Shown piece after piece: positions 1-64,000 of a stretch of DNA of 64,000 bases. Location of the stretch: assembly GCA_009729775.1 (NCBI GenBank), contig GCA_009729775.1_4081.1; one strand, given 5' to 3'. Both the position numbers and the translations under genes were made by a program. This DNA comes from Escherichia coli. GTDB lineage: Bacteria; Pseudomonadota; Gammaproteobacteria; Enterobacterales; Enterobacteriaceae. Numbering within the stretch: position 1 is the stretch's first letter; the number at the start of each line of letters is the position of its first letter. The notes below the pieces were generated by a model that ran no database searches, had not been told where the DNA came from, and saw only the letters and a list, made by a program, of their open reading frames with translations.

Positions 1-416
1 GGTGTATAGAATTGCCATGTATTGTGATCTGGCTCATAGTTAGGGTCTAGTACAAAAACCGTACCATCCTGACCATAAACTTCCCCATCCTCTAATAGCT
101 CACGGAAGAAATCTTCTCCAGTAGTTGGGTCTTCGTATGCATTATAAAAACGAAAAACAACATTCTCAACATCAGTTCGGGTAGTACCATCGTCTTCATC
201 ATATTCCACCAAACGGTCCTGATGAAATACTAGGTCAATAGAACCAATGCGAGGTTTATTATGTGGAGTTTTGATTTCTTGCTGGGAATTCAAATCAATA
301 CGTTCAGTACTGATGAATACTCCACTAGGGGTAATTTCAATACCAGACACATTTTCTGGTGAATAGTAAGCGTCACACATGTCATCAATGTGCATGTGCT
401 CATGATACACTTCCAT
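1..416 (-). CDS. partial CDS, hypothetical protein (C-terminus lies beyond window start)
   Basis: ATG at 414-416 on minus strand opens a frame (MEVYHEHMHIDDMCDAYYSPENVSGIEI...) with no stop in the ~120 nt I translated by hand; absent from ORF track presumably because no stop in window. Confidence 0.3.
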   Translation of the reverse strand, partial: MEVYHEHMHIDDMCDAYYSPENVSGIEITPSGVFISTERIDLNSQQEIKTPHNKPRIGSIDLVFHQDRLVEYDEDDGTTRTDVENVVFRFYNAYEDPTTGEDFFRELLEDGEVYGQDGTVFVLDPNYEPDHNTWQFYT

Positions 417-457
417 TTCAGGATTCTGCAACAACAGTGCTGCTAAGTCTTTTGCTT

Positions 458-850
458 TCAATCTTCAATCTCCATAGAATTATCATCATCATAATCATCA
501 CTGGTGTACTTAGTTTTTACCTCAATACCATTCTCATGTAGGTATGTGATAAAACCATTACCATAAACGAATTGATTATAATATGTATTTTCTTCTACAT
601 GTGCATCATAATCATCTTCATAATATGTGGGTATTGTAACATCATGACCTACACTTTGCAAGTACTGGAACAATTCTTTCAGTACTACTTCGATATCACC
701 TTCTTCTGTACCATAACAATAAGCAGGTTCACCGTGAGTGAATTTGAAACCTTTACAGGAAACTGTATAAATGTCACTCATTTGTATACCACAATCATCA
801 CATTCATGTATAGAACAATGCTGGTGGAATTTAATCTTTTTGATTTGCAT
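458..850 (-). CDS. hypothetical protein (130 aa, acidic)
   Basis: ORF track; same strand and packing as neighbours. Confidence 0.55.
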   Translation of the reverse strand: MQIKKIKFHQHCSIHECDDCGIQMSDIYTVSCKGFKFTHGEPAYCYGTEEGDIEVVLKELFQYLQSVGHDVTIPTYYEDDYDAHVEENTYYNQFVYGNGFITYLHENGIEVKTKYTSDDYDDDNSMEIED

Positions 851-1463
851 TTAGAAATTCACCAATTTTGGTAGTTGATGCTTTAACATTGAATTCAGAA
901 TCAGGAAAATCTTTAGAAAATGATTCATTTTGTTCTTGTGAAAGTTCTTTTTTCGGTGGAAATAACATTTTGGCTAAATTTTTACCACATTCAATTGCTT
1001 CATCATATGACATATTTTCCCATGTTTCATGCCAAGTATTAGGATCATATTCTGTCAGTACTGAAATGAAATCAATATCATCAGATGTATAACAAACAGC
1101 ATGTTGATTAGAGAATTGTGTTGATTGATTTTTACCTAATAAAACAATTGGCTTTTCATAAGGAATGTTAAATACCAACCCATATTCTAAGCTAAGAACA
1201 GTTTGAATATGTGAACCCTCCAATTTTGGAGTAATAGTACCATCCTTAAAGAAAATTTGCACATGACCCAAGAGGGGGGTTTCGTATGGTGTAAGTACAT
1301 TTTCAGAAACTGATGTAGGTTTTACCGTTGTGAAAATACCAGATGGTGTAACCATTAATTTATTATCAAAATTCTGATAATGCAAGTCACTCTCTGCATC
1401 ATAATGATAAATTTCTAGATTTGGTTGAGATAGTAGTAATTTTGCTAACTCATGCGATTTCAT
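831..1463 (-). CDS. hypothetical protein (210 aa)
   Basis: ORF track; ATG at 1461-1463 preceded by GGAG RBS. Confidence 0.65.
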   Translation of the reverse strand: MKSHELAKLLLSQPNLEIYHYDAESDLHYQNFDNKLMVTPSGIFTTVKPTSVSENVLTPYETPLLGHVQIFFKDGTITPKLEGSHIQTVLSLEYGLVFNIPYEKPIVLLGKNQSTQFSNQHAVCYTSDDIDFISVLTEYDPNTWHETWENMSYDEAIECGKNLAKMLFPPKKELSQEQNESFSKDFPDSEFNVKASTTKIGEFLNANQKD

Positions 1464-1474
1464 ATTATTTCTCC

Positions 1475-1504
1475 AAAAGAAAAGGAGAGTCGCTATGACT
1501 CTCC
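1475..1504 (-). terminator. intrinsic terminator-like hairpin (stem GGAGAGTC/GACTCTCC) followed by U-rich run on minus strand
   Basis: 8-bp perfect stem 1484-1491/1497-1504, A-run 1475-1483 on plus = U-run after hairpin on minus; lies between stop of 1512..1952 and RBS of 831..1463. Confidence 0.5.
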
Positions 1505-1511
1505 ATATAGT

Positions 1512-1952
1512 TTATTGTAAAACTTTAAGTTTGTAAAGTACTCCTTCAACAAAACTCATAATATCTTCTAATGTGTTTACACTGCCGTAATCACCCGATT
1601 CTTCAAGCATATCATGAATTGCTCTGCATTGCTCAACATATTCTTCAAGAATTGGTACACAATCTTCAATTGGTGTAAAACGATAACTATTACCAGTCCC
1701 AACTTGCAAAGCACCACGATTATTCATGATACCTTCAACAAATGCGTCTACATATTCTGGTAATTCTTTATATAGTTCATCTAATTGTAAATGCTTTGTA
1801 TAAAAATGACATTGTAAGTGCCAGTTATGTGCAGCAGAACTTAAAAACAAACTATTTTCAATAAAAGTTAATAGTACTTCATCATATGAATTATCTTCTT
1901 CAGTACTTCCGATAAAGTCCATTACGTGTCGTAAATCATTAATATCTTCCAT
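1512..1952 (-). CDS. hypothetical protein (146 aa)
   Basis: ORF track. Confidence 0.6.
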   Translation of the reverse strand: MEDINDLRHVMDFIGSTEEDNSYDEVLLTFIENSLFLSSAAHNWHLQCHFYTKHLQLDELYKELPEYVDAFVEGIMNNRGALQVGTGNSYRFTPIEDCVPILEEYVEQCRAIHDMLEESGDYGSVNTLEDIMSFVEGVLYKLKVLQ

Positions 1953-1984
1953 AATATCTCTCCTTAGAGTTATTCTCTTATTAT

Positions 1985-2413
1985 TTAGTTAATAATAAAG
2001 GTAATTTCAGGATTCATTTCCGAAACTGCATTGCGTTTACTTCTATCCCATAGTATTCTGTTATTATACAAAGAAGAATCACATACGACAAGTAAGCAAT
2101 TTCTTAATCTACTTACAGTACTTTGATTATTTAAATCAGTTTCTGAGATAAAAAATACATTTTCAGGAACTACTAAAGGAATAGATTTATCAAAAAACAA
2201 AACTACAATAGGTCTTGTTGTATGAACTGATTTAACAAAATCCAAAATACTATTATAAAAATTAGTTTCTTTAGTAATTACTGACGGATCTTTAATTCTT
2301 TTCAAATATTGCTGTGGTAATTGATGTTCGTCTTTTATCTGAAACTCAAAATATTCTTTGAATAACATTTGTGTTAATTCAGATTTATCGGATATTTTCG
2401 TTGTGTTACTCAT
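1985..2413 (-). CDS. hypothetical protein (142 aa)
   Basis: ORF track. Confidence 0.6.
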   Translation of the reverse strand: MSNTTKISDKSELTQMLFKEYFEFQIKDEHQLPQQYLKRIKDPSVITKETNFYNSILDFVKSVHTTRPIVVLFFDKSIPLVVPENVFFISETDLNNQSTVSRLRNCLLVVCDSSLYNNRILWDRSKRNAVSEMNPEITFIIN

Positions 2414-2496
2414 TCACTTCGTTCTCTCGTAACTCAAGAAGTCACTGCGTTTACTTCGTAAACTAGTTCCTTCTGAAAATGATAATGTACTTTAAA

Positions 2497-3068
2497 AACT
2501 TGACGGGATTTGTTGAGGACTATTACATCCCCCCGCAGGGGAATGAAGGTAATAAAAAAGAGACAATTAAGTCTCTCTTGACGATGATGGCATCGGATAT
2601 TATCGAATTGCGAATTTCTCAAATTTTGGACGGATCTTTCTTGTACCAAAATTTAGAGAGCGAAAGCGGGTTGCTCGGTTTCTCTCTATCGCAGTCATAT
2701 GCAACGGTCGCTGGTCTTTTCATCAACAGCACTCAGTACTAACTCTATTCGATCAAAGTAGTACTTGTTCTCAAATTTTGGACGCAACTTTCTTGTAAAA
2801 ATTGCGTCCGCTATCCTTGAACTCCCTTAGCAAATCTGGTAAGGTGCGAACCTTATACATCTATCTAGGAACTCTCTGTATGCTTATCGGAGTTCTTTAT
2901 ACAGCCGTGTCGCCGTGATTCGTGGTCTTACATCGTGTTTGTTTAAATGCCAGTACTCTAACAGGTTTCTTCTGCTGTTCGCTACAACGGTAAAGCTCAT
3001 CTATCCTTTACATTTTCAAGAGAAGTAGGTTCTCAGTGTCCATTTTTCAATGTCCGTTGTCATTTTCT
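2497..3068 (-). ncRNA. candidate large structured noncoding RNA, copy A (paralog of 58627..59162); identity unknown
   Basis: ~690 nt gap without credible ORF in an otherwise gene-dense genome; local GC ~50% vs ~33% background; blocks conserved with copy B (CCCCGCAGGGG, GAAAGCGGGTTGCTC.GTTTCTCTCTATCGC, GCAACGGTCG..GGTCTT, TTTGGACGCAACT, GGTAAGGTGCGA.CCTTATA, AGGAACTCTCT...GGAGTTCTTTATACAGCCG, TGCTGTTCG); conserved stems with variable loops; TGATATAAT extended -10 on minus strand at 3075-3083; strand and ends approximate. Confidence 0.45.
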
Positions 3069-3074
3069 ATATAC

Positions 3075-3103
3075 ATTATATCATTGGAACATATAATGTC
3101 CCA
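3075..3103 (-). promoter_or_regulatory. extended -10 promoter (TGaTATAAT) with upstream imperfect palindrome TGGGACAT-N3-ATGTTCCA, reading into ncRNA copy A
   Basis: plus-strand attatatca at 3075-3083 = TGATATAAT on minus; palindrome 3085-3103 resembles the one at 28306-28326. Confidence 0.4.
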
Positions 3104-3580
3104 TTACATGTATACTTTTTTTAAATCCTTAGAACAACGATCAAAAATTGTGTTTATGAATTCAACATCTTCGATAATATTCGAATCGTTAGCAACATTT
3201 TCATTTCTTGTCGTGTTCCTATATGTGTGTTCAGGATGATTGTATACCACCTTGACTACATTATTTAGGTCTATAAAATTTGACGTTTTTTGTGTATAAG
3301 AAGCCTGAAGCTTGATGAGTTTACCATCATTCTCAAGATTGGTTTTATGAATTAGTTCTTCAATGCCAGTTAAATGGCTATAGCTATCTTTTTCTTTTAC
3401 AAAAGTAATAGTAACAAGAACTGCTTTCTCATCTCCCATATCGGAAATGTTTTTTACAGCACTGATAATTTCTAAGTTTGAAAAATCTAATTCTTTAAGC
3501 ATTTTACAAATATTTCCACAAAGTTCGATAAGTGATAATTTCTTCTCTGGTAACAGAAACTTCATTGCACTTAACACCAT
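3104..3580 (-). CDS. hypothetical protein (up to 158 aa; true start probably internal)
   Basis: ORF track; 5' end overlaps 3504..3860 by 77 nt so a downstream start is likely. Confidence 0.5.
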   Translation of the reverse strand: MVLSAMKFLLPEKKLSLIELCGNICKMLKELDFSNLEIISAVKNISDMGDEKAVLVTITFVKEKDSYSHLTGIEELIHKTNLENDGKLIKLQASYTQKTSNFIDLNNVVKVVYNHPEHTYRNTTRNENVANDSNIIEDVEFINTIFDRCSKDLKKVYM

Positions 3581-3860
3581 CAGTTTCAGTACTGAATGGT
3601 TGTACTGGTCTATCTTCTGTTAAACCTCGTTCATAAGTACAATGATAAAACTTATTTGTGCTCATGTCAAGAAATACGAGATCAAATTCTTCAGTCCACC
3701 TTCTGTTCCCTTTGCTTTCATTGTAGATGATTTTATATTTTACATCTGGTTTAAAAGTTTCAGTACTGTCATCCCATGCACCATAGTCAGTATATTCATC
3801 ATTTTCATCTAACTCTGCTAGATGCCACATTAATTGTGGTAAAAAGATTTTAGATTTCAT
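3504..3860 (-). CDS. hypothetical protein (118 aa)
   Basis: ORF track; ATG 3858-3860 preceded by GGAG RBS. Confidence 0.6.
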   Translation of the reverse strand: MKSKIFLPQLMWHLAELDENDEYTDYGAWDDSTETFKPDVKYKIIYNESKGNRRWTEEFDLVFLDMSTNKFYHCTYERGLTEDRPVQPFSTETDGVKCNEVSVTREEIITYRTLWKYL

Positions 3861-3871
3861 TTATTTTCTCC

Positions 3872-3899
3872 AAAAAAAAGGACTTGAATACTCAAGTCC
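3872..3899 (-). terminator. intrinsic terminator-like hairpin (GGACTTGA/TCAAGTCC) plus U8 on minus strand
   Basis: perfect 8-bp stem, A8 run on plus 3872-3879; immediately downstream of stop of 3913..4524. Confidence 0.5.
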
Positions 3900-3912
3900 C
3901 TATAATATCATA

Positions 3913-4524
3913 TCAATCATGTTTATTCAATTTCTTCTGTTCTTTTTTCAAAGCTTTCATATGACGACCAAACTCTCGAACATGCCATAGATGATCAGTT
4001 TCCCATAATTCTTGACGTAACCTACGTTCTTCTAGTAGTTTCGACTTGTCAATGTTATTTTTCTTTTTTTGTACATTAAAGAAATTATTCATATGTTCTT
4101 GGAGAAGATTACGACCTTTAACTTTCTCAAGAAACTCATCAACTGTTTCAGTTTTATTCGAACGTAGTTGATTACATCTGGAGCACATAGTATTAAAGTT
4201 TGACTCTAAATCAGGTCCACCCTTAGATGCCAGATGATTATGGTCAACTGTCATTAAAACTTCATAAAGACCACATACAGCATATACATTTAAATGTGGT
4301 TTACCATATACTGGATCAGAACATAATGAACGTTCAATGCGTACTTCAGTAGCTTCAATCCCACATGCCACGCATTTTGGATTCTTAATAAATGTAAGAA
4401 CTTTTTGTGGGAAATATCGAAAAGTAATACCATTTAAAGTGTAGCGTTTCATCTTAGTACTTCGTTGATTTAATTCGTCAAGAAGTGATAATTTGGTCGT
4501 ATAGTAAACATGATATTTGTTCAT
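3913..4524 (-). CDS. HNH endonuclease (homing-endonuclease-like), ~203 aa
   Basis: motif CVACG...TVDHNHLASKGGPDLESNFNTMCSRCNQLRS (HNH with flanking Cys pairs); start moved to ATG 4522-4524 (AAGGA RBS) to avoid 44-nt overlap. Confidence 0.7.
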   Translation of the reverse strand: MNKYHVYYTTKLSLLDELNQRSTKMKRYTLNGITFRYFPQKVLTFIKNPKCVACGIEATEVRIERSLCSDPVYGKPHLNVYAVCGLYEVLMTVDHNHLASKGGPDLESNFNTMCSRCNQLRSNKTETVDEFLEKVKGRNLLQEHMNNFFNVQKKKNNIDKSKLLEERRLRQELWETDHLWHVREFGRHMKALKKEQKKLNKHD

Positions 4525-4525
4525 T

Positions 4526-4834
4526 TTATTCCTTGATATTGATTTTAATATCTTTACCTTGTAAATCACGAATAGTTTTAATTAATGCATCATGTTTTAA
4601 AGCACATTCGTTGTATACTGCATCCCAACGAGTAAGTACTTTAAGAATTTCTGCACCATCATAACCTTTAAAACCATTTTTGTCAATCATAATTTTTTGT
4701 GGTAGAGGTGTATCATCATCACATCTTTCTAACAGAATTTCTTGTTTAATTGGTGCAGGGGATTGTAGTTTTACTTGTTCTGCACATCCACTTATAATTA
4801 AAAAAGAAATAAACGGAACTAATAATTTTTTCAT
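4526..4834 (-). CDS. putative o-spanin (outer-membrane lipoprotein, Rz1-like), 102 aa
   Basis: N-terminal signal with lipobox LIISGC; directly follows and overlaps the i-spanin-like gene. Confidence 0.5.
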   Translation of the reverse strand: MKKLLVPFISFLIISGCAEQVKLQSPAPIKQEILLERCDDDTPLPQKIMIDKNGFKGYDGAEILKVLTRWDAVYNECALKHDALIKTIRDLQGKDIKINIKE

Positions 4835-5205
4835 TTGAATTTATTCCTCGCAGCTTGAGAATTTTGTTTTAGTTCATTCAGTACTTTTACACCATCTTCA
4901 TCTAAACATACATTCTTATAAACTTCACGTTCTACAATAAAAGGAACTTTTGTTTCAATAACTTTAGCATTATCTTCCATGATTTTTTTAGTTTCAAGGT
5001 AATTTTTTGCATTTTCTTGTTGCATTTTATCTAAGGCGGTATCAACTTTTTTAGCTATTTGTTGCTCTATGCTTTGTTGATAGCCACTGTAATAAGTATT
5101 AGCTTCCCAGCCAGCATAAGCTGAACCGCCAATCAATAATACAAAAGAAATTGGTTTCCAAAATGGAATAAGAATTTTTGAAACAATTATTTCTAACATA
5201 CTCAT
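4831..5205 (-). CDS. putative i-spanin (Rz-like), 124 aa
   Basis: single N-terminal TM helix (WKPISFVLLIGGSAYAGW) followed by charged helical region; ATGA-type overlap with lipoprotein gene. Confidence 0.5.
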   Translation of the reverse strand: MSMLEIIVSKILIPFWKPISFVLLIGGSAYAGWEANTYYSGYQQSIEQQIAKKVDTALDKMQQENAKNYLETKKIMEDNAKVIETKVPFIVEREVYKNVCLDEDGVKVLNELKQNSQAARNKFK

Positions 5206-5258
5206 AATAATATCTCCTATAGTTGATGATATTATTTAGAGTATATAATTGTATAGAT

Positions 5259-5678
5259 TTACAACATTTTTTGAATATGTTCTGCTAGTTCATACAGCTT
5301 AGTTTCATTATTCTCGAACTTTTCATCAACTTGAACATTGAATTTTTCTTCTAGTTCCATTACCATTTCAATCCAATCAAGCCAATCAAAATGGAATTTT
5401 TCTTCGACTTCCAATTTAGTAAGATTGAAGTTCGCTGATACATCATTCTCTGATGTATCACAATAACGAGTAGTGATGAATTTGACAATTTCTTTTTCAA
5501 CATCGTTTAATTCACGAGTTTGATATTCGGGCTGAAGATACCACCACTCTCCCTTATTAATAGATTCCAATTCTTGTTTGATTTCATGCATTACTTTATA
5601 ACGGTCAGTACTTTTATGAATAGAATTGACTTCTTGATTCAATACATGTAGTGCATTTTTAATACGTTCATTTAACAT
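5259..5678 (-). CDS. hypothetical protein (139 aa)
   Basis: ORF track; AAGGTG RBS upstream of ATG 5676-5678. Confidence 0.6.
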   Translation of the reverse strand: MLNERIKNALHVLNQEVNSIHKSTDRYKVMHEIKQELESINKGEWWYLQPEYQTRELNDVEKEIVKFITTRYCDTSENDVSANFNLTKLEVEEKFHFDWLDWIEMVMELEEKFNVQVDEKFENNETKLYELAEHIQKML

Positions 5679-5689
5679 TTTATCACCTT

Positions 5690-5722
5690 ATAAAAAAAGA
5701 GAACTCCATATGAAGTTCTCTA
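5690..5722 (-). terminator. intrinsic terminator-like hairpin (AGAGAACT/AGTTCTCT) plus U7, overlapping the transcription start of the promoter at 5723-5751
   Basis: stem-loop 5697-5722, A7 on plus 5690-5696; downstream of stop of 5753..8542. Confidence 0.5.
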
Positions 5723-5751
5723 ATTATACATAATTACTTTTTCTATGTCAA
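5723..5751 (-). promoter_or_regulatory. sigma70-type promoter, consensus TTGACA-17-TATAAT, for 5259..5678
   Basis: minus-strand TTGACA (plus 5746-5751) and TATAAT (plus 5723-5728) with 17-nt spacer. Confidence 0.55.
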
Positions 5752-5752
5752 G

Positions 5753-8542
5753 TTATAAATCACGGAAACGATTTGGTGTGTTTAAACGATACATTGAGTA
5801 CAATCCCAATCCACGCATAATCTCACCTGCCCAGAAACCAAAAAACATACCATTATCAGTACCTTCTCTGACTGCTGGACTCCATGAACCATTCATTGGA
5901 GAACCTGGACTTACAATAACATAGTTCTTTTGAAGTTCGAGAACTAAGTTATCAGCGAGTGTTGTTAGACCTTCTATTTTACATCCAGCCAATCCAGCAG
6001 CACAAGCCCCAGCTAACCACAACCCACACATATGACCTGTAAAGTCCCAATCTGGACCTTCAACTGTGCCATCTTTATTGAAGATTGTTGGTGAACGACC
6101 ATCATTATCTTTTTGAAATTGAATTAAAAAGTGAATCCAATTCTCACAAAATTCAACAAGATCTGCTGGTGGTTCAATTCCTCTCTCTGCGAGTTCTTGC
6201 CATGCTCTGGCAGCCCCAAAGAACGCACGTGGTTCATACCCACTCCATGCTTGATCACCCCAATGTAGCATAGTAAATGTATCTGGTTCACCATATTTTA
6301 AGTTATCCCAGCGGTTCCAAACATATGCTTGTGCACATGGACCAACAGTACCGAATTGTTGAGTAAACCATGTTTGAGAATCTTTCATAAAGCTTAACAT
6401 GTTGCCTAAACGTGTGTTATCAACTGGTTGGTCTTTAAAACAATATATCACTGGATACTGATAACCAGGATAAGGCAAACCACGCCAACCTGAATACTGA
6501 TTCGCATACGGGTCAGTGATGTTAGAAAATGGTATTGTTCCTGGAGTGTAATGCAATGAGTTTAACAAATAATCTTTGATTACACAATCCCCTAACTGTG
6601 CAGTATAAGGTGATTCACCTGCAATTGTTATTGAAAATGTCATGGTATAGTCATCACCGTCAGCATCCGTATATAATTCTGGAATGTCATTAATACAATA
6701 CCAATCAATTATTGCAGCAACGCCATCTACTGGGGTTGTATCAGGTAAAATAGTAATATCTTCTAGCTCACTATAAACTGGTGCATCTGGTCTTGGGTCA
6801 GAACTTGGATGATTTGGCTGATACCCAGATAAACGTAATGTATCAGAACTTAGTGTGATAGTAGTCCATTCCCCGTGTGTTGCAGGAATCATCCACCACC
6901 ATCTCCAACCATTATCATCTATAATTCGTATATTATAATCATCTTCATATGAACGATATGTGAAAGATTTAACTTCAGACTTATTTGTTGCTAATAACCA
7001 AAATCCAATAACAGCACCATCATCTTCACCACAAACCAACTGATTAATTGTATCGCGTCTTGTGATTAATATATCAGTACTATATAACATTTCGGACGTA
7101 GCTGCACCATAAGGAACAACAATTCTACTATCAGCAATTATATAAGGGGAACCATCTGCTTTCTTTTCTCTAACAAATGCACTTAACGGTGTTAATGAAT
7201 GTGTGATATTTTGGTCTTTACTTTCTGGTAAGCCGCAACGATAACGAACAACATCATGGTCATTTTTTGTTTTTGACAATTCCAGTACTGGTTTAAATGA
7301 TAACGGTTTACCATCATCGCACACGCCACCATAGTCAACTAGCAATTTTGAATCAGCATTTACCCTGAACCAAATAGCTTGTTGCTCCATAGTACTCTGT
7401 GCACTTTGGTCTTGTCTGATAGTAATGTATCCTAACGAATTTCTACCAAACTTAGCAATAGCATCACTTGGATAAAAATATTCATAGGAAATACCATCAG
7501 TGAATGGTGTGGTTACAATTGTACTTTGTCTGAAAAATTTATCTCTGGAGTCGATATCACCATAAGCATAGCATGTGAGTAGTGAACATTTCCAACCCAA
7601 ATAATGTTTTCTTTCTTTAGTTATTTTATATAACAAATACGAAGCATCACTAAACCATAATTCTGCATCTGATGCGTTATCAGCAAATTCTAAATCAATT
7701 GGAACATGAAGTGGGCGGTTGTGTTGCATTTCATTTCGTTGAATTATTACACCACCATATTCTACTGGTTGACGATTAGCAAAATTTAATTTATATACAC
7801 CATTAATTGTTGTATTCTTTAATTGAACAGTTCCTTTTTCAGATTCGTCAAAACCTTCTGCTAAAATATTACCATCCCAGTCGATTTTTCTACCCATGAA
7901 ATCAATAATCCAGTCAACATCATATTGTTCACCTGGTGTATCCCAATCAACACTACCATCTGGTAATAAAGCTTTTACTGACGCATTTATTTGGTTCCAT
8001 GCTAAAGCACCTTTGAATGCAAATGTCACTTTATCCAAGAACTGACCATAATATGGTGCACCATGTGGTATTTTGCATTGACCATTAGTAAATGTAAATT
8101 CTACTCCCTTGAAACCACCATGTGTGGGCCAGCCATCATCAGCTAAAGGCCAGTTAGCCAATATAGGTTCTTTTGCATTAACTATCCAGTTACATTGTAG
8201 CGGTGTAGGTGGATCTGGTAATTCACGTCCAGCATAAAAGTACTGATGATATGCGTCCCAATACCACTTTGCCTTATCTAAAAACAATGGATCATTTGTA
8301 GCCAGATATGCATAAATGTATCCTAAAATTAATAGACTTTGACCTTCTGTTGTCCCGTCACCGTTTGGTTGACCTTCCATTGCAGAATAGTTAATAAAAT
8401 GGCGGTTGTTCGCCAAAACACCCTGATTGTTCACCACATAATGCTGTACTGTTGGATCTATAGTATCACCAGTATTTCTTTCAATAAATTTGTGATGCCC
8501 ATAAAGAAGTTGTACAATATTATCAATATTATTGTTTAACAT
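5753..8542 (-). CDS. large protein (929 aa), possibly tail-associated with glycosidase-like C-terminal region
   Basis: long ORF ending the tail-fiber-containing transcription unit; Trp/Gly-rich, C-terminal segment reminiscent of alpha/alpha-toroid glycoside hydrolases (weak, by eye). Confidence 0.65.
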   Translation of the reverse strand: MLNNNIDNIVQLLYGHHKFIERNTGDTIDPTVQHYVVNNQGVLANNRHFINYSAMEGQPNGDGTTEGQSLLILGYIYAYLATNDPLFLDKAKWYWDAYHQYFYAGRELPDPPTPLQCNWIVNAKEPILANWPLADDGWPTHGGFKGVEFTFTNGQCKIPHGAPYYGQFLDKVTFAFKGALAWNQINASVKALLPDGSVDWDTPGEQYDVDWIIDFMGRKIDWDGNILAEGFDESEKGTVQLKNTTINGVYKLNFANRQPVEYGGVIIQRNEMQHNRPLHVPIDLEFADNASDAELWFSDASYLLYKITKERKHYLGWKCSLLTCYAYGDIDSRDKFFRQSTIVTTPFTDGISYEYFYPSDAIAKFGRNSLGYITIRQDQSAQSTMEQQAIWFRVNADSKLLVDYGGVCDDGKPLSFKPVLELSKTKNDHDVVRYRCGLPESKDQNITHSLTPLSAFVREKKADGSPYIIADSRIVVPYGAATSEMLYSTDILITRRDTINQLVCGEDDGAVIGFWLLATNKSEVKSFTYRSYEDDYNIRIIDDNGWRWWWMIPATHGEWTTITLSSDTLRLSGYQPNHPSSDPRPDAPVYSELEDITILPDTTPVDGVAAIIDWYCINDIPELYTDADGDDYTMTFSITIAGESPYTAQLGDCVIKDYLLNSLHYTPGTIPFSNITDPYANQYSGWRGLPYPGYQYPVIYCFKDQPVDNTRLGNMLSFMKDSQTWFTQQFGTVGPCAQAYVWNRWDNLKYGEPDTFTMLHWGDQAWSGYEPRAFFGAARAWQELAERGIEPPADLVEFCENWIHFLIQFQKDNDGRSPTIFNKDGTVEGPDWDFTGHMCGLWLAGACAAGLAGCKIEGLTTLADNLVLELQKNYVIVSPGSPMNGSWSPAVREGTDNGMFFGFWAGEIMRGLGLYSMYRLNTPNRFRDL

Positions 8543-8543
8543 A

Positions 8544-9080
8544 TCATACTCCTGCTCTAATTAATGCACCGTACCATGTAACTCCTTTATCATATGTTTC
8601 TAATGAAATAATATCTTTTTCACCAATTTCATAAGAAAGAACAACTGGTCTATTATATGACCATTTAACATTTGAACCCCAATTAACGAGGTTAGACCCT
8701 GTTTGCTGAGTTAATAGGATAGTAATTGAATAAACTTCAGTAGGAGCAGAACCAATAGCAATAGTGGTATTTCTATCAGATAAATTAATATTAAAAACTG
8801 TATTACCTGATAGGGGATTAATTAAAATATTATTAGAACTCAATACATTATATAACTTGTTACTAGCACTATCATACAATGTTACCCATTCTGTTTCATG
8901 ATTCTCATTAGTAGCTTTAGCTTTTATTTTTACATTATTTTCGGAAGAAGTCATTCCAGTCCAGCCAGAAATAATAAAAGAACTGTTTTTATTTGTTCCA
9001 AATGATGCAATTACCGAATCACTAAGAGAACTATCTTCACCGTCAATAGATCCGAGTACTGACAATGTTAAAACCATCAT
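8544..9080 (-). CDS. hypothetical protein (178 aa), Ser/Thr/Asn-rich, possibly structural
   Basis: ORF track; composition. Confidence 0.55.
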   Translation of the reverse strand: MMVLTLSVLGSIDGEDSSLSDSVIASFGTNKNSSFIISGWTGMTSSENNVKIKAKATNENHETEWVTLYDSASNKLYNVLSSNNILINPLSGNTVFNINLSDRNTTIAIGSAPTEVYSITILLTQQTGSNLVNWGSNVKWSYNRPVVLSYEIGEKDIISLETYDKGVTWYGALIRAGV

Positions 9081-9243
9081 TTTTAATGTCTACGCCAGTT
9101 GCACCTGAAAAATTATTTTGAAATTTAATAACTCCGGTAGTGTGGATATCTGTGAAAATTTGTTGTGCCATACTTAATCCTTGCGTTAATTTATATTGAG
9201 TATTTATCGAGTATAATGGCATTTTTAGTACCATTATACTCAT
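9043..9243 (-). CDS. hypothetical small protein (66 aa); may be N-terminal part of 8544..9080 via frameshift
   Basis: ORF track; overlaps downstream ORF by 38 nt in another frame. Confidence 0.3.
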   Translation of the reverse strand: MSIMVLKMPLYSINTQYKLTQGLSMAQQIFTDIHTTGVIKFQNNFSGATGVDIKNDGFNIVSTRIY

Positions 9244-9248
9244 GTATA

Positions 9249-10481
9249 TTACTTATACCATTGCATTTCTCTGATATCAATGATAATTTTTGATGCTAAT
9301 TTAATGTTTGGTTTTTTGGGAAGTACTGATTTCTTATATAGAACATCACGAATGTATTGTACTTTATCATCGAAATATTCTAATACTTCTTCATACTTCC
9401 ACTTACCATTACGAATATCCATCAACATTTGTGCATCAGGTCGTTTAACTTGAATAATTCCACTCTGTAATGCTTCTTCTGCACTATTCAAAAGTCTAAT
9501 TGTGTGCATAGCATGTTTGCAATCGAATCCGTGTTGTGATTCTAAAATAGCACGTTTGGCATTACGATTTTCTTTCCATTTATGATAACTTTTCCTATTC
9601 TCACTATTTTCCTGATATTCTTTTTCGTTAAATTTTACAATTAGTTCTGGTTTGGTTTTCAACTCTTCAGTACTACGCTCTTTAGAAAAATAACGCAATG
9701 AACCATCACCATTGATAGTACTTTCATTCGGATTTTTAATAATCGCAAAAATGTTTTCTCCGTAATGAATTAGTTCATAGCCATTATTAAAATTCAATAA
9801 ATTGAAATCACGATCTAGAATTTTATCAGTAGTGTAGTTATGCACTAATCTTACAAAATGATATTGCTTTAATGGATTTTTCGAAACTAACTGCAATGAC
9901 GTATCACGCATATATTTTTCAAAATCAATCTTTTTAGCATTAAATGGATGTAAGTTCGATGTATCTAAACGTTCAACAAGATATTGTGGAAATGAATCAT
10001 ACATCCACGCAAGAACCTCATCGACTGGGTGTTCTTCTAAAATCTCATTTAATCGTTTTTCAGCAATACGCTCTTTATCCATCCAACCGTGATGATTTGT
10101 CATACGCTTAATCTGATTATATGCATATCCAGTGTATGAAAATGCAATCTTGGAACTAAGAAGTTTTTGGTTAAATGAACGAAGATAGTCATAAATTTCA
10201 GTACTTTCAACAATGTGTTCAGGTTCAACCCAAAGTGATTCAAGAATATTAGGGTTAGCTTCAGTGTATAATTTTAAATACTGATTCAACTCATAGAATT
10301 TAGTATCTTCTTCGCTTTTATCAGCTACCTCTTTGACCTTATAGAAGGGTGTAAGAATAAATTCTTTATTAGCAAGAAAAATACCACGATAATCAGTATC
10401 ACTTTCAGGTGTACTGGTTCCGTAGGCTTGTGACCCAGCCAAGTGTTTCACTATTGTTTGTTCAATATATTGGTTATTCAT
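9249..10481 (-). CDS. Pol-beta-superfamily nucleotidyltransferase (410 aa)
   Basis: N-terminal motif AGSQAYGTSTPESDTDYRGIF = GS-x9-SDxD nucleotidyltransferase signature; rest unassigned. Confidence 0.6.
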   Translation of the reverse strand: MNNQYIEQTIVKHLAGSQAYGTSTPESDTDYRGIFLANKEFILTPFYKVKEVADKSEEDTKFYELNQYLKLYTEANPNILESLWVEPEHIVESTEIYDYLRSFNQKLLSSKIAFSYTGYAYNQIKRMTNHHGWMDKERIAEKRLNEILEEHPVDEVLAWMYDSFPQYLVERLDTSNLHPFNAKKIDFEKYMRDTSLQLVSKNPLKQYHFVRLVHNYTTDKILDRDFNLLNFNNGYELIHYGENIFAIIKNPNESTINGDGSLRYFSKERSTEELKTKPELIVKFNEKEYQENSENRKSYHKWKENRNAKRAILESQHGFDCKHAMHTIRLLNSAEEALQSGIIQVKRPDAQMLMDIRNGKWKYEEVLEYFDDKVQYIRDVLYKKSVLPKKPNIKLASKIIIDIREMQWYK

Positions 10482-10879
10482 AGATAAATTGTTAACTCCT
10501 TTAAGAAACCATTATAATAACGATTAAAGTCATGTTCTAATGTTTTATAATCATCAAAACTAAAACCTAAATTGATAATTGTATCTTCTTGAAAGAAAGT
10601 TTCTTCATTCATACATTCAATAGGTTCGTAATTAATTCCACCTTTGAAAACTTTTGTAAAAAACATTCCATCATTATTAATTTCAACATACATAAAATTA
10701 TTTTCTGGATCACGAGGACAGACGATATTCAGTGAACTATTTCCACTTGTATTGTACTCATAAGAAATTATATCAAAAGAATCAATACCATAACACTTAG
10801 ATTTTTCTTTATCGCCAAATACTTTTCTATCTGTACTCATATTGCGTATAGTGCTATAGATATCATCAACTGTAGTCAT
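10478..10879 (-). CDS. hypothetical protein (133 aa)
   Basis: ORF track; ATGA overlap with neighbours. Confidence 0.55.
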   Translation of the reverse strand: MTTVDDIYSTIRNMSTDRKVFGDKEKSKCYGIDSFDIISYEYNTSGNSSLNIVCPRDPENNFMYVEINNDGMFFTKVFKGGINYEPIECMNEETFFQEDTIINLGFSFDDYKTLEHDFNRYYNGFLKELTIYL

Positions 10880-10881
10880 AG

Positions 10882-11391
10882 TTAACCACCATACTTTGAC
10901 TTGTATGTTTCAAGTGATAAAGATATACGATTTTGCTTTTTAATTCTTTCATCAATATCCTTTGAATTCTTCACACTTCGGTATACGTCAGCTAATAAAT
11001 TATAATCTTCTTTATTTGAGCTATGCTGTGTCCAACCTATGTCTGTTTTAATACGAACACTTGCTTTATTTGACGAGTAAAAGAAACTGAAACCATTTGA
11101 CCCATCAAAAATATCAAAAGTATCTACCCAATCACCATAAGGAAAACTCATTGGGACTGACTCGTGGTCGATTGTGATATCCGATAAATTTTTTGAACAG
11201 TACTTCGCAAAGTGATAAACGATTGGATCACATTTTGATAATTCGTATTTGTATTCAATGATAGTTTTTCTATTAGCATCATTGATAGCATATTCTTTTA
11301 TCAATGGACTTTTTTTGATGATAAGAGTCCATAGAAACGATTCTAATCCGGTTTCATCAACTTTTTGTTTCTTTTTGAAAAATGAAATCAT
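10882..11391 (-). CDS. hypothetical protein, tandem paralog 3 of 3 (169 aa)
   Basis: shares KSPLIK...DANRK.IIEYKYELSK core with the two upstream ORFs. Confidence 0.6.
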   Translation of the reverse strand: MISFFKKKQKVDETGLESFLWTLIIKKSPLIKEYAINDANRKTIIEYKYELSKCDPIVYHFAKYCSKNLSDITIDHESVPMSFPYGDWVDTFDIFDGSNGFSFFYSSNKASVRIKTDIGWTQHSSNKEDYNLLADVYRSVKNSKDIDERIKKQNRISLSLETYKSKYGG

Positions 11392-11909
11392 TTATATAAA
11401 CCCTTAATTTTCTGTCTATTATGTATATCATTTTGCTGGATTTTCAATTTAGTAAGGTTGTTTCTTACACCTTCAACTCCACGCATTATTTGTAACATAA
11501 TTAGTGATTCGTCATATGTTAGTACATTGCTATTATTATCGATATATACTTTCACTCCACTTTCAAGATAATCATTTTCTTTGGAGTTAAAGTTTCTAAT
11601 AACAAACTTAACGCCATTTGATGTATCACTGAAAACATATCGTTCCGCACCGTAGAATGTTTTTCCACGAAATAAACCGCCGTCTTCCCACTTCCAACGA
11701 CTAGATTCATAATCATTAACGTAATCAATGATTAAAGAAAGTAAAGGATGTTTGCTCAATTTATATTTTGCATCTAACAGGATACGTCTATCATTATCTG
11801 TGGTAATAATATCCTTTAGTGAGTAGCTTTTAGATATAATTTTAAAGATAATTTCATGCCAAATTAAAGTACTGTTTTGTTTTCCAACTGATCCAAAAAA
11901 CATATCCAT
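11388..11909 (-). CDS. hypothetical protein, tandem paralog 2 of 3 (173 aa)
   Basis: shares KSYSLK...DNDRR.LLDAKYKLSK core. Confidence 0.6.
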   Translation of the reverse strand: MDMFFGSVGKQNSTLIWHEIIFKIISKSYSLKDIITTDNDRRILLDAKYKLSKHPLLSLIIDYVNDYESSRWKWEDGGLFRGKTFYGAERYVFSDTSNGVKFVIRNFNSKENDYLESGVKVYIDNNSNVLTYDESLIMLQIMRGVEGVRNNLTKLKIQQNDIHNRQKIKGLYK

Positions 11910-11915
11910 TCCTCA

Positions 11916-12482
11916 TTAGTATAAATCAGTAATGTCTTTGTATGCATTAATCTGTTTTTGTTGTAATGAAAGTTCATTGAGTTTAGTTACCATTTTATCT
12001 ACACCAACACGTGTATAGAAAATAATAAATGAATCTAAATTGCCTAGAGTAATTCTTGAACTGAAATTTGAAAGTTTTCTTGCATAAACATAAATTTCTT
12101 CTTCACTTGGTAAACGTTTCTCAATCGGCCAGCTTTCCACACCATTCGGCTCATAATCGATTTCAAATTCAACTCCCATCACTGTGTCTTGAATGCGATC
12201 CGTATATGAACCACCGTAAAAATACTCTCTTGGTTTGGATCTCCAACGAGGACTAAATGGGTCAGTTGCGTATTCTTTTACAAATTTGTAAAAGGACATT
12301 TTACTGAGCATATACTTCATCTCAATTAGTGCTTTGCGGTCATCATCAGTTTTAAACTCTGCTTTTAGCGATGGACTTTTACACAGTAACTTAACTAAAT
12401 TGTTGTACATCTTTAATGTACGTTGTTCTTTCATTTCTTTGATTTTGTGACGTTTTGGTGGTGGTAATAAAGATTTGACCAT
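11916..12482 (-). CDS. hypothetical protein, tandem paralog 1 of 3 (188 aa)
   Basis: shares KSPSLK...DDDRKALIEMKYMLSK core; AGGAGG RBS; promoter upstream. Confidence 0.6.
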   Translation of the reverse strand: MVKSLLPPPKRHKIKEMKEQRTLKMYNNLVKLLCKSPSLKAEFKTDDDRKALIEMKYMLSKMSFYKFVKEYATDPFSPRWRSKPREYFYGGSYTDRIQDTVMGVEFEIDYEPNGVESWPIEKRLPSEEEIYVYARKLSNFSSRITLGNLDSFIIFYTRVGVDKMVTKLNELSLQQKQINAYKDITDLY

Positions 12483-12504
12483 AATTTCCTCCTATTTTTA
12501 TTCA

Positions 12505-12532
12505 ATTATACACATAAAAGAAAAGCCCGTCA
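12505..12532 (-). promoter_or_regulatory. sigma70-type promoter TTGACG-16-TATAAT; -35 lies inside the preceding terminator stem
   Basis: minus-strand TTGACG (plus 12527-12532) and TATAAT (plus 12505-12510). Confidence 0.5.
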
Positions 12533-12542
12533 ATAGACGAGC
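12515..12542 (-). terminator. terminator-like hairpin downstream of tail-fiber-like gene
   Basis: 7-bp stem (one mismatch) 12525-12531/12536-12542 followed on minus by U-rich run. Confidence 0.45.
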
Positions 12543-12549
12543 TTTAAAT

Positions 12550-15279
12550 TTATTTCCAACGTGTGCCTGGACCTGATGGTACACCAGTACTGGCAGGTAT
12601 CGCTGAACCACGTTTCGTTGTACTTGGACGATATGTCAAAAAACGAGTTACTTTTTCTGTATCAATTGAATTTATTCCTGAAGTTCCAGTAACTATCTTA
12701 CCAATGTAAGTGCTAGTTAAAGATTCATCAATTGTTTCAGTACTAATAACATATGACGCTTTCTTAGTATTCCTGTTCATTTGTATATACAAATAGAACG
12801 TAGTATTAGCTGGATTACTTTTTACAGTACTTAAATCAACACTTTGTATAGGTAGTCTGTCGAAAATTCCACCTAAAAACACCGGAACTTCACGTGTAAA
12901 GTACACTGAGAATCCTTGTGCAACGTCTTGTGATACTACCACAATCTTTTCTTTAACGCTACCATTTCCGCTAATTAAACCATCCATTTCAGCAGATGTT
13001 GTACCAAAAACGCTGAATACAGATTTGGTTTGATAGTCAGAATCTTGAAAATTGTAATATCCAAAACCAACACCAGGAATAACACCATGTTGATATGCTG
13101 CACCAAGTTGGATGTAACTAGATGATAAAAAACGATTTGATGTTATGACACCATCTACTGTTTTAGCTATCATCATCTTAAATTGTGCATTACCTGGTTG
13201 TGAAAATTGATGTACGGCATCAACACCAATGTAACCAAATCCTGAATATTTTGCAACTGTTAGACCAGTACAACGTTTCATATATGCTTCAGTAATAATT
13301 CCTGTAACAGAACTCAGTGTTTCATATCTAGTACTCACCAATGTAGCTGAAGTTATGTTAGTTCCAGATAATACAACATCAACTTCGGCATAGATTGCAT
13401 AACCTTGGTTATTGTTAAGATTATATGCTGAAACTACTGCGATGGATTTAGAAAAAGTATTATCAGGTACATAATATAATACAATTTGTCCAGATAGTGT
13501 ACCAACAATGCCAGAGTTTCCTATATTAGCAAAAATATCTTGTTTTAATGATTCTAATACCGTTGGTTCTATTGTATATGTTTCATCAAATTCTAAAGTA
13601 TCTGGATTTAATAATCCACCACTTGTTTTATATACACCTTCAATGAATGATGTTCCATAGCATCTAACACTACCATCGGTATCAACAAGAGAAATCATAG
13701 CAGTGTATGTAAAATCATCGCCTATTTGTTTACGATTAGATTGTGGTGCAAAACCATTTAATGTAGTATTATGTTGAACTGAGTTATATTGATATGTTGG
13801 TTGTGAACCTATTTCAGAAAAAACAGTATTATTATAATTATATGTTACATCATCATACGTACCAGAACATGCTAATAATATTTTTCTATTATCGATGAAA
13901 CGTACACCTAAAAGGTTTGCACCAACAGCACTACCAAAAACTGGTAAAACGTTTGCATTTATAACATTACTTGCGGATCTAGTACTGGCAACCCATGAAT
14001 CAAACGGTGTACCACTAACCTTATATCGTTGTAGACCATAAAATTCAGTTGAACTCCATCTAAATTTAGATGCAAATACCAAACCATCTTTAGTTTGACA
14101 TAAACCACCTGCGTTTCCTAATACGCCAGCAGCAGTTGTCCCGGTGAAGTTGACCATATCAATTTCAAAAGGGTTAGAAACTTGAAATCCATTATTATAT
14201 GAAACAGTCGCAGGTGCACGAGCACTACCATCTAGGGACATAGATTTTGAGTTTATATTATAAACAAAACTTATGCCAGTACCATAAACTGTTGAAATAT
14301 ACAAAGGTGTAACCATTCGATGTGTTGGATATAAAGTTACACGTATTTTTGATAAATCAGGACTAACGTTGGCTTGTATATTAAAGTCTGTATAATCTGA
14401 AAATTCTACACGTGATACGGGTGATGTAACTTCGAATAATGAATCCGAGCTAGTACCAACACTATATAATTTATCGAACACTCTTATGTTATTAGATGCA
14501 GAATAACTTGTGTTTCGAACAGTTTGTCCTGATAACCCAGTAACTTTTGTTAATGATGCCATTGAGCTTGCTTTCACATCACTTAGCTCTACTGTGTAAA
14601 TGGAAAGTGCTAATCCCAAATTAGAAACACTCTTATCTTTACACCAAATATAAACCTTTGTCCCAACAATATGTGTATATATTGGCATATCATTACCAAA
14701 AGAAGTACTTGGTACTTTAGCATGAATATGTGATATTTCGTTAAATGTACCATTGGTTATAGTGAAAATATAATTATCTTCAGTACTTAAACACCCAAGC
14801 ATTTCATAACCATTAGAGCCAATAAAGTACTTAATATTTTCAGTACTACTCATAATTGAAGGTTTATACATTGAATTGGTTGAAATAACACTTTCTTGTG
14901 AAATCATAGTTATATTTCTGATTTCTCGTATAAATGAATAATAAAAACCTTTAGTACTACCATTGGTTCCGCTACGCAGAACAACGGCGGTTCCATCATC
15001 TTCAATAATTGTTGGCTGAACTACTTGGTCACTTGACATAGGTGTAGCACCTTCATACGACCCACTTACGTTTAATGGTAAGTAATCCATTTCTCCTATA
15101 CGTGATATAGGCAACATATCTAAAATACTTTGAACTTCAGAACGCTTATATATTGGATATTGAACAATTCCAGTATTGGCATTCGGTGAGGTTCCATTAA
15201 AAGTACGCATAGCGTACCTTTGTCCAATTGCCAAGTTCCCAAGGATCTCGGCACTTCCTATAATTCGTTTTGATGACAT
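12550..15279 (-). CDS. tail-fiber-like protein, paralog B (~909 aa)
   Basis: start moved to ATG 15277-15279 (AAGGA RBS); N-terminal module LPIS.IGEMDYLP..VSG...GTAVVLRSGTNGS and C-terminal module shared with 15895..18591. Confidence 0.65.
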   Translation of the reverse strand: MSSKRIIGSAEILGNLAIGQRYAMRTFNGTSPNANTGIVQYPIYKRSEVQSILDMLPISRIGEMDYLPLNVSGSYEGATPMSSDQVVQPTIIEDDGTAVVLRSGTNGSTKGFYYSFIREIRNITMISQESVISTNSMYKPSIMSSTENIKYFIGSNGYEMLGCLSTEDNYIFTITNGTFNEISHIHAKVPSTSFGNDMPIYTHIVGTKVYIWCKDKSVSNLGLALSIYTVELSDVKASSMASLTKVTGLSGQTVRNTSYSASNNIRVFDKLYSVGTSSDSLFEVTSPVSRVEFSDYTDFNIQANVSPDLSKIRVTLYPTHRMVTPLYISTVYGTGISFVYNINSKSMSLDGSARAPATVSYNNGFQVSNPFEIDMVNFTGTTAAGVLGNAGGLCQTKDGLVFASKFRWSSTEFYGLQRYKVSGTPFDSWVASTRSASNVINANVLPVFGSAVGANLLGVRFIDNRKILLACSGTYDDVTYNYNNTVFSEIGSQPTYQYNSVQHNTTLNGFAPQSNRKQIGDDFTYTAMISLVDTDGSVRCYGTSFIEGVYKTSGGLLNPDTLEFDETYTIEPTVLESLKQDIFANIGNSGIVGTLSGQIVLYYVPDNTFSKSIAVVSAYNLNNNQGYAIYAEVDVVLSGTNITSATLVSTRYETLSSVTGIITEAYMKRCTGLTVAKYSGFGYIGVDAVHQFSQPGNAQFKMMIAKTVDGVITSNRFLSSSYIQLGAAYQHGVIPGVGFGYYNFQDSDYQTKSVFSVFGTTSAEMDGLISGNGSVKEKIVVVSQDVAQGFSVYFTREVPVFLGGIFDRLPIQSVDLSTVKSNPANTTFYLYIQMNRNTKKASYVISTETIDESLTSTYIGKIVTGTSGINSIDTEKVTRFLTYRPSTTKRGSAIPASTGVPSGPGTRWK

Positions 15280-15295
15280 CTTTCTTTTCCTTAAT

Positions 15296-15883
15296 TTACC
15301 AACCAATTGTACCAGTTTCTGATGGTTTTCCAGTACTGACTGGGAATGAAGAACCTTTTTGTGTAACACTAGGTCTATATGTACTAAATCTGGATACTTT
15401 ATTAATGTTTATATTTGTAATACCACTTGTACCAACGGTCAGTGTTCCAATAAACATTATAATTTCAGATTCTTGTATTTGTGTTGGTGATATTTTATAA
15501 ATTGGTTCACCGAGAACTAACGTTGCATATACGTATTGTGTTTGTGTTCCAGATGAAACTGTTGAAGCAAAAATAGAAACTGCTGGAAATTTATAAAGAT
15601 AACCACCAATAAATGATGGTATCTGTCTATTAAATGTAAGACTATATCCAGATGAAGTGATATTTAGACTTGCATCATCATACAATTCACCGTATTGTGT
15701 GAGGGGTAATCCATTTACAATAAAATTAACTTCATCTTTAGTAATAGAGGGGAATGTACATTCCCCATTTGAATTTGTTGGGTAATAAGTCATATTATTA
15801 CCTAATACACCAAGTCCAGTACTTTTACCTTGTACTGTAACTTGTTGCATTGCCTTAAGGTCTGCTCTTATTTTATATGCCAT
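15296..15883 (-). CDS. small protein (195 aa) sharing the tail-fiber C-terminal module
   Basis: C-terminus ...RFSTYRPSVTQKGSSFPVSTGKPSETGTIGW matches C-termini of both large paralogs. Confidence 0.6.
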   Translation of the reverse strand: MAYKIRADLKAMQQVTVQGKSTGLGVLGNNMTYYPTNSNGECTFPSITKDEVNFIVNGLPLTQYGELYDDASLNITSSGYSLTFNRQIPSFIGGYLYKFPAVSIFASTVSSGTQTQYVYATLVLGEPIYKISPTQIQESEIIMFIGTLTVGTSGITNININKVSRFSTYRPSVTQKGSSFPVSTGKPSETGTIGW

Positions 15884-15894
15884 TATGTAATCCT

Positions 15895-18591
15895 TTACCA
15901 GTTTATGGTTCCTGTTTGTGATGGTAGACCGTAGCTAACTGGGAACGATGAACCTGCTGATTCAAGTGAAGCACCAAATATATCTAAACGGGAACGTTTT
16001 TGTATATTAATTGTTTCGATTTGAATTGCATTAGTTTGAATAGTACCTATCCAAAAAATATTATATGCAGTTGTTCCTGTTTCAGAAATAACATCAGTAG
16101 TTATGTAATAGTTTGCCAATCCTTGTTCCAATTTAACATATACATAGAATGTTGTATTTGCTGGATTAGACTTAATAGTTCTCAAATCAATATTTGAAAC
16201 TGGTAGTGAAAATGACTTACCTGAAAGAATAACAGGTGTTTCCTCAGTAAAATAAACAATAAATCCTTGTGCAACGTCCTGTGACACTAAGTTAATTGGG
16301 CTACCTTGAGCAGTCCAGTTATTATAGTCTGTAATCGTTGTCCCATATTTTTTGAATGTCATTTTATTTGAGTAATCCATTGGCTCCAAAATTCCAAAAC
16401 CAATACCAGGTAATGCTGCGGGTTGACTTCCTTGTTCATAACTGGCATGAGATCCAGTAATAATAAAACTTGTAAATTGTGCAGTTGATTTAGTTACATA
16501 TGCTCTAAATTGATGAGTTGCAGTATTACCTATTGTTGGATGTGTTAATGGGTCAGAACCACCAATGAAGTAGAATGAACCACCATCATATATTGTCAAA
16601 CCAACAGAAGAAGATGCAATCGAACCATTCCCATTTGGTGTAAAGTTATCACCATATGTATTTTCAAGTACTAAACGCTTGAATGTAATAGATGTAATAT
16701 TACCAACTCTAGTATTAACATTAACTTCAGCAATTCTAATATAGTTTCTATAATCATTAGTAACTGTACTCAACATAACGAAAGCAGGAATGTCTGTTTG
16801 TTGCGGAACAAATAGTGTCATATCACGGTATGCTTGTGCTGATAAATTCCAATCACTTAGAACTTTCGCATATTCAGCATTTCTAAAATTATCAAGTACT
16901 GATTGTGTTACACTTATAATACCTGTACCATTTAAGTTTTTATCATAGGATAAAGATTGTGAATAACGTTGTCCAACCATAAAAATACCACCATTGGTTG
17001 TGACAGTTGACCCAGAAATACTACTAATAAAAATTCTATTATTTGCATTATCATCAACATTAGCACGTTCAACTGTAGGTTCATAACCTTGTATTGTTCC
17101 TAAAGATAATGATTTAAATGTAAAATTAGGAGTACTTTTATGAACTGCATATGATGGTCTAAATCCACCACTACCCGAAGCACGTGAATATTGTTTAGTA
17201 CTGTTATCTGGTAGTAATTCCACACCATTAATAAATGAGCCTACGGCTGAACCAAATGATGGACGAACTATTCCACCTTTGAAATCAGTTGATAGTACTG
17301 CACGGACATTCAGCATACTATAAACTATTTGAATAGGAAACTTAGCTTTTTGCATAAGTAATGGTTCTGCTAAGTTTGGACATGCAGTACAAAATGCTTC
17401 ACCAGAATTTAAATAAAAATAAGAACTGTAAATATTCCTTGCATTTGCATGGTTATACAATGGATCGTTATTTAAAACGTTACCAGTAGGAACTAATGCT
17501 GAACCAGTATCCGTTATAACTAATGGTGCTTGGTATGAACCAATATCATTACCCGCATCTAATGTACATTGTTTAGTACTCATATTGAATACAAAACTGT
17601 AACTATGTTGTGGTCGTGTATTATAAGTTGCCATTGTAAACCAAGCATCACCATTCATTCTAAAGCGGAAATTCTGTGTACCTGGCTGCTGTGCAACATA
17701 TAAATCGATTGATGTCATGTAAATCCCAATACCACGTAGATTTTTTGGAACATACACATAAGGTTTATCAGCGATATTCGTTGATGTTACCTGATTAGTT
17801 ATAACCATATTATTTTGTGCAGAATAAGTTGTATTATAAAATGTTTTAGTAGTCCATCCAGTAATACGAGTTGCTGTATAAGTGCCATTACTGATATTAT
17901 AAACAACTTTAACTACAACTAATTGTAATTGGTTATTTGCATTAAGTACGTTGAAAACATATATAGAACCATCTTCTGCCATCATAGCATATTCAATACC
18001 ACCTTCAGGTGATATATCTGCTTGGTTAACGAAAAAACCAGTATGCAATTTATCATCTAATGTACCATTGGTAATTGATATAAACAAACCATTAGTACTG
18101 TTAGAAGTGTCAATATATCTACCGAGTAAAATATTTGGATCAGTATTGTATAAACCAATCGCAACTCGATTTGAACCAAAAAATCCAGGCTTGTATTGAC
18201 GACTTGTGTTAATTGTACGGCTCATGTCATCAACTGATAATGCGTTAGCTAAATATGAATAAAATAATCCCTCAACACTACCGTTTGTCCCACTACGTAA
18301 AAGCACTAGTGTACCATCGTTTTCTAATAAAATTTTATTTCTACGTTGTGTCTGGTTTTCTGATGCACCATTGAAATCTCCAGAAACACCCGCAGGTAGA
18401 TAGTTTTGTGAACCATAATGGGAGATTGGCATCATACTTACTATATCTAGTACTTCATCTCTTGAATAAGTATCTAGCTCCATATTGCCATTAGCATCAA
18501 ATACTTGATCATTGATACCTTGTATTGTTCTTTTACCATTAACTGTCACATTATGTGTGACATCCAAGCCACCATATATTTTCTTTGACAT
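15895..18591 (-). CDS. tail-fiber-like protein, paralog A (898 aa)
   Basis: long Gly/Ser/Thr/Asn-rich ORF; shared N- and C-terminal modules with 12550..15279; T4-type late promoter upstream. Confidence 0.65.
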   Translation of the reverse strand: MSKKIYGGLDVTHNVTVNGKRTIQGINDQVFDANGNMELDTYSRDEVLDIVSMMPISHYGSQNYLPAGVSGDFNGASENQTQRRNKILLENDGTLVLLRSGTNGSVEGLFYSYLANALSVDDMSRTINTSRQYKPGFFGSNRVAIGLYNTDPNILLGRYIDTSNSTNGLFISITNGTLDDKLHTGFFVNQADISPEGGIEYAMMAEDGSIYVFNVLNANNQLQLVVVKVVYNISNGTYTATRITGWTTKTFYNTTYSAQNNMVITNQVTSTNIADKPYVYVPKNLRGIGIYMTSIDLYVAQQPGTQNFRFRMNGDAWFTMATYNTRPQHSYSFVFNMSTKQCTLDAGNDIGSYQAPLVITDTGSALVPTGNVLNNDPLYNHANARNIYSSYFYLNSGEAFCTACPNLAEPLLMQKAKFPIQIVYSMLNVRAVLSTDFKGGIVRPSFGSAVGSFINGVELLPDNSTKQYSRASGSGGFRPSYAVHKSTPNFTFKSLSLGTIQGYEPTVERANVDDNANNRIFISSISGSTVTTNGGIFMVGQRYSQSLSYDKNLNGTGIISVTQSVLDNFRNAEYAKVLSDWNLSAQAYRDMTLFVPQQTDIPAFVMLSTVTNDYRNYIRIAEVNVNTRVGNITSITFKRLVLENTYGDNFTPNGNGSIASSSVGLTIYDGGSFYFIGGSDPLTHPTIGNTATHQFRAYVTKSTAQFTSFIITGSHASYEQGSQPAALPGIGFGILEPMDYSNKMTFKKYGTTITDYNNWTAQGSPINLVSQDVAQGFIVYFTEETPVILSGKSFSLPVSNIDLRTIKSNPANTTFYVYVKLEQGLANYYITTDVISETGTTAYNIFWIGTIQTNAIQIETINIQKRSRLDIFGASLESAGSSFPVSYGLPSQTGTINW

Positions 18592-18625
18592 TATATATCC
18601 CTTATAAATTAGATATTAGTTAATG

Positions 18626-18633
18626 TATTTATA
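18626..18633 (-). promoter_or_regulatory. T4-type late promoter box TATAAATA upstream of tail-fiber-like gene
   Basis: exact TATAAATA on minus strand ~35 nt upstream of ATG 18589-18591; the octamer alone is expected by chance in AT-rich DNA. Confidence 0.35.
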
Positions 18634-18641
18634 TACATAAC

Positions 18642-18663
18642 AAAAAAGCACCCAACGGGTGCT
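18642..18663 (-). terminator. intrinsic terminator downstream of nrdG
   Basis: stem AGCACCC/GGGTGCT with U-run on minus strand (A-run 18642-18646 on plus). Confidence 0.55.
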
Positions 18664-18667
18664 TATG

Positions 18668-19138
18668 TTAAAAATCTTTATTTTTATATAGTATTCTTTG
18701 ATTATTTGAACCACGGAAAGGTAATTTTAAATTCTTTTCGGACTCGATAAACTTACCATCAACTAATACATCTAAGTACTGAAGTATATCTTTAGCATGA
18801 TTTTTCATAATCTCATCTAAAGTATACCCACTCCAGCACCAAATAGTTTTACTAGGATAAGTTTCTTTAACTACTTTGCATAGATTTAAAACTTCATCTA
18901 TATTCTTTTTCATTAATGGATCGCCGCCTAGAAGTGACAAACCACTAACATATGGTTTTTTTAGTTCCTGTAGTATAATCTCAACTGTTTCAGTACTGAA
19001 CAATTGACCACTTCTGTAATCCCATGCTTCTTCATTGAAGCAACCATCACATCCGTGCGAACACCCACTAACAAATAAAGAGCAGCGAACGCCCTCTCCA
19101 TTTACTAAATCATCCTTGATTATCGTCTGGTAATTCAT
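18668..19138 (-). CDS. nrdG: anaerobic ribonucleotide reductase activating protein (radical SAM)
   Basis: 156 aa; motif VSGCSHGCDGCFN; adjacent to nrdD. Confidence 0.85.
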   Translation of the reverse strand: MNYQTIIKDDLVNGEGVRCSLFVSGCSHGCDGCFNEEAWDYRSGQLFSTETVEIILQELKKPYVSGLSLLGGDPLMKKNIDEVLNLCKVVKETYPSKTIWCWSGYTLDEIMKNHAKDILQYLDVLVDGKFIESEKNLKLPFRGSNNQRILYKNKDF

Positions 19139-19442
19139 CTAATATTGCACTCACTATTTCGACAAGAACATCGCCGTGACATGATTTTGGTTTACAGAAA
19201 CAACCAAGGCGTTTCCCTGCGAGTTCAAGTAATTCATCAATCTTAACTTCTCCACAAGAAATACGTTCAATAATGTATTCTCTGAATTTTTCAATTGATT
19301 CTTCTCTTGTACTAACAATGAACTCGGCTTTGGTTTGTTTATCTTTAATATGGGTAAATGGGTTTCCCCATTTAGACCCACGTCCAATATACACATCATA
19401 CGGTTCTTTGTATTTGTTAACCACAATTGGCTTTAAATCCAT
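19110..19442 (-). CDS. conserved small protein (110 aa) with GNP and C-x-C...C-H motifs (DUF4326-like, from memory)
   Basis: YIGRGSKWGNPF...LGCFCKPKSCHGDVL; located between nrdD and nrdG. Confidence 0.5.
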   Translation of the reverse strand: MDLKPIVVNKYKEPYDVYIGRGSKWGNPFTHIKDKQTKAEFIVSTREESIEKFREYIIERISCGEVKIDELLELAGKRLGCFCKPKSCHGDVLVEIVSAILDELPDDNQG

Positions 19443-19450
19443 AATTTACC

Positions 19451-21256
19451 TTATTTGTGCTGAATACGCTCACAACACTCTTGTTGTTTGCCTTTATTGA
19501 ATCCACGCGAAGAAGGATTACCCAAGTAACCAGAAACACGACGAATCACTGAGATTGTCTTCTCATTACGATTATCACATACCGGACAGTGGAAACCATG
19601 TTTATCTACACTGAACTCACCCTGGAAGCCACATTCATAACAATGGTCAACTGGTTGGTTAATACCAAAATATGGTATCTTCGTGTAAGCATAGTTAACT
19701 AATGTTTCAAGTGCTTGAATGTTGTTTGCTAAGTTTGGAGATTCAACATAACTGATGTTTCCACCGTTACTTAGGTAAGCAAAGCCTTCTTCATAACTCC
19801 ATTTATCAAATGGAGAACTTTCTACCCATACTGGTTGATGGAAGGAATTTGTGATGTAATCACGTTTTAGTACTGAAGGATATTTTGCTTCAATACAACG
19901 TGCAAATTTATAACAAAGTGACTCTGCTGGCGTTCCATATAGACTAAAAGCTATATTACTCTCTTTTTTGAACTCATCGCATTTTACTTTCATATAATTC
20001 AGTACTGACATACAAAACTCCTTACTGATAGAACCAGTGAGGATTTCTGAACATTCAACAAGTCCAACATAACCAATACTAATACTAGCATAACCATTGT
20101 AAAATAGCTTGTCAATGGTTTCTTCTGCACCTAAACGTGCTAATGCACCTTCCATGAACAAAATTGGATTTTGCTTTGCTTTAGTGCCTTTTAAACGCTC
20201 TACGCGGTTCATCTGAGCACGATATGCAATATTCATATGCTCGTCTATCTTATCAAAAAACTCTCCGTCAGAAGTACTCTCAAGAGCAATTAGAGGTAAA
20301 TTGATAGAAACCACACCTAAATTGAAACGACCGTTGTATTGTTCATTTCCATTTGAATCTTCCCATTTTCCTAAGAATGAACGACAGCCCATCGGTGTTA
20401 CAGCAGTACTACTACTTCCAGTCACTTTGTGATTTAATGGTACTGAAACAAAGTCAGGGTAGATTCGTTTTGATGCACAACGCATAGCTAACTGTTTAAG
20501 GTCATAATTACTATCGTTGGTATTCATGTTTATACCATCTTGTAAAAAGAAAATTACTTTAGGAAACACTGGAGTAATCTTATCTTTACCTAAACCATTC
20601 TCATGGACTTTTAAGTACTGTTCAGTGATTAATTTGCCAAATTTAGAAGTGTTAAGACCTAAACTAAGAGAAATAAATGCAGCTTGACCATTAGTACTAA
20701 TCATTGAATTAGTTTGGTAAAGTAATGTTTGGCAGCCATCATACACTTCTTTACGTAGTTCTTCTTCAATGAATTCATCACTTAGATTATATTTCTTTTG
20801 TTTTTCTAACAGCTTATCCCATGACTTTTGAACGTAAGGTTCTAATCCGACATCAATGTGAGCCAAAGATTGACCACCATACTGGGAACTGGCAACAGCT
20901 TGGACAATTTGTGTCAGTACTGTGCAAGCTACACTGAAACTTTTTGGTTCTTCAATTTTAGCACAACCAATAGTGAAGCCGTTTTTAAGCATATCAGGAT
21001 AGTTAACCAAGCAACAATTGGTCAATGGGCTAATATAGTAATCTAAATCATGAATATGACCATATCCATCATTATGCCATTGCATTAACTCGGTGGGAAT
21101 AACATCTTGTGAATAATGCTTAGATAGAATACCTGCTAGTAAATCTCTATGTGTATTGACGCATTTTGCATCTTTATTAGCGTTTTCATTAGTAAGATCA
21201 GTATTACTCTGATTTAGGAAATTTGTTACATCGGTATATAATTTATCTAATTGCAT
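19451..21256 (-). CDS. nrdD: anaerobic ribonucleoside-triphosphate reductase, class III
   Basis: strong resemblance to T4 NrdD as I recall it (LTNENANKD, NCCL, C-terminal glycyl-radical region RRVSGYLG and CPVC Zn site); start moved to ATG 21254-21256 with AAGGA RBS (ORF track start 21319). Confidence 0.9.
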   Translation of the reverse strand: MQLDKLYTDVTNFLNQSNTDLTNENANKDAKCVNTHRDLLAGILSKHYSQDVIPTELMQWHNDGYGHIHDLDYYISPLTNCCLVNYPDMLKNGFTIGCAKIEEPKSFSVACTVLTQIVQAVASSQYGGQSLAHIDVGLEPYVQKSWDKLLEKQKKYNLSDEFIEEELRKEVYDGCQTLLYQTNSMISTNGQAAFISLSLGLNTSKFGKLITEQYLKVHENGLGKDKITPVFPKVIFFLQDGINMNTNDSNYDLKQLAMRCASKRIYPDFVSVPLNHKVTGSSSTAVTPMGCRSFLGKWEDSNGNEQYNGRFNLGVVSINLPLIALESTSDGEFFDKIDEHMNIAYRAQMNRVERLKGTKAKQNPILFMEGALARLGAEETIDKLFYNGYASISIGYVGLVECSEILTGSISKEFCMSVLNYMKVKCDEFKKESNIAFSLYGTPAESLCYKFARCIEAKYPSVLKRDYITNSFHQPVWVESSPFDKWSYEEGFAYLSNGGNISYVESPNLANNIQALETLVNYAYTKIPYFGINQPVDHCYECGFQGEFSVDKHGFHCPVCDNRNEKTISVIRRVSGYLGNPSSRGFNKGKQQECCERIQHK

Positions 21257-21393
21257 TGTACATTCCTTGTATTTTGAAATCATCTGGGGGTGAAGATATT
21301 TAATATCACCAGACAACATTATAGCGTCAGAACAGGTTATTTCTCTTGACCTATATCAAGGAAAAGTCACATTGGTTTTTATTTGCACAAATA

Positions 21394-21415
21394 GAAAAAG
21401 CACCACTAGGGTGCT
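21394..21415 (-). terminator. intrinsic terminator-like hairpin (AGCACC/GGTGCT) plus U-run
   Basis: hairpin 21399-21415 with A-run 21394-21398 on plus. Confidence 0.5.
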
Positions 21416-21532
21416 TTAAAGTACTGCTAATATAACAACTGCCCAAATTAACAGTAATACATTGGTTGGGGCTGAAAAAATCATATATGCAGCAATTGCA
21501 CTACAACCTATGACAAGTTTAGCTAGTCTCAT
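21416..21532 (-). CDS. small hydrophobic peptide (38 aa), not in ORF track
   Basis: hand translation MRLAKLVIGCSAIAAYMIFSAPTNVLLLIWAVVILAVL; terminator directly after stop. Confidence 0.3.
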   Translation of the reverse strand: MRLAKLVIGCSAIAAYMIFSAPTNVLLLIWAVVILAVL

Positions 21533-21704
21533 CTGGACTCCATGTAATAGTCACTGTGAACGTCCCTTCCTGAAAACCAAACTCATCTTGTGGGATTTGT
21601 TCAGCTAATGGGTTAAATCTTGAATCGAAGGCTTCATGCACATCTCGCTGAATATCATAGAGACTTTCACCATCGTATTCTTTTTTAAAGATTTCATTCT
21701 GCAT
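21519..21704 (-). CDS. hypothetical small protein (61 aa)
   Basis: ORF track; overlaps 21694..22104 by 11 nt in another frame. Confidence 0.4.
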   Translation of the reverse strand: MQNEIFKKEYDGESLYDIQRDVHEAFDSRFNPLAEQIPQDEFGFQEGTFTVTITWSPDETS

Positions 21705-22104
21705 TGATACGTAACGACCCTCGTATTATGTCTGGATAGCCATCAAATAGTTCAATAAGTTGGTTTAACGCATAAGAACTGAAGAATGGATTATTCTTTG
21801 CAATTTCTATTCGTTTTTCAATATCCATTAATATAATCTCTGGTCTACTGAAATTACCTTTACGTCTATATGTTAGTAAACGCTCTTTGTGTCCGTTGAA
21901 CTGAAATTCAAAATATGTTGATGATGTATAATCACTTCCATCAGGAATCGGAATTGAGAAATCAACATTGTACTTATAACCAAATGCAAAAAAATAACCA
22001 CCATCTTCGAACGGTATAGTTGTATCATTTAGGTGGAAATCTATTTCATCTCCTAATATATCAAATATCTTGGTACTTAGAGACATAAAATCATCGGCTA
22101 ACAT
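21694..22104 (-). CDS. hypothetical protein (136 aa)
   Basis: ORF track. Confidence 0.5.
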   Translation of the reverse strand: MLADDFMSLSTKIFDILGDEIDFHLNDTTIPFEDGGYFFAFGYKYNVDFSIPIPDGSDYTSSTYFEFQFNGHKERLLTYRRKGNFSRPEIILMDIEKRIEIAKNNPFFSSYALNQLIELFDGYPDIIRGSLRINAE

Positions 22105-22114
22105 TTTTTTTACC

Positions 22115-22333
22115 TTATTTTATAACTCGACAGTAGTACTGAATAATGTAAGGAAATAATGGATTATTCACGTATGTAGCGAAATTAGCTATTGTAACTT
22201 TTTTATAGTACGAATTATGAATTGTTATAAGAGTGTGGGGATCTATTGATTCTCTATTAGAGAGTTCAACATAACGCCCACACTTCATATAAGCCTTACC
22301 ATAATAATCGTAAATTATGTCATATTTTTCCAT
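22115..22333 (-). CDS. hypothetical protein (72 aa)
   Basis: ORF track. Confidence 0.5.
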   Translation of the reverse strand: MEKYDIIYDYYGKAYMKCGRYVELSNRESIDPHTLITIHNSYYKKVTIANFATYVNNPLFPYIIQYYCRVIK

Positions 22334-22693
22334 TTATTCTGGATCTTTGTTTTTATCAACTGTGTTGTTTTTATTCAAATCAATTTGTAAAGCCATTGCA
22401 GCTTCAGCATTTTCTTCATGTGTGCCATTGAATTTATACCCATTCTTAATGAGATTCACTGTGTAGTACTTATTGTAAAGAAATGCCCACACGACCATTG
22501 CAATTGTACCCACAATCCAAAATGACACTGCGTTGAGGATGAAGTAAATTACAAATGCACCGATGAACGTAATAAAGTCACCACGAAACAATGCAGGGAA
22601 CGGTCCAAAGAATAATGTTGTCCATGAGAATCCAAAGAAACCATCTTTGCGTTGTCCTACATTTTCATTTTTTAAAGAAATAGTTTTAGCCAT
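22334..22693 (-). CDS. membrane protein (119 aa)
   Basis: two or three hydrophobic helices (FFGFSWTTLFFGPFPALF..., ILNAVSFWIVGTIAMVVWAFL). Confidence 0.55.
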   Translation of the reverse strand: MAKTISLKNENVGQRKDGFFGFSWTTLFFGPFPALFRGDFITFIGAFVIYFILNAVSFWIVGTIAMVVWAFLYNKYYTVNLIKNGYKFNGTHEENAEAAMALQIDLNKNNTVDKNKDPE

Positions 22694-22702
22694 TTTAATC
22701 TC

Positions 22703-22927
22703 CTACTTATTATTTGGGTTTGGTATACAGTACACATATACTAGATTACTAAAGTGTTCAGTACTGGAATATTTTGCTAACTCAGTAATGTGAAAGTTCT
22801 TGTCATAAAACCTTCCACTATTGAATGTTGTTATTTGGCAACAATGTATAGGTCTGAAAATATAATAATAAAATATATCATTTTCAACTACAACAGTATG
22901 GTTTGTATAACGCTCGATTTTCTTCAT
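22703..22927 (-). CDS. hypothetical protein (74 aa)
   Basis: ORF track. Confidence 0.45.
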   Translation of the reverse strand: MKKIERYTNHTVVVENDIFYYYIFRPIHCCQITTFNSGRFYDKNFHITELAKYSSTEHFSNLVYVYCIPNPNNK

Positions 22928-23292
22928 GTGTGGATAATTTCCTTAACCCCGTATTCCATAATTGCTAATGTGCAAATTTCACATGGTTTAGCAGGTACAG
23001 GAATACCATCTTTACTTATCCGTGCAATCAGTAAAGTATGAACATCAGCACGTGCAGCTAATAAGCAAGAAATTTCAGCATGGAGAAATTCACCTTGTGG
23101 ACGTCCAGCACGAATTGCAAAACCTTTCTGTACTGGATGTGTCTGTGTATAAGAATTTGTGCGTGTTGCCAGTACTCGACCTTTTTTATCCAGTGCACGA
23201 GCAATCACACGATACCGCTTGTAGTTCCCTACTTGCTCAATAGGTGGCATCCGGCGTAATTCTTCAACAAGTTTCTCCAATTTACTATTCAT
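22924..23292 (-). CDS. small CDA-fold zinc deaminase (TadA/cytidine-deaminase-like), 122 aa
   Basis: HAEISCLLAA ... PCEICTLAI = H(A/C)E...PCxxC zinc-binding signature; Arg-rich; gene GC ~42% vs ~33% background (hand count). Confidence 0.65.
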   Translation of the reverse strand: MNSKLEKLVEELRRMPPIEQVGNYKRYRVIARALDKKGRVLATRTNSYTQTHPVQKGFAIRAGRPQGEFLHAEISCLLAARADVHTLLIARISKDGIPVPAKPCEICTLAIMEYGVKEIIHT

Positions 23293-23915
23293 AAGTCTAA
23301 GTCTATACCCTTTTCAAGTGATTTTTCTAGAACCCAAAGTTTACATTCTTCACTCTCCAAATGTATCTTTGCCTCTTGCTGTTCTTCTATTGTACAAGAC
23401 TTTATGAATGCACGCAAGGCTTGGATTGTATTTTTTAAATTTTTTATGTCATCGATAATTTTTTCTTTGGTTTCTTCATCGATTACACATGAACTCCAAC
23501 TGTGTCGTTCCTCCCAAACTGTTTTAGTGGGATTATAAATTGATGATGTCGAAATAGCTACATGGATCTTATTAAATTCATCGTCCGCTTCTTGTTGGGT
23601 GTAATCACCATATGTTCTTAGCACATTTTTGTATAATTCATCAATGGCCTCTTCATACGTATCACCACCACAATCCAATTGATAATCATGTGCTTGTACC
23701 CATTCGTCGTCTTGCTCAATATACATTGGTGAAAGAAATTCTACCCAAAATTGAGTCTTTGTATTCAATGCTTTGAAATCTTCAATTCGATTTGTCATTG
23801 GACACACATCATGAGGTTCTATATCAATCCTAGCTGGAACCATATCTTTGTTTATGAATTTAGGATGACCCAAAATCCACCAGTACTTTTCCGATGTAGT
23901 CATAGTAATCTCCAA
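23289..23915 (-). CDS. hypothetical protein (208 aa)
   Basis: ORF track. Confidence 0.6.
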   Translation of the reverse strand: MEITMTTSEKYWWILGHPKFINKDMVPARIDIEPHDVCPMTNRIEDFKALNTKTQFWVEFLSPMYIEQDDEWVQAHDYQLDCGGDTYEEAIDELYKNVLRTYGDYTQQEADDEFNKIHVAISTSSIYNPTKTVWEERHSWSSCVIDEETKEKIIDDIKNLKNTIQALRAFIKSCTIEEQQEAKIHLESEECKLWVLEKSLEKGIDLDL

Positions 23916-23949
23916 TTAAAAAGTACTGCACACGATGGCAGTACTGATG

Positions 23950-24309
23950 TTAAACGTAACGTTTCTTTTTATAATCATACCCTACTGCTTTGTAAAAGTC
24001 AAACAAAGAAGCATGTTCAAATGTAGGTAATAGATCATATGGGTGCTGATAGTTCGCAATACCAACAATAGCCATCATTGATTCAGCAGTTCTTACGTTC
24101 TCACTATCCCATTCATCTAAACGCCAAAGTGAGCAAAGTACCTCTCGTTCATGTTGCTTACCCAGAAAGAATCCAGCTTCACGGTCACGAAATGCACCTA
24201 CACTGACAGTACTTTTGTACCAGTCTTTTTCACCATATAATGGCATACGGATAATATGTTTTTCTTTAGCTTCTCCAAAGCGATGAAGAAATGCTACATA
24301 ATCACTCAT
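23950..24309 (-). CDS. hypothetical protein (119 aa)
   Basis: ORF track; ATG 24307-24309. Confidence 0.55.
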   Translation of the reverse strand: MSDYVAFLHRFGEAKEKHIIRMPLYGEKDWYKSTVSVGAFRDREAGFFLGKQHEREVLCSLWRLDEWDSENVRTAESMMAIVGIANYQHPYDLLPTFEHASLFDFYKAVGYDYKKKRYV

Positions 24310-24476
24310 AATTTATAACCCATTACAGGTTTGGTATGATCCGGTTCGTAAGACTTTTCAGTACTGAACCCTCTGAAATTACCACGACCTGGATTCGGGC
24401 AAGCCATTCCTTGTACTGAATGCTTACCCTTATCTTTGCCACAATTTTTACATTTGTAGTCAATTACTTCTTTCAT
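24306..24476 (-). CDS. small zinc-ribbon-like protein (56 aa), not in ORF track
   Basis: hand translation MKEVIDYKCKNCGKDKGKHSVQGMACPNPGRG...; ATGA overlaps with both neighbours. Confidence 0.4.
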   Translation of the reverse strand: MKEVIDYKCKNCGKDKGKHSVQGMACPNPGRGNFRGFSTEKSYEPDHTKPVMGYKL

Positions 24477-24721
24477 TGTGCATCCTTCGGAACAGTATTA
24501 AGACGTTTGCGATTCACAATCTTCCTGCACATGAGGTTAAGATCTTGCCCATGACGCATAGTATGACATGCGTATAGTGTTCCTTGATGATTTAGTTTTG
24601 TTAAACCTTGACGGATGATTTCAGCATCCATCTCATCAACTTTAGGAGCACAACCACAGAGAATAATGGATACAAATATTGTTAATGTAATGAATATATT
24701 TTTCATGATATTTTTTCTCAT
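24473..24721 (-). CDS. small lipoprotein (82 aa)
   Basis: signal peptide with lipobox ILCGC. Confidence 0.5.
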   Translation of the reverse strand: MRKNIMKNIFITLTIFVSIILCGCAPKVDEMDAEIIRQGLTKLNHQGTLYACHTMRHGQDLNLMCRKIVNRKRLNTVPKDAQ

Positions 24722-25098
24722 TTAGTAAAACACGAATTATTACTGATAAGTTCATCAAGTACGTTTTGTACTTCGATAGAATTAATATCAACTTTGTAAT
24801 AATTATAGTTTTTAACTCTAAAATGTTCTTTTGATATATCAACTTTAAATTCAATAATATCAAGATTACCAATAAAATCAGACTTATCAGTTCTTAAATC
24901 CAAAATACCTAATTCCGGTTTTTGTGGTTTACATAAAATCAAACCAAATTTATTTTCTTCAAATGCCTGATTAAACATATCATAATAATCACTAATAACA
25001 AATCTAATATTATCAGTGCTTAACTTTCCTGATTTTCCTTTTTTATAAACAGAAACAATGTTTAGTTCAAAGGTTTTACCAAAGCGTGTGATTTTCAT
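24718..25098 (-). CDS. hypothetical protein (126 aa)
   Basis: ORF track. Confidence 0.55.
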   Translation of the reverse strand: MKITRFGKTFELNIVSVYKKGKSGKLSTDNIRFVISDYYDMFNQAFEENKFGLILCKPQKPELGILDLRTDKSDFIGNLDIIEFKVDISKEHFRVKNYNYYKVDINSIEVQNVLDELISNNSCFTK

Positions 25099-26066
25099 TT
25101 TGGGCTATAACCACTTTTAATTTTAGAAATTACTTTCTTCTCGAAGAACTTACGTGCTTCTTCAATAGTTTCGAATTCTTCACCATCTGTAGTACTAGTT
25201 TTACCAATAGAACCGTACTCAATAATTACTTCACACACTGGAGCATTCAATTCAATATTATAGAATTTGTTTGAAGAATCGTGAACATATTCCAAATGTA
25301 CATTATCAGGAATGTTCTGTACATAATCATAGTTCTTGAAGATAATATCAATCATATTTTCTTCGCCGCGATCAGGAAATATTTCAGTATTATTGAGTAC
25401 TAAACGCTGTGCAGCACGGAACATATCAAAATATTGTTCGCCTTTTTTCAGTTCTTTTGTATCAGAACAGAAATGACCATAATATTCTACATAATCATTC
25501 CAAGGATAAATTCCTTCATCAGCAGTTTCAGACACGTAAGTTTCATCTTGTGGAACTTTAAAACCACGAGTTTTTGGATGAGAAATTAAGCACAGTGAAA
25601 TATTATGACCGATATCTGAATCATCAGTAATACTACCACCAACCATATGAACAACATTTTTAATACTTTCAAAATCTACATCTTCAATTTCATGATACAT
25701 TAAATGTTCTTCAATATTACTTACTAGTAATGAATTACCATTTCCGGCATCGAATTCAAAAATGAAAAGTTCTACACAATCTTCTTCTTTCATTTCAATA
25801 GTATCACTGAGTTTAATATACTCATTTTTTAATTGTTCAATATTTTCATGAGAACCAAAACTATAACGTGAACTGATATAACTACTACCGTCCAACCATC
25901 CCATATCCCAAGGTTCTTCTGACATGTATTCTGAGCTATAGAAATCAGTCAAATCATCTCTCTGAGTACAAACCGTAAGAGAACGAACATTACTAAGACC
26001 TTGAACTTCAAGATTCAGCACTGTAGTATTGCCAATTTTTTGTTCAGAAATAATTTTAGTTTTCAT
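25095..26066 (-). CDS. protein with C-terminal WGR-like domain (323 aa)
   Basis: C-terminus NKFYNIELNAPVCEVIIEYGSIGKTSTTDGEEFETIEEARKFFEKKVISKIKSGY resembles the WGR motif pattern; N-terminal 260 aa unassigned. Confidence 0.55.
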   Translation of the reverse strand: MKTKIISEQKIGNTTVLNLEVQGLSNVRSLTVCTQRDDLTDFYSSEYMSEEPWDMGWLDGSSYISSRYSFGSHENIEQLKNEYIKLSDTIEMKEEDCVELFIFEFDAGNGNSLLVSNIEEHLMYHEIEDVDFESIKNVVHMVGGSITDDSDIGHNISLCLISHPKTRGFKVPQDETYVSETADEGIYPWNDYVEYYGHFCSDTKELKKGEQYFDMFRAAQRLVLNNTEIFPDRGEENMIDIIFKNYDYVQNIPDNVHLEYVHDSSNKFYNIELNAPVCEVIIEYGSIGKTSTTDGEEFETIEEARKFFEKKVISKIKSGYSPK

Positions 26067-26283
26067 TTAAAATACCTATTGAATTGATTTACGCCATTTG
26101 GCTAGTTTAACATTCATGTAAGTAAGGAACTCACGTTCCATCTCTTCTGAACTCATATTATCGCATTACAAAGCGAACATGTCAAGTGCACAAATGCAAA
26201 GATCTACAGCTTCACCTTTGACACCATCTTTACCTGCTTCTTTATATGATAACCCATCACGGATGTTCATATTTCATATCATC

Positions 26284-26934
26284 CTACTTTTTCGATTGGA
26301 ACAATGCAATCTGTACGCGTGTGATGAACTCACGCTCTACTTCTTCAGCACTGTGTCCTTCATATTGTGTCTTGAAAAGTTCCATTGCTTTTAGGGCCAT
26401 CTGTACAGAAATGTCTGTAATACTTTCAGTACTGGTGCTTTCAAATACGTTTTTGATGGTTAGTTCACCATCACAAACATCATCAACTACAACTGGGGTA
26501 TTGTTTTGTTCATCAATGTAACGTAAAGCTTTGTACTCTGCTTTTGTTAGATTTTCATACCAACGTGGGTGGTGGAACAAATCATGCATTGTAACTTTTG
26601 CTGCTTCCATGAGAAGTAATAGCTCTTCATTTCTGCGAATATGTTTTTCTTCACCTTTATGATTTTTGTAAGTATATGCACAACGCATAATGGCTAATCG
26701 AACTTCACCTGCTTTGGTGATAGTGTATGAATGTATTGCATTATCATAATCACTTTCCCATTTCTGACCAGCATATTCGTACCAAAGTTCATTAGTTTCC
26801 CATTTAATGAAATCAAATTCTAACAAACTGTCAATCAACTTAGCCAAATTACCACTGTACTCACGGCTAATGATATTGAAACCACCATTGTACTTTGCAA
26901 GGTACAGAATCTTTTCTTGAGTTACATTTTTCAT
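26284..26934 (-). CDS. hypothetical protein (216 aa)
   Basis: ORF track. Confidence 0.6.
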   Translation of the reverse strand: MKNVTQEKILYLAKYNGGFNIISREYSGNLAKLIDSLLEFDFIKWETNELWYEYAGQKWESDYDNAIHSYTITKAGEVRLAIMRCAYTYKNHKGEEKHIRRNEELLLLMEAAKVTMHDLFHHPRWYENLTKAEYKALRYIDEQNNTPVVVDDVCDGELTIKNVFESTSTESITDISVQMALKAMELFKTQYEGHSAEEVEREFITRVQIALFQSKK

Positions 26935-27272
26935 TACATGTAATCCTTGATGTATTTTAGCAGTTTAGATTTCTCTTCGGTACTTAATGATTTCTTGTTC
27001 ATTAAGTGTTTCATTTCTTGACGTTCAATTTCTTCACATCTTTTAGATTCAGCTTCAATTCGTGTATTATATTCTTCGTCAGTTTCTTCTCTGGTCCAAA
27101 TTACATTGTATCCATGAAAACCGCCGTAACCACTGTCTGGTGAAAGACTAATGTGACCGTTATATTCAGCACGATACTTATTAAGAGTGTCAATAAAGGT
27201 ATCAATGCCACACGGTTCAATTTCAATATAACCAATCACTACAGTAACGTCAATTTTGTTCATAAAGTTCAC
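26934..27272 (-). CDS. hypothetical protein (112 aa)
   Basis: ORF track. Confidence 0.55.
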   Translation of the reverse strand: MNFMNKIDVTVVIGYIEIEPCGIDTFIDTLNKYRAEYNGHISLSPDSGYGGFHGYNVIWTREETDEEYNTRIEAESKRCEEIERQEMKHLMNKKSLSTEEKSKLLKYIKDYM

Positions 27273-27290
27273 CTATAAAATTAGGGAGCA

Positions 27291-27848
27291 TTAGCTCCCT
27301 TTGTATTGATGTTTATGTTTTGTACTGTATTTCCAGCCAGTACTATGTCTTGTTCTGATATCGTCCCAATACGATGGTAATGAACGCATCTTACGTCTTC
27401 CACGTATATCAGGTTCCCCCTCATCCTTCAGTACTGCACAAGCCATACGACGCTCTTGTTGAGTCTTAGGACGCTTGTATCGGGAGTGGTTATGTTTGTA
27501 CATATACGAACGCTTATGACGCCATTCCGTATCACGAGCTTTACGTTTATGTTCCCAGTACTCATTATAGAGTATCATGTATTCACCCATAAGTAAATCA
27601 GGAGATACAAGTAATCCTTTTTCAGTACAAAGATAATAACCCACAAACTTTTCTGGAAACATTTCGTAATAGAAACGGTTCTTCCAAAATGTTTCACGAT
27701 TCTTTTTGTTGAATTCTGCTAAATCAAATTTCATCTTACTGTGGAAACGATCTATCCCTTGATGGTCAGCAATGTATTGAAGTAGATCGTCTACAATCTC
27801 AACTTTACCAGAATCGTGATACAACGTAAATGTTTGGTCAAAAAACAT
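27291..27848 (-). CDS. hypothetical protein with strongly basic C-terminus (185 aa)
   Basis: ORF track; K/R/H-rich tail. Confidence 0.55.
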   Translation of the reverse strand: MFFDQTFTLYHDSGKVEIVDDLLQYIADHQGIDRFHSKMKFDLAEFNKKNRETFWKNRFYYEMFPEKFVGYYLCTEKGLLVSPDLLMGEYMILYNEYWEHKRKARDTEWRHKRSYMYKHNHSRYKRPKTQQERRMACAVLKDEGEPDIRGRRKMRSLPSYWDDIRTRHSTGWKYSTKHKHQYKGS

Positions 27849-27944
27849 ATGAAATCTCCTTTAAGTTAAAATAACCTAATGGAAAGTCATTCTTCCTTTA
27901 ATACATGTTCTCATGATTTGTTCCTTTTGTCAAGATATAGATAT

Positions 27945-27970
27945 AAAAAATCCCTGCCAAAAGACAGGGA
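27945..27970 (-). terminator. intrinsic terminator (TCCCTG/CAGGGA) plus U6 ending the 33.5-28.0 kb transcription unit
   Basis: perfect 6-bp stem, 8-nt loop, A6 on plus 27945-27950. Confidence 0.5.
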
Positions 27971-27990
27971 CGAAAAACTGAAATAACACA

Positions 27991-28055
27991 TGGAGTTCTT
28001 TTTAATTTAATAAAAAGTATTATTATTCTTATAAAAGTATTTATTAAGAACTCCA
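27991..28055. repeat. 10-bp perfect inverted repeat (TGGAGTTCTT / AAGAACTCCA) separated by ~45 nt of AT-rich DNA
   Basis: seen directly in the sequence between gene 28075..28263 and the terminator. Confidence 0.4.
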
Positions 28056-28074
28056 CAATATTGCTTCAAATGAA

Positions 28075-28263
28075 TCAAAAACCTTTCTGAGCTACTAGTT
28101 CACGGTACTGTGCACGAGTTAGTACACCTTGCTTGCGTAGAGCTTGTAGACCGGATAGGGTTTCACTCTTACGTTGTTCGTACATACGTTGTTCTTTGGA
28201 TTGAATAACTTTCTCTTTCTTAACTTTTGCTACTGGTTCTTGTTTCTTAGGTTGTTTAGCCAT
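28075..28263 (-). CDS. small basic protein with SHOCT-like C-terminal motif (62 aa)
   Basis: AAGGAG RBS; MAKQPKKQEPVAKVKKEK... then LSGLQALRKQGVLTRAQYRELVAQ; own promoter/operator upstream; GC ~40%. Confidence 0.55.
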   Translation of the reverse strand: MAKQPKKQEPVAKVKKEKVIQSKEQRMYEQRKSETLSGLQALRKQGVLTRAQYRELVAQKGF

Positions 28264-28294
28264 TTTATATCTCCTTCTGTATTATGATAACAAC

Positions 28295-28326
28295 ATTATA
28301 TCATGTATGGGACATAATGTCCCATA
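28295..28326 (-). promoter_or_regulatory. extended -10 promoter (TGaTATAAT) overlapped upstream by a 21-bp palindrome TATGGGACA-N3-TGTCCCATA (candidate operator)
   Basis: plus attatatca 28295-28303; palindrome 28306-28326; RBS and ATG of 28075..28263 follow. Confidence 0.5.
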
Positions 28327-28331
28327 CAATA

Positions 28332-29771
28332 TTACATATTTTCTTCAGCAAATTCAGCCAGTGGTGAACGAACAACACCTTCTAGTTCGATGACACGACA
28401 ACCTGCCCAGTCTTTAAACTTCTCAGTTACATATGTCAAACCACTGTTAACAGGACTAATAAACTTACTGTCAATCTGACTCAAGTTACCCATAATTACT
28501 ACTTTACAGTTTAACCCTGCTCGTGTCAAGATGGTTTTTGCTTGTGCAGGTGTAATGTTTTGGAATTCATCAACTACTAGAATAGTGTTGGTGAATGAAC
28601 GTCCACGTACAAAGTTTAGTGCTTTAAATTGAATAACATTACGTTTCATAATCTCTTCAATACTACCTTGTGGATTGGCATCATCTTTATGAAGAAACTC
28701 TAACGCATCAATCGCGGCTCCACAGAATGGAATCACTTTTTCTGCTTCTGAACCTGGCAAGAAACCAATATCTTCAAACTGTGAGTCTTGAGTTTTAGAG
28801 AAGATGATTCGGTCGTATTTACGTTTTTCCAGTACTAATTCTAATGCAGTAGCAATTGTAATTAGTGTTTTACCAGTACCAGCAGAACCTAGCAGTACTG
28901 TTAGATGTACATCAGGATCGAGAATACTGTTGATGGCGAGTGCTTGTTGGATATTCTTTGCTTTAATATCCCATACTTTAGCACGTAAAGCCACTGATTG
29001 TCCAATGTCTTGGAATACCAAAATATCTTCTGGTGTTAGTGTTCCATCATCTTCCTCAATTGCTGATTGTCCTTCGTACACAAATAATACGTCAGCATCA
29101 TCATATAGATAATCACCGATGCATAGATTTTGTGGAAGCAGATGTTCAATCAAGCTTTTAGAAATGTAATGATACAAACGACGACCAACTTGTTCGGATT
29201 GAATATTAGTATTGGTTAAGTTGCTGTATACTTCCCAAAAATTGATTTCCAGATGGTGTTGACCAATGTGAATCAAATCACTATCACCAATAACAATATC
29301 ATGGCGATAATCTTGTACCTCGACACCATAACTTAGTGCTTTGATACGCATGTTGATATCACGAGTTACCAGTACTGATTCTGTTGCTAAAGCTACCAGA
29401 ATGATTTTATCATCAGGTACAGTACTTTTGAGAAGGGTTTGAACTTTCTCTTCTGTACCTTTAGTACGAATTAGTGCCTCAGCTTCTTCGTTTGTAATAA
29501 CAAACAATTTGCTATCAGGATTCATATTGGTATGAACATCAGCAATATTAACACCAGTACTACTAATCTCGTCATGTGATGCATCTGCAATAATTGCTTC
29601 AATGTTACGAATAGCAACACGAGCATCGCGTGAAACATCTACATTACGACTCTTAATCGAATCTAATTCTTCCAGTACTGTAAATGGTAGAATGATTGCA
29701 GCACCATCAAAAGCAATAGATGCATTAGGGTCAGATAGTAGTACGTTTGTGTCAATTGTATATTTTTTCAT
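28332..29771 (-). CDS. phoH: PhoH2-type protein: N-terminal PIN domain fused to PhoH-like ATPase (479 aa)
   Basis: PIN signature (YTIDTNVLL, ILPFTVLEELD); Walker A VLLGSAGTGKT and PhoH-like C-terminal half. Confidence 0.85.
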   Translation of the reverse strand: MKKYTIDTNVLLSDPNASIAFDGAAIILPFTVLEELDSIKSRNVDVSRDARVAIRNIEAIIADASHDEISSTGVNIADVHTNMNPDSKLFVITNEEAEALIRTKGTEEKVQTLLKSTVPDDKIILVALATESVLVTRDINMRIKALSYGVEVQDYRHDIVIGDSDLIHIGQHHLEINFWEVYSNLTNTNIQSEQVGRRLYHYISKSLIEHLLPQNLCIGDYLYDDADVLFVYEGQSAIEEDDGTLTPEDILVFQDIGQSVALRAKVWDIKAKNIQQALAINSILDPDVHLTVLLGSAGTGKTLITIATALELVLEKRKYDRIIFSKTQDSQFEDIGFLPGSEAEKVIPFCGAAIDALEFLHKDDANPQGSIEEIMKRNVIQFKALNFVRGRSFTNTILVVDEFQNITPAQAKTILTRAGLNCKVVIMGNLSQIDSKFISPVNSGLTYVTEKFKDWAGCRVIELEGVVRSPLAEFAEENM

Positions 29772-29831
29772 AAAACATCCTTGAGTTATGAGTACATCCT
29801 TGTACTCGACTAATGTTATTGACTCGGATTA

Positions 29832-30134
29832 TTACATATTTGGTTCGTATTCAACATAGCAACGTGAACCTCGAACCTTTTCTTCCCAGCACTCCTGGTA
29901 AACAAGTTGACCAATTGAAACTGGTTCTCTTGATAGTCCATTACGTACTTCACCACTTTGGGTTTTATACATGAATGAACATTTGGACTCGCTACATTGT
30001 CCTAAACTAACAACTTCTGCGGTATTGTAGTGAATGTTGGTACGCTTAGTGTTCTCGTGATACTGTCCGAACCAAAGAACTCCTGCACCTAACAGAACAG
30101 TACAAATAAGACTTTTGATGTGTGTTTGAATCAT
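29832..30134 (-). CDS. small secreted or membrane-anchored Cys-containing protein (100 aa)
   Basis: N-terminal hydrophobic segment LICTVLLGAGVLWF; five Cys. Confidence 0.5.
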   Translation of the reverse strand: MIQTHIKSLICTVLLGAGVLWFGQYHENTKRTNIHYNTAEVVSLGQCSESKCSFMYKTQSGEVRNGLSREPVSIGQLVYQECWEEKVRGSRCYVEYEPNM

Positions 30135-30451
30135 AATGCGTTAAATCCATTGTTTAAGTATGTTTCAATATTAATTTTACCAACAGGATTACTACTGTGA
30201 ACAAAGTACTCAAACGGTTCTTTAATATTATTATCAAACATATAATCAATAAGAAACTTAGCAAAAGAATATCCAGTCTTTTCGTCTTCGCTCACATCAC
30301 CCAAGTCATGGTCGAATGATACAAATGCTGGAATTCCATTTTCAATAACATATTCACATGCACTTTTAAAGTCACGACATACCACCATATCTTGGTTTGG
30401 ATAATATAGATTTGCATCACGAATATCATCCAAAAACATTGCGTAAGACAT
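30131..30451 (-). CDS. hypothetical protein (106 aa)
   Basis: ORF track; ATGA overlap. Confidence 0.55.
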   Translation of the reverse strand: MSYAMFLDDIRDANLYYPNQDMVVCRDFKSACEYVIENGIPAFVSFDHDLGDVSEDEKTGYSFAKFLIDYMFDNNIKEPFEYFVHSSNPVGKINIETYLNNGFNAL

Positions 30452-30460
30452 GTTAAACTC

Positions 30461-31012
30461 CTATAGATAACTAATTAGTAAGTTTTCTTTTTGAATCAGA
30501 TACTCCAATTCTTGTTTTGCTGTACCGATGAAGTTCTGTGTCATAAGATTATTATATCCCGCTTCTCGATTTTGTCCCTTAGAATAACGAGAAATATGAC
30601 ATAAATTTACACCAGCAACTTCAGCACTCGCATGTTTAGCATTAGTGTATCCATCTCTAATGTGTTTCAACTCGTCATAGCTTACTTCATAGCTAAAACT
30701 ATGACTGTTTGCACCTGGGTAAATTTCAAAAGTTTTGAGTGGTCGAAGATGGGAAACAAAAATATTGTAATCCATTTCTTCTTGAACTTCACGACGCAAC
30801 GCATCTTCTAGTGAGATATCAGTACTTTCAACTGTTCCACCACATCCTCCTAGAAGTCCATCCCAACGTAATTGTAGTAATACCAGATTTACTTCTGGTA
30901 TATCATTTAACTCATAGTTTTTGTAAGGGTTGCATTTTCTTGCAAAGAAATAGCAAAATACAAAATTTGCACGTGAGCCATATTCACCAAAGGGAACTTC
31001 TTTAACACTCAT
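30461..31012 (-). CDS. Nudix-family hydrolase (183 aa)
   Basis: Nudix-box-like GGCGGTVESTDISLEDALRREVQEEMD (REVQEE core; spacing slightly atypical); start overlaps Sir2-like stop (ATGA). Confidence 0.6.
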   Translation of the reverse strand: MSVKEVPFGEYGSRANFVFCYFFARKCNPYKNYELNDIPEVNLVLLQLRWDGLLGGCGGTVESTDISLEDALRREVQEEMDYNIFVSHLRPLKTFEIYPGANSHSFSYEVSYDELKHIRDGYTNAKHASAEVAGVNLCHISRYSKGQNREAGYNNLMTQNFIGTAKQELEYLIQKENLLISYL

Positions 31013-31767
31013 TTCATACGTTCCTTAATTATAGTCTCTAGATGTGGTATTGCTTTGGTTGCTGGCTTGATAACTTTTTCATTAAACAAAAAATCATTAT
31101 CATTTTTACGAATGTTAACATTAACACTATAACATGGTAATGCTGCTGCTAATCTCGACCATACCAGTACTGTATCGCTACTACCAATTACAATAACTGT
31201 ATCATTTTCATTAAGAGATTTCAACACATTATTTCGTTCTTCGTAAATTGGTAAGCGTATACCATCAACATAACGATGATATTCTCCAATCATTACTACA
31301 TTTGGTTTAGCAAAAACATCATGTTTTGGTATGTATGGTTCGTATCCGCAGTTAATAACATTATAATCATCAGAATTGATACTATAATTTTCAATAACTT
31401 CACACAAGTTTCCATGAAGTTTAAGCTCATGACCACCAATACGAGTATAAAGATCGTCCATGTTAGAAGTCATATGAAGGAAGCAATCACCATATTGATC
31501 TTCTAACGATTTTATAAAATAATGCATTGCATTTGGTTCGCATTGTCCCAATTTTACACGTAATGTATTATAGAAAGAATGAACAACATGATATTTTGTA
31601 GTTAAACTAGCAATGTTACATACATCATTAATTTTAAATGTATCCCACAAACCATCATCAAATCGAAAAGGTTCCATCCCACTTTCAACGGAAAGTCCTG
31701 CACCTGATATAATCAGTAATCGTTTTTTACCTTCATTGCTTATAAATTTTTCTGATATCATATTCAA
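31009..31767 (-). CDS. Sir2-family (sirtuin-like, NAD-binding) protein lacking the Zn-ribbon (252 aa)
   Basis: ISGAGLSVESGMEPFR (GAGIS..SGIP.FR), TSNMDDLY (TQNID.LH-like), LHGN, VIVIGSS; no Cys4 module. Confidence 0.8.
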   Translation of the reverse strand: MNMISEKFISNEGKKRLLIISGAGLSVESGMEPFRFDDGLWDTFKINDVCNIASLTTKYHVVHSFYNTLRVKLGQCEPNAMHYFIKSLEDQYGDCFLHMTSNMDDLYTRIGGHELKLHGNLCEVIENYSINSDDYNVINCGYEPYIPKHDVFAKPNVVMIGEYHRYVDGIRLPIYEERNNVLKSLNENDTVIVIGSSDTVLVWSRLAAALPCYSVNVNIRKNDNDFLFNEKVIKPATKAIPHLETIIKERMK

Positions 31768-31770
31768 TCC

Positions 31771-31965
31771 TTATAAAAAACCAATTAAATATATTGATAA
31801 TAACAGAATGATTCCAATATGATAGGCATACATAAAATTATTATCTTTGTGATAACCATTGGATTTCAAGTCCCTGTATAAGCATTTAGCATTGTTATAA
31901 ATTACAACAATAAAAAAAACTATAAAAAAACTCAAAACCCATTCATAAATTGTGTATGCCATCAT
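31771..31965 (-). CDS. small membrane protein (64 aa, 2 TM)
   Basis: two hydrophobic helices; between HslV-like and Sir2-like genes. Confidence 0.45.
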   Translation of the reverse strand: MMAYTIYEWVLSFFIVFFIVVIYNNAKCLYRDLKSNGYHKDNNFMYAYHIGIILLLSIYLIGFL

Positions 31966-31989
31966 CTATTCTCTTATAATTATATAATT

Positions 31990-32586
31990 TTAATACTTTA
32001 AAACATCAAACTCGGCACTTACACTAGTTACATTATCACTGACAATTTTAAAAATTGATTTGATGCGTTCATGTAGTGGCACTTTTGATTCATTTTCAAC
32101 TTCAATATATGCTTGCATTGCTGCAATAGCATGATATGTTCCGCTACCTACGGCGGTGATTCGTGTTTTCGGTTGAAGAACTGAAAAATCTTCTTGAACT
32201 TCATAAATTGTATGATTGTGAAGAATGATGAACTGTCCACCACCTACTTCTTGTGAAGGATCACGAGAACCCCATTCCTCTTTGAACATTTGACGAATAA
32301 TAGGAATAACTTTCAGTACTAAGTACTGTGGAAACGTCTCATTTGCATCTTGCTGTGGTAGATTCAAACTGTAAGTAAGAAGTTGACCCATACGGAATGA
32401 TGTGGTGTAACCAATCGCCATAATTTCTTTTGTACGGGTCAAACCAGCATCATCATTGATTTTAATGAATTCTTTCTCAAATACTTTAGGCTCAGTTTGA
32501 ACGGACTTTGTGAACCCGTTACTTCCCAGTTTGTCCCCTGCAATAAAAGAAGTTACACCATCAGTGTGTGCAATGATACATGTCAT
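31990..32586 (-). CDS. HslV/proteasome-beta-like Ntn-hydrolase peptidase (~198 aa)
   Basis: start set to ATG 32584-32586 giving N-terminus M-TCIIAHTDGVTSFIAGD (cf. HslV TTIVSVRRNGHVVIAGDG, Thr1 nucleophile after Met removal) and RITAVGSGTYHAIAAMQA (cf. HslV LIAIGSGGPYAQAAARA); comparison with HslV from memory. Confidence 0.6.
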   Translation of the reverse strand: MTCIIAHTDGVTSFIAGDKLGSNGFTKSVQTEPKVFEKEFIKINDDAGLTRTKEIMAIGYTTSFRMGQLLTYSLNLPQQDANETFPQYLVLKVIPIIRQMFKEEWGSRDPSQEVGGGQFIILHNHTIYEVQEDFSVLQPKTRITAVGSGTYHAIAAMQAYIEVENESKVPLHERIKSIFKIVSDNVTSVSAEFDVLKY

Positions 32587-32843
32587 AAAATAGCTCCAAT
32601 TGCAAATAAAGTTGTATATAAAATATAAATCAATGTACCTAATAACATTAGACACACCAAATATGATGTTGCCAGAACATAATAAATTATTGCTTCAAAC
32701 TTTGAATTGAACTTCATTGTTGTGTTATCAATAAAGCCATTTTTGTAATCTTTGTAAATGAAAACTGTTAGGAAAAGTACAGTAATATACATCACTACTG
32801 TAGCATAAAAAATAATAGATGTCAAATTTTGGATGTTTGTCAT
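32583..32843 (-). CDS. small membrane protein (86 aa, ~3 TM)
   Basis: hydrophobic helices; stop overlaps the HslV-like start (ATGA). Confidence 0.5.
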   Translation of the reverse strand: MTNIQNLTSIIFYATVVMYITVLFLTVFIYKDYKNGFIDNTTMKFNSKFEAIIYYVLATSYLVCLMLLGTLIYILYTTLFAIGAIL

Positions 32844-32913
32844 AGTTATATAATCTCAATATAATTAATAACAAAGGAAGTACATCATAATCATCCTGTT
32901 ATTTTAATTATTT

Positions 32914-33522
32914 TTATTGTTTGACTGAACCGTAAAAAACCAGTTCTGGTTTTGTTAATATTACAACATCTTCACCACGCGAACGGCTAACTTTATATAG
33001 AACGTCTGGTGGAATTCCATTTGCAGAATATAGTGTAAATAGAAAACCTACTTTAGTTGCCATTTCTTCAGTAAAAGTTGATAGCTGCCTAACTGATACA
33101 AAAGAATTATCACCGTCTTTAACATTACTTTTAATAGAAATGTTATGAAGTCCCAGTACTGAGCGATTTATCATGTATCGCTTTTCAAAAGCTACACTGA
33201 AGAATACCACAGTACATGCTGAGTTGCAATACCTAGAAACAATTAAATTTATACCATTGTCTCTAACGAAGTTTGCCATTTTAATCCCAGCATCAAAATC
33301 ACCACCTGGCGATGTGATGGTAATGGTATCATAGTGTTCTTTATCATACAACTCCATCATACGCTTTAGTGACCCATCCGTAATATCTGAGATGAAATAT
33401 ACATTACGTGTTTCAGGATTGTACTTTATCACATTTTTACTTTCAACACCAGCACTGGCTGGAAAATTTATCAACATCAGAAGCATTACTGCTTGTACTA
33501 CCTCAAGCCATAGTCTTTTCAT
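32914..33522 (-). CDS. secreted ClpP/S49-fold serine peptidase-like protein (202 aa)
   Basis: signal peptide MKRLWLEVVQAVMLLMLINFPASAG; core ITSPGGDFDAGIKMANFV...CNSACTVVF...VLGLHNIS resembles the ClpP/SppA/NfeD pattern. Confidence 0.55.
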   Translation of the reverse strand: MKRLWLEVVQAVMLLMLINFPASAGVESKNVIKYNPETRNVYFISDITDGSLKRMMELYDKEHYDTITITSPGGDFDAGIKMANFVRDNGINLIVSRYCNSACTVVFFSVAFEKRYMINRSVLGLHNISIKSNVKDGDNSFVSVRQLSTFTEEMATKVGFLFTLYSANGIPPDVLYKVSRSRGEDVVILTKPELVFYGSVKQ

Positions 33523-33555
33523 AACAAATCCTTAATTTTGGTTAGGAAGATATAA

Positions 33556-33585
33556 ATAATATAGTACTTAAACACTTAAGTCAAA
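33556..33585 (-). promoter_or_regulatory. sigma70-like promoter TTGACT-17-TATTAT for the 33.5-28.0 kb operon
   Basis: minus-strand TTGACT (plus 33579-33584) and TATTAT (plus 33556-33561); AAGGA RBS before ATG 33520-33522. Confidence 0.4.
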
Positions 33586-33703
33586 CTTTTTCTGTACTTA
33601 ACTCAAATTTCCCTCATCTGATAATCCCCTTAGTACAATCACTGTGAAGATTCTATCACAAACCCATACCAAATGTAAAGCTTTTTTATAAGGAGTGCCC
33701 TTA

Positions 33704-33835
33704 ATGGGGGAACCAATCGCAGGACAAGACCAATTTCCATTCACTTTAGGTGGATATTTAGTTGACGGTGTAAATATAAAAGGTACAACAATCTGTAAAA
33801 GTAGTTGTTTATTAATAAGAGGAAATAAAATATGA
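33704..33835 (+). CDS. small upstream ORF (43 aa) translationally coupled to 33832..34209, not in ORF track
   Basis: AAGGAG RBS 8 nt before ATG 33704; stop TGA overlaps the downstream ATG (ATGA). Confidence 0.4.
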   Translation: MGEPIAGQDQFPFTLGGYLVDGVNIKGTTICKSSCLLIRGNKI

Positions 33836-34209
33836 AAGCTATAGCAGCACAAGGTAAATTACCATTCAATATCGGCGGCTTTTGTGTAACCGCCGCTAAT
33901 ATAAACGGTGAATTGAAATATAACTTGAACATCTTTAATCAACGTTCTAGTTGTGTTTACGATCTTATCGACACTGATTTTAATGTTTATCGTTTTGTAA
34001 CTATAACAAGTTTTGATAAAGATAAAATCAGATTAGATGCAACTAAAACTGCACTAGAGATTGCACCAACTTTAGCAAAAAATACTTTTTGTATTAAGAT
34101 TGATGATAGTGCATTTGCCGAATCATTCCAGTTTCATAAAATTAAATTGAGTACTGGAGAAATGAAATATCACCCTTGGGATTTGTATTATTGTAACATC
34201 CCTGGTTAA
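33832..34209 (+). CDS. hypothetical protein (125 aa); the only clear plus-strand gene
   Basis: GAGGAAA RBS; bounded by a bidirectional terminator. Confidence 0.6.
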   Translation: MKAIAAQGKLPFNIGGFCVTAANINGELKYNLNIFNQRSSCVYDLIDTDFNVYRFVTITSFDKDKIRLDATKTALEIAPTLAKNTFCIKIDDSAFAESFQFHKIKLSTGEMKYHPWDLYYCNIPG

Positions 34210-34210
34210 C

Positions 34211-34240
34211 AAAAAAGGAGCCTTCTGGCTCCTTTTTTTA
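34211..34240. terminator. bidirectional intrinsic terminator (AGGAGCC/GGCTCCT flanked by A6 and U7)
   Basis: perfect 7-bp stem with 4-nt loop between convergent genes. Confidence 0.55.
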
Positions 34241-34492
34241 TTCTACAGTATTAAGCTTCTGACAAATCATGTCAGCTTCTACTCGGTCTTTATAATAAAT
34301 GGTAAATCCAAATCTACTTGTTACCCTTTTCTCACTACGGTGTATACAGTTTACAATATAGTACTTATTATTTTGTGCAGAAAAACGCACTTCATAGTTT
34401 CGTTGAGAAATGTCATTATCATCAATAACAAACATTACTGTTATAAAAAATAATACTAATATTGATAGTAATCCAACAATCATAAATGTCAT
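34238..34492 (-). CDS. small membrane protein (84 aa)
   Basis: N-terminal TM helix IVGLLSILVLFFITVMFVI. Confidence 0.55.
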   Translation of the reverse strand: MTFMIVGLLSILVLFFITVMFVIDDNDISQRNYEVRFSAQNNKYYIVNCIHRSEKRVTSRFGFTIYYKDRVEADMICQKLNTVE

Positions 34493-34980
34493 TGATTCAT
34501 ACCCTTGTCATAAATGCAGTTAACAATAATCCCAGCATCTTCCAGTACTTTAATCGCTTCAGGTGGTGTTCGTGGATAACTTTTGTGATAAATTACACGG
34601 GTAATCCCACTACCTGCGATTAACTTAGAACAAGTATAGCATGGTTGTAGAGTTGTGTAAAGAGTTGCTCCTTGGCGTTCAGTAGGAGAACTATACAGTA
34701 AAGCGTTCATCTCTGCATGGATCTCATGAATATTACTCCACTCATGATGTTCATGTTTTGCTGCATCATCAACCCAGTCTTGAAAACGACCATCGTTCAC
34801 TAAATGTTGATTTACATCACAACAGTTTGGCTGCTTAGATGGCGTTCCATTGTATCCAGTACTCAATACTCTATTATTTTTAACAATAACACAACCAACT
34901 TTTTGTGAAATACATTTACTTTCCTCAGCAACTACTTCTGCTATCTTCAACCAAGTCGTATGTTTCATTATAAGCTCCAA
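34489..34980 (-). CDS. cd: deoxycytidylate (dCMP) deaminase
   Basis: HAEMNALL ... PCYTCSKLIAGSGI zinc signature; 163 aa. Confidence 0.8.
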   Translation of the reverse strand: MELIMKHTTWLKIAEVVAEESKCISQKVGCVIVKNNRVLSTGYNGTPSKQPNCCDVNQHLVNDGRFQDWVDDAAKHEHHEWSNIHEIHAEMNALLYSSPTERQGATLYTTLQPCYTCSKLIAGSGITRVIYHKSYPRTPPEAIKVLEDAGIIVNCIYDKGMNQ

Positions 34981-35449
34981 TACTTAACAATGCGTTTTTA
35001 CACAAATCATGAATTTTCATAACTCGAATATAGTTTAACACATCTGTTTCATTAATTTCAAATGGTTTATCTGCATATGTAGACCATGTTTGATTTAATT
35101 CAATCACAAATGTAATTTTGTCTGTATCCATAATATTATCACAAAATCTACGAAAATCTTGCTCTTCATCGGAAAGTCTGAAATTTAAATCATTTTTTAA
35201 ACCATTAACAGTGAAGCAAATACCAGTACTGTAACCGATGCAAATATCTTCAATATCATATAATCCATAAATTAATTTAGAGATAAAAGTGCTATATTTG
35301 TTTCTATGATAATAGTTTAATATTTCTTGTTTAATATTAATTTCAATATCAGTAGTTTTTTGTAATGTAAGTTTAATTAATTCTAATGTCTTGATTATGT
35401 TATCTAACCAGATATTAGTATCATCTATACTTAGGTGTGTGTATTTCAT
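34925..35449 (-). CDS. hypothetical protein (174 aa)
   Basis: ORF track. Confidence 0.55.
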   Translation of the reverse strand: MKYTHLSIDDTNIWLDNIIKTLELIKLTLQKTTDIEINIKQEILNYYHRNKYSTFISKLIYGLYDIEDICIGYSTGICFTVNGLKNDLNFRLSDEEQDFRRFCDNIMDTDKITFVIELNQTWSTYADKPFEINETDVLNYIRVMKIHDLCKNALLSIGAYNETYDLVEDSRSSC

Positions 35450-35975
35450 TATGTCCCTCTAGATTCCAATCATCAACGAGTTTAGAACAAACTTCCATAT
35501 GATTATAGTACTTTTCATTCAATACATAAGGTTTATTATGATATTGACGTACATCAGTGAATATATCATAATTTCTATATATGAATGACATATTTTTGTG
35601 CATGAATTCTATAGTTTTCCAAATCTTTTCTATATCATATAAAATTGTTTTTAATGATAAACCTGTAAGCTTTGAAATTCTTTCAACTTTAAAACCGGAT
35701 AATATCATAGTATTATTGTGTTTAGTCAAATAACTATATCCAATTGAACTATGTATCATTTCTACACTATCAACTTGTGTTATTGTTTTTAAAAATGACT
35801 TTAAATTTCTATTAAACCAATACCACTTTTTGTTTTTATTATAACATGAATACCATTTCTTCAATATATCAATTGCTTCAGAATTAATTTTCAAAGCAAA
35901 CTCATCAATTAAAAACATATGATGATAAAAAATATCACTTTGTTCTTCAGTTAAATTATATTGCTGCATATTCAC
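35421..35975 (-). CDS. hypothetical protein (184 aa)
   Basis: ORF track. Confidence 0.55.
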   Translation of the reverse strand: MNMQQYNLTEEQSDIFYHHMFLIDEFALKINSEAIDILKKWYSCYNKNKKWYWFNRNLKSFLKTITQVDSVEMIHSSIGYSYLTKHNNTMILSGFKVERISKLTGLSLKTILYDIEKIWKTIEFMHKNMSFIYRNYDIFTDVRQYHNKPYVLNEKYYNHMEVCSKLVDDWNLEGHNEIHTPKYR

Positions 35976-36054
35976 CTACCCTAGTAACAATGATTCCTTG
36001 GGTATTTAGCTTATATAGATCATTTTTTGATCGATGAAAATTGATATACAGCAA

Positions 36055-36082
36055 TAAAAAGAGGAATCCAGTACTGGATTCC
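36055..36082 (-). terminator. terminator-like palindrome GGAATCCAGTACTGGATTCC plus U-rich run
   Basis: 20-bp perfect palindrome downstream of stop of 36094..36540. Confidence 0.45.
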
Positions 36083-36093
36083 TATTTGTAATA

Positions 36094-36540
36094 TTATTTT
36101 TGATATGGGGTGTACTGATATTTTTCACAATCAGAAACAGTTAGGACACCTTCGTCATAACCATATTGAAGAACGAGGTCGAAAGCTTTATCAACCATAG
36201 CCACAACATCTTTATAACGAACAATTTTATGCGATTGATTCTCAACAGCTTTCATAATACCCATTAGTAGCCAACGTCCTTCATCTGTATGAAGTTTAGC
36301 AAAACGAGGTCGTTTAGTAGCTGCCATAATATCAGTCCATTCAGCTTTAAAAATGTGTGGACGTTTTGGAATATCATATAGTGTAGTAGGGAAAGTTACA
36401 TTATTTTTCTTCATTGCTTCTGCTTGGGCTGCACGATAACCCTGACGATATAATGGATGCTGCATTTTTAGTTGTTCAGCACTTAGAACTACTTTTGCTT
36501 TGTATGCGTCATAACCATCTTTATATTGTGCATTAGACAT
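36094..36540 (-). CDS. hypothetical protein (148 aa)
   Basis: ORF track. Confidence 0.6.
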   Translation of the reverse strand: MSNAQYKDGYDAYKAKVVLSAEQLKMQHPLYRQGYRAAQAEAMKKNNVTFPTTLYDIPKRPHIFKAEWTDIMAATKRPRFAKLHTDEGRWLLMGIMKAVENQSHKIVRYKDVVAMVDKAFDLVLQYGYDEGVLTVSDCEKYQYTPYQK

Positions 36541-36541
36541 A

Positions 36542-36859
36542 TTATTCTTTTACCTCATCAGTTTGAATGTATTTTTTATCAGAGAATGTACCGTGTTCTT
36601 TACGCATAGCTTCTGCATGTTGAACCGCATCAACTGGATTAATGTTCTTTTTAATTAGTACTTCTTTCATTAATTCAAGTACAATTGCAAAACCATTCAG
36701 TACACGCTCAGATTCATCCACGTTTTTTAATTCAAGTGCTACTGCACTAATTTGATCGAACGCAACATTAATAAAATCGGAATCTTCTAATACATTTGCA
36801 ACTTCAGTATTATTACGCACTAGTACTTTCATATAATCTCCACAAAGATGATGCCCCAT
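36542..36859 (-). CDS. hypothetical protein (105 aa)
   Basis: ORF track. Confidence 0.55.
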   Translation of the reverse strand: MGHHLCGDYMKVLVRNNTEVANVLEDSDFINVAFDQISAVALELKNVDESERVLNGFAIVLELMKEVLIKKNINPVDAVQHAEAMRKEHGTFSDKKYIQTDEVKE

Positions 36860-36880
36860 ATTGAGGCATCAAAAACCATC

Positions 36881-37576
36881 TTACACCCACTCTTCCACGC
36901 CACCGCGACGCTTAACTAAGTACTTACCTTCTTCATTGCGTGGCCCAAGAATAATACCATCGATGAAACCATGTTCACCATATTCAAGAGCTTCTTCTGC
37001 ATTTAGCCACAAATCACGGTCTGCATCTTTAAGTAGTTGTTCGTGTGTTACACCAACTGCTTCTGCAATTTCTTTAGTCAATAGAGTGTTTAGGGCATCA
37101 GAATGTTTAAGTGAAATCTTCTGGTCAGTAATTAGACCTTGTGTACCAGAACTTACTTGGTGACACATGAAATAAGAACGCTTACCACCTAAACGGAAAC
37201 CTTTAGTGCCAATTACAGATTGTGTATAGCAACCCATTGATGCTGCATAGCCCATTACTACTGTGCGAATTGGCGAAATACAAGACTTGGCAACATCTGC
37301 AATACCCAAACCTGCGTGTACTGAACCACCAGGAGAACTAATGTAAAATGTAATAGGGGAATCACCTTGTGAATCTAGCCAAACCAATTGTTGTTTGATG
37401 ATATGTGCCATTTGATCATTAAAGTCAGTATCAAGGAAAATGATACGGTCTTGCATCATTCGAGATGCTAGATCATATGTACGCTCTGACCCATTAACTT
37501 TTTCAACTACATAAGGAATAGAAATGTTACGTACTTCACCACCAGCATAACCACCAAAATTGAATTGTTCAACCAT
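36881..37576 (-). CDS. clpP: ClpP-like ATP-dependent protease proteolytic subunit (231 aa)
   Basis: YISSPGGSVHAGLGI ... MGYAASMGCY (Ser) ... YFMCHQVSSGTQG (His); not in a morphogenesis context. Confidence 0.8.
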   Translation of the reverse strand: MVEQFNFGGYAGGEVRNISIPYVVEKVNGSERTYDLASRMMQDRIIFLDTDFNDQMAHIIKQQLVWLDSQGDSPITFYISSPGGSVHAGLGIADVAKSCISPIRTVVMGYAASMGCYTQSVIGTKGFRLGGKRSYFMCHQVSSGTQGLITDQKISLKHSDALNTLLTKEIAEAVGVTHEQLLKDADRDLWLNAEEALEYGEHGFIDGIILGPRNEEGKYLVKRRGGVEEWV

Positions 37577-37640
37577 TATTAATTTCCTCTATTGTTTCAA
37601 TGTTGTGAGTATTATATCACTAAGATTTAAAATGTCCAAA

Positions 37641-38081
37641 CTATTTTACTGGAATATTTGAAAAGAAATCAGTCATCCAATACGCCGTCTCTTTGTTGAA
37701 TAATACTGGATCAAACTTAAGTAACTCAACATGACTTGTATCATACACGCTTGTATCGGTAATGTCAAACAAAGTTTTAGTACTGAATAGTGGATTACTC
37801 ACTAGAAAGTAGTAATCAGCAGTAGTGCTAATGTCATCATAAAACACACCGTCATACCATCCATCATCATATACATAAACAGAATCGTCATGAAGATAGT
37901 AAACTTCTATATGTAAACTCAAGTTCTTCATGGTTTCAATCATTTTTGCCGTATGAGGATTTAACTTATTGACATTTTCAAACACATAAGAGTGTTTTTT
38001 ATTCATATCAACAAATGAAAATATTCGTACTGAACGTATATTCATATTACTCCAAATAAACAAGTGAATTAATGAAATCAT
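37641..38081 (-). CDS. hypothetical protein (146 aa)
   Basis: ORF track. Confidence 0.55.
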   Translation of the reverse strand: MISLIHLFIWSNMNIRSVRIFSFVDMNKKHSYVFENVNKLNPHTAKMIETMKNLSLHIEVYYLHDDSVYVYDDGWYDGVFYDDISTTADYYFLVSNPLFSTKTLFDITDTSVYDTSHVELLKFDPVLFNKETAYWMTDFFSNIPVK

Positions 38082-38430
38082 ATTTCAATTTATCATCAAC
38101 ATAATTCAAATCAACTTTAATCATCGGAGCATGGGAACGTATAGACAGTGTTTCCATAAAGTACTGATTAAGTTTGTATGTATGGAAAAGATGAATATCT
38201 CGTTTCAACACCACCATTACTTCCCCGAACAGATCACAGAGTTCAACTTCAGTGTTAGTAGGGTCAAACCCATAACGATTCTTTAATGTACGTGGTTCTT
38301 TATTTCGATAATAATGCACAGCTTTATTACTATTCACTAACAAGTGATGATATGCATTACTATAAACTGAGCAAATAACTCGGCTTGGATAATTGGTATA
38401 TTCTGGTAGTTCAAAATAAATTAATGACAC
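38047..38430 (-). CDS. hypothetical protein (127 aa)
   Basis: ORF track. Confidence 0.5.
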   Translation of the reverse strand: MSLIYFELPEYTNYPSRVICSVYSNAYHHLLVNSNKAVHYYRNKEPRTLKNRYGFDPTNTEVELCDLFGEVMVVLKRDIHLFHTYKLNQYFMETLSIRSHAPMIKVDLNYVDDKLKYDFINSLVYLE

Positions 38431-38442
38431 AATATCCTCTCA

Positions 38443-39246
38443 TTAAATTTCAAATACAAATTTAGGATTGTAATCAAAATTCTCACAAGCTCCACTGTAT
38501 GATTCATAGCCTCGTGGATTACAAATGATACGTGTCTTACCAATGTGGTAGTCAAAGCTACTATGAACATGACCATGAATCCAAACATCAGCACCCAAAT
38601 CTTCAATGTACTGATCCATATCGGAACAGTAACAACCATTCAGTGAATCATTTTTATATTTTGGTGAAACACTTTGATAACTTGGTGCGTGATGGGTAAC
38701 CACGATGACCTTGAAATCATTATCATGCATAAAGCGAACTGTGTCAATAGAATTTTTGATAAATTGTTTATCTTTGTGATGCATAAACTCAGTATCATCT
38801 GGTGTCAGTTTCTTACGCCAAGGCTCTGATGTTGTTCCATGACGGATATGTTTGTAATCGTTCATCTTCAGACGAGCATCAAACTTCGTTAAAGAATTAC
38901 CTTTATCGAAGTCTGTCCACAGAGTACTACCAACAAGCAGTACTCCATCCAGCCATACAAATTTGTTTTGCAAAAAGATGAAATTTGGAATCTCATCTTG
39001 CATATCAGACAGTACTTTATGCGTTTTGTGGATATTGGAACCATAGTATTCGTGATTACCGGGAACCAGTACTACATTCTTAAACTGCTTACATAGTGAT
39101 TCGATGCCAGTACGGTAACGACTGCGTTTAACTTCATCGAAGTCCCCAGCAATAATCAGTACTACATCACTGTAATCACCGCTATGGAGGTAATCAGTTC
39201 CACCGTGTACGTCAGATGTTACAACAAATTTCATAATTACCCCCAA
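38443..39246 (-). CDS. calcineurin-like metallophosphoesterase (267 aa)
   Basis: TSDVHGG, GDF, GNHEYY, VTHHAP, GHVH motifs. Confidence 0.7.
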   Translation of the reverse strand: MGVIMKFVVTSDVHGGTDYLHSGDYSDVVLIIAGDFDEVKRSRYRTGIESLCKQFKNVVLVPGNHEYYGSNIHKTHKVLSDMQDEIPNFIFLQNKFVWLDGVLLVGSTLWTDFDKGNSLTKFDARLKMNDYKHIRHGTTSEPWRKKLTPDDTEFMHHKDKQFIKNSIDTVRFMHDNDFKVIVVTHHAPSYQSVSPKYKNDSLNGCYCSDMDQYIEDLGADVWIHGHVHSSFDYHIGKTRIICNPRGYESYSGACENFDYNPKFVFEI

Positions 39247-39253
39247 TAAATGG

Positions 39254-40672
39254 TTAACCTAATGCGTCAATAATACTGTTTGAGAATACTTCAACTGCAC
39301 TCTCACGAATTTCTAAGATACGAGTATAATCATCACAAGTGTTTTTGTCAAATCTAAATTCAATAAACACTGGTAAGAACAGTGATGGCTCACCAGTACG
39401 CTTGTCGAATACAATGTCATTACACTCAACTGTAACCACTTTACCAATAAGTTCTTGCATTCTTTCCCAAATGGTTTTAAATGTCCATTCAGCATCTTTC
39501 TCTTTGATACCAGTACCCACATTAACTTTCAATGAACCACAAGCACTTTCCAGTTGTAAAGAACCTAGGCTTCCTTTACGTTTACCTTCACCTTCATTGA
39601 AACCAACAATACGTAAGTCCAGTTGCATTTTCAATTTCATTTTCAACTGCTTCGGAGAAGTGTGAGATTTCCAGATGCCATCTTCACATTTCAGTACTGA
39701 ACCCTCTTCACCTTCGTTCATTAGTTCACTATTGTACTCAAATGCTTCTTTGATGTTTAGAACTTTACGGAATCCAACCATACGAACAAAATCACTATTG
39801 AGTTCGTTAATTGCATCTACTAAGATCTCGCGACGTTCTTTACGTTTTACATCCCATACGCCTTCACAAAATGCATCATATGGAACAACATCCCATAGAA
39901 CGAATACAGTACGCATTGCTTCATTCTGACTGATGCTATCTTTTCCAGCTTTCTGAATTATACCGTTGCCAGTAGTGCGTGGGAGAATTGTTTCCCCATC
40001 ATTGTCCAGTACTACACCTTCACCCATAAAGACTACACCACTACTAAAACGTTCATCTTTACTTTGGATGATGTGAGCAAGACCTGCCATCTCACCATCT
40101 CGACAACCCAGGAAGTCGTATAGTTTACCATTACGGGATGTAGAAGTTAATGAACCATTAATGACAACGTGGTTCAAGTACTGACCATCCATTTTCACTT
40201 CTGATATAGCATAACCATAATCTTTGAAGTTAATGTTCTTTGCAGTCTTTTTGTCAATCAAAGAACAACGCATATATGGTTCGTCTTTGATGAATCCTTT
40301 ACCAAACACATCATTGCAGTTTTTCTCCTGAATACCACAATCAAGGTTCTTCGTGAGCATTTTACGAAGAACTTCCTGGTCATCTTCTGATACAGAACCC
40401 AGTACTGAAGCAATGAAATCACGCCCAGCATTTCCTGTCACGCCACGCTTGTAAATGCATTCTAGCTTATCAATTGCTTCATCTAACGTCATATGTTGAT
40501 ATACGTCATCAGCGTCAGGGAGCTTCTTATAGCCACTTACGATAGAAGGGTCTAGAGTATATTTCAGTACTTTTTGTAAAGTTACATTATCTTTATTTTG
40601 TTCAAGAATAGCTTTTTTGCCTAGTGTACTGCTAGTATTTTTAATGCTTTCAAGAATTGCTAAAATGCTCAT
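39254..40672 (-). CDS. ATP-dependent DNA ligase (472 aa)
   Basis: nucleotidyltransferase motif I EVKMDG (lysine adenylation site); size and architecture like T4 gp30; AAGGA RBS. Confidence 0.85.
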   Translation of the reverse strand: MSILAILESIKNTSSTLGKKAILEQNKDNVTLQKVLKYTLDPSIVSGYKKLPDADDVYQHMTLDEAIDKLECIYKRGVTGNAGRDFIASVLGSVSEDDQEVLRKMLTKNLDCGIQEKNCNDVFGKGFIKDEPYMRCSLIDKKTAKNINFKDYGYAISEVKMDGQYLNHVVINGSLTSTSRNGKLYDFLGCRDGEMAGLAHIIQSKDERFSSGVVFMGEGVVLDNDGETILPRTTGNGIIQKAGKDSISQNEAMRTVFVLWDVVPYDAFCEGVWDVKRKERREILVDAINELNSDFVRMVGFRKVLNIKEAFEYNSELMNEGEEGSVLKCEDGIWKSHTSPKQLKMKLKMQLDLRIVGFNEGEGKRKGSLGSLQLESACGSLKVNVGTGIKEKDAEWTFKTIWERMQELIGKVVTVECNDIVFDKRTGEPSLFLPVFIEFRFDKNTCDDYTRILEIRESAVEVFSNSIIDALG

Positions 40673-40683
40673 TGTATATTCCT

Positions 40684-41886
40684 TTATAGATAATACTTTC
40701 CAATATAAAGTGGATTACTAATTGATAGTTGAACGTGACATGGTTTGTCTTGGTAGTAACGAGTGCTTGATGTTTTGCGTTCATTTGGTGGGAAGAATGG
40801 GGAACGATAGCCATTCCATGTACTAAATGATGAGTGTTCATTAATATCAACATCCATTACCATAATCCCATTATCATCAATTTGAACCGGATATGCACTA
40901 AAGCGTTCAAATTTATCATTATAATGGATATTATAATCTCCACTACGCCCATAATAACTACGCGTTGTATTATTACTTACACCAAAAAATACGCGATATG
41001 TTTGTTCATTATCTTTAGTCATAAATGGTACGTTCTCATTGAAACGTCCATTATTCATAAGATCATCAACATTTATTTCTTCGTATTTAATTTTAAGGTC
41101 TTTTGCTTTAAATGATTTATTGTGTACCAGTACTGGAATGTTAGATTCACCTAATGGGTTATGTCTGTTTGTTCTATAGCTTTGCCAAAATTCATTAGCA
41201 AGTTTAATTTCTTCATCTGCCGTAGTCTTCTTATTCAAGAGTGCACGAGGTTCCAGATTGTAATTATCCAAACGTTGATTCAATGCATAAGTTCCACGAG
41301 TACTGTTAAAAAGTAAATGATAAACTGAACTCTTATCGGGATATGCAAATTCCTTAGTTTTCTTTATACAAATTGCATGTACTTTACCGCAGTAATAGTA
41401 ATCTTCTTTAAGATAAGTGAAACCATCACCAACTTTAAGACCTGCTACAGTTTCTTTTTGTTGTTCTTTTTTATTTTCTTTTTCAACTAACTTAGCAAAC
41501 GTTTTTGTTTTACCATTAATTAATTCTAAGTTATTGTTGAAAAACATTGGGTCTACAAAAACACCTTTGATTATATCGTTATTGATAATTAAATCATTCA
41601 TGTTTTTTGCACTAATCATAAATTCAAATCCTTCTGGGTGACGGATTGTGAAATATGTTTCTCGTGCATGAGTTGTTAATTTATCAACTACACAAAATCC
41701 CGTAGTTGGAACGTTGTCAATATATAACGATGGAAGATTGTTCTTCTTTGCCCAGTACTCTGCTCTCTCTTTCTTTGTTTCAAACGCTTTTGTATGTGAT
41801 TTTGTTGCATCGATAATAAAACCATCAACTTGGTTGTGGTTTACATAGGAACGTGCAACAAATAACTTCTCTGGAAAATCCATCAA
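40684..41886 (-). CDS. hypothetical protein (400 aa)
   Basis: ORF track. Confidence 0.6.
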   Translation of the reverse strand: MMDFPEKLFVARSYVNHNQVDGFIIDATKSHTKAFETKKERAEYWAKKNNLPSLYIDNVPTTGFCVVDKLTTHARETYFTIRHPEGFEFMISAKNMNDLIINNDIIKGVFVDPMFFNNNLELINGKTKTFAKLVEKENKKEQQKETVAGLKVGDGFTYLKEDYYYCGKVHAICIKKTKEFAYPDKSSVYHLLFNSTRGTYALNQRLDNYNLEPRALLNKKTTADEEIKLANEFWQSYRTNRHNPLGESNIPVLVHNKSFKAKDLKIKYEEINVDDLMNNGRFNENVPFMTKDNEQTYRVFFGVSNNTTRSYYGRSGDYNIHYNDKFERFSAYPVQIDDNGIMVMDVDINEHSSFSTWNGYRSPFFPPNERKTSSTRYYQDKPCHVQLSISNPLYIGKYYL

Positions 41887-42302
41887 ATAGTCCTCATTGT
41901 ACTGATTGCTTTTAATGTGTCAAACAATGCACCATATTTTACTTGCATTAGTTGATCACCAGCAGGAAGATTCATACGCATAACAGCCATGTCTTCAATC
42001 ATTTCAGACGTACACAGTACTGCTACACAGGTAATAGCATCATTCAATCCAGCTTCATTGAATTTGGCAAACGGAACTTTTCCCTGTTTGCTGAGGTTGT
42101 TATAATAAGAATTTAACTTATCATGTCCACCAGCATTTAGTACTACAATAGTTTCGTGTTCATTGTACCATTCATCAATAATAGTACTGAAAGCAGTACC
42201 TTCATATTCTTTAATTAGTTTAACACCAGCATGGAATGCTTGAATACCAGCTTGGACACCCTGGCAGTACATATTGGTTAAGCAATATAATTTCATTTCC
42301 AT
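41883..42302 (-). CDS. hypothetical protein (139 aa)
   Basis: ORF track. Confidence 0.55.
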   Translation of the reverse strand: MEMKLYCLTNMYCQGVQAGIQAFHAGVKLIKEYEGTAFSTIIDEWYNEHETIVVLNAGGHDKLNSYYNNLSKQGKVPFAKFNEAGLNDAITCVAVLCTSEMIEDMAVMRMNLPAGDQLMQVKYGALFDTLKAISTMRTI

Positions 42303-42520
42303 ACCTCTTGTTTTTCTACGTAGCCTTTCCCATCACAGTGTGGACAAGCATAAAAGCTGCGGTAATCTTCTGACGGTACTTGTTGTGTTCCATTACATGT
42401 AGGACATACTTTACGTGCACCCGAAATAATACGTTCATGGTGTTCAGCTTGTTTAGCTGAATCAAAAATACGACCATCTTCAGTTTGGTATTTTTCTACC
42501 ATAACTTGAATTACTTTCAT
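42293..42520 (-). CDS. small zinc-ribbon protein (75 aa)
   Basis: CPTC ... CPHC. Confidence 0.5.
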   Translation of the reverse strand: MKVIQVMVEKYQTEDGRIFDSAKQAEHHERIISGARKVCPTCNGTQQVPSEDYRSFYACPHCDGKGYVEKQEVWK

Positions 42521-42530
42521 TTCTATTTCC

Positions 42531-42800
42531 TTATAAAAATGTTAAATCTTCAGTACTTAATTGTGATAATTTACCATCATATTCAATTTCAACATATACA
42601 TTTTGGTCATAAACAGCAACTACACGTTTAATAACTCCAACCTTCACGACATTCTTTTTGTAGTTGAACTCAACTGAACAACCAATAAGTTTATTTGATA
42701 GAATCTCACGTATTTGATTTGCATGATCTTTTAGGATAGAATTAATAGATTTTTTCATAATATATCTATCATTCAAATATTTTTTAACTACATCATGCAT
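42531..42800 (-). CDS. small protein, member of dispersed paralog family (89 aa)
   Basis: core L.....KLIGCSVEF like other ~85-100 aa ORFs. Confidence 0.5.
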   Translation of the reverse strand: MHDVVKKYLNDRYIMKKSINSILKDHANQIREILSNKLIGCSVEFNYKKNVVKVGVIKRVVAVYDQNVYVEIEYDGKLSQLSTEDLTFL

Positions 42801-42805
42801 AATTA

Positions 42806-43564
42806 TTACCTTTTGAAACGATTGAATGAGTACTCATCTTTTTCTTTACGTAAGTATCTCATTCCACCACTTTGTGGAGTAGCGAGAGTTAAGTCACCCG
42901 TCAAGAACTGACTATCAATCCATATGCGATTTCCGTAAATGAGTGGGTCTGTAACTGCTGTATGTCCACTAAAGACACAATGCACTCCATCTAACTTAGG
43001 TGCATAATATGTATTATTAGTTCTACAATAATCGAATGTTTTTCTATCCCACAAGCACTTATCAATTATATCAGCACTAAGTGATTTTGTCCCATTGACA
43101 AATCGTTCCCATGTTGTATATTCCAACGGAACTCCAGCATGAACTAACCCAATCTTCAATCCTCGGTGATTGATTTGGATAATCATAGGGAGATCCTTTA
43201 AGTACTGACGAAAGAATTGAATGCCTGTTCCCCCAACTTCATCAAGGAATTTATCACCACCATTACTTATCCAACAGTGATACCAATCTCGAAGTGTTTC
43301 CGAATCAACGCACATCATCTCATGATTACCAGCAATCATGTAACGATTTTCTCCGAACAAAAATTCAAAAAGGAGCTTTGAATTTTGTTCTCCACGGTCG
43401 ATAATATCACCTACACTGAAAACATAATCATTGTGTGTAATACCAAATTCTTTCACTGTAGCATCCCATAGTTTACCATTACCATGCAAATCACCTACAA
43501 TGTATAAATCTTTATCATCAGGTACGGTTACTTCTAAGAAGTGTTTCATTATTACTCCAACCAT
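42806..43564 (-). CDS. Ser/Thr protein phosphatase, lambda-PPase-like metallophosphatase (252 aa)
   Basis: GDLHGN, GDIIDRG, GNHE motifs; true start probably the internal MKHF. Confidence 0.75.
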   Translation of the reverse strand: MVGVIMKHFLEVTVPDDKDLYIVGDLHGNGKLWDATVKEFGITHNDYVFSVGDIIDRGEQNSKLLFEFLFGENRYMIAGNHEMMCVDSETLRDWYHCWISNGGDKFLDEVGGTGIQFFRQYLKDLPMIIQINHRGLKIGLVHAGVPLEYTTWERFVNGTKSLSADIIDKCLWDRKTFDYCRTNNTYYAPKLDGVHCVFSGHTAVTDPLIYGNRIWIDSQFLTGDLTLATPQSGGMRYLRKEKDEYSFNRFKR

Positions 43565-43803
43565 ATAATATTAGTGTGTTTAGTAACTTGTGTTCCAGCA
43601 AAAGAACCATCTTTAAGATAAGTATTAATTTTAAAACGCCATTCACCCCCACTAATATACATATCAGTAATAATATACTTTCCATACCCTCTGGAGTTTA
43701 TTAATCGTACTTCTTGACCAATATATTTTGGCTTCAGATCATTTATAAAATCATCAGCCAAAGACATAAGATATCGCAAATGTGATAAGTCGGTGTTGAA
43801 CAT
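43552..43803 (-). CDS. small protein, paralog family (83 aa)
   Basis: KPKYIGQEVRLI core. Confidence 0.5.
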   Translation of the reverse strand: MFNTDLSHLRYLMSLADDFINDLKPKYIGQEVRLINSRGYGKYIITDMYISGGEWRFKINTYLKDGSFAGTQVTKHTNIIWLE

Positions 43804-44018
43804 TATTTCTTTCTCTTATATTTGTTAATAATATCTTGGGTAAGTGAAATAAAAATATATACTAACGTTACAGGCCAAATAATAGCCATCAGTGCTGCTG
43901 TTTGGAGATTCATGATAATCATGATTTCATCTTTAAAACAACCCCAATTAAGTACTAGAAAGTTGGTTATAAATGTAACAAATGCTACAAAACCATATAT
44001 TGCAAAAAATGTTATCAT
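43803..44018 (-). CDS. small membrane protein (71 aa)
   Basis: two hydrophobic helices. Confidence 0.45.
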   Translation of the reverse strand: MITFFAIYGFVAFVTFITNFLVLNWGCFKDEIMIIMNLQTAALMAIIWPVTLVYIFISLTQDIINKYKRKK

Positions 44019-44020
44019 AA

Positions 44021-44350
44021 TTATTCCTCATCATCCACTAAAACAAGATAATCCAAACTTAACTCGGTATCTATGTAACAATCACAATTCAAGTACTCAA
44101 TTTCAGCACCTATAGTTCTCCCATTCTTAAATATCTCAATGATTTTCATTCTAGTATTGGGATTAATGTGTTCAATGTCGTATTCGTATTCAGGGTCAAT
44201 ATACTCACTTGTCATACGTTTGATGTATTGTTCCGAATATCGTACAGTTTTACCTATAAGATCATTACTCAACGTCTGATAAAAATCATCTTGAATTTTG
44301 AATAATGACCTATAAAAAATATTATGTTGAATTAGTGGTTTCATTGACAT
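44021..44350 (-). CDS. small protein, paralog family (109 aa)
   Basis: SNDLIGKTVRYS core. Confidence 0.5.
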   Translation of the reverse strand: MSMKPLIQHNIFYRSLFKIQDDFYQTLSNDLIGKTVRYSEQYIKRMTSEYIDPEYEYDIEHINPNTRMKIIEIFKNGRTIGAEIEYLNCDCYIDTELSLDYLVLVDDEE

Positions 44351-44979
44351 TAATCACAACTTCCAGACGATGAACTTGAATCAGAACTAGAGCTATCATA
44401 GGAACAAGAATCAGAGGAAGAACTGCTGTGACGGCTATAATCACTGTAATCATCATTGTTGTAGATTGGTGATGTTACGATTGCTGCTGCGGTCGCTGCC
44501 GTTGCAATTTGTGCAGTATGGTCATGAACACCTAGTTGTGGTTCATCCTTAGATTTACCTTTGTTCTTACCTTTAGTGTAACGAGCTTTCTTTGCAGTTT
44601 TAGTATTTTTCTGTACTTTAGGAGCTTTTGGTTTCACATCTTCAACTACTGGAACTACATTCACTACAACTTTAGGATCAGTTTCTTCAAGTGTATTATA
44701 CACTTTAACTTGCATTTGAACTTCAACTTCTTTAACTTCTTCTTTAACTTCTGGAATAACTGTTTCTGGTGCTGGAGTGATTTTATCAAGTTCTTTAGTA
44801 ATAAAGAAGCTTGTATTTTTCTCACCTAGCATAACAAGAAGACCAATGGCAATCACTGGACTTAGTACTGTACCAAGTACTACATAACCTAGAACACTTC
44901 TGTTATAGTTATATGCAAGCATACCAGAAATAATAATACCGATTACATATGCACTGCTAAGAATAATTGGGGTTAACAT
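44350..44979 (-). CDS. membrane protein with low-complexity linker and Ser/Cys-rich C-terminus (209 aa)
   Basis: two N-terminal TM helices; PKV/KEV-rich repeats; C-terminus SSSSSDSCSYDSSSSDSSSSSGSCD. Confidence 0.55.
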   Translation of the reverse strand: MLTPIILSSAYVIGIIISGMLAYNYNRSVLGYVVLGTVLSPVIAIGLLVMLGEKNTSFFITKELDKITPAPETVIPEVKEEVKEVEVQMQVKVYNTLEETDPKVVVNVVPVVEDVKPKAPKVQKNTKTAKKARYTKGKNKGKSKDEPQLGVHDHTAQIATAATAAAIVTSPIYNNDDYSDYSRHSSSSSDSCSYDSSSSDSSSSSGSCD

Positions 44980-45283
44980 ATTCTACTCCTTTGTATATAA
45001 ATTTACTAACTTCTTCGATGTATAAAGACGTTCCTGAACGTTCATTTAGAACTAACCAAGCACCAAAACCACATCGAATCTCGGATATATGAAACTCTTC
45101 TACACTATAATTTGAATACGCGTTAAATGGACATATTTCATCAGATATACTTACCACATAGTTATTATTAATTGAATCTAACACCTGGGTATTGTATAAA
45201 TTATTAGTACTGAAAATCTGCATTAACGAGCTAGAAAGCATCTCGGTTGTCTTTTCTAATATTGTTAAAAACGAACCATTCAC
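44957..45283 (-). CDS. hypothetical protein (108 aa)
   Basis: ORF track; promoter-like TGATATAAT upstream. Confidence 0.5.
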   Translation of the reverse strand: MNGSFLTILEKTTEMLSSSLMQIFSTNNLYNTQVLDSINNNYVVSISDEICPFNAYSNYSVEEFHISEIRCGFGAWLVLNERSGTSLYIEEVSKFIYKGVEYVNPNYS

Positions 45284-45314
45284 TTCAACTTCTCCCTATT
45301 GGTGATGTAATCAA

Positions 45315-45323
45315 ATTATATCA
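45315..45323 (-). promoter_or_regulatory. extended -10 element TGATATAAT
   Basis: ~32 nt upstream of ATG of 44957..45283. Confidence 0.35.
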
Positions 45324-45340
45324 CCGAATTCTGATACGTC

Positions 45341-45646
45341 TCATGATATTCGCATTTCATCTATATATAATGAACATGATTCAGAATTATCGTCTAAACT
45401 TAAACCTAAATCGACCATTAAACCACAATGCGTTCCCCAGAATTTTTTTATGTATAGTTTTTTGCTACTATTACCTAAATCATAAACATATTCATTTTTA
45501 AACATACTTTTTAATTCTTCACATATACATTTTACTATCTTCATTAATTGATTATGATATTCGTATGGTATCCCATCAAGTTCGTTAATTATTAATGCAA
45601 AACCATTATCATAGTACTTTAGCTTATTGAATGTTTGTATATCCAT
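45341..45646 (-). CDS. hypothetical protein (101 aa)
   Basis: ORF track. Confidence 0.5.
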   Translation of the reverse strand: MDIQTFNKLKYYDNGFALIINELDGIPYEYHNQLMKIVKCICEELKSMFKNEYVYDLGNSSKKLYIKKFWGTHCGLMVDLGLSLDDNSESCSLYIDEMRIS

Positions 45647-45943
45647 TTAATATATAATCTCACTAGCTTCTATTGTGTAGACACCATCATCAGTCATTAA
45701 TCTTACTGCAACTTTAATATTACTAGACATTCGTGTAACTATCAATCCAATAATTATACCATTCTTTAAAGTACCATTATGGTATCTAACTTTTACTTCA
45801 GTTTTATTATCAATTAAGTATCTTCTAATTATGTGTATTTCATTTCTGAATAATTCTAAAAAAGCTTCACTATTTTCTTTATCTGACCCGTCTGAACACC
45901 AGTACAATAAATTTACTTGTTCAAATAATTTTTTTATATTCAT
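45647..45943 (-). CDS. hypothetical protein (98 aa)
   Basis: ORF track. Confidence 0.5.
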   Translation of the reverse strand: MNIKKLFEQVNLLYWCSDGSDKENSEAFLELFRNEIHIIRRYLIDNKTEVKVRYHNGTLKNGIIIGLIVTRMSSNIKVAVRLMTDDGVYTIEASEIIY

Positions 45944-46299
45944 AAAAATCTCACAGATTTAATATTACTGGTTACATGATTTACCCAAGTGTTATCGAAC
46001 TTGTAAACAATTGTATTAAGTGATTTATGAAAATTAACCTCGCACACTAATGCCTTGGAACCATTGATTGTACAGACCGTGGATGGTAAGTTGTTTGCTA
46101 ATATCTCTTTTTCATCTAAACAAAGTGAACTAATACAATCATAATAGAGAGGTTCAAGAACTTTTTCAGTACTGAGAAATTCAAAAGAAAGATCATCTAT
46201 TAGTTTTATGTAATCGAATAAATTATGATAATATTCATTCATTGTAGATCCTTTTAAATTTAGCATTATTAGAATATGTATATGAATGACCAAAATCAT
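45940..46299 (-). CDS. hypothetical protein (119 aa)
   Basis: ORF track. Confidence 0.5.
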   Translation of the reverse strand: MILVIHIHILIMLNLKGSTMNEYYHNLFDYIKLIDDLSFEFLSTEKVLEPLYYDCISSLCLDEKEILANNLPSTVCTINGSKALVCEVNFHKSLNTIVYKFDNTWVNHVTSNIKSVRFL

Positions 46300-46489
46300 T
46301 TACACCATGTACATTTAGTACACCGTCACTGAAATAAATTCGATCAATAGTGAGTTCACGTTTATAATCCCAATCATCATACCAGCACAGAACACGAATA
46401 CCTTTGTACTTTGTAGTTAAATCATTTTCTAATATAGTCAAGTAATCAATATGACTTTTGAATATCTCTAAGTCCTGCTCAAACATCAT
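46235..46489 (-). CDS. small protein, paralog family (84 aa)
   Basis: TTKYKGIRVLCW core. Confidence 0.5.
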   Translation of the reverse strand: MMFEQDLEIFKSHIDYLTILENDLTTKYKGIRVLCWYDDWDYKRELTIDRIYFSDGVLNVHGVNDFGHSYTYSNNAKFKRIYNE

Positions 46490-46746
46490 TGTTCCTCGTA
46501 TAATTCTATATCATCAACTCCAACTTGGCGAATTGCAGTACTTCTGTTGAATGTATTTTTTTCAAACAAACATACTGTTAAACGTATTTCACACTTCAAT
46601 GCACTGTAATAAATCATATCAATAACACCATATGTTTCATACATTTCTACGTATACATTTCGACCTAAATACTTTTCTTCTAAATCAGTAATTAGACTAT
46701 TGATAAGATTACCTATCTGTGTTATATCTGTGTGAAATTTATCCAT
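46486..46746 (-). CDS. small protein, paralog family (86 aa)
   Basis: EEKYLGRNVYVE core. Confidence 0.5.
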   Translation of the reverse strand: MDKFHTDITQIGNLINSLITDLEEKYLGRNVYVEMYETYGVIDMIYYSALKCEIRLTVCLFEKNTFNRSTAIRQVGVDDIELYEEQ

Positions 46747-46991
46747 TATAATAAACCTCTCACATAAAACATTGATGAAAATAGATAATCATTAGTACTT
46801 GTGTTTAGTTGTTTAGAAAAGTTATATTTTTTATCTTTATTTTCGTATAAAGACAATCTATAGAACATTTCTATATTTTCTAAGTATTCTTTTTGTAACA
46901 ACATCTGTGTTTTTACATTCATTATAATATACCTTAAAAGAAAAAGGGACCAACATATGATCCCTTTTGTATTAGAAATTTCCTTCTGCAA
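46746..46991 (-). CDS. hypothetical small protein (start uncertain; track start is TTG inside pseT 3' end)
   Basis: ORF track; probable true start at internal ATG (MNVKTQ...). Confidence 0.35.
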   Translation of the reverse strand: MQKEISNTKGIICWSLFLLRYIIMNVKTQMLLQKEYLENIEMFYRLSLYENKDKKYNFSKQLNTSTNDYLFSSMFYVRGLL

Positions 46992-47904
46992 CTTGCATTA
47001 CTTTCAAGCCAAGTAGCTTACGCCACATGAATACAACTTGATCGCGGTCATCATAAACCTTTTTAACATCGTAATGATCAACCACATTTTTCATGTACAG
47101 GTCGAATTTTACAACATCATCGGGACGTTTATCATCTATGTCTCGCATAAACAATGCATCGTAAGGAATACCCCAATTCTTAAGCCACTGTTCGGTATCA
47201 GCACGACACCCTTCAGTACGCCCACTCATGACGATAATCTTGCGTTTATGAAAAACTGCTTCAGCGATAATAGACAAAATAACTTCTTCATCTGGTGTAT
47301 CCTGAAGAACAGTACTTTCATCGTAAGGATTACGACCCCATTTATGAGCAAGAGTACCGTCAATATCAACGATAACAGCAGCTTCTCGTGAATTACCATA
47401 GTAACCAATGTGCATGGCCTTACTATAATAGTACGTATCTGCCATAGTGTCAATGATATTATCTTGTACTGAACGCTCACGCATGAGGTTACGTTTCTTA
47501 CAAAGTTTTACGAACTCTTTAATCTTAAAGAAAACATGAACATCTGCACCACGATCTTCATTCGGTACAAAATCTTCGTAGAAGTTCTTTTCTTTGTAGT
47601 CGTATTCATTATCTTTAGCCCAACGTTTCCATTCATCACGGAAATGTTGTTTAAGGTTCGTATCGGACACAATGATGTTCCAACCATTCTCTGCTGCTGA
47701 ATTTGCTGCACTGAACTGCATTTTAGTTACGTACTGCTCATTAGCGTCGTTGAATTTGTATGCATCATGTGACCCTGCCATTGATTCTCGAATGTCATCA
47801 CGGTTAATGTTGATAGTCTTCGATTTGGCATTTTTAATTTCTTGAACTGCCCATGTGGTTTTACCACAACCAGGCAACCCAACTGTTAGTGTAATAGTTG
47901 GCAT
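46972..47904 (-). CDS. pseT: polynucleotide 5'-kinase / 3'-phosphatase
   Basis: Walker A GLPGCGKTT; HAD phosphatase motif VIVDIDGTLA; overall resemblance to T4 PseT (from memory) including C-terminal QVAEGNF; AAGGAG RBS. Confidence 0.9.
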   Translation of the reverse strand: MPTITLTVGLPGCGKTTWAVQEIKNAKSKTININRDDIRESMAGSHDAYKFNDANEQYVTKMQFSAANSAAENGWNIIVSDTNLKQHFRDEWKRWAKDNEYDYKEKNFYEDFVPNEDRGADVHVFFKIKEFVKLCKKRNLMRERSVQDNIIDTMADTYYYSKAMHIGYYGNSREAAVIVDIDGTLAHKWGRNPYDESTVLQDTPDEEVILSIIAEAVFHKRKIIVMSGRTEGCRADTEQWLKNWGIPYDALFMRDIDDKRPDDVVKFDLYMKNVVDHYDVKKVYDDRDQVVFMWRKLLGLKVMQVAEGNF

Positions 47905-47916
47905 TATTACTCCTTG

Positions 47917-48231
47917 TTACTCAATGAATTCTACATCTTCGAGTTTGTGCCATCCTCTTGAAAGGTTTCTTGTTCCGTTATTGTATTCAGTGTATACAAA
48001 GCATTCACCATTTACTAAATTACCAATAGCAGTACGCGATACTTTAACATCAAGAATTATAGTACTGAACCATTCTCTGATTGTATGATCCCAGCATTTA
48101 ACTTTACATCCAATCAATGTTTTCTTAAAATCGAAAACGTAATCTTCGACCATTGATTCGACAGATTCTATTAGTTCCTTTTCAATGTACTTTAACTTTT
48201 CGATCCTCTCAAATGCAAGTTCTTTATTCAT
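47917..48231 (-). CDS. small protein, paralog family (104 aa)
   Basis: KKTLIGCKVKCW core. Confidence 0.5.
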   Translation of the reverse strand: MNKELAFERIEKLKYIEKELIESVESMVEDYVFDFKKTLIGCKVKCWDHTIREWFSTIILDVKVSRTAIGNLVNGECFVYTEYNNGTRNLSRGWHKLEDVEFIE

Positions 48232-48237
48232 ATGTCC

Positions 48238-48492
48238 TCAATTATCTAGAACATCCACTATCAAACAAGCTTCAATAACGAAACAATCATCTAATTCAAA
48301 GAGTAATTGATAGTCATCAGAAAACTTCACTTTAGTAATGTAAGCACTTTCAATTCCACCACTATGATAAGAACTATATAAAATACATTTACCTGTATAT
48401 TCCTTACGGATACGACTAAATTCTTCATATAAATGAGTAATAAACGTATCCGCAGTTTTGTTGTAGTATTTTAGGTCACTTACTGTGCTCAT
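48238..48492 (-). CDS. small protein, paralog family (84 aa)
   Basis: RKEYTGKCILYS core. Confidence 0.5.
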   Translation of the reverse strand: MSTVSDLKYYNKTADTFITHLYEEFSRIRKEYTGKCILYSSYHSGGIESAYITKVKFSDDYQLLFELDDCFVIEACLIVDVLDN

Positions 48493-48706
48493 TAACTTTT
48501 CCTACTCCAAATCGTTTGGAGATTTTCACAAGTACAGATTCATCACAACGAATACTAGCTGTATCATTGGATGAACTGTACTTTAATGGGGTCCACTGTA
48601 ATTGAGATTCTTCTAGGAACTTGATACATCTGAAGTAATCTTTCAGAGAAAGAAATTTAACTACTGACATATCCTGAACAATACTATGCTGAACTTCAAC
48701 TTTCAT
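48476..48706 (-). CDS. hypothetical protein (76 aa)
   Basis: ORF track. Confidence 0.45.
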   Translation of the reverse strand: MKVEVQHSIVQDMSVVKFLSLKDYFRCIKFLEESQLQWTPLKYSSSNDTASIRCDESVLVKISKRFGVGKVNEHSK

Positions 48707-48715
48707 ATGAACTCC

Positions 48716-48973
48716 TTATAGTGGATCAAATTTATTTTCACGTTTCGATGTATAGCGAGTTACATCATGTATTCTCGGCTTAACACCTTTTGGTTTCCTT
48801 TTCTTCTTGTATTCAGTACTACTACATCCGAAGGTATTCTCGATTCGTTTCTTACTTATCTTCACACCTTTCATTGAGCGTTTGTGCTGTAATTCATCGA
48901 TTTCTTCTTGTATTTTCCTGAACTCAGTCGGAGAAAGGGAACCGTCATTTTTATACTTAGGTTTAGCCATCAC
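48716..48973 (-). CDS. small basic protein (85 aa)
   Basis: K/R-rich. Confidence 0.5.
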   Translation of the reverse strand: MMAKPKYKNDGSLSPTEFRKIQEEIDELQHKRSMKGVKISKKRIENTFGCSSTEYKKKRKPKGVKPRIHDVTRYTSKRENKFDPL

Positions 48974-49000
48974 TTCTCCTTGTGCTTAGGCTAGATAGTA

Positions 49001-50143
49001 CTAAAAATCCTTTAGTACAATTTTCATGTATTTTATAAGAGTCTCTTTGTAATCAACTTTCTTATTGTTATACATTGCAAAGGCCAAGCCCTGACGATTC
49101 AGTTCATTAGTTAAACACTCCTGAACCTTCATTGCGAATTCCTTTCGCTCCAAGTGCTTGTGTTCCTTGACGAAGCTTTCTACTTCATCTTGTAATGCAT
49201 TATAGCACGAAAATACCAATTGTTCCATTCTTAATATCTTTTGCATAGCATATTCATCAGTACTGAACAATTGTTTTAAATCATCACTAGAACCATTTAA
49301 TACTGCTTCATATAAATGAGAATCAATAATAATACTATCTTTTGTAAGATGTAATGAACTGTACCAGTCAGTCTTTATTTTACACATTGTCCCATTATTT
49401 AGGATGCACACAAAACCCTCAATATCAAGCATTTTATGAACTTCCTCCACGCTTTCACGGAAGGTATTTCGTACCGGAAAAGTGTGATGAATATCTTTTC
49501 CAGTCATATTAGTACTGTACTGTGCAAGACATGGAAACTTATCACGTAGTGCTTTACCACATAGCAACTCACCACTCACACGATGACGAACGTTCAGTAC
49601 AAACAGTTGTTCTACCTGATATGGTAATACAATTCGGTACTCTGGGCTTGTATACTCCATATTAACTGTGTAACCTAAACGTTCCGCTTCGTCGATGTAC
49701 TGATACAAATTCTGGTTCTCGTTAATAAGTCGAGTACTGTTAATCGCATGGTCAGAGTACAATGCAGTATGTGATTTACAACGAATCTCACCATCATTAT
49801 CACGGTAAGTACTGATTACTGAACCATCCAACTTAGGCATCACTACTGCAATGTCATTACATGTGGTGTTGGCAGGGAACATTGTAGCAGGATTCTCATA
49901 AGCATTAAAGAACTTTTTCATAGTACGGGCAGCACAACGAATCATTTCACCTTCTTCATCAATTTCCCACATAGATCCACGGGTTTCTAATGCATTGGGT
50001 TGCATGAAATCAGTATATGATGCTAGTCGGTAACTGAATACACGATACGTGCCACCAGCAGGACTTTTATGATCTACATAAAAGAACGCATCGTTTGTAT
50101 TACATAAGTGCATTAAATCTTCATATATTTGCAAAAGGGTCAT
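49001..50143 (-). CDS. rnlA: RNA ligase 1 (T4 Rnl1-like)
   Basis: N-terminus and KxDG adenylation motif (MPKLDGS) closely parallel T4 RnlA as I recall it; 380 aa; AGAGGT RBS. Confidence 0.9.
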   Translation of the reverse strand: MTLLQIYEDLMHLCNTNDAFFYVDHKSPAGGTYRVFSYRLASYTDFMQPNALETRGSMWEIDEEGEMIRCAARTMKKFFNAYENPATMFPANTTCNDIAVVMPKLDGSVISTYRDNDGEIRCKSHTALYSDHAINSTRLINENQNLYQYIDEAERLGYTVNMEYTSPEYRIVLPYQVEQLFVLNVRHRVSGELLCGKALRDKFPCLAQYSTNMTGKDIHHTFPVRNTFRESVEEVHKMLDIEGFVCILNNGTMCKIKTDWYSSLHLTKDSIIIDSHLYEAVLNGSSDDLKQLFSTDEYAMQKILRMEQLVFSCYNALQDEVESFVKEHKHLERKEFAMKVQECLTNELNRQGLAFAMYNNKKVDYKETLIKYMKIVLKDF

Positions 50144-50448
50144 TTTATTACCTCTATATCTACATCAGTTCCATAATATGATATTAATCCATCATCAGAT
50201 TCACACTGAATAGACAACTCAGATTCATAGTATGTTACTTTATTCACTGTTAGTACGTGTTCTTCAATTTTTCCAGAAAAATAATTCATTTCACGCACAC
50301 GAACTTTAGTTCCTTTAGGTAGTTCATCTGAGATTTTTTGAACAAGTTCATAAGCAGCCTGTTCAAGTGTGTACAGTAATTGTAATCTATCTTGAATATT
50401 CATATTATTTCCACCAACTTGTATCACGTCCATTAGACAAAGATTCAT
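50140..50448 (-). CDS. small protein, paralog-family-like (102 aa)
   Basis: ELPKGTKVRVRE core. Confidence 0.5.
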   Translation of the reverse strand: MNLCLMDVIQVGGNNMNIQDRLQLLYTLEQAAYELVQKISDELPKGTKVRVREMNYFSGKIEEHVLTVNKVTYYESELSIQCESDDGLISYYGTDVDIEVIK

Positions 50449-51094
50449 TGTACTGATGCCTAAAATTAGTTTTTGGATTATTGTTCATAGTACTAATAAA
50501 ATCAAATTTAACATTCTCTTGAATATATTTTTTAACACTATCTTTAAATTTAATAGTACTGAAGTCTAAATCTAGATGTTCATACAATACCGGATGACAA
50601 AACTCATGTGTACGCAACGATGGCATAGTATCCTTAATGTATTGCACAGTGTTAATCATTGCATTGTATTCAGGCATAGCACGCATCATCATTAGCTGAA
50701 AGTGTTCTTCCTCTGACATTGACTCATCCAAATCAATAACGACTTCATCATTTTTAGAGTCATAAACTTTAATGGTACTCTTGGTTGGATCAAGCATCGC
50801 CCACTCTGGATACAGGCATGTTTTCCAAAAAGGATTATTGCACTGAAACATACTAATGAGATTTTGATCTTTATCAAAAATAGCAAATCCAAGATCCGAA
50901 CTTGGTTGTACTTCACATACACAAATATCGTAAGACGAGTCTTCAGTACTGAGTGAACCAACTACATTTGATATATGTGAATATGGAGTTTCTCTTGACT
51001 CCAACTGAAATGTACTTTCAATTCGATTGATTTGTGGATGTAATGTAATTACACCCCTTAGTACATATAAAATTCTATCTAAATCTTTAATCAA
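50405..51094 (-). CDS. hypothetical protein (229 aa)
   Basis: ORF track. Confidence 0.55.
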   Translation of the reverse strand: MIKDLDRILYVLRGVITLHPQINRIESTFQLESRETPYSHISNVVGSLSTEDSSYDICVCEVQPSSDLGFAIFDKDQNLISMFQCNNPFWKTCLYPEWAMLDPTKSTIKVYDSKNDEVVIDLDESMSEEEHFQLMMMRAMPEYNAMINTVQYIKDTMPSLRTHEFCHPVLYEHLDLDFSTIKFKDSVKKYIQENVKFDFISTMNNNPKTNFRHQYNESLSNGRDTSWWK

Positions 51095-51669
51095 AATTCT
51101 ATCCCCGTATCGGTTAATTTCGTTCCGTCCATGTACTTAACAGTTATTTCAATGCGTCGATCAGTACTCAATTTTTGAAGATCATTGTAGTACAATTTAA
51201 ATTCTTCAAAGAACTCAAGTGGTGGAATATCGTATAAAGTACTAATCTGGAAGTGCTCAGGTAATCCAAATTCCAATATATCAATCTTAGGCATAAGTCC
51301 ATCGGCTGCTGCACCTTCTGGAGTACTGCTGTCTGCTACATAAAACATAGAATTACCATGACGCTGGATAACGAATATGCAATCATCTTCACTTACATAA
51401 ATCATATTTCCAAGGTATGGATCGTTATCACACCAATTATCATGGACGAGTTGTTCAACTTGAAGTAAATCTTTTATAATTCCCTGACCACTATCGTCAA
51501 CTAGAATATGTAAACCAGAACAATCTTTGCTCAACCAGCGGTATCTTGCATCACATCCTGATTCCATAAATGGATATTTTGAAAAATCCATATCAGTACC
51601 ATTATAAAACCAATCGTACCACTCGTTACGCATAGTAATCAGCTTAGTACTTAATTCTAATACATTCAT
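51091..51669 (-). CDS. hypothetical protein (192 aa)
   Basis: ORF track. Confidence 0.55.
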   Translation of the reverse strand: MNVLELSTKLITMRNEWYDWFYNGTDMDFSKYPFMESGCDARYRWLSKDCSGLHILVDDSGQGIIKDLLQVEQLVHDNWCDNDPYLGNMIYVSEDDCIFVIQRHGNSMFYVADSSTPEGAAADGLMPKIDILEFGLPEHFQISTLYDIPPLEFFEEFKLYYNDLQKLSTDRRIEITVKYMDGTKLTDTGIEF

Positions 51670-51676
51670 TTTAGTT

Positions 51677-51979
51677 TTATCCTCTTAATTTAATAGTACT
51701 GGCTGGATATTCTACCAAAGTATTATCAGGTAATCCTATACAGTAATAAGGGAAATACCCCATCTTTATATTAATACCAATTAAAATTCCTGTTTTATAT
51801 GAAGTATTAATTCCATAGTAATCGTCTATATCAACAGCAAGTCCATATAATGATATGTTACAATCCTTGATATATCGGTCAAACATTTTATACATTGCAG
51901 AATATAAAGTTCCATTGGATTGTCTCACCAAATCAGCCAACATTTTGATAGTACTGTTAATTAAATCTATACTGAACAT
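51677..51979 (-). CDS. hypothetical protein (100 aa)
   Basis: ORF track. Confidence 0.5.
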   Translation of the reverse strand: MFSIDLINSTIKMLADLVRQSNGTLYSAMYKMFDRYIKDCNISLYGLAVDIDDYYGINTSYKTGILIGINIKMGYFPYYCIGLPDNTLVEYPASTIKLRG

Positions 51980-51992
51980 CTTTGTACCTGCG

Positions 51993-52016
51993 AAAAAAGA
52001 CCAGCAAACGCTGGCC
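51993..52016 (-). terminator. terminator-like hairpin plus U6
   Basis: stem CCAGC/GCTGG; A6 on plus 51993-51998; downstream of stop of 52024..52305. Confidence 0.45.
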
Positions 52017-52023
52017 TAAGAAT

Positions 52024-52305
52024 TTAAATTATTTCATAAAGACAATATACACCATCAACACCAGCATCAGGAAAATCAACATAGAAATTCACACTAACAG
52101 TGTCGTAATCTATATCAGTGATTCGTCCGGTTTTACCTACACTTTTTACAAATATATCAGTACCAAGATACACAAACTCAAATTCGTCAGCATACTCTTT
52201 TATGATATCTGCGAACCAACAACCACACCTAGGTTCTGTGTTAATAATTTCAAGATATAATGTAATATATTGTTCGTATGTCCATGTGTGTAGATAAAAA
52301 TCCAT
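52024..52305 (-). CDS. hypothetical protein (93 aa)
   Basis: ORF track. Confidence 0.5.
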   Translation of the reverse strand: MDFYLHTWTYEQYITLYLEIINTEPRCGCWFADIIKEYADEFEFVYLGTDIFVKSVGKTGRITDIDYDTVSVNFYVDFPDAGVDGVYCLYEII

Positions 52306-52315
52306 AGCAGTTTCC

Positions 52316-53053
52316 TTAGAAATATATCATACCCATCAATTCAGAATCGGCGGGGCGAGTATAACCTTGCTTCTTAACTTTAAAATAGAATGATTCATGC
52401 TCTTCTAAATTATAACGTTTTTTCAAGCAACGAGTGTATGTCTGACAATTTGGGTGAACCCATTCATAAATGTGAATGCCATTTTCGTCATAACCATTTA
52501 TACTACAACGATTTCCTTCATGCTTCATAAAGTTTTTACTTTTTTCAGTAAATTCTTTCACTGTAGTTGTATATGGAGATTTGTATTCAAAAGGAACTTC
52601 AGTCATACGAAAATAATAGTATTCTTCGTCTTCATCATATCCCAAGAGCACTGTGTTAGTTTCACGTACATTGTAATGATTCTTACTTTTTAATTCATTT
52701 TCGTATATATCTTTCAGTACTTCTGCAAAAACTTCATCGCTTGATGCATTAGGATTAGATACACCTGATACTCGGCGTTCAATAATAAAATCAGTGAATT
52801 TGCGGTCTTCGGCAATATCTTCGTTCATATAAAGACTAACAAACTTATCCTTATATGTCTTTACACTATATTGCTTACTTTGTACTTCACTATAAACATC
52901 TGCTAACATATTCTCCTGACCACACTGCACACCACTTACAGAATAAGCACATGCATGTTCAGCCATTACTGATGTTAACATTTGGAAATTTGCCATGTTT
53001 AATTCATTCGCCATCTCTGTAGCGAAACGGATACGGTCAAGCATTTCACACAC
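52316..53053 (-). CDS. hypothetical protein (245 aa)
   Basis: ORF track. Confidence 0.55.
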   Translation of the reverse strand: MCEMLDRIRFATEMANELNMANFQMLTSVMAEHACAYSVSGVQCGQENMLADVYSEVQSKQYSVKTYKDKFVSLYMNEDIAEDRKFTDFIIERRVSGVSNPNASSDEVFAEVLKDIYENELKSKNHYNVRETNTVLLGYDEDEEYYYFRMTEVPFEYKSPYTTTVKEFTEKSKNFMKHEGNRCSINGYDENGIHIYEWVHPNCQTYTRCLKKRYNLEEHESFYFKVKKQGYTRPADSELMGMIYF

Positions 53054-53102
53054 TCCTTGTGTTAATTATTGTTCCTTACCCATTATTATATCATGAATTA
53101 AA

Positions 53103-53399
53103 CTATTGTCCCTGTTTATAGCAATAAAGATTCTCTAATTTAAAGTCCACTAGGTCACATTCAGAACGTACTCGATTCTTGTTCCAGAATAAAATACGAA
53201 TCCTTTCATAATCACGATAAACACTAATAATGCTTCGGTGCTTGGATTTGTAGTACTCCTGTACTATCCCCAGATACACAGTCCTCAATAAAGACTTAGT
53301 TGGATAGGGCATATTCTGTGCTGACGTGATATTGTAAATCATCTTCATTGTTTCAGCAATAAGTACTTCATTTGTTCTCATTGTAATCCTTACATACAC
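53103..53399 (-). CDS. hypothetical protein (98 aa; track start is GTG, ATG at 53379-53381 more likely)
   Basis: ORF track plus hand check of start codon. Confidence 0.5.
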   Translation of the reverse strand: MYVRITMRTNEVLIAETMKMIYNITSAQNMPYPTKSLLRTVYLGIVQEYYKSKHRSIISVYRDYERIRILFWNKNRVRSECDLVDFKLENLYCYKQGQ

Positions 53400-53544
53400 T
53401 ATGCAAAGTAAACCCTAAACCAACACCGACAAATGGAAATAGTAAATTGATATACCAAGTATTAATTGATGAAAGGAAACAAATCCCACATACTGTCAGT
53501 ACTGCCAATGAAAAAAGACTCCAGATAAAAAATACTGTTCTCAT
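53368..53544 (-). CDS. small hydrophobic membrane protein (58 aa), not in ORF track
   Basis: hand translation MRTVFFIWSLFSLAVLTVCGICFLSSINTWYINLLFPFVGVGLGFTLHSVCKDYNENK; ATGA overlap with stop of 53541..53831. Confidence 0.35.
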   Translation of the reverse strand: MRTVFFIWSLFSLAVLTVCGICFLSSINTWYINLLFPFVGVGLGFTLHSVCKDYNENK

Positions 53545-53831
53545 AAAAATGTTACCTCATCAAATGAAAAGTTTAAGTACGTTGTTGAATCTTGGTCTAA
53601 ACTATGAATAGTAATATGACCATTGAAATAAAAAGAAACATCAACTATTTGAAGTTTTGGGTATTTTCTAGTACTGAAATACCTTCCTACTACTAAGTCA
53701 GAAAACATATTTCTGTATTCTTGTGTTACGTTTTTGTATAGGTTATGTAGAGCACTTTCTTGTGAATCGAAAGTAATGGAATAATCTTTCACCAATATAG
53801 CATATGTTTTCTGCATTAAAATGATATTCAT
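53541..53831 (-). CDS. small protein, tandem paralog array member 1 (96 aa)
   Basis: N-terminal QKTYAILVKDY and SDLVVGRYF core shared with array. Confidence 0.5.
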   Translation of the reverse strand: MNIILMQKTYAILVKDYSITFDSQESALHNLYKNVTQEYRNMFSDLVVGRYFSTRKYPKLQIVDVSFYFNGHITIHSLDQDSTTYLNFSFDEVTFL

Positions 53832-54214
53832 AAATCTCCTAATACCTCAAAAATTACTGATATTGGGTATAATGGGTTACCAGTTGAAGTAATACATACA
53901 ATTAGTACGTTTTTTCCTGGTCCCACATCCGTTATAGTGAAATTAATATTATTAATATTCAGTGATTTACCAATATAATGCTCTTTCAATAATTCAACAA
54001 AATAATCCAGTACTGGATTATCTGCACTATATGATAACTCAGTACTTGATATCATTTTATATGTATGAACTATTAGTTCAGCTTTAGTCATGAACACGCT
54101 CACAATTAAGGCAATAAATGCACTCAATGTCAGGTCGCCATGATTTATCAAAATCTTTGTGCTGTTCTTCGGTGTATTCTGCATCATCATTAATAGGGAA
54201 GAAATCACCAGCAC
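53828..54214 (-). CDS. small protein, paralog family (track 128 aa; likely ~75 aa from ATG 54053-54055)
   Basis: KEHYIGKSLNI core; 5' part of track ORF overlaps the zinc-ribbon ORF. Confidence 0.45.
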   Translation of the reverse strand: MLVISSLLMMMQNTPKNSTKILINHGDLTLSAFIALIVSVFMTKAELIVHTYKMISSTELSYSADNPVLDYFVELLKEHYIGKSLNINNINFTITDVGPGKNVLIVCITSTGNPLYPISVIFEVLGDL

Positions 54215-54284
54215 CAGTCGCCCAGTCTGAATCTAAACGGAAACGAGCTAATTGAGTACTGTTACAATATGGACACTTATTCAA
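54084..54284 (-). CDS. small zinc-ribbon protein (66 aa, TTG start)
   Basis: CPYC ... CLNC; AAGGA RBS 8 nt upstream of TTG. Confidence 0.4.
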   Translation of the reverse strand: MNKCPYCNSTQLARFRLDSDWATGAGDFFPINDDAEYTEEQHKDFDKSWRPDIECIYCLNCERVHD

Positions 54285-54561
54285 AATTTATTCCTTCTAA
54301 CTGATATACGTTTAATGAAAATGACCCACTATTATTATCGCATCTGAAACACAGTGTTAAAGAACCATTAAAACTAACTACATCCGTACAGATACATTTT
54401 TCACCATTGGATATGATAGATTTTCCTATATATAAATCTCTTACTATAGTACGGTAATGTTGCCATAAAAAATAATACACACTTTCATAGTACTCATCTT
54501 TTACATATGATAAGTATAAGAATTTATAAAATACTTGTATTTCCTTTAAGTTGTTTTTCAT
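54277..54561 (-). CDS. small protein, tandem paralog array member (94 aa)
   Basis: EIQVFYKFLYLSY N-terminus; RDLYIGKSI core. Confidence 0.5.
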   Translation of the reverse strand: MKNNLKEIQVFYKFLYLSYVKDEYYESVYYFLWQHYRTIVRDLYIGKSIISNGEKCICTDVVSFNGSLTLCFRCDNNSGSFSLNVYQLEGINFE

Positions 54562-54835
54562 TCTCCAACTCCAGTAAATTTACACCAATCCAATCAACAT
54601 CACTATCAGTACTTAATTCCAATCGTAGCTTACCGCTATGACTAACAATATCGCGGAATTTGTATATTTTATTATCACGAACTATACACAAATCATGGTA
54701 ATATTCATGTAATTCATCCAAAAACTTTATCCATACCGAACGATAGATTTCACCGTAGAGATATTCTCCAGCATCAACCGTAGCGTATTGGATATACAAA
54801 AATTTATATGTGAATTGTATATCATTTAATAACAT
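54524..54835 (-). CDS. small protein, tandem paralog array member (103 aa)
   Basis: LNDIQFTYKFLYIQY N-terminus; 20-nt identity with next paralog at 5' end. Confidence 0.5.
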   Translation of the reverse strand: MLLNDIQFTYKFLYIQYATVDAGEYLYGEIYRSVWIKFLDELHEYYHDLCIVRDNKIYKFRDIVSHSGKLRLELSTDSDVDWIGVNLLELENEKQLKGNTSIL

Positions 54836-54845
54836 ATGTAACCTC

Positions 54846-55157
54846 TTATAAATTCACCAACTTCACAACTTTAATCTCGATAAATCCCCTATCGGTTATT
54901 TCAAGAAATTCAACATGGATAATCCCATTGTATGATTTAACTCCAGAGAACTCGAATATATCATTTCCGTCGATAAAAGTACTGTAATTCTTTTTTATAT
55001 ATTCACCTACTGAATCTAAGTACTCAATATATAAATCAATAAATGGTTGTTCTTTGTATGGGTTATGTGAACCTATTTTGTTACTAACAAGGTATACATC
55101 ATACAAATCATATAGGATCTTATAAGTGAATTGTATATCATTTAAATTTAATCCCAA
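54846..55157 (-). CDS. small protein, tandem paralog array member (103 aa)
   Basis: LNDIQFTYKILYDLY N-terminus. Confidence 0.5.
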   Translation of the reverse strand: MGLNLNDIQFTYKILYDLYDVYLVSNKIGSHNPYKEQPFIDLYIEYLDSVGEYIKKNYSTFIDGNDIFEFSGVKSYNGIIHVEFLEITDRGFIEIKVVKLVNL

Positions 55158-55414
55158 GGGAATATCTCCAACGGAATACTGGTAAATCCAAAATCAGTGT
55201 AGTACTGAACCTCAACTTTACCATCACGTCTAATGATTATATCAGAAAATTCTGCATGGTCATCACCAATAATAACAGTACTGAATTTTTTTTTAATCTT
55301 ACCACGAATCGTATGAATCATTTCAGTGCATGTGTCTTCTAGACTAGGGCTATCATTGTCGTGTGCTAAATCTCGAATAATCTTGTATGTTAGTAGGAAA
55401 TCTTTATAATTCAT
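55148..55414 (-). CDS. small protein, tandem paralog array member (88 aa)
   Basis: KDFLLTYKIIRDL N-terminus. Confidence 0.5.
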   Translation of the reverse strand: MNYKDFLLTYKIIRDLAHDNDSPSLEDTCTEMIHTIRGKIKKKFSTVIIGDDHAEFSDIIIRRDGKVEVQYYTDFGFTSIPLEIFPWD

Positions 55415-55686
55415 ATGTCCACCAAATCTATACTATATCTTTCATTAGTATTACTATCTATAAATGATAGTACTAATTTACCACCAAAACTATTAACTTG
55501 TTCTATCTTCTGTTTTTTACCACGAATGATTATCTCACTATTAACAAAATATTCACGTATCATTATTAAGTGATTAATCCAGATAGTATGAGTGAATGTG
55601 TTTTCTCGTATTGTATTGAGATATCTTCCATTGTGATGTAAATCAAACAAAACACTGTATGTATATTGTAGAACTTTATAATTCAT
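55411..55686 (-). CDS. small protein, tandem paralog array member (91 aa)
   Basis: KVLQYTYSVLFDL N-terminus. Confidence 0.5.
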   Translation of the reverse strand: MNYKVLQYTYSVLFDLHHNGRYLNTIRENTFTHTIWINHLIMIREYFVNSEIIIRGKKQKIEQVNSFGGKLVLSFIDSNTNERYSIDLVDI

Positions 55687-55698
55687 ATATCCCCTTAC

Positions 55699-55726
55699 AA
55701 AAATAGCCCGAACTTATGTCGGGCTA
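55699..55726 (-). terminator. intrinsic terminator (TAGCCCGA/TCGGGCTA) plus U5
   Basis: perfect 8-bp stem; A-run 55699-55703 on plus; downstream of stop of 55733..56419. Confidence 0.55.
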
Positions 55727-55732
55727 TGTACA

Positions 55733-56419
55733 TTATTCATCGTCGTCATCGTCATCTAGATCGATATAGATACTATCATCACCATCATCAAAGTACTCCA
55801 CAATAACTCCTGGAATATTAAGGGCAGTAAACATTGCATCATATTTCTCATCAGATGGAATCAAAACAAATTCATCAATGTTTTGAACTTCTGGCATTTT
55901 ATCTTCGGGGATACCCATATCAACAAGTGACTGAATAATCTTTTCTTTGAATTCTAAAAACTTCTCTTCAGATTCAAAATCCATAATAAGCTGTGCAACA
56001 TATCCTTCATCGTTACCGAATGAAATTGACATTTGTGCATCAGTGCCGACATAGCACCAAACACGTTTACCTGTGTGCTGCTCAATAAAGTTTTGAATCT
56101 GTAACACAATGTCATGGCGAGAACTGTTAGCAATGTTGTTAAGATTTTCTACACCAGCATTAATTCCAGTACTGTCATTTGTTTCTTCAAATTCACCATA
56201 ATCACCCAATACATACTGTACACCTTCATGATGTAATGCATATGCATAGTCAAGGTCAGCGAGTGAATCGCACTTTCCACGGATCGGACGTAGGGAAAGA
56301 CCTAAGCGAAGATAACGGAAGTATGTATTAGTATTTGTATTTGTCAACGTAATGCTCCTTAACAATATAAAAGTAGTTGCTGTTATTGTCAAAAAAGATA
56401 ACCATCCCTTTATAGACAT
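55733..56419 (-). CDS. hypothetical protein with poly-Asp C-terminal tail (start uncertain)
   Basis: ORF track; C-terminus IDLDDDDDDE; N-terminal ~30 codons overlap 56328..56627. Confidence 0.5.
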   Translation of the reverse strand: MSIKGWLSFLTITATTFILLRSITLTNTNTNTYFRYLRLGLSLRPIRGKCDSLADLDYAYALHHEGVQYVLGDYGEFEETNDSTGINAGVENLNNIANSSRHDIVLQIQNFIEQHTGKRVWCYVGTDAQMSISFGNDEGYVAQLIMDFESEEKFLEFKEKIIQSLVDMGIPEDKMPEVQNIDEFVLIPSDEKYDAMFTALNIPGVIVEYFDDGDDSIYIDLDDDDDDE

Positions 56420-56627
56420 TTACACCAATTTTGATTTCACATATGTTATTTGATTTACTCGCTTCAGTCAATAACATTTTGTGCTCTTTACTGAAAGTGT
56501 GGAACAGTGGTTTGACATGCCACATTTCGATACCATCCAGTACTGAAAATTTTTCACTAAATTTAATCATTGATTCTTGTAAAAAATATCCTGTAAGATT
56601 TATTTCATCACACATGCAAGTTTCCAA
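56328..56627 (-). CDS. hypothetical protein (99 aa)
   Basis: ORF track. Confidence 0.45.
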   Translation of the reverse strand: METCMCDEINLTGYFLQESMIKFSEKFSVLDGIEMWHVKPLFHTFSKEHKMLLTEASKSNNICEIKIGVNVYKGMVIFFDNNSNYFYIVKEHYVDKYKY

Positions 56628-56901
56628 GAAAATTAATCACATCTGCATGTGATAATGTATCATTACCTTCTAGTACATTAATGATAAACGGCACTTGGCG
56701 ATATAGTTCAGCCAAGAATTGTACCTCATCAGATGTGTAAGAATATCCCATAGGAACAACCTGTGCAGTCCAGTTTCCTAGAGTTTTGTTAGCAATAATT
56801 GCAACTACAGTATTACCTTTGTATTCAACATGGATGGAACGAAATCCTGATTGCTCATTTTGATCCCAAAGTACTGGATTGGTTTTGAACAGTACTGACA
56901 T
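56608..56901 (-). CDS. hypothetical protein (97 aa)
   Basis: ORF track. Confidence 0.5.
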   Translation of the reverse strand: MSVLFKTNPVLWDQNEQSGFRSIHVEYKGNTVVAIIANKTLGNWTAQVVPMGYSYTSDEVQFLAELYRQVPFIINVLEGNDTLSHADVINFLGNLHV

Positions 56902-56903
56902 AA

Positions 56904-57437
56904 TTATTTCCTCATGTATTTTATAACGTCTTCAAATAATTGTATTTTTAAGTCCTCGTCATTTCCAGGTAAAAACTCACGAAAACTAGCAAAATCTTCA
57001 TTTTTTGCGAAGTTACGCATTTGTGTTGAGCTATATTGACTTACATTACGGTCAATACCTGCCTGAATTGCTTTTATACTACAAAAATTATACAACTTAC
57101 CATTGTACATGTCAAGAGTTTTTTGAAAAGAATCAATACGGTCAGAACCACAAATGAAAAGAACATCTAAGTACTTTCCATCCAGTTCTCTCATTATATC
57201 AAATAGATTGTCTTCTGTGTAGATGTTCTCTTGCACTGAAGGATAGAATCCCTCTGTATAATACATTTTTAGTTCAGGTGGGAGTGGGTTTTTTATATTG
57301 TCAGTACTGGTGCTTAGATATATTTTTAAATCAGCATTGTACTGTTCTTGTAATGTTTTGGCCTTTTCAAAAACTAAACCATGTCCACGATGTACAGGAT
57401 TAATACGACCAAACGTTAATACACATGTTTCTTTCAT
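56904..57437 (-). CDS. HxGH-motif nucleotidyltransferase, NMN/NaMN adenylyltransferase-like (177 aa)
   Basis: FGRINPVHRGH (cytidylyltransferase-fold H-x-G-H) and downstream SSTQMR (cf. ISSTxIR); substrate not determinable. Confidence 0.55.
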   Translation of the reverse strand: MKETCVLTFGRINPVHRGHGLVFEKAKTLQEQYNADLKIYLSTSTDNIKNPLPPELKMYYTEGFYPSVQENIYTEDNLFDIMRELDGKYLDVLFICGSDRIDSFQKTLDMYNGKLYNFCSIKAIQAGIDRNVSQYSSTQMRNFAKNEDFASFREFLPGNDEDLKIQLFEDVIKYMRK

Positions 57438-57955
57438 AAATTCTTCATCACCAACCCAAGAGATTTAAGATAATTGATTTTAGCAGTGGTTAAGTACTTA
57501 TCCAGTACTATCAGACACGAAGGAAATGGTGCTGAATCTGTTTTCTTATCGGGTTCTTCTGGTATACCAAATCGTAATCTTCCCTTAATAAAACAAATAC
57601 AATCACATATTTTAGCAGCATAATCCTGAAAAGCAATTGTGTCGGTTCTTGAGGGTACAAGAATAACTACAGTTGCCCCGTTATTATATGCATCTACTGC
57701 TTTAGATAACCAAGTTTTCAAGTCACTGTATGGTGGATTCAACCAAACTATATTATTTCCCCAATCCTGTGATAGTGAATCATCTTCTGGAGTGAAAAAA
57801 TTATCACACAATGCAGTCTCATCTACACAAGCAGCATCAAGTGTAAATCCCCATAACTCATCCAAATCTTCAAAGAAATCTTTGGGAGTTGTCCAGTTAT
57901 CTTTTCCAGTACTGAAATGTACTGAATGTTTTTTCGAAGCATCCTTCTTCGACAT
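57434..57955 (-). CDS. phage-type DNA N6-adenine methyltransferase (173 aa)
   Basis: NPPY catalytic motif (WLNPPYSD); size typical of small phage Dam-like MTases. Confidence 0.6.
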   Translation of the reverse strand: MSKKDASKKHSVHFSTGKDNWTTPKDFFEDLDELWGFTLDAACVDETALCDNFFTPEDDSLSQDWGNNIVWLNPPYSDLKTWLSKAVDAYNNGATVVILVPSRTDTIAFQDYAAKICDCICFIKGRLRFGIPEEPDKKTDSAPFPSCLIVLDKYLTTAKINYLKSLGLVMKNL

Positions 57956-57971
57956 TATATAATTCCTTTTG

Positions 57972-58592
57972 TTAGAGACAGTTGTGTACTATCTTATCAA
58001 AAGTACTACTGTCAATGTTATATTCATATAAAAATTTAAAATGTGAACCGTAACGCATCATCAGATTAAACTCTTCTTCAGTATTGAACTTGTAATCATG
58101 AATAGTCTCAGGGGTACATTTTAAACCCAAGAACTCTATAATTTCAGATGTTACATCATATCCTGAATTGAAGTATTTAACCCAAACACATTTTCCTTGT
58201 GGGTTGTATTTTCTATATTCTCCTTCTAGTTCTCCTTTAATAATATGAGCCTTAACACTTATTGAATTATTACTATATCTTTCTTCAAAATAATTACCAT
58301 ACTGGGCTTTTGATATTGTTGGTTTTTGAGTAGGAAGTAATTTAACTGAAGTCACTTCAATTCCATTTTGTAATTCCTTTATATAAGAAATGCATCCTTT
58401 TTCTTTAATAACCACATATCCAGTAAAGATATCTTCGTCTTGTGATTGATTAATGCAATCATCAAAATTCAAAGTTTTATAAGTAACAGTTTTTTCTTTT
58501 CTAATAAATGCCATCATTATTCCTATGGAAACATCAATGAATATACGTGACGTTGATTGCATCAACATCAGTAGAATTATCATGCTACGCAT
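57972..58592 (-). CDS. hypothetical protein (206 aa; start probably internal)
   Basis: ORF track. Confidence 0.5.
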   Translation of the reverse strand: MRSMIILLMLMQSTSRIFIDVSIGIMMAFIRKEKTVTYKTLNFDDCINQSQDEDIFTGYVVIKEKGCISYIKELQNGIEVTSVKLLPTQKPTISKAQYGNYFEERYSNNSISVKAHIIKGELEGEYRKYNPQGKCVWVKYFNSGYDVTSEIIEFLGLKCTPETIHDYKFNTEEEFNLMMRYGSHFKFLYEYNIDSSTFDKIVHNCL

Positions 58593-58626
58593 GTCTAATT
58601 CTACAAGTACTATTTTCTTTTAATTA

Positions 58627-59162
58627 ATATTGACGGGGTTTGCTTGAGCATATTTCATCCCCCCGCAGGGGAAAGAACAAAAAAATTTGACGCTGGTGGC
58701 CTTCACATAGTTCATATCACGAATTCTCTTACGAGACGAAAGCGGGTTGCTCTGTTTCTCTCTATCGCGGTTCTTGTAGCAACGGTCGTCGGTCTTAAAC
58801 ATCCCGACACATAATACAAATACCATATGACCAGTACTTGTATTTGATTTCACAAAATTTGGACGCAACTATATTGTATAATTCCGACCGCATATTTCTT
58901 ATGAAATCTCCCTTAGATAATTGGTAAGGTGCGATCCTTATATGTCTATCGAGGAACTCTCTTTATCCTATTGGAGTTCTTTATACAGCCGCATTGCCGT
59001 GAGTGGTTCAAACTATGCCATCATCTAACGGGTTTCATCTGCTGTTCGTACTGAAAGGACTACTCATCTACCCTCTACATTTTCGAGTGGATTAGGCTTT
59101 TAATCATTTCCTTATGGGAACCTTTCAGGATTAAAAAAGGTGACTAACATATTATGTTGTCA
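58627..59162 (-). ncRNA. candidate large structured noncoding RNA, copy B (paralog of 2497..3068); identity unknown
   Basis: ~600 nt without credible ORF; GC-enriched; same conserved blocks and stems as copy A; TGATATAAT on minus strand at 59169-59177 immediately upstream; strand and ends approximate. Confidence 0.45.
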
Positions 59163-59166
59163 CCTT
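59131..59166 (-). terminator. strong hairpin (AAGGTGACTAACAT/ATGTTGTCACCTT) plus U6; overlaps the transcription start of the promoter at 59169-59177
   Basis: ~13-bp stem with A6 on plus 59133-59138; downstream of stop of 59195..60082. Confidence 0.5.
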
Positions 59167-59168
59167 AT

Positions 59169-59177
59169 ATTATATCA
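59169..59177 (-). promoter_or_regulatory. extended -10 promoter element TGATATAAT reading into ncRNA copy B
   Basis: plus attatatca 59169-59177. Confidence 0.4.
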
Positions 59178-59194
59178 TTAACTTATCATTTGTC

Positions 59195-60082
59195 TCAGTT
59201 ATATTCGGTTTTTTCTGTGAAATTTGTTAGTATATCAACACTAAAACTTCGAATAACCTCAATCTTGCTTGGCATGAAACGGTGTTTATTTTTAATATAC
59301 AACTCATCATCTTCAATAAAAGATGTAAAAATGAATGCCATATCTTCACGTGGAATTTGTAAAATATCACACATTTCATTTGCCGATGCTACTGGTGAAT
59401 CATTATAGTACTGAGAGTATGCACTAGATTGGCGACCGATTATAATAGAATTTCTGATTAGAAAATTACTACAGTACTGAAAATCTTTGTAGTACTTTTC
59501 AATAATGTACGGCATAAGTGCTTCTTTCACGTCTTCATAACCATTAGTACTATCAATTGCTATACAGTAATCTTCACGTTCTTTTTTCTCATGATGGTAA
59601 TCATAAACATACTCAAAGAATGAATTTTTATTTAATGAATCATTTAAACCAACTGACCCACTATAGTATGATTTTCTATCATTCATTCGATCATCTGGGC
59701 ATGATGCATACATAGAAGTGTCATGTGATGATGTACCAATATAAATTTTCTTAGTAATATGATTATACGCTATGTAATCATAATCTTGAACTCCAGTCAG
59801 CATTAACTGGAACATTAAATCATCAGGAACATCAATTAACGGGTACTCAAACTTCGAATATCTACTGCGGCAGAAGTTCTTTTCAAATGCTCGGTATGCG
59901 ATAAAATCTTTTAGATTTTTACAAGATTCATGTTCATGAGCACTACTGCTACGTACATTGACATTAGTCGATGTGCAATATCCATCCGAATCTTCGGTGA
60001 AGTTACCAGCATAATCCTTATTGTAGTCAACGATTAGATAAAGTTTCATACATCTCCAGACAAAAAAAGGACGAGATAACAA
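59195..60082 (-). CDS. hypothetical protein (295 aa)
   Basis: ORF track. Confidence 0.55.
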   Translation of the reverse strand: MLSRPFFVWRCMKLYLIVDYNKDYAGNFTEDSDGYCTSTNVNVRSSSAHEHESCKNLKDFIAYRAFEKNFCRSRYSKFEYPLIDVPDDLMFQLMLTGVQDYDYIAYNHITKKIYIGTSSHDTSMYASCPDDRMNDRKSYYSGSVGLNDSLNKNSFFEYVYDYHHEKKEREDYCIAIDSTNGYEDVKEALMPYIIEKYYKDFQYCSNFLIRNSIIIGRQSSAYSQYYNDSPVASANEMCDILQIPREDMAFIFTSFIEDDELYIKNKHRFMPSKIEVIRSFSVDILTNFTEKTEYN

Positions 60083-60092
60083 ATCCCGTCCT
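60062..60092 (-). terminator. terminator-like hairpin (AGGACG/CGTCCT, 13-nt loop) plus U7
   Basis: A7 on plus 60062-60068; downstream of stop of 60101..60406. Confidence 0.4.
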
Positions 60093-60100
60093 TTGGTTTA

Positions 60101-60406
60101 TTAGTGACTTGCCCAGCAGTAAACAGGACGTAGATTTTCCATTGGATTTACTTCAGGCTTCAGTACTGTTACACGTACTTCATATGGAGTTCCATCTGCG
60201 TGATGGAATGTTTCATAATGAATACTTTCAATAAATGTTTCGTATTCTTCTTGTGAACGTGAACGTACTGATGATGAATATTTCTTTTTAGAATCTGCTT
60301 TAAGTGTAACACTAACTAGTTCTGATTCCTCACCTTCTTCAAGTTTGTTGAAATCGAACTCTGGTACACCTTCAAACATATCAAATTTCATTCCATTTTC
60401 TTCCAT
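60101..60406 (-). CDS. hypothetical protein (101 aa)
   Basis: ORF track; AAAGGA RBS. Confidence 0.55.
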   Translation of the reverse strand: MEENGMKFDMFEGVPEFDFNKLEEGEESELVSVTLKADSKKKYSSSVRSRSQEEYETFIESIHYETFHHADGTPYEVRVTVLKPEVNPMENLRPVYCWASH

Positions 60407-60455
60407 TTTTAAATTCCTTTTATATAATGTTAATTAGATATTTTTAATAAGCAGA

Positions 60456-60842
60456 TTAGATTGTGTCATACTGTAGTGTTCCGTGACGGAATTTTTCAAG
60501 TCGTGCTAGAACTTCTTTTCGTTCAACAATTTCTGGAACATCTTCTTGTAGTTGATCACAAACTTCAACAATGAAGTCCCAATCACTCTCACAACTTTGT
60601 CGTACCGCCTCAATTGTTTTCCAATCAGTACTGATATCACCATCAGCATTTTGATATACAGGCCAAACTTTTCCATAATCAGCAATGGATTTGTCATTTA
60701 GAATACGAATGGCATTGAAAATCTGACCAGTACTGAAGTGTTTTGTATTCTTCATATCTTCTAAACAGCATAGCTTTGGCTCACCTTTTACTTCAATGAG
60801 TAAAACACCACCAATTGCTTTTAGGACTGAACTTGTATTCAT
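60456..60842 (-). CDS. hypothetical protein (128 aa)
   Basis: ORF track. Confidence 0.55.
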   Translation of the reverse strand: MNTSSVLKAIGGVLLIEVKGEPKLCCLEDMKNTKHFSTGQIFNAIRILNDKSIADYGKVWPVYQNADGDISTDWKTIEAVRQSCESDWDFIVEVCDQLQEDVPEIVERKEVLARLEKFRHGTLQYDTI

Positions 60843-60913
60843 CTATATCTCCGTTATCAAAAAAAGATGTGAACATTATATCACAAGAATCTAATATGTT
60901 CACATTATTTTCA

Positions 60914-61207
60914 TTAGATTTTAATAATATTGTACCAGTTATCAAAATCCTCAATTGCTAGAATGAACATATTTTCATCATTGAAATCTAAAATATGTTC
61001 ATTGTATAGGTAACTAATGTACTTGTTTTTGCATAGTCTAGCATTCATTAGTAACATTTCTACTGCACGTTCATAAGAACAAGGAACAAGGTATAACTTA
61101 GTACCATCTTGGTGAATAATTTCCTCAGCACCATGTGGTATAAAACGTTCTGCTGTATGTGGAATATACGGCTTAGTTTTAAAAATAATTTTGAATTTAG
61201 TATCCAT
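60914..61207 (-). CDS. hypothetical protein (97 aa)
   Basis: ORF track. Confidence 0.5.
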   Translation of the reverse strand: MDTKFKIIFKTKPYIPHTAERFIPHGAEEIIHQDGTKLYLVPCSYERAVEMLLMNARLCKNKYISYLYNEHILDFNDENMFILAIEDFDNWYNIIKI

Positions 61208-61223
61208 ACCAAATCCTCCAGAT

Positions 61224-62078
61224 TTATAATGTTTCTTTTATGTTATGTAACATAGTATTAACTATGCACATCTTACCACCTAACTTGTAGTAATATTCTA
61301 ACTTATTAATAATATTACTTTTTAATATATCAAATATTTGATATTCATTTGGATCGAAACTAAGTTCGAATTGGAATGTATATAAATTGTTAAAGAGGTG
61401 AACTAATGATGCATCTGGTGATTCCATTGTAACTGTATATTTTTCACGATAACCAGTACTAATCACTACTTCGGATATATCACCTTTCATGTATATGTCA
61501 ATATTGTACATCATTGGTCTGCCCGTGGCAATATCTTTCATGCGAAAGAATGCAGTACTACGATATACAATGCCTTCTGAAACCTGTTCTTGTATAGTGA
61601 TATTTGAAACTTCACTCTCTTGGAATTTGGACTCGAATGAATGAGTGTAATTTGTTTTTTCATTATCCGTGTGCATAGTACATGTGTATTTTCCAAAATC
61701 ATCTCTAGATGTATATGATTTATCACTGCTAGTTTTATAGAACGAAACACCATTGATATGTTGTTCTTTATACATCATCGTGTCATGGGATTTGTAGTAT
61801 GAACAATTAGGTGTTGAAAGAGATTCAAACTTGTTCACGTCATGACAGTAAGAAATAGAAGAATCGCTATACATTACTACATCACGAATTGCAACTTCTT
61901 TTGTAAAACCTTTTTTGACGGAAATTTGAAAGTCATTGTATGGGAAGATTGTATATCCATCGTATGCATTTGATGTACTGATACCAAATGGTGTAGTAGA
62001 ATTCAGAAATTCGTTGATATGTTCAAGTACTGAATACTTTTTAAAATTAAGAAAATCTGAAATGTCTAACATATACAA
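61224..62078 (-). CDS. hypothetical protein (284 aa)
   Basis: ORF track. Confidence 0.55.
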   Translation of the reverse strand: MYMLDISDFLNFKKYSVLEHINEFLNSTTPFGISTSNAYDGYTIFPYNDFQISVKKGFTKEVAIRDVVMYSDSSISYCHDVNKFESLSTPNCSYYKSHDTMMYKEQHINGVSFYKTSSDKSYTSRDDFGKYTCTMHTDNEKTNYTHSFESKFQESEVSNITIQEQVSEGIVYRSTAFFRMKDIATGRPMMYNIDIYMKGDISEVVISTGYREKYTVTMESPDASLVHLFNNLYTFQFELSFDPNEYQIFDILKSNIINKLEYYYKLGGKMCIVNTMLHNIKETL

Positions 62079-62101
62079 TCCTCATAAATTTAGACAAAAA
62101 A

Positions 62102-62233
62102 TTAGTCGAGAATAAATCTCGACTTGTGTTTTACTTTACCATTTTTCATTTCTTTTTTACGATCCACATGTGTCTGAGGCTTGTTAAACTCATTCATGTG
62201 TTTCTGTACGAAATTGTTTACTTTCTTAGCCAT
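62102..62233 (-). CDS. small basic protein (43 aa), not in ORF track
   Basis: hand translation MAKKVNNFVQKHMNEFNKPQTHVDRKKEMKNGKVKHKSRFILD; starts 3 nt after stop of 62236..62709; hairpin plus U-run at its 3' end. Confidence 0.3.
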   Translation of the reverse strand: MAKKVNNFVQKHMNEFNKPQTHVDRKKEMKNGKVKHKSRFILD

Positions 62234-62235
62234 AC

Positions 62236-62709
62236 TTACTCCAAACTGGGATCTTTAACTGTTAGACTTTCTATGTCACTCGCATAAAGAACTACATTGG
62301 ATTGATTTTCAGACACTTTAAAGTCGTGATAACTGTCTTTGACGATAAAATTATCTAATATAAACCCTTTACTACAGCACATCATAATTTTATCATCTTT
62401 GATTGTGTAGGTGTTTTTCTTTTTACGTACTTCAGATTGTGGCGTAATACTATCGTTATTACGAATAACACAATCAATATATTGTTCATTTGTACTCATA
62501 GGCATACCCATGATAAACGAGTTTTCAGTACTGATTGTTAGTATAAAAACGTTAGTATTTGGGTTGTGAAAAAAATCATGCATTGTCTTGCTACACAAAA
62601 ATAGACATTGAATAATGTCCTTCACATTAAACATTATATCATGAACTTTGAATGCGTCCAACTCTAAAATGTCATCAATTTTCCCATTTTCAACAGTTTT
62701 AATCTCCAT
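62236..62709 (-). CDS. hypothetical protein (157 aa)
   Basis: ORF track. Confidence 0.55.
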   Translation of the reverse strand: MEIKTVENGKIDDILELDAFKVHDIMFNVKDIIQCLFLCSKTMHDFFHNPNTNVFILTISTENSFIMGMPMSTNEQYIDCVIRNNDSITPQSEVRKKKNTYTIKDDKIMMCCSKGFILDNFIVKDSYHDFKVSENQSNVVLYASDIESLTVKDPSLE

Positions 62710-62751
62710 GATCTATCCTTGATCTTCTAATGCACTCCATGTGCGTTTTTA

Positions 62752-63249
62752 TTAAGTCACTGCATTATACTTCTCTATAGCATTAGTAATATTTAATATA
62801 GCTTCAGGAACCATTTCTTTATTGTATTCACGTTTTAAATTTTCCATTTTCTTAATAATTTCCAAGAAAAATGGCAAAATACATGAAGTATCTGTAAAAT
62901 TACATGAGTACAAAGTACTCATTTGAAATAATTCACCTGAATCAATATTAAGAGATTTGTATTCCTTAACAATGTTTTCGTTTGTATTGAAAATATGAAA
63001 TACTGTTCCCATGTGATGAAGATATACACCATTCTCATTTTGAATATGGCATGGTGTGATTACAATAGCAGTGTTGTCAATATTATTTACTATTGATAAA
63101 CGTAGACTATGTAAACCTAAAATAACAGTACAATCACTTGAACTGCTTTGAATTTGGTCAGCAGTTTGTGTAACACTTGTAATATTTTCCCCATCAAGAC
63201 AACTCTTGATTTTATCAAATGAATTTTTCATTGATTTAGTTAGATACAT
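62752..63249 (-). CDS. hypothetical protein (165 aa)
   Basis: ORF track. Confidence 0.55.
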   Translation of the reverse strand: MYLTKSMKNSFDKIKSCLDGENITSVTQTADQIQSSSSDCTVILGLHSLRLSIVNNIDNTAIVITPCHIQNENGVYLHHMGTVFHIFNTNENIVKEYKSLNIDSGELFQMSTLYSCNFTDTSCILPFFLEIIKKMENLKREYNKEMVPEAILNITNAIEKYNAVT

Positions 63250-63653
63250 TTATGAACACCTTCGAAATATTTGATTAATGATTTTATCATATCGCTACTA
63301 ATGCCATGTAAGTCAACACCTAAACACTCGTATTGAAAAAAATCAATATCCTCCAGTGTGTTTAGATCAATTTCCACCTTATCATGACCCAACGAATTCA
63401 TAATAACGTTTTTATCATTAATTGTCAAGAAAGTTTTTTTATTTGAACCTAAAAAGATTTTTACATGTTTTTTTGGCATTACATCATAAGATAAAGATTG
63501 TGAACCATAAATGTATATGCCTTCCATTGAACCAATATCTATAAAATATAGACGAATCCCTTTGTGGTATTTTGACTCCTTAGTCATCGCCTCTATTAGT
63601 TCATCTGTGGTTGTTAACCTTGTTTCTTTCTTCTCTAAATTGCTCAAATGCAT
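63240..63653 (-). CDS. hypothetical protein (137 aa)
   Basis: ORF track. Confidence 0.5.
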   Translation of the reverse strand: MHLSNLEKKETRLTTTDELIEAMTKESKYHKGIRLYFIDIGSMEGIYIYGSQSLSYDVMPKKHVKIFLGSNKKTFLTINDKNVIMNSLGHDKVEIDLNTLEDIDFFQYECLGVDLHGISSDMIKSLIKYFEGVHKCI

Positions 63654-64000
63654 AAAATAATACCTTGATCATTTGTAATGTTTCTGACATTACATCAGCA
63701 GAAAATTGAACATCAGTGTATTTTACCATAGTACTTTGAGTAAAGAAAGTAGCTTCAATATCTTCAAGGTCAAATGGCTCATCAAATAAATTAGTACTGA
63801 ACATATCAGTTTTTTTCTTATAAGTCAACATAAACTTAGCACTGTATCTCAATACAATTTCATCTTTACTTACTAAAATTCGTGCAATGTTCTGTCTACC
63901 CAGTGTTGTAATGTTAACATTAAACGTATTCTTTCGTGCCTCAACAATATCAACGAAATAACCATCACCTTGGTAAACGTTATGACGAACTTCTAATCCT
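63601..64000 (-). CDS. partial CDS, hypothetical protein (N-terminus lies beyond window end)
   Basis: frame of the 83-aa track ORF stays open upstream through 63853-64000 (hand translation, no stop); the track start at 63852 is just the first TTG. Confidence 0.5.
   Translation of the reverse strand, partial: GLEVRHNVYQGDGYFVDIVEARKNTFNVNITTLGRQNIARILVSKDEIVLRYSAKFMLTYKKKTDMFSTNLFDEPFDLEDIEATFFTQSTMVKYTDVQFSADVMSETLQMIKVLFYAFEQFREERNKVNNHR

Follow-up and report, generated by a model that had tools for sequence, protein, structure and literature searches.

A predicted proteasome-like N-terminal threonine peptidase of 121Q-like jumbo coliphages and its two small membrane-protein neighbours

Introduction

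Phage-borne proteasome homologues have been described as the groups PPH, AAH and CPH, which are compact and propeptide-free (Fuchs, Alva and Lupas 2021; PMC8665760). In the same work, heptameric double rings and a long acidic pore loop are given for BPH, a very short pore loop for HslV, and a lid inserted at the S3-S4 site for connectase (PMC8665760).

The gene considered here lies in a window of 64 kb (the whole stretch of DNA analysed, 64,000 nucleotides from an Escherichia coli assembly), and its product is 100 % identical to gp475 of Escherichia phage 121Q. This protein has been listed as 'protease (ClpYQ-like)' (GenBank AIT14365.1) since the deposit of the 121Q genome, and RefSeq applies the name 'peptidase HslV family' to gp475 and to its counterparts in PBECO4, Eps7-like phages and others. 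Homologues were found by tblastn in 197 phage records, among them Eps7-like (T5-like), Aeromonas, Vibrio, Xanthomonas and Moorella phages. The signature SFRMGQ[LI]L is present in at least 600 IMG/VR contigs, and relatives are encoded in 396 bacterial genome stretches. In an exhaustive profile search 2,664 clusters (at 50 % identity) were recovered at E<=1e-30 and 9,138 at E<=1e-3. Bacterial or cellular members occur in Azospirillum (chromosomal, beside nadE and gltX), Devosia, Gluconacetobacter, Actinoplanes, Paenibacillus and Oceanobacillus. A preliminary description of the locus had called such a gene in a phage unusual. This view gives way to an identical protein that is already annotated, to membership in PHROG 1040, to the 197 phage records and to the phage homologues described in 2021. 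The gene, its assigned fold and phage proteasome homologues as such are all previously on record, and for this reason nothing new in kind is contributed by the window. No experimental study of this gene in 121Q-like phages came up in literature searches.

Source phage and gene start

Around the peptidase gene, a stretch of 3 kb shares 99.3 % identity with Escherichia phage 121Q (Asteriusvirus, 348.5 kb) and 91–93 % with about 20 other jumbo coliphages and Salmonella phages. The 64-kb window corresponds approximately to positions 187.9–251.9 kb of NC_025447 (121Q) in reverse orientation. Three co-oriented ORFs follow each other on the minus strand in the order 86-aa ORF, peptidase, 64-aa ORF:

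32583..32843, minus strand: 86-aa protein (121Q gp474) with two predicted transmembrane (TM) segments by hydropathy; co-oriented and translationally coupled with the peptidase
32594..32597, minus strand: GGAG Shine-Dalgarno motif, 7 nt upstream of the corrected ATG (read from the sequence)
32583..32586, minus strand: ATGA overlap of the 86-aa ORF stop and the peptidase start (read from the sequence)
32581..32586, minus strand: ATG and ACA codons (Met1-Thr2); Thr2 is the predicted N-terminal nucleophile after Met removal (from homologues and the HslV alignment)
31990..32586, minus strand: CDS of the proteasome-like N-terminal-threonine peptidase, 198 aa, stop codon included (121Q gp475)
31771..31965, minus strand: 64-aa protein with two predicted TM segments by hydropathy, 24 nt 3' of the peptidase stop

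The gap of 24 nt separates the peptidase stop codon (31990–31992) from the start of the 64-aa ORF, and the stop of the latter is followed after 3–9 nt by the start of a Sir2 gene. A promoter and terminator scan of positions 30300–35200 gave 38 promoter-like sites versus 27.9 expected in this AT-rich DNA and leaves the transcription unit undefined.

The mechanically called peptidase ORF comprises 221 aa and begins at GTG 32655. A correction of the start to ATG 32586, already proposed in the preliminary description, holds because the GGAG motif is placed 7 nt upstream, because MTC forms the N-terminus in 117 of 120 database homologues, and because almost all of the best 150 profile matches begin at residue 1 of the protein. 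The latter two observations also argue for a peptidase without propeptide. The N-terminus then reads M-TCIIAHTDG with a Thr directly behind the initiator Met, and AVGSGTYHAIAAMQA is located at residues 145–159.

Fold and catalytic residues

When the family profile was compared with structures, HslV was matched over its full length with Thr1 on Thr1 (E 1e-8 to 2e-9), followed by 20S beta subunits and then by BPH (E about 1e-4). A pairwise hhalign comparison with E. coli HslV yielded 97 % probability and E 8e-11, and PHROG 1040 'peptidase HslV family' was matched at E=1e-23 with 85 bits. A Pfam search with the peptidase itself gave zero matches at E<=1. Its relatives reached 17.6–19.8 bits with PF00227 and missed the gathering score (cut-off 22.4); this sub-threshold score therefore points to divergence and does not imply another fold.

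The AlphaFold model (pLDDT 95, pTM 0.90) shows the expected order of strands and helices, i.e. the alpha-beta-beta-alpha Ntn sandwich with the topology of a proteasome subunit. Its helices comprise residues 64–73, 85–104, 150–167 and 171–185, and the chain ends after a strand at 193–197. About 14 residues (105–118) connect H2 to the next strand. Hydropathy analysis detected no hydrophobic segment in the peptidase. In BFVD, 36 viral structure representatives share this fold. Some family members are extended at the C-terminus (250–390 aa) and possess acidic tails with neither a Pfam domain nor a 'Rosetta-stone' hint.

The residues that characterise T1-type proteasome-like Ntn hydrolases, namely the N-terminal Thr, Asp17/Lys33 and the GSG motif, were all found in an alignment of 66 diverse homologues, from which the conservation figures given here are taken:

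32533..32535, minus strand: codon of Asp18 (equivalent of Asp17), invariant (66/66)
32485..32487, minus strand: codon of Lys34 (equivalent of Lys33), invariant (66/66) and placed on HslV Lys33 by hhalign
32419..32463, minus strand: insertion of about 14 residues lengthening the S3-S4 beta-hairpin, present only in the Asteriusvirus-like clade
32410..32412, minus strand: codon of Gly59, invariant, the probable oxyanion-hole glycine (Gly45 in HslV, Gly47 in 20S)
32140..32148, minus strand: Gly147-Ser148-Gly149 (GSG motif), aligned to GSGG of HslV; Ser is the equivalent of Ser129/Ser124

Thr2 is present in 65 of the 66 sequences and aligns with Thr1 of HslV in both the profile and the hhalign alignments, and Lys34 is found in all 66. 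The invariant positions are D18, K34, G59, Q68, G147, G149 and V189, and M1, T2, C3 and I4 are nearly so. The match of AVGSGTYHAIAAMQA to the GSGG region of HslV, noticed earlier from the sequence, is borne out by the alignment of GSG to that motif and by the invariance of G147 and G149. Position 148 is occupied 34 times by Ser, 30 times by Cys and twice by Ala. Thus, the equivalent of Ser129 is replaced by Cys in about half of the family.

Gly59 opens the nearly invariant family signature G-Y-T-T-S-F-R-M-G-Q-L-L and is located in the predicted model where the strand preceding H1 ends. Its register differs between methods: HMMER pairs it with Gly45 of HslV and hhalign places it four residues apart. 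Between Lys34 and Gly59 there are 24–25 residues in the Asteriusvirus-like clade versus 10 in most family members. The additional residues appear as insert columns in hhalign and are modelled as part of strands 35–43 and 51–60 (pLDDT about 93). We speculate that this extension of the S3-S4 hairpin may shape the access of substrates.

The full-length HslV profile match, the conserved Thr, Asp, Lys and GSG residues and the confident model agree with the earlier reading of the gene as a proteasome- or HslV-like Ntn peptidase. Profile searches and alignments were also inspected for a placement in a non-Ntn fold and for a missing catalytic Thr or Lys, and neither was found. Taken together, the gene probably encodes a catalytically competent cytoplasmic proteasome-like (MEROPS T1-type) Ntn-hydrolase which would act independently of an unfoldase.

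Proposed mechanism

As the sequence shows, translation starts at ATG 32586 and is coupled to the upstream 86-aa ORF. The host methionine aminopeptidase is expected to strip fMet, as for E. coli HslV, because Thr is permissive as second residue; this would expose the alpha-amine of Thr. Based on the invariant residues and the fold, the O-gamma of Thr1 would attack peptide bonds, aided by Lys33, Asp17, the glycine oxyanion hole and the serine of the GSG motif. To judge from HslV and BPH, the probable assembly consists of stacked rings of subunits around an internal chamber. Action without an unfoldase is most likely, since no HslU is encoded and since a conserved ATPase neighbour is missing throughout the family; peptides or loosely folded proteins would then be the substrates, in the non-structural phase of infection. 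For BPH and Anbu, the nearest standalone relatives, we know of no established physiological substrate.

Relation to HslV and its unfoldase

The peptidase was compared with the NCBIfam equivalogs for HslV, TIGR03692 and NF003964, and scored 18.3 and 19.2 bits versus cut-offs of 157.75 and 137. With E. coli HslU as tblastn query, no HslU was detected in the 64-kb window (best E 3.1), and among the ten largest ORFs of the window a PIN-PhoH protein is the only ATPase by Pfam. The preliminary statement that the window holds no HslU-like ATPase is thereby confirmed. Across the whole 121Q genome, reassembled for this search from annotated pieces, the sole match to HslU covers 46 residues in the Walker-A/P-loop region of gp581 (E 3.6e-4). 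Furthermore, no recurrent ATPase neighbour of the peptidase was found among 80 diverse viral loci. Because the equivalog scores are far below the cut-offs and HslU is absent, the phage peptidase is, judged by its sequence, not an HslV orthologue.

The E. coli host encodes hslVU, and peptidases of the HslV type generally depend on HslU to be fully active. The phage protein might thus replace or compete with host HslV by docking on host HslU hexamers and redirect ATP-dependent degradation during infection, a reading favoured by HslV being the best sequence-profile match and by the lack of a phage HslU. Against it stand the 18–19 bits versus equivalog cut-offs of 137–158 and a structure which is at least as close to BPH, a protein with no known unfoldase. 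In addition, the region of about 14 residues after H2 is longer than the very short pore loop of HslV, and the family occurs in lineages reported to lack HslVU, e.g. Actinoplanes, whose phylum is entered as without HslV (Table 1, PMC8665760). A literature search on HslV residues touching HslU (Lys28) returned none. On balance we regard docking on host HslU as unlikely and retain the unfoldase-independent hydrolase as the preferred reading. E. coli HslV without HslU is almost inactive, and therefore an unfoldase-free phage peptidase may be weak.

The small two-TM ORFs

Both small ORFs contain two hydrophobic segments each (Kyte-Doolittle 19-mer peaks 2.0–2.4). The 86-aa ORF is kept at 86 aa in 36 Escherichia/Salmonella jumbo-phage records, down to 38–42 % identity, and the 64-aa ORF recurs in 32 records with identities as low as 49 %. 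Length and two-TM pattern are thus retained while identity drops to about 40–50 %. Homologues of either ORF were not found outside the Asteriusvirus-like Escherichia/Salmonella jumbo phages. For the 86-aa ORF no Pfam or PHROG family was obtained; the 64-aa ORF was weakly matched by PHROG 18969 'membrane protein' (E=0.0095) and is annotated in SHEFM2K and Turkey5 and unannotated in 121Q, PBECO4 and phAPEC6. The flanking multi-TM proteins of the preliminary description are consequently real, with two TM segments each; of the overlapping stop and start codons reported there, only the ATGA at the junction of the 86-aa ORF and the peptidase exists. This overlap is also annotated in 121Q, SHEFM2K and vB_Ec-M-J. 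In all loci that were examined the 86-aa ORF accompanies the peptidase as its neighbour, with an inserted gene in between in Turkey5.

This arrangement raises the alternative that the peptidase of Asteriusvirus-like phages joins the two 2-TM proteins in a membrane-associated proteolytic module in which the small proteins serve as anchors, gates or substrates. Consistent with such a module are the ATGA translational coupling, the order 86-aa ORF, peptidase, 64-aa ORF maintained in 32–36 jumbo-phage genomes despite the divergence of the small proteins to 40–50 % identity, and the clade-specific hairpin insertion. Beyond these genomes, SE_PL has a 79-aa ORF with two TM segments upstream of the peptidase, and Epseptimaviruses carry an unrelated multi-TM protein at this side: in Eps7-like phages an insert of three genes between thy and rnh, absent from T5, encodes this 117-aa multi-TM protein, the peptidase and an 89-aa soluble protein. 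However, in 61 diverse viral loci the adjacent gene has one or more TM segments in 7 cases upstream and in 9 cases downstream, versus a background of 13.8 %, and a family-wide association with membrane proteins was rejected on this ground. Large phages commonly carry small membrane ORFs as filler in their early regions. The module is also opposed by the restriction of the small ORFs to the clade, by the missing hydrophobic segment of the peptidase, and by Turkey5, where an opposite-strand Ig-like gene parts the 86-aa ORF from the peptidase and breaks the ATGA overlap. Hence, bracketing by membrane proteins, as noticed earlier, does not extend beyond the synteny of Asteriusvirus-like phages. 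Local synteny and one ATGA overlap are all that supports a putative functional link of the peptidase to the TM proteins, and we consider a membrane-associated module very unlikely. The more specific version, in which peptidase, hairpin insertion and 2-TM proteins form a membrane-associated, unfoldase-independent threonine-protease module that selectively cleaves a host envelope or defence protein, has a still slimmer chance; if true, it would represent a phage 'mini-proteasome' with a dedicated target.

Phage-encoded partners and other activities

Outside the window, 121Q encodes a ClpA/ClpB-type two-module AAA+ Hsp100 unfoldase, gp581, and an adaptor-like protein with a ClpS domain, gp48. The term 'standalone' used in the preliminary description consequently stands with regard to HslU, which is absent from the window and from the 121Q genome, and has to be qualified with regard to these two proteins, given which a phage-encoded ATPase partner may exist in the 121Q lineage. 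That the peptidase is the proteolytic partner of gp581, aided by gp48, would fit a genome rich in proteostasis genes. Against this, gp581 is located about 79 kb away from the peptidase and has a ClpA-like 'SIGM' loop where the ClpP-docking IGL loop would lie; both the phage (gp464, gp473) and its host supply ClpP-like proteins, and T5-like as well as many small phages carry the peptidase without a conserved ATPase neighbour. A partnership with gp581 is therefore highly improbable.

An equally faint prospect is a function other than proteolysis, i.e. ligation or transpeptidation of the connectase type, amidohydrolase activity or a scaffold role without catalysis, although connectase shows that the proteasome-like fold supports ligase chemistry, its lid being inserted at the very S3-S4 site extended here (PMC8665760), and although standalone homologues of the BPH/Anbu type lack demonstrated protease substrates.

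Place in phage biology

In large phages the peptidase is found among non-structural auxiliary genes (Sir2, Nudix, PhoH, dCMP deaminase and NAD-salvage genes). In phAPEC6, mass spectrometry identified 62 virion proteins; the orthologue gp345c is not one of them, while the products of neighbouring genes, gp347 and PhoH, are. 121Q possesses a separate T4 gp21-like capsid protease, and small phages with the peptidase gene beside portal/TerL genes also contain HK97-type prohead proteases or protease-MCP fusions. For these reasons a role as head-maturation or prohead protease was rejected.

We infer the role of the predicted threonine peptidase in infection from sequence and fold. If this inference is right, the gene represents a very large, phage-spread family of proteasome-like peptidases with thousands of clusters at 50 % identity, spanning T5-like phages, jumbo phages and many bacteria. 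Biochemistry on any member would reveal the part played in infection by a proteasome homologue without an unfoldase, and 121Q and Eps7-like coliphages are tractable systems for such studies.

Comparison with known proteasome homologues

HslV (ClpQ) shares only about 16–25 % identity with the phage peptidase. The signature after the oxyanion glycine is GFAGGTADAF in HslV and GYTTSFRMGQLL in the phage protein, which further differs by a conserved Cys at mature position 2, a longer loop after H2 and, in its clade, the 14-residue hairpin insertion. E. coli HslV is likewise free of a propeptide, hslV encoding (f)Met-Thr-Thr. HslV forms a stack of two hexameric rings that the C-terminal tails of HslU activate. 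In contrast to 20S beta subunits, the phage peptidase lacks a propeptide, an alpha-subunit partner and the C-terminal helix H5, and it falls below the PF00227 threshold. BPH (PDB 5ovs/5ovu) is a weak profile match (E about 1e-4), and its structural closeness to the phage peptidase at least equals that of HslV. The profile of PHROG 1040 is 277 positions long and probably includes longer paralogues such as the 275–294-aa proteins of Aeromonas phages; the idea that the window, like these phages, has a further proteasome-like paralogue was rejected.

Among the phage homologues described in 2021, identity with PPH was ruled out: PPH comprises about 140 aa and lacks H2, whereas the protein described here has 198 aa and a confidently predicted H2 (85–104). 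Look-ups of family clusters returned only generic names ('hypothetical', 'HslVU peptidase subunit', 'Ntn hydrolase family protein') and did not return the AAH reference WP_035979212. The peptidase belongs to the compact 'group I' phage and bacterial homologues and, as judged from described features and taxonomic distribution, most likely to the AAH group of Fuchs et al. 2021 and not to CPH. AAH proteins are about 180–200 aa long, have no propeptide, possess H1–H4 and lack the C-terminal S12/H5, as does the phage peptidase. Their range of alpha-proteobacteria, Actinobacteria, phages and phage-derived copies in Firmicutes is likewise that of the family to which the phage peptidase belongs.

Gene neighbourhood of the peptidase in the window

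The proteasome/HslV-like peptidase and the 86-aa two-TM ORF upstream of it are flanked on either side by a further gene:

31771-31965 (-), 64-aa ORF with two TM segments, downstream of the peptidase
32914-33522 (-), ClpP/NfeD-like serine protease (gp473 of phage 121Q)

The 64-aa ORF is conserved in 32 phage records; the annotations of SHEFM2K and Turkey5 include it, and those of 121Q, PBECO4 and phAPEC6 leave it out. The protease gp473 matches PHROG 26024 (9e-119), its score against Pfam CLP_protease lies below the threshold, and residues 4-26 form a hydrophobic N-terminal signal or anchor. It is located immediately upstream of the 86-aa ORF in a gene order kept across Asteriusvirus, and therefore two unrelated protease classes, the serine protease gp473 and the peptidase, are adjacent.

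Elsewhere in the genome of 121Q (NC_025447), outside the window, three genes for protein-handling factors are present:

298257-300545, gp581, two-module ClpA/ClpB-type AAA+ unfoldase
34461-35006, gp48, ClpS-domain adaptor
274327-275652, gp563, borderline AAA ATPase

ClpA docks to ClpP by its IGL loop, and gp581 has a 'SIGM' loop at this place. Together with GroES-, DnaJ- and Hsp70-like genes, which are also carried by 121Q, these three constitute a sizeable proteostasis toolkit. Other auxiliary genes are found in the window itself:

9249-10481 (-), RlaP-type nucleotidyltransferase
25095-26066 (-), WGR-domain protein
28332-29771 (-), PIN-PhoH ATPase, present in phAPEC6 virions
49001-50143 (-), T4 Rnl1-type RNA ligase

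The RNA ligase and a nearby polynucleotide kinase form an RNA-repair set.

The peptidase gene in other genomes

In phage Turkey5 (locus L010) one gene separates the peptidase from the 86-aa ORF, and this insertion breaks the ATGA coupling known from 121Q:

1984-2892, opposite strand, 302-aa protein with Ig-like repeats

Epseptimaviruses possess a three-gene insert in the gap between thymidylate synthase and RNase H (Salmonella phage Seafire, L004, 3549-4851), in which the peptidase gene is preceded by that of a 117-aa multi-TM protein and followed by that of an 89-aa soluble protein. T5 is devoid of this insert at the compared site (L008, 3889-4023). The peptidase adjoins nicotinate phosphoribosyltransferase, NMN adenylyltransferase and Sir2 in the jumbo phages SE_PL (Salmonella; L009) and XacN1 (Xanthomonas; L006), and Sir2 and Nudix in 121Q. 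This association with NAD-related genes is recurrent in the three jumbo phages.

In Plateaulakevirus a 183-aa gene resembling the AAH group of proteasome homologues is directly followed by a second, divergent proteasome-like gene of 294 aa with a V-TTIAY start, a GSG motif and an acidic C-terminal tail (Aeromonas phage 4L372D, L174, 2501-3954; also L005). The pair hints at a two-subunit arrangement. No counterpart of the second gene exists in the window. A homologue of the peptidase is also a conserved chromosomal gene in Azospirillum (Azospirillum and relatives, L111-L170), neighboured by NAD synthetase, glutamyl-tRNA synthetase and a DJ-1/ElbB-like gene, a context which is not phage-like.

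The S3-S4 hairpin

Peptidases of the Asteriusvirus-like clade have a longer S3-S4 hairpin with about 14 extra residues:

32419-32463 (-), S3-S4 extension of the peptidase in the window

The spacing from Lys34 to Gly59 is 24-25 in this clade versus 10 in most other members of the family. At the same site, connectase has its active-site lid inserted.

Follow-up and report, generated by a model that had tools for sequence, protein, structure and literature searches.

gp473 of Escherichia phage 121Q is a predicted exported ClpP-fold Ser/His peptidase with a Cys-x-Ser-x-Cys nucleophile turn

The window analysed here, a stretch of 64,000 nucleotides, contains an open reading frame that starts with ATG and encodes a protein of 202 residues, 100% identical to gp473 of Escherichia phage 121Q (Table 1). 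The translation includes MKRLWLEVVQAVMLLMLINFPASAG as well as the segments SPGGDFDAG, NSAC and GLHNIS. The gene lies on the minus strand; the original prediction had given the interval without a strand. A Shine-Dalgarno sequence precedes the ATG, and no other upstream start was found in the sequence. PHROG 26024 is matched along the entire product (E = 9e-119), and homologues were found in 49 phage records, for which all the hosts named are Gram-negative. In the comparison with gp346c, the 92% identical homologue in phage phAPEC6, dN/dS is 0.10; the mature part taken alone gives 0.085 and the leader 0.24. The ribosome-binding site, the PHROG match, the homologues and this dN/dS value together indicate that gp473 is more than a chance reading frame. 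Its GenBank label is already 'protease (ClpP-like)', and the ClpP-like assignment is therefore not new. We note that some of the homologues are mislabelled, i.e., as 'head maturation protease', 'ATP-dependent Clp protease proteolytic subunit' or 'nudix hydrolase'.

Table 1 Coordinates of gp473, its predicted elements and its neighbours in the window
Feature	Position	Strand	Basis
CDS of 202 aa plus stop, 121Q gp473, exported ClpP-fold Ser/His peptidase (predicted)	32914..33522	-	ORF list
Shine-Dalgarno AAGGA, 6 nt 5' of the gp473 ATG	33529..33533	-	read from sequence
Predicted Sec (SPase I) signal peptide, codons 1-24 of gp473	33451..33522	-	rule-based scan, family conservation
Mature domain, residues 25-202, predicted ClpP fold	32917..33450	-	
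S71-P-G-G-D75, predicted equivalent of the ClpP SPGG oxyanion-hole loop	33298..33312	-	invariance, profile alignments
C99-N-S101-A-C103, predicted nucleophile Ser and candidate disulfide	33214..33228	-	TGC AAC TCA GCA TGT; alignment
H126-N127, predicted general-base His	33142..33147	-	invariance, profile alignment
Sigma-70-like match TTGACT-17-TATTAT, 10/12 positions, weak	33556..33584	-	scan of 309-bp intergenic region
gp474, 86-aa membrane protein, 70 nt downstream of gp473	32583..32843	-	ORF list, annotation
gp475, HslV-like peptidase	31990..32586	-	phrog_1040 E 1.5e-24, annotation

Upstream of gp473 is a divergent intergenic region of 309 bp, in which sigma-70-like sites number 20, compared with 15.5 +/- 2.8 in shuffled sequence, a difference that is not significant. 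The proposal that gp473 is the first gene of an operon is plausible from the divergent region, but the promoter motif does not rise above chance. Downstream, gp474 matches no Pfam or PHROG family and is not linked to the gp473 homologue in other lineages, the downstream partners of gp473 varying between phage lineages. The start of gp475 overlaps the stop of gp474 (ATGA), and its product begins with M-T-C-I-I. The phage ClpP, gp464, is located at 36881..37576 and matches Pfam CLP_protease with an E value of 4e-41; both it and the HslV-like neighbour, which the original prediction had cited, are real. In PADLOC, gp473, gp474, gp475 and the phage ClpP match no defence-system family.

The leader of gp473 comprises an n-region of Met-Lys-Arg, a hydrophobic core from A11 to F20 (10 residues, with a mean Kyte-Doolittle value of 2.6), Pro21 and the residues A22-S23-A24, with cleavage predicted before G25. 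In rule-based terms these are the elements of a Sec-type leader, i.e., a positively charged n-region, a core of 7-15 residues, a helix breaker and small residues at -3 and -1. Applied to every non-overlapping ORF of 70 aa or longer in the window (103 in all), a crude version of this rule finds some N-terminal hydrophobic run in 16, and gp473 alone combines a Lys/Arg-containing n-region and an uncharged hydrophobic core with an AxA site and the absence of further transmembrane segments. The other secretory-looking ORFs among the 103 are an Rz-like spanin, the lipobox-bearing partner of that spanin and one further lipobox protein. The same kind of rule recovers the layout of the gp473 leader in 43 of the 51 core members of the family, and by this rule-based evidence the original claim of a signal peptide is borne out. 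In 27 of 145 remote relatives, a lipobox stands in place of the signal peptidase I site, which by sequence is a second, independent export signal. In the AF2 model of gp473, the leader forms a detached helix (residues 2-19), and the linker (residues 14-29) is of low confidence, with pLDDT below 50.

The mature part of gp473 is predicted to have the ClpP fold by the AF2 model, in combination with fold searches, profile alignment to solved ClpP structures and family-wide conservation. At the level of sequence the resemblance to ClpP is weak. Pfam CLP_protease is matched at 16.7 bits (gathering score 20.2) over profile positions 39-116 of 182, the NCBIfam ClpP models at 18-24 bits (cut-offs 228-251), and gp473 stays below the cut-off of every Pfam and NCBIfam model. 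A profile of 35 family sequences finds the ClpPs in the PDB with E values of about 1e-3. With hhalign, a 10-sequence profile aligned to single ClpPs gives probabilities of 3-11% and an ambiguous register near the serine; the register of Ser and His is taken instead from the 35-sequence profile against the PDB. A phmmer search of the PDB with the single gp473 sequence returned GFP-like matches (E = 0.03-1) through the string NFPA..GPV..K..KY.P.T, which are spurious. Of the ClpP/SppA/NfeD-like core first proposed, the ClpP fold stands, with the S14 ClpPs as the closest group, and the S49 affinity does not: gp473 has no match in Pfam S49, and its structural similarity to SppA is lower than that to ClpP.

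Three elements of the ClpP active site have counterparts in gp473. In profile alignments, the SPGG segment is placed on the S[PQ]GG of ClpP, which is the oxyanion-hole loop of that enzyme, and S71, G73 and G74 are invariant in the 35 sequences, down to 25% identity. The 35-sequence profile places the C-x-S-x-C motif on the A-A-S-M-G of solved ClpPs, with S101 on the serine, and in the AF2 model S101 opens a helix (residues 101-109) directly after a strand (residues 92-99). The segment l-g-l-H-N is aligned on the I-M-I-H of ClpP, which puts H126, at the end of strand 122-125 in the model, in the position of the catalytic histidine. C99, S101, C103, H126 and N127 are likewise invariant in the 35 sequences down to 25% identity. 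The third member of the triad is different. In hhalign the aspartate of ClpP falls beside E184 and D185 of gp473, in columns that vary among D, K, R, Q, T, S, N and G, and no invariant acidic third residue appears across the family alignments. Nor is there an invariant or near-invariant lysine in the 35-sequence alignment. The alignment check that had been suggested for a Ser/Lys or Ser/His dyad consequently upholds Ser/His and not Ser/Lys. As the triad aspartate is not conserved, activity of gp473 is not guaranteed.

The two residues that flank S101, C99 and C103, are the only cysteines of gp473. In relatives, the mature region contains two cysteines in 58 sequences, four in 38, three in 18 and five in four, i.e., the counts favour even numbers. 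An invariant cysteine pair that brackets the nucleophile suggests a disulfide formed in the periplasm.

The C-x-S-x-C motif is present in all 51 core family members and in 142 of 145 remote relatives (193 of the 196 inspected); a histidine follows the serine by about 23-25 residues in 138 of those 142, and across 100 remote sequences the residues of the motif do not vary. The design seen in gp473, an S-x-G-G loop, C-x-S-x-C, a histidine ~23-25 residues downstream and a predicted N-terminal export signal, is shared by ~140 inspected bacterial or metagenomic clusters. The remote relatives are mostly unnamed, and the search total amounts to up to about 2,700 clusters. No dedicated Pfam or NCBIfam model for these relatives and no characterised member of a ClpP-fold family with C-x-S-x-C were found. 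Judged by these shared motifs, gp473 belongs to a large, uncurated bacterial protein family. Examples of unnamed bacterial relatives are WP_274701086 from Vibrio aestuarianus, WP_219172905 from Ferrimonas balearica and WP_189355024 from Undibacterium squillarum. Like gp473, the bacterial proteins have SPGG, C-x-S-x-C, a histidine ~24 residues later and a signal peptide or lipobox, and they align to residues ~10-130 of gp473 with E values of 1e-9 to 1e-15. Unlike gp473, they are chromosomally encoded, typically 220-290 aa long and unrelated in the C-terminal half. The neighbourhoods of the remote bacterial relatives are heterogeneous, with no recurring theme. The idea that COG3904, a 'predicted periplasmic protein' family, might comprise the bacterial relatives found no support in the papers that mention it and is not used here. 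A search of IMG/VR with the 10-sequence alignment returned only 121Q itself and three matches of 26% identity, and the same alignment gave no matches in GTDB representative genomes; by these outcomes the close relatives of gp473 look confined to jumbo phages. The one of the three IMG/VR matches that was inspected is a ClpP-like protein of the ordinary cytoplasmic kind, with neither signal peptide nor cysteine pair.

Like ClpP (MEROPS S14, PF00574), gp473 has the SPGG loop, a serine at a strand-helix turn, a histidine that closes the next strand but one and, in the AF2 model, the long 'handle' helix (residues 144-167). Unlike ClpP, it carries a predicted export signal, which would direct it to a compartment with no ATP and no ClpX or ClpA; in addition, the triad aspartate (Asp171 in mature E. 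coli numbering) is not conserved in its family, and its invariant cysteines occupy the positions of an alanine and a glycine around the ClpP serine. The N-terminal axial hairpin and helix A, which in ClpP control entry to the pore and bind the AAA+ partner, are absent from gp473. In the model, the predicted mature N-terminus G25 lies ~7 residues before strand E32-35, and no helix occurs until H49. ClpP forms a heptameric or tetradecameric barrel and works with an AAA+ unfoldase of the cytoplasm; the predicted signal peptide argues against access of gp473 to ClpX or ClpA.

SppA (MEROPS S49) is also a ClpP-fold serine peptidase with an extracytoplasmic active site, and it acts on peptides without ATP, which would make it the nearest functional analogy to gp473. 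However, SppA uses a Ser/Lys dyad, whereas gp473 puts His126 in the position of the base and has no conserved lysine, and SppA is a larger protein, anchored in the membrane, whose domains are tandem or extended. NfeD (Pyrococcus horikoshii 1510-N) shares with gp473 a ClpP-fold domain that follows an N-terminal signal or transmembrane segment. The match of gp473 to Pfam NfeD1b_N is marginal (E = 0.15; 12 bits, cut-off 40), and 13 of 100 remote relatives match this model at E <= 1e-3. NfeD uses Ser/Lys and has further transmembrane segments, a C-terminal OB-fold domain and a paired stomatin gene, whereas gp473, with its 202 residues, has no further transmembrane-like segment and no stomatin neighbour.

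The reading that we consider probable is that gp473 is a non-structural, exported, ATP-independent periplasmic peptidase of the ClpP fold that uses Ser101 and His126. The host Sec system would export the protein, signal peptidase I would cleave it after Ala24, and C99 and C103 would probably then be oxidised to a disulfide that braces the nucleophile turn. The periplasm contains no ATP and no AAA+ unfoldase, and gp473 has no gating hairpin or helix A, so that it could not work there as a Clp machine. Instead, gp473 on its own would act as a serine peptidase with a Ser101/His126 dyad, and may cleave peptides, or stretches of envelope and periplasmic proteins that are unfolded and exposed, in the manner of SppA. 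As for its purpose, two roles are possible to the same degree, each with considerable doubt. In one, gp473 would remodel receptors or other envelope proteins of the host, or defence or signalling linked to the envelope; in the other, it would clear or scavenge peptides and unfolded proteins from the periplasm, much as SppA does, while a long jumbo-phage infection runs its course. The rest of the probability falls to some other role.

One objection to a soluble periplasmic enzyme comes from the leader itself. Among the 10 closest sequences residues E7 and Q10 do not vary, and the 35-sequence set largely retains them. Such conservation is unusual in a signal peptide destined for removal, so the leader helix could be retained or have a second role; in addition, four of the 51 core members have, by the rule-based scan, an h-region without an AxA site. 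The N-terminus might then stay uncleaved as an N-in signal anchor and hold the catalytic domain on the periplasmic side of the inner membrane, close to membrane-proximal substrates, as in SppA or NfeD. We judge this unlikely: the uncharged stretch spans only 17 residues, and its 10-residue core, Pro21 and textbook A-S-A fit a cleaved leader rather than a transmembrane span of at least 20 residues, with an AxA or SSA site conserved across most of the family. A different objection concerns chemistry. The lack of a conserved acidic third residue or lysine, the lack of a characterised family member and the varied gene contexts in bacteria would also suit an exported ClpP-fold hydrolase that acts on non-protein or small substrates (peptidoglycan stem peptides, esters or amides), or a binding protein or pseudo-enzyme. 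That seems distinctly unlikely, as serine and histidine sit exactly at the ClpP positions, the SPGG loop is kept, and the invariance of Ser and His in ~150 diverse relatives argues for catalysis.

The two remaining alternatives would keep gp473 in the cytoplasm. A canonical phage ClpP lies 3.4 kb away in every lineage, and the best structural matches of gp473 are ClpP subunits, including those of heteromeric ClpP1/P2 systems; gp473 could thus be a paralogue that mixes with gp464 or host ClpP in the way of ClpP1/ClpP2, its N-terminus being no export signal. This is improbable, given that the signal-type N-terminus is conserved family-wide and replaced by a lipobox in some relatives, that the Pfam ClpP match begins only at profile position 39 of 182, that the mature N-terminus is too short for a docking and gating hairpin plus helix A, and that the family has an invariant cysteine pair, with even cysteine counts favoured, and no conserved aspartate. 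The other alternative, a prohead (capsid-maturation) protease or scaffold, has its origin in a weak match to NCBIfam Clp_rel_HeadMat (E = 4.9e-4; 20 bits, cut-off 120) and in the few GenBank homologue records that carry the label 'head maturation protease'. ClpP-related and S49-type prohead proteases of phages (NCBIfam NF045542; PHROG 94) are indeed phage-encoded ClpP-fold serine peptidases with weak profile similarity to gp473. However, they are cytoplasmic, encoded between portal and capsid genes, and either end up inside proheads or act on them, whereas gp473 has a predicted signal peptide, incompatible with cytoplasmic prohead assembly, and lies among accessory, metabolic and counter-defence genes. 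The order ligase, ClpP, dCMP deaminase, gp473 homologue and the NAD-salvage genes NMNAT/NAMPT is conserved in five lineages (RaK2, Hallingskeid, XaC1 and two metagenomic jumbo-phage contigs), and Acb1, Sir2, Nudix and PhoH genes are also found downstream of the gp473 homologue in most syntenic loci. Portal, scaffold or capsid genes, a setting that the original prediction had named beforehand as speaking against it, adjoin the gp473 homologue in none of the six loci examined. In these phages the T4 gp21-like prohead protease is encoded elsewhere, beside the major head and portal genes, in line with the early statement that none of the three protease folds in the window stands in a capsid-maturation context. 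RaK2 has gp092 for that task. In phAPEC6, gp346c is missing from the 62 virion proteins detected by mass spectrometry, among which its neighbour gp347 is found, and the gp21-like prohead protease gp227c, adjoining the major capsid protein and portal genes, is present in the virion (PMC7247149). The prohead-protease reading, to which we assign almost no probability, is effectively refuted already, and the export signal indicates that gp473 is probably periplasmic rather than engaged in capsid maturation.

If gp473 is exported and active as a periplasmic peptidase, periplasmic proteolysis would join the means by which lytic jumbo phages manipulate their host. Phage products known to act in the envelope are holins, spanins, endolysins and a few exclusion proteins, and our literature search found neither a phage-encoded periplasmic protease nor a periplasm-directed proteolytic strategy. 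A doubtful extension of this reading is that gp473 is the first tractable member of a large, uncurated family of exported ClpP-fold Ser/His peptidases that are braced by a disulfide, have no gate and need no ATP, and that jumbo phages of the Rak2/121Q clade deploy it from within the cell to remodel the envelope proteolytically from the periplasmic side; receptors or the entry route might then be destroyed (superinfection exclusion), or envelope-anchored defence or stress sensors disabled. As a protease design, a ClpP fold with no ATPase, gate or aspartate and with a Cys-x-Ser-x-Cys nucleophile turn would be distinct. For annotation, none of the ~140 inspected clusters that share the gp473 design is covered by a curated family model, and none has a known function. 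Phage Sharanji encodes a homologue 92% identical to gp473 and grows on E. coli K-12, which makes the question of export and activity testable.

As far as sequence and predicted structure go, gp473 (the ORF under study) is a putative ClpP-fold serine peptidase predicted to be exported, gate-less, Asp-less and cysteine-bracketed. It is a genuine gene: a Shine–Dalgarno sequence (AAGGA) lies 6 nt before its sole possible start, PHROG 26024 covers its full length (E 9e-119), and homologues occur in 49 phage records (Asteriusvirus, RaK2/K64-1, Erwinia phage Hallingskeid, Xanthomonas phage XaC1 and one Vibrio phage). The dN/dS against the 92%-identical copy of phage phAPEC6 is 0.10 (0.085 for the mature part and 0.24 for the first 24 codons). 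The surrounding 5 kb shares 99.4% identity with Escherichia phage 121Q, a Rak2-like jumbo myovirus (Asteriusvirus, 348.5 kb), whose gp473 is labelled 'protease (ClpP-like)' in GenBank and RefSeq, so the basic call is not new. We note that public labels of the homologues disagree, ranging over 'hypothetical protein', 'protease', 'head maturation protease', 'ClpP/crotonase-like domain protein', 'ATP-dependent Clp protease proteolytic subunit' and, in CRJP21, 'nudix hydrolase'; the evidence here does not back the labels that name head maturation, ATP dependence or a nudix hydrolase.

The AF2 model of gp473, built on a 10-sequence alignment (mean pLDDT 79.9; core blocks 83–94), has ClpP as its top match in both searches. 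Foldseek against the PDB gives E 2.7e-8, probability 1.00 and TM 0.58–0.66 over ~175 columns; in the viral structure library, the RaK2 orthologue ranks first (TM 0.83), ahead of various viral proteins resembling ClpP. In an alignment of 35 sequences, with identity down to 25%, Ser71, Gly73, Gly74, Cys99, Ser101, Cys103, His126, Asn127, Tyr165 and Pro171 are invariant. The profile of this alignment also matches ClpPs among PDB sequences (best E ~1e-3), which is weak alone and consistent with the fold result. It places C-a-S-a-C on A-A-S-M-G / V-A-S-A-G of ClpP and l-g-l-H-N on I-M-I-H, so that Ser101 and His126 land on the catalytic serine and histidine. The model agrees with this register: Ser101 opens the helix 101–109 directly after strand 92–99, and His126 lies just after strand 122–125. 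ClpP Asp171 aligns beside Glu184/Asp185, both columns being freely variable in the family. No lysine is conserved among the 35 sequences, which excludes the Ser/Lys arrangement of S49 and NfeD. A predicted Ser/His dyad in a ClpP fold is the best description, in line with the original prediction of a ClpP/S49-type core, with Ser/His and not Ser/Lys in register.

The N-terminus reads M-K-R-L-W-L-E-V-V-Q, A-V-M-L-L-M-L-I-N-F and P-A-S-A, followed by Gly25. By a rule-based scan, it has a predicted Sec-type layout, in line with the signal peptide that had been claimed: a positive n-region, a hydrophobic core of 10 residues (mean Kyte–Doolittle ~2.6), a helix-breaking proline at −4 and alanines at −3 and −1, with neither a twin-arginine motif nor a lipobox. 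The rule is crude, an N-terminal hydrophobic run of some kind being present in 16 of the 103 window ORFs; gp473 is the only one to combine all its elements with no further transmembrane segment. The remaining secretory-looking ORFs are an Rz-like i-spanin (phrog_1152), the lipobox protein overlapping it and one more lipobox protein, so the rule does detect envelope proteins. The leader architecture recurs in 43 of the 51 closer relatives (the core family) despite diverged sequences. A lipoprotein lipobox takes its place in 27 of 145 distant, mostly unnamed relatives (the remote superfamily), which points independently to an extracytoplasmic location for the whole family. In the AlphaFold model, residues 2–19 of gp473 form a separate helix, and the linker (residues 14–29) has pLDDT <50.

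The only two cysteines of gp473, Cys99 and Cys103, are invariant and sit at −2 and +2 from the predicted nucleophile. The C-x-S-x-C motif is found in all 51 core members and in 142 of the 145 remote ones. Mature-region cysteine counts in remote relatives shorter than 320 residues favour even numbers, i.e., two (n=58) and four (n=38) versus three (n=18) and five (n=4). Such a bias towards even counts is well known from exported proteins with disulfide bonds. We infer a Cys99–Cys103 disulfide that would brace the nucleophile turn.

Predicted mature gp473 begins ~7 residues ahead of the first core strand, with no helix before residue 49, and Pfam CLP_protease matches only at profile positions 39–116 of 182 (16.7 bits, short of the 20.2-bit gathering score). 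The gating hairpin and helix A of ClpP are therefore absent. NCBIfam ClpP and head-maturation models score 18–24 bits against cut-offs of 120–251, and gp473 falls below the curated thresholds of the ClpP, S49, NfeD and prohead-protease families alike. The periplasm is not known to supply ATP or an AAA+ partner; if active, gp473 must act alone on peptides or exposed, unfolded segments, and would be functionally nearer SppA than a Clp machine.

In the mechanism we propose, gp473 is not packaged into virions and is probably transcribed from its own promoter; it would be exported via Sec, cleaved after Ala24 and oxidised to the Cys99–Cys103 disulfide, and would serve in the periplasm as a peptidase that uses Ser101/His126 and needs no ATP. 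The computational evidence directly covers the fold, the catalytic register, conservation, synteny and absence from virions; the steps from export to peptidase activity, and the oligomeric state, are inferred. As a whole, this mechanism is reasonably probable. Retention of the N-terminal helix as an uncleaved signal anchor, against which the alanines at −3 and −1 speak, is unlikely. A non-protease or pseudo-enzyme, which the variable Asp columns would favour and the invariant Ser101 and His126 speak against, is rather improbable. A cytoplasmic partner of ClpP, against which the conserved leader speaks, is very unlikely. Envelope or receptor remodelling and SppA-like clearance of peptides or unfolded proteins are candidate roles that look about equally likely. 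A comparative survey of jumbo phages considers their ClpP probably host-directed and makes no mention of an exported protease, and we found no precedent for a phage-encoded periplasmic or ClpP-like exported protease in open-access papers and bioRxiv preprints.

Some homologues are labelled as head maturation proteases, yet a prohead protease role is extremely improbable. The phAPEC6 homologue gp346c is absent from the 62-protein virion proteome, which contains its neighbour gp347, the gp471 counterpart, at 75% coverage (PMC7247149). In addition, a separate phAPEC6 gene, gp227c, encodes a T4 gp21-like 'prohead core scaffold and protease' and lies next to those for the major head, scaffold and portal proteins, the RaK2 prohead protease is gp092, and gp473 loci share a non-head gene module. 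The original prediction thus withstands each observation that could have overturned it: a signal peptide is predicted, the catalytic residues are present, and the neighbourhood, in the six loci compared, is not that of portal and capsid genes.

Features of the gp473 locus and other secretory-looking ORFs in the window
Feature	Coordinates	Strand	Remarks
gp473	32914..33522	−	202 aa; 100% identical to 121Q gp473
gp474, membrane protein	32583..32843	−	86 aa; stop overlaps gp475 start (ATGA)
gp475, HslV-like peptidase	31990..32586	−	ATG overlaps gp474 stop (ATGA)
121Q gp471, Ig-domain protein, phrog_33171	33832..34209	+	divergent neighbour of gp473
Candidate spanin genes	4526..4834 and 4831..5205	−	overlapping; products of 102 aa and 124 aa
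82-aa lipobox ORF	24473..24721	−	lipoprotein-type signal IILCG/C; no PHROG match

In 121Q, gp473 is flanked by dCMP deaminase, the small opposite-strand virion Ig-domain protein, gp474, the HslV-like peptidase, Sir2, Nudix and PhoH. RaK2, Hallingskeid, XaC1 and two metagenomic jumbo-phage contigs (core members, 34–36% identity) share a module of DNA ligase, ClpP, dCMP deaminase, an opposite-strand virion gene and the gp473-type protease, then NMNAT/NUDIX and NAMPT (NAD+ salvage). Further downstream, Sir2 and Nudix occur in four of these five loci (all but XaC1), Acb1 in three, and both cREC and PhoH in the metagenomic pair. Asteriusviruses, 121Q among them, have gp474 and the HslV-like gene at the NMNAT/NAMPT position (window ~31990..32843), which looks like an accessory-cargo swap at a fixed genomic site downstream of the protease. 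Since other lineages carry NMNAT and NAMPT there, no conserved linkage ties the protease functionally to the HslV-like gene. The proposed position of gp473 as first gene of an operon stands insofar as it is the first minus-strand gene past a 309-bp divergent intergenic region; the TTGACT-17-TATTAT match there is at chance level (such matches are not enriched versus shuffles), and the downstream genes vary.

The gp474 gene begins 70 nt after gp473, and its overlap with the gp475 start suggests translational coupling of the membrane protein with the putative Ntn-type peptidase. The gp475 N-terminus is M-T-C-I-I-A-H, and its threonine would be the N-terminal nucleophile once Met1 is removed, as in HslV; no HslU-like gene is seen in the window at ~30–40 kb. 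Across the intergenic region, gp471 is a lone plus-strand structural-gene island amid a minus-strand non-structural array, and a Big_2/Ig-like virion gene lies ahead of the protease on the opposite strand in several lineages.

Searched exhaustively with the profile, 1.84 billion cluster representatives gave 13 matches at E ≤ 1e-30 (the phage-type 200-residue family), 67 at E ≤ 1e-10 and 2,718 at E ≤ 1e-3, the weakest part of which may contain ordinary ClpP-clan proteins. Among the best 150 inspected, remote matches are mostly 220–290 residues long, align to gp473 residues ~10–130, and retain S-x-G-G, C-x-S-x-C and a histidine ~24 residues further on; named ones are 'hypothetical proteins' on chromosomes of Vibrio aestuarianus, Ferrimonas balearica and Undibacterium squillarum. 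Among the 100 remote relatives scanned, only 14 reach Pfam CLP_protease and 13 NfeD1b_N at E ≤ 1e-3, and Pfam has no dedicated model. By pattern scan, no close relative turned up in GTDB representative genomes, and in IMG/VR the sole one was 121Q. With its predicted export signal, its C-x-S-x-C signature and this large uncharacterised bacterial family behind it, gp473 is a reasonable target for experiments.

The gene neighbourhoods compared for remote relatives have no common theme. On the V. aestuarianus chromosome (locus L006, 914..6753), the remote C-x-S-x-C relative P0043 neighbours a radical-SAM enzyme, a 61-aa ORF, an HlyD-like protein and a C39-peptidase ABC exporter, with transposases at the flanks. 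This RiPP- or bacteriocin-like cluster, a single case, hints that some bacterial members may process exported peptides.

Of the products of the two overlapping genes elsewhere in the window, the one of 124 aa falls in the Rz-like i-spanin family by its match to phrog_1152 (E 7e-29), and that of 102 aa carries a lipobox (FLIISG/C) and matches phrog_2425, a family with no assigned function. They look like a phage i-/o-spanin pair, the lipobox partner presumably being the o-spanin. The 82-aa ORF may encode a small lipoprotein of the phage; proteins of this class include receptor-blocking and exclusion proteins in other phages.

What the first reader, a model, noticed from the sequence alone, without database searches (positions are those of the whole stretch)
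46972..50143. T4-type tRNA repair pair (PseT and RnlA) separated by four small ORFs
Both enzymes are confidently recognisable. In T4 they repair tRNA cleaved by host anticodon nucleases (PrrC-type). Their presence implies this phage encounters tRNA-targeting defences. Here the two genes are interrupted by four small ORFs, two of which belong to the dispersed small-protein family, and could include accessory factors.
Basis: established knowledge. Interest (0 to 1): 0.45.

Follow-up and report, generated by a model that had tools for sequence, protein, structure and literature searches.

The report
Known phage RNA-repair gene pair
This stretch of a giant E. coli phage (121Q/Asteriusvirus type) carries the same two enzymes that phage T4 uses to mend transfer RNAs cut by bacterial defences. 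The pair is real but already annotated and discussed for this phage group; the only fresh point is that two tiny unknown genes always sit between the two enzymes.

Summary
On the minus strand, 46972-47904 encodes a full-length T4-type polynucleotide kinase-phosphatase (Pnkp/PseT). 49001-50143 encodes a T4 RnlA-family RNA ligase 1 that includes the C-terminal domain. Four real small genes lie between them.

The window is an Asteriusvirus jumbo coliphage, 98.5-98.8% identical to 121Q and slurp01. RefSeq already names both enzymes in 121Q, a paper on the relative phAPEC6 already suggests countering the Prr system, and a jumbo-phage review covers Rnl1 plus kinase-phosphatase repair. The core finding is therefore already known.

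New details:
- T4 itself has four genes between rnlA and pseT, in the same order and on the same strand.
- The two small ORFs next to pseT (104 and 84 aa, weak members of a divergent small-protein family) vary within the genus, so they are poor accessory candidates.
- The two next to rnlA (an 84/85-aa basic helical protein and a 76-aa ββαββα protein) sit between the enzymes in every RaK2-like lineage examined.
- The 76-aa protein is more conserved than either enzyme. Its function is unknown.
- An RlaP RNA-repair nucleotidyltransferase lies about 37 kb away.

The parts
49001..50143 (-). rnlA: T4-family RNA ligase 1 (380 aa). It has the nucleotidyltransferase domain plus the T4_Rnl1_C domain. 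It is the first gene of the cassette in transcription order.
   Evidence: Pfam PF09511 scores 4.8e-15 and PF20819 scores 6.8e-17. NCBIfam TIGR02308 scores 294 bits against a 242 cut-off. PDB 2c5u scores 2.9e-57. The residues aligned to T4 R54, K75, F77, K99, D101, G102, E159, E227, G228, K240 and K242 are conserved; T4 K119 aligns with H125.
48716..48970 (-). b85: a basic 84-aa protein (85 aa if read from the GTG at 48973), PHROG 15306. The model is mostly one long helix with a Lys/Arg-rich tail. It is conserved immediately downstream of rnlA in RaK2-like jumbo phages.
   Evidence: PHROG 15306 scores 1e-41. tblastn finds it in 62 phage records. It sits next to rnlA in fHe-Yen9-04, GAP32, XaC1, RaK2 and metagenomic contigs. 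The AlphaFold2 model has pLDDT 77.8 and pTM 0.45, with helix 14-45. An AAGGAG lies 5 nt before the ATG. dN/dS is 0.12.
48476..48706 (-). p76: a 76-aa protein, PHROG 14730, with a ββαββα fold. It is the best-conserved gene of the cassette and always lies between rnlA and pseT. Function unknown.
48238..48492 (-). s84: an 84-aa lineage-specific small gene. Its start overlaps the p76 stop by 17 nt. It is a weak member of a divergent small-protein family.
   Evidence: It is present only in the 11 records that cover 100% of the query and is absent from PBECO4 and SD-2_S15. It has no PHROG or Pfam hit. The leave-one-out profile gives E=0.0046 as the top non-seed hit. dN/dS is 0.25.
47917..48231 (-). 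s104: a 104-aa variable small gene, PHROG 31355. It is a weak member of the same divergent family.
   Evidence: PHROG 31355 scores 1.6e-57. PBECO4 carries a homologue only 34% identical, and SD-2_S15 lacks it. The leave-one-out profile gives E=0.0032. dN/dS is 0.18.
46972..47904 (-). pseT: a T4-type bifunctional polynucleotide 5'-kinase / 3'-phosphatase (310 aa). It is the last gene of the cassette.
   Evidence: Pfam HAD_PNKP scores 1.9e-43 and AAA_33 scores 4.6e-14. PDB 1ltq scores 3.7e-38 over the full length. It is 100% identical to 121Q gp443. The P-loop G9-T17, D36, R39, DIDGT 180-184, S227, R229, D262, K266, D285 and D286 are conserved.
46942..46968 (-). An intrinsic-terminator-like hairpin directly after the pseT stop codon: an 11-bp stem followed by a T-run.
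   Evidence: It was found by the terminator scan and read in the sequence as AAAAGGGATCA-TATGT-TGGTCCCTTTT followed by TCTTTT. The phage G17 record lists a terminator somewhere under the same 4-kb match.
9249..10481 (-). A distant companion gene: an RlaP-family (RNA-ligase-associated Pol-beta) nucleotidyltransferase of 410 aa. It is not linked to the cassette.
   Evidence: Pfam PF10127 RlaP scores 5.4e-16, 59.5 bits against a cut-off of 23. The family is discussed as an RNA-repair partner of RNA ligases in jumbo phages in PMC7824862.

Best explanation
The region is the RaK2-like jumbo-phage version of the T4 RNA 'heal and seal' pathway.

After a host ribonuclease cuts a tRNA anticodon loop, it leaves a 2',3'-cyclic phosphate and a 5'-OH. 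Pnkp (46972-47904) removes the 3' phosphate with its DxDxT phosphatase domain and phosphorylates the 5' end with its P-loop kinase domain. Rnl1 (49001-50143) then adenylylates itself on Lys104, transfers AMP to the 5' phosphate and reseals the tRNA. Its C-terminal domain would supply the preference for tRNA.

What is shown and what is inferred:
- Shown here: the protein families, the domain architecture, the conserved catalytic residues and the gene order.
- Inferred from T4 biochemistry: the chemistry and the tRNA substrate.

The six genes are packed with gaps or overlaps of 27 nt or less and end at a terminator, so they are probably co-transcribed. That is also an inference.

Two of the four intervening genes, b85 and p76, belong to a conserved four-gene core: rnlA-b85-p76-pseT. 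The other two, s84 and s104, are lineage-specific insertions from a fast-evolving small-gene family and are unlikely to be needed for repair.
For: **Family assignment.**
- Pnkp.
- Rnl1. The NCBIfam equivalog score is above its trusted cut-off.

**Catalytic residues.**
- Pnkp: K15, D36, R39, D180, D182, S227, R229, D262, K266, D285 and D286 match T4 K15, D35, R38, D165, D167, S211, R213, D254, K258, D277 and D278.
- Pnkp: the KRNxxR motif holding the T4 R126 equivalent is kept after a one-residue shift of the alignment.
- Rnl1: K104, D106, G107, E163, E242, G243, K255 and K257 match T4 K99, D101, G102, E159, E227, G228, K240 and K242.

**Synteny and co-occurrence.**
- T4 has the same order and strand, rnlA ... 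pseT.
- The enzymes occur together in all 71 RaK2-like phage records.
- The cassette order is conserved in four further genera and three metagenomic lineages.

**Gene packing.** RBSs and spacing were read directly. A terminator follows pseT.

**Selection.** All six genes are under purifying selection.

**Literature.**
- Rnl1 plus kinase-phosphatase is described as the jumbo-phage RNA repair system (PMC7824862).
- A Prr-countering role was suggested for the relative phAPEC6 (PMC7247149).

**Further repair capacity.** An RlaP nucleotidyltransferase lies elsewhere in the window.
Against: - No activity, substrate or host nuclease was tested, and none can be tested with these tools.
- T4 K119 aligns with His125 here and in most RaK2-like ligases; only XaC1 keeps Lys. 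That K119 is essential in T4 is my recollection of the mutational literature, and I could not verify it (one search found nothing).
- T4 RnlA is also annotated as the tail-fibre attachment catalyst, and its N-terminal domain is essential on K-12 without any known anticodon nuclease. Retention of rnlA alone therefore does not prove a repair role.
- The window holds no tRNA gene and nothing that identifies the host nuclease being countered.
Confidence: 0.85

Rival explanations
1. The pair is kept mainly for functions other than countering anticodon nucleases. Rnl1 would act as a tail-fibre attachment factor, as T4 gp63 does. Pnkp would be a general nucleic-acid end-processing enzyme. tRNA repair would be at most a side activity.
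For: - RefSeq names the 121Q and T4 proteins 'RNA ligase and tail fiber protein attachment catalyst'.
- HIDEN-SEQ found the T4 rnlA N-terminal domain essential on E. coli K-12, while the C-terminal domain tolerated insertions.
Against: - The C-terminal domain is retained (Pfam 6.8e-17) and the whole gene is under strong purifying selection (dN/dS 0.07).
- rnlA is strictly co-inherited and linked with pseT across all 71 RaK2-like records and in T4.
- The same study found a PseT orthologue that matters in clinical isolates.
- The two roles are not mutually exclusive.
Confidence: 0.2
2. The 310-aa protein is a zeta-toxin-like kinase involved in lysis or cell-wall inhibition. This is how the orthologue is annotated and discussed for phage Sharanji.
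For: - GenBank names the Sharanji orthologue WNN14797.1 'zeta toxin', and the paper discusses it under lysis proteins.
- Pfam Zeta_toxin gives a weak N-terminal hit of 21.7 bits.
Against: - The Zeta_toxin score is below the family cut-off of 22.3 and covers only the generic P-loop region 2-102.
- HAD_PNKP scores 148.5 bits, and the full length aligns to T4 Pnkp structure 1ltq at 3.7e-38 with all phosphatase and kinase residues present.
Confidence: 0.02
3. b85 and p76 are dedicated accessory subunits of the repair machinery. For example, a basic RNA-binding helper and an adaptor that couples Pnkp to Rnl1 or to the damaged tRNA.
For: - They always lie between rnlA and pseT, while the surrounding small ORFs turn over.
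- p76 is more conserved than either enzyme and equally constrained (dN/dS 0.08).
- The p76 stop overlaps the pseT start by 13-44 nt in Eneladusvirus, Mimasvirus, XaC1 and metagenomic lineages. This suggests translational coupling.
- p76 has invariant polar residues in its two hairpin regions.
- b85 is strongly basic.
Against: - All the carriers are one phage clade, so co-occurrence may reflect common descent only.
- T4 repairs tRNA without homologues of either protein. p76 shows no similarity to PseT.1, and its family has only three real clusters worldwide.
- There is no informative fold match, no domain fusion and no interaction evidence.
- The proteins could equally be unrelated early-gene products or inhibitors of a host factor.
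Confidence: 0.3
4. All four intervening ORFs are functionally unrelated passengers. They would be typical small early genes of jumbo phages that happen to sit in a permissive intergenic slot, as alc and the pseT.1-3 genes do in T4.
For: - T4 also has four unrelated genes in this slot, including alc and two genes annotated as spanin-like.
- s84 and s104 come and go within one genus.
- RaK2 has three different small ORFs in the slot.
- No small ORF has a functional domain hit.
Against: This fits s84 and s104 well. It does not explain the positional constancy and high conservation of p76 and b85 across genera.
Confidence: 0.45

Closest known systems
Phage T4 Pnkp (PseT) and Rnl1 (RnlA, gp63) tRNA repair pathway against the PrrC anticodon nuclease
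   Same: - Same two protein families with the same domain architectures, at about 35% identity each.
- Conserved catalytic residues.
- Same gene order and strand, with four genes in between.
   Different: - The intervening genes are unrelated. T4 has alc, pseT.3, pseT.2 and pseT.1; here they are b85, p76, s84 and s104.
- Pnkp carries an insertion of about 15-20 aa in the kinase domain, and Rnl1 an insertion of about 19 aa.
- T4 K119 is replaced by His.
- No host nuclease partner is known for this phage group.
Orthologous cassette of RaK2-like jumbo phages: 121Q gp438-443, PBECO4 gp125-129, RaK2 rnlA/pseT, GAP32 080-084, fHe-Yen9-04 g060-g064
   Same: - Pnkp is 100% identical and Rnl1 99.2% identical to 121Q.
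- The rnlA-b85-p76-...-pseT core is the same in all of them.
   Different: Only the number of lineage-specific small ORFs between p76 and pseT differs (0 to 3). Some genera also carry an extra ORF of about 75 aa between b85 and p76.
Other RNA repair systems: RtcB ligase, bacterial Pnkp/Hen1, and Rnl2 with RlaP nucleotidyltransferase
   Same: - Same overall logic of healing broken RNA ends and then sealing them.
- An RlaP-family nucleotidyltransferase is present elsewhere in the window. RlaP is described as an RNA-ligase partner in jumbo phages.
   Different: - The ligase here is the ATP-dependent Rnl1 type, not RtcB or Rnl2.
- The phosphatase is of the HAD/DxDxT type, not the calcineurin type found in bacterial Pnkp.
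- RlaP lies about 37 kb away, not adjacent.

Membership tests
T4-type polynucleotide kinase-phosphatase (Pnkp/PseT) | Two-domain architecture: an N-terminal P-loop 5'-kinase and a C-terminal HAD (DxDxT) 3'-phosphatase in one polypeptide of about 300 aa. | tested here: met
   AAA_33 covers residues 5-157 and HAD_PNKP covers 175-310. The protein aligns end to end with 1ltq and with PHROG 505 over 1-310.
T4-type polynucleotide kinase-phosphatase (Pnkp/PseT) | Kinase active site: P-loop GxxGxGK[ST], the general-base Asp (T4 D35), and Arg38 and Arg126. | tested here: met
   G9-LPGCGKT-T17, D36 and R39 are present. The T4 R126 equivalent is R142 in a KRNxxR motif once the automatic alignment is shifted by one residue (sequence read).
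T4-type polynucleotide kinase-phosphatase (Pnkp/PseT) | Phosphatase active site: DxDGT with a nucleophile Asp (T4 D165), plus S211, R213, D254, K258, D277 and D278. | tested here: met
   D180-I-D182-G-T184, S227, R229, D262, K266, D285 and D286 are present.
T4-type polynucleotide kinase-phosphatase (Pnkp/PseT) | 5'-OH kinase and 2',3'-cyclic/3'-phosphatase activity on RNA ends. | not testable with these tools
   This needs an enzyme assay.
T4 RnlA-family RNA ligase 1 | Score above the curated equivalog threshold. | tested here: met
   NCBIfam TIGR02308 scores 294 bits against a cut-off of 242.25. PHROG 562 scores 3.8e-109.
T4 RnlA-family RNA ligase 1 | Covalent nucleotidyltransferase motifs: I (KxDG with the adenylylated Lys), III, IV (EG) and V (KxK). 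| tested here: met
   K104-L-D-G107, E163, E242-G243 and K255-x-K257 align with T4 K99, E159, E227/G228 and K240/K242.
T4 RnlA-family RNA ligase 1 | Rnl1-specific essential residues, recalled from the T4 mutational literature: R54, K75, F77 and K119. | tested here: inconclusive
   R55, K77 and F79 are conserved. T4 K119 aligns with H125, with a Lys two residues upstream at K123. The K-S-H triplet is shared by most RaK2-like ligases. The list of essential residues is from memory; one search found no accessible source.
T4 RnlA-family RNA ligase 1 | A C-terminal all-helical domain, specific to Rnl1 and linked to tRNA specificity. | tested here: met
   Pfam PF20819 T4_Rnl1_C scores 6.8e-17 over residues 268-379.
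T4-type tRNA restriction-repair system (counter to anticodon nucleases) | Pnkp and Rnl1 encoded together in one phage and genetically linked. | tested here: met
   The two genes are 1.1 kb apart on the same strand in T4 order. They co-occur in all 71 RaK2-like records.
T4-type tRNA restriction-repair system (counter to anticodon nucleases) | A phenotype: mutants are restricted on hosts carrying an anticodon nuclease, and cleaved tRNA is religated in vivo. | not testable with these tools
   I found no experimental data for Asteriusvirus in the papers searched. The phAPEC6 paper only speculates.
Zeta toxin (UDP-GlcNAc kinase), as annotated for the Sharanji orthologue | Score above the Pfam Zeta_toxin gathering threshold, with coverage of the zeta fold. 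| tested here: not met
   The score is 21.7 bits against a cut-off of 22.3. It covers only residues 2-102, against profile positions 16-123 of 199.

The most novel reading that the evidence does not exclude
In RaK2-like jumbo phages the healing-and-sealing pair may really be a four-component module: rnlA, b85, p76 and pseT.

The clade-restricted 76-aa ββαββα protein is more conserved than the enzymes and, in several genera, translationally coupled to pseT. It and the basic helical 84-aa protein would be obligatory partners. They might recruit broken tRNA, bridge Pnkp and Rnl1, or neutralise the attacking nuclease. That would be an elaboration absent from T4.
Probability: 0.3. Interest if true: 0.5.

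Novelty: already known. Interest (0 to 1): 0.17.

Why it matters
As it stands the finding adds little. The two enzymes are textbook T4 proteins, they are annotated in the near-identical phage 121Q, and the anti-Prr idea has been voiced for a sister phage.

Three points have practical value:
- It corrects a published mis-annotation, 'zeta toxin' for the Pnkp orthologue of phage Sharanji.
- It picks out two conserved, uncharacterised small proteins as the only reasonable accessory candidates.

If those two proved to be repair cofactors or nuclease inhibitors, they would extend a 40-year-old paradigm. They might also yield new reagents for RNA ligation or new anti-defence proteins.

Tried and rejected
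1. **p76 as a homologue of T4 PseT.1** (same size, same position before pseT). BLASTP finds no alignment at all. Rejected.
2. **A natural p76-Pnkp fusion in Xanthomonas phage XbC2**, suggested by the annotation under hit H78. The p76 gene is simply unannotated there and overlaps the pseT start. There is no fusion.
3. **b85 as a resolvase-like helix-turn-helix protein**, because of its 'FGxSSTxYKK' motif. Pfam gives no significant hit even at E up to 10. AlphaFold2 gives one long helix 14-45 and no compact HTH. Not supported.
4. **Function of p76 from its fold.**
   - In the viral BFVD library only the RaK2 orthologue matches.
   - The afdb50 library was unavailable.
   - A profile search of 1.84 billion representatives found three real clusters, plus six weak, multi-stretch matches in much longer proteins that I judged spurious.
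5. **Paralogy of the small ORFs.** BLASTP found nothing significant. Naive iterative HMM search pulled in a reversed decoy at 6.7e-5, so only the leave-one-out result is quoted, and only as weak.
6. **Other RNA features.** There are no tRNA or tmRNA genes and no Rfam family in the window.
7. **Other repair genes next to RlaP or flanking the cassette.** Pfam found nothing.
8. **Verifying the essentiality of Rnl1 Lys119 from the literature.** The search returned no paper.

Full report
**1. What is there**

The window is AT-rich (about 33% GC). The ORF lists and the matching 121Q annotation place nearly all its genes on the minus strand, and GC skew is negative throughout.

Between 46972 and 50143 the ORF map shows six tightly packed minus-strand genes. 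In transcription order they are:
- a 380-aa ORF, 49001-50143;
- an 85-aa ORF, 48716-48973;
- a 76-aa ORF, 48476-48706;
- an 84-aa ORF, 48238-48492;
- a 104-aa ORF, 47917-48231;
- a 310-aa ORF, 46972-47904.

The sequence shows a Shine-Dalgarno motif before each small gene. For the 85-aa ORF, the ATG at 48970 is a better-placed start than the GTG at 48973. Gaps and overlaps between neighbouring genes are at most 27 nt. An 11-bp hairpin followed by a T-run lies directly after the stop of the last gene.

**2. Which genome**

Megablast of 46500-50500 gives 98.8% identity to Escherichia phage slurp01 and 98.5% to 121Q. It finds 36 matching records, all Asteriusvirus-type jumbo phages of E. coli or Salmonella. 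The 310-aa protein is 100% identical to 121Q gp443.

RefSeq already annotates 121Q gp438 as 'RNA ligase and tail fiber protein attachment catalyst' and gp443 as 'polynucleotide kinase'. The four genes between them are annotated as hypothetical proteins.

**3. The two enzymes**

*The 310-aa protein.*
- It matches Pfam HAD_PNKP (1.9e-43) and AAA_33 and PHROG 505 end to end.
- It matches the T4 Pnkp crystal structure 1ltq over residues 2-310 at 3.7e-38.
- Aligned with T4 PseT taken from the T4 genome, it is 35% identical.
- It keeps the P-loop (K15/T16), D36, R39, the DIDGT nucleophile motif (D180/D182), S227, R229, D262, K266 and D285/D286.
- The T4 R126 equivalent sits in a conserved KRNxxR motif once the automatic alignment is shifted by one residue.

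*The 380-aa protein.*
- It matches Pfam RNA_lig_T4_1 and T4_Rnl1_C.
- It passes the NCBIfam equivalog threshold for 'T4 RnlA family RNA ligase', with 294 bits against a cut-off of 242.
- It matches T4 Rnl1 structure 2c5u at 2.9e-57.
- It keeps the adenylylation lysine (K104 in KLDG), E163, E242/G243 and K255/K257, plus R55, K77 and F79.
- The one departure is that T4 K119 aligns with His125. Most RaK2-like ligases share this K-S-H triplet. I recall K119 as essential in T4 but could not verify that.

Both genes are under strong purifying selection against phage ph0011, with dN/dS of 0.07-0.09.

**4. Comparison with T4**

The T4 record shows rnlA-alc-pseT.3-pseT.2-pseT.1-pseT on one strand. T4 thus has the same order, and also four genes between ligase and kinase. 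The intervening genes are not homologous between the two phages. In particular, the 76-aa protein has no detectable similarity to the 75-aa PseT.1.

**5. The four small genes**

All four are real genes. They are annotated in relatives, have ribosome-binding sites and show dN/dS of 0.08-0.25. They fall into two classes.

*Class a: the two next to pseT (s104 and s84) are variable.*
- 121Q-type genomes have both.
- PBECO4 has a single homologue of s104, only 34% identical, and no s84.
- Salmonella phage SD-2_S15 has neither.
- RaK2 has three different small ORFs in the same slot.
- By eye these proteins share an N-terminal helix followed by a 'Y-x-G-K-x-V' strand.
- BLASTP does not detect the relationship.
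- A profile of ten hand-picked members recovered each left-out member as the best non-seed hit, at E of about 0.003-0.005, with reversed decoys at 0.03 or worse.
- It also picked up further small ORFs at 44021-44350 and 42531-42800.
- The 'dispersed family' is therefore plausible but weakly supported. Its members here are dispensable within the genus.

*Class b: the two next to rnlA (b85 and p76) are conserved.*
- tblastn finds p76 in 71 phage records.
- That is the same number, with the same genus breakdown, as the RaK2-type Rnl1 and Pnkp.
- b85 is found in 62 records. The Klebsiella versions are too diverged to be detected.
- The order rnlA-b85-(optional ORF of about 75 aa)-p76-(0-3 extra ORFs)-pseT holds in Eneladusvirus, Alcyoneusvirus, Mimasvirus, Xanthomonas phage XaC1 and three metagenomic lineages.
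- One metagenomic contig carries exactly the four-gene core.
- In several lineages the p76 stop overlaps the pseT start by 13-44 nt.
- p76 is 60-70% identical across genera, against 49-64% for Rnl1 and 42-63% for Pnkp. Its dN/dS of 0.08 equals that of the enzymes.

**6. What b85 and p76 might be**

*p76.*
- It has 18 invariant positions. Many of them lie in or beside the loops joining strands 1-2 and 3-4 of the model: H7, S8, Q11, D12, Y43, S44, S45, S51 and R53. E56 opens the second helix.
- AlphaFold2 gives a confident ββαββα model with pLDDT 83.7.
- The viral structure library returns only the RaK2 orthologue.
- A profile search of 1.84 billion representative proteins finds just three genuine clusters.
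- The family is therefore confined to this phage clade.

*b85.*
- It is very basic and is modelled as one long helix (residues 14-45) followed by a Lys/Arg-rich tail, with pTM 0.45.
- It has no Pfam match.

Function cannot be assigned for either protein. Positional constancy, high conservation and apparent translational coupling make them the only credible accessory candidates. All carriers belong to one clade, so shared descent alone could explain the co-occurrence. I put the accessory hypothesis at about 0.3.

**7. Wider repair context**

- About 37 kb away, 9249-10481 encodes an RlaP-family nucleotidyltransferase (Pfam 5.4e-16).
- Iyer et al. describe RlaP as functioning alongside RNA ligases in jumbo phages. 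They predict that it restores nucleotides removed by nucleases such as RloC (PMC7824862).
- The window contains no tRNA gene and no Rfam family.
- The related phage Sharanji encodes seven tRNAs (Thr, Asn, Met, Arg, Gly and two Ser) elsewhere in its genome, and none for lysine.
- If the complement is similar here, a PrrC-type attack on tRNA-Lys could not be bypassed by substitution and would need repair. This is an inference.

**8. What is already published**

- The jumbo-phage review describes ATP-grasp RNA ligases (Rnl1/Rnl2) working with kinase-HAD phosphatases as a common repair system.
- The Sharanji paper lists the Pnkp orthologue as a 'zeta toxin' under lysis proteins.
- The Sharanji reading is contradicted here. 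The Zeta_toxin hit is sub-threshold and limited to the P-loop, while HAD_PNKP scores 148 bits.
- A recent transposon study found the T4 rnlA N-domain essential on K-12 and the C-domain dispensable. It also found that a PseT orthologue matters in clinical isolates.
- That study is a reminder that RnlA has a second role, and that the repair function depends on the host.

**9. Verdict**

The modest new points are:
- the T4-like four-gene spacing;
- the dispensability of the two family-type ORFs;
- the conserved rnlA-b85-p76-pseT core, with two uncharacterised, clade-restricted small proteins.

I score interest at 0.17. The most novel reading not excluded is that p76 and b85 are obligatory repair cofactors or nuclease antagonists, with probability about 0.3 and interest about 0.5 if true.

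Noticed in passing
window 9249-10481 (-): A 410-aa RlaP-family (RNA-ligase-associated Pol-beta) nucleotidyltransferase, Pfam PF10127 at 5.4e-16. It is annotated only as 'nucleotidyltransferase' in 121Q. It is a third RNA-repair component, unlinked to the pseT/rnlA cassette. Its neighbours have no Pfam hits.
   Followed up: partly
window 28332-29771 (-): A 479-aa fusion of an N-terminal PIN domain (8.1e-20) and a PhoH-like ATPase (7.3e-44). It is a potential RNA-processing enzyme of unknown role in the phage.
   Followed up: no
window 30461-31767 (-): Two adjacent genes: a Nudt16-like Nudix hydrolase (8.3e-19) and a Sir2-family protein (3.7e-20). This pairing suggests NAD+/ADP-ribose or RNA-cap metabolism, possibly counter-defence.
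   Followed up: no
window 38443-43564 (-): An ATP-dependent DNA ligase (39254-40672) lies next to a calcineurin-like phosphoesterase (38443-39246). A second calcineurin-like phosphoesterase is at 42806-43564.
   Followed up: no
window about 42500-52300 (-): A run of many 80-110-aa genes with a shared look: an N-terminal helix, then a 'Y-x-G-K-x-V' strand. Examples are 42531-42800, 43552-43803, 44021-44350, 46235-46489, 46486-46746, 47917-48231, 48238-48492 and 50140-50448. Profile evidence for one divergent family is weak but consistent. The fold and function were not determined.
   Followed up: partly
L011 (Escherichia phage Sharanji OR545507) 673-1605: The Pnkp orthologue WNN14797.1 is annotated 'zeta toxin' and discussed as a lysis-related protein in PMC11895373. 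The evidence here shows it is a T4-type polynucleotide kinase-phosphatase. Some T4-like records carry the same label (for example H104 and H115).
   Followed up: yes
L017 (Xanthomonas phage XbC2 OP292654) 2501-2725: The p76 homologue is present but not annotated in this record. It overlaps the start of the polynucleotide kinase gene.
   Followed up: yes
window 46972-48492 versus 48476-50143: Within Asteriusvirus the pseT side of the cassette is much more variable than the rnlA side. Only 3 records have Pnkp at 99% identity or more, against 22 for Rnl1. The indels of small ORFs also map to the pseT side. This suggests a recombination or mosaic boundary near pseT.
   Followed up: partly
window 49769-49771 (His125 codon of rnlA): T4 Rnl1 Lys119 is replaced by His in this ligase and in most RaK2-like ligases. 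Xanthomonas phage XaC1 retains Lys. The functional consequence is unknown.
   Followed up: partly
window 50140-50448 (-): The ORF upstream of rnlA overlaps the rnlA start by 4 nt. 121Q annotates it from an internal ATG (264 nt), while other records use the longer 309-nt form, so the true start is ambiguous. It is also a weak member of the small-protein family.
   Followed up: no
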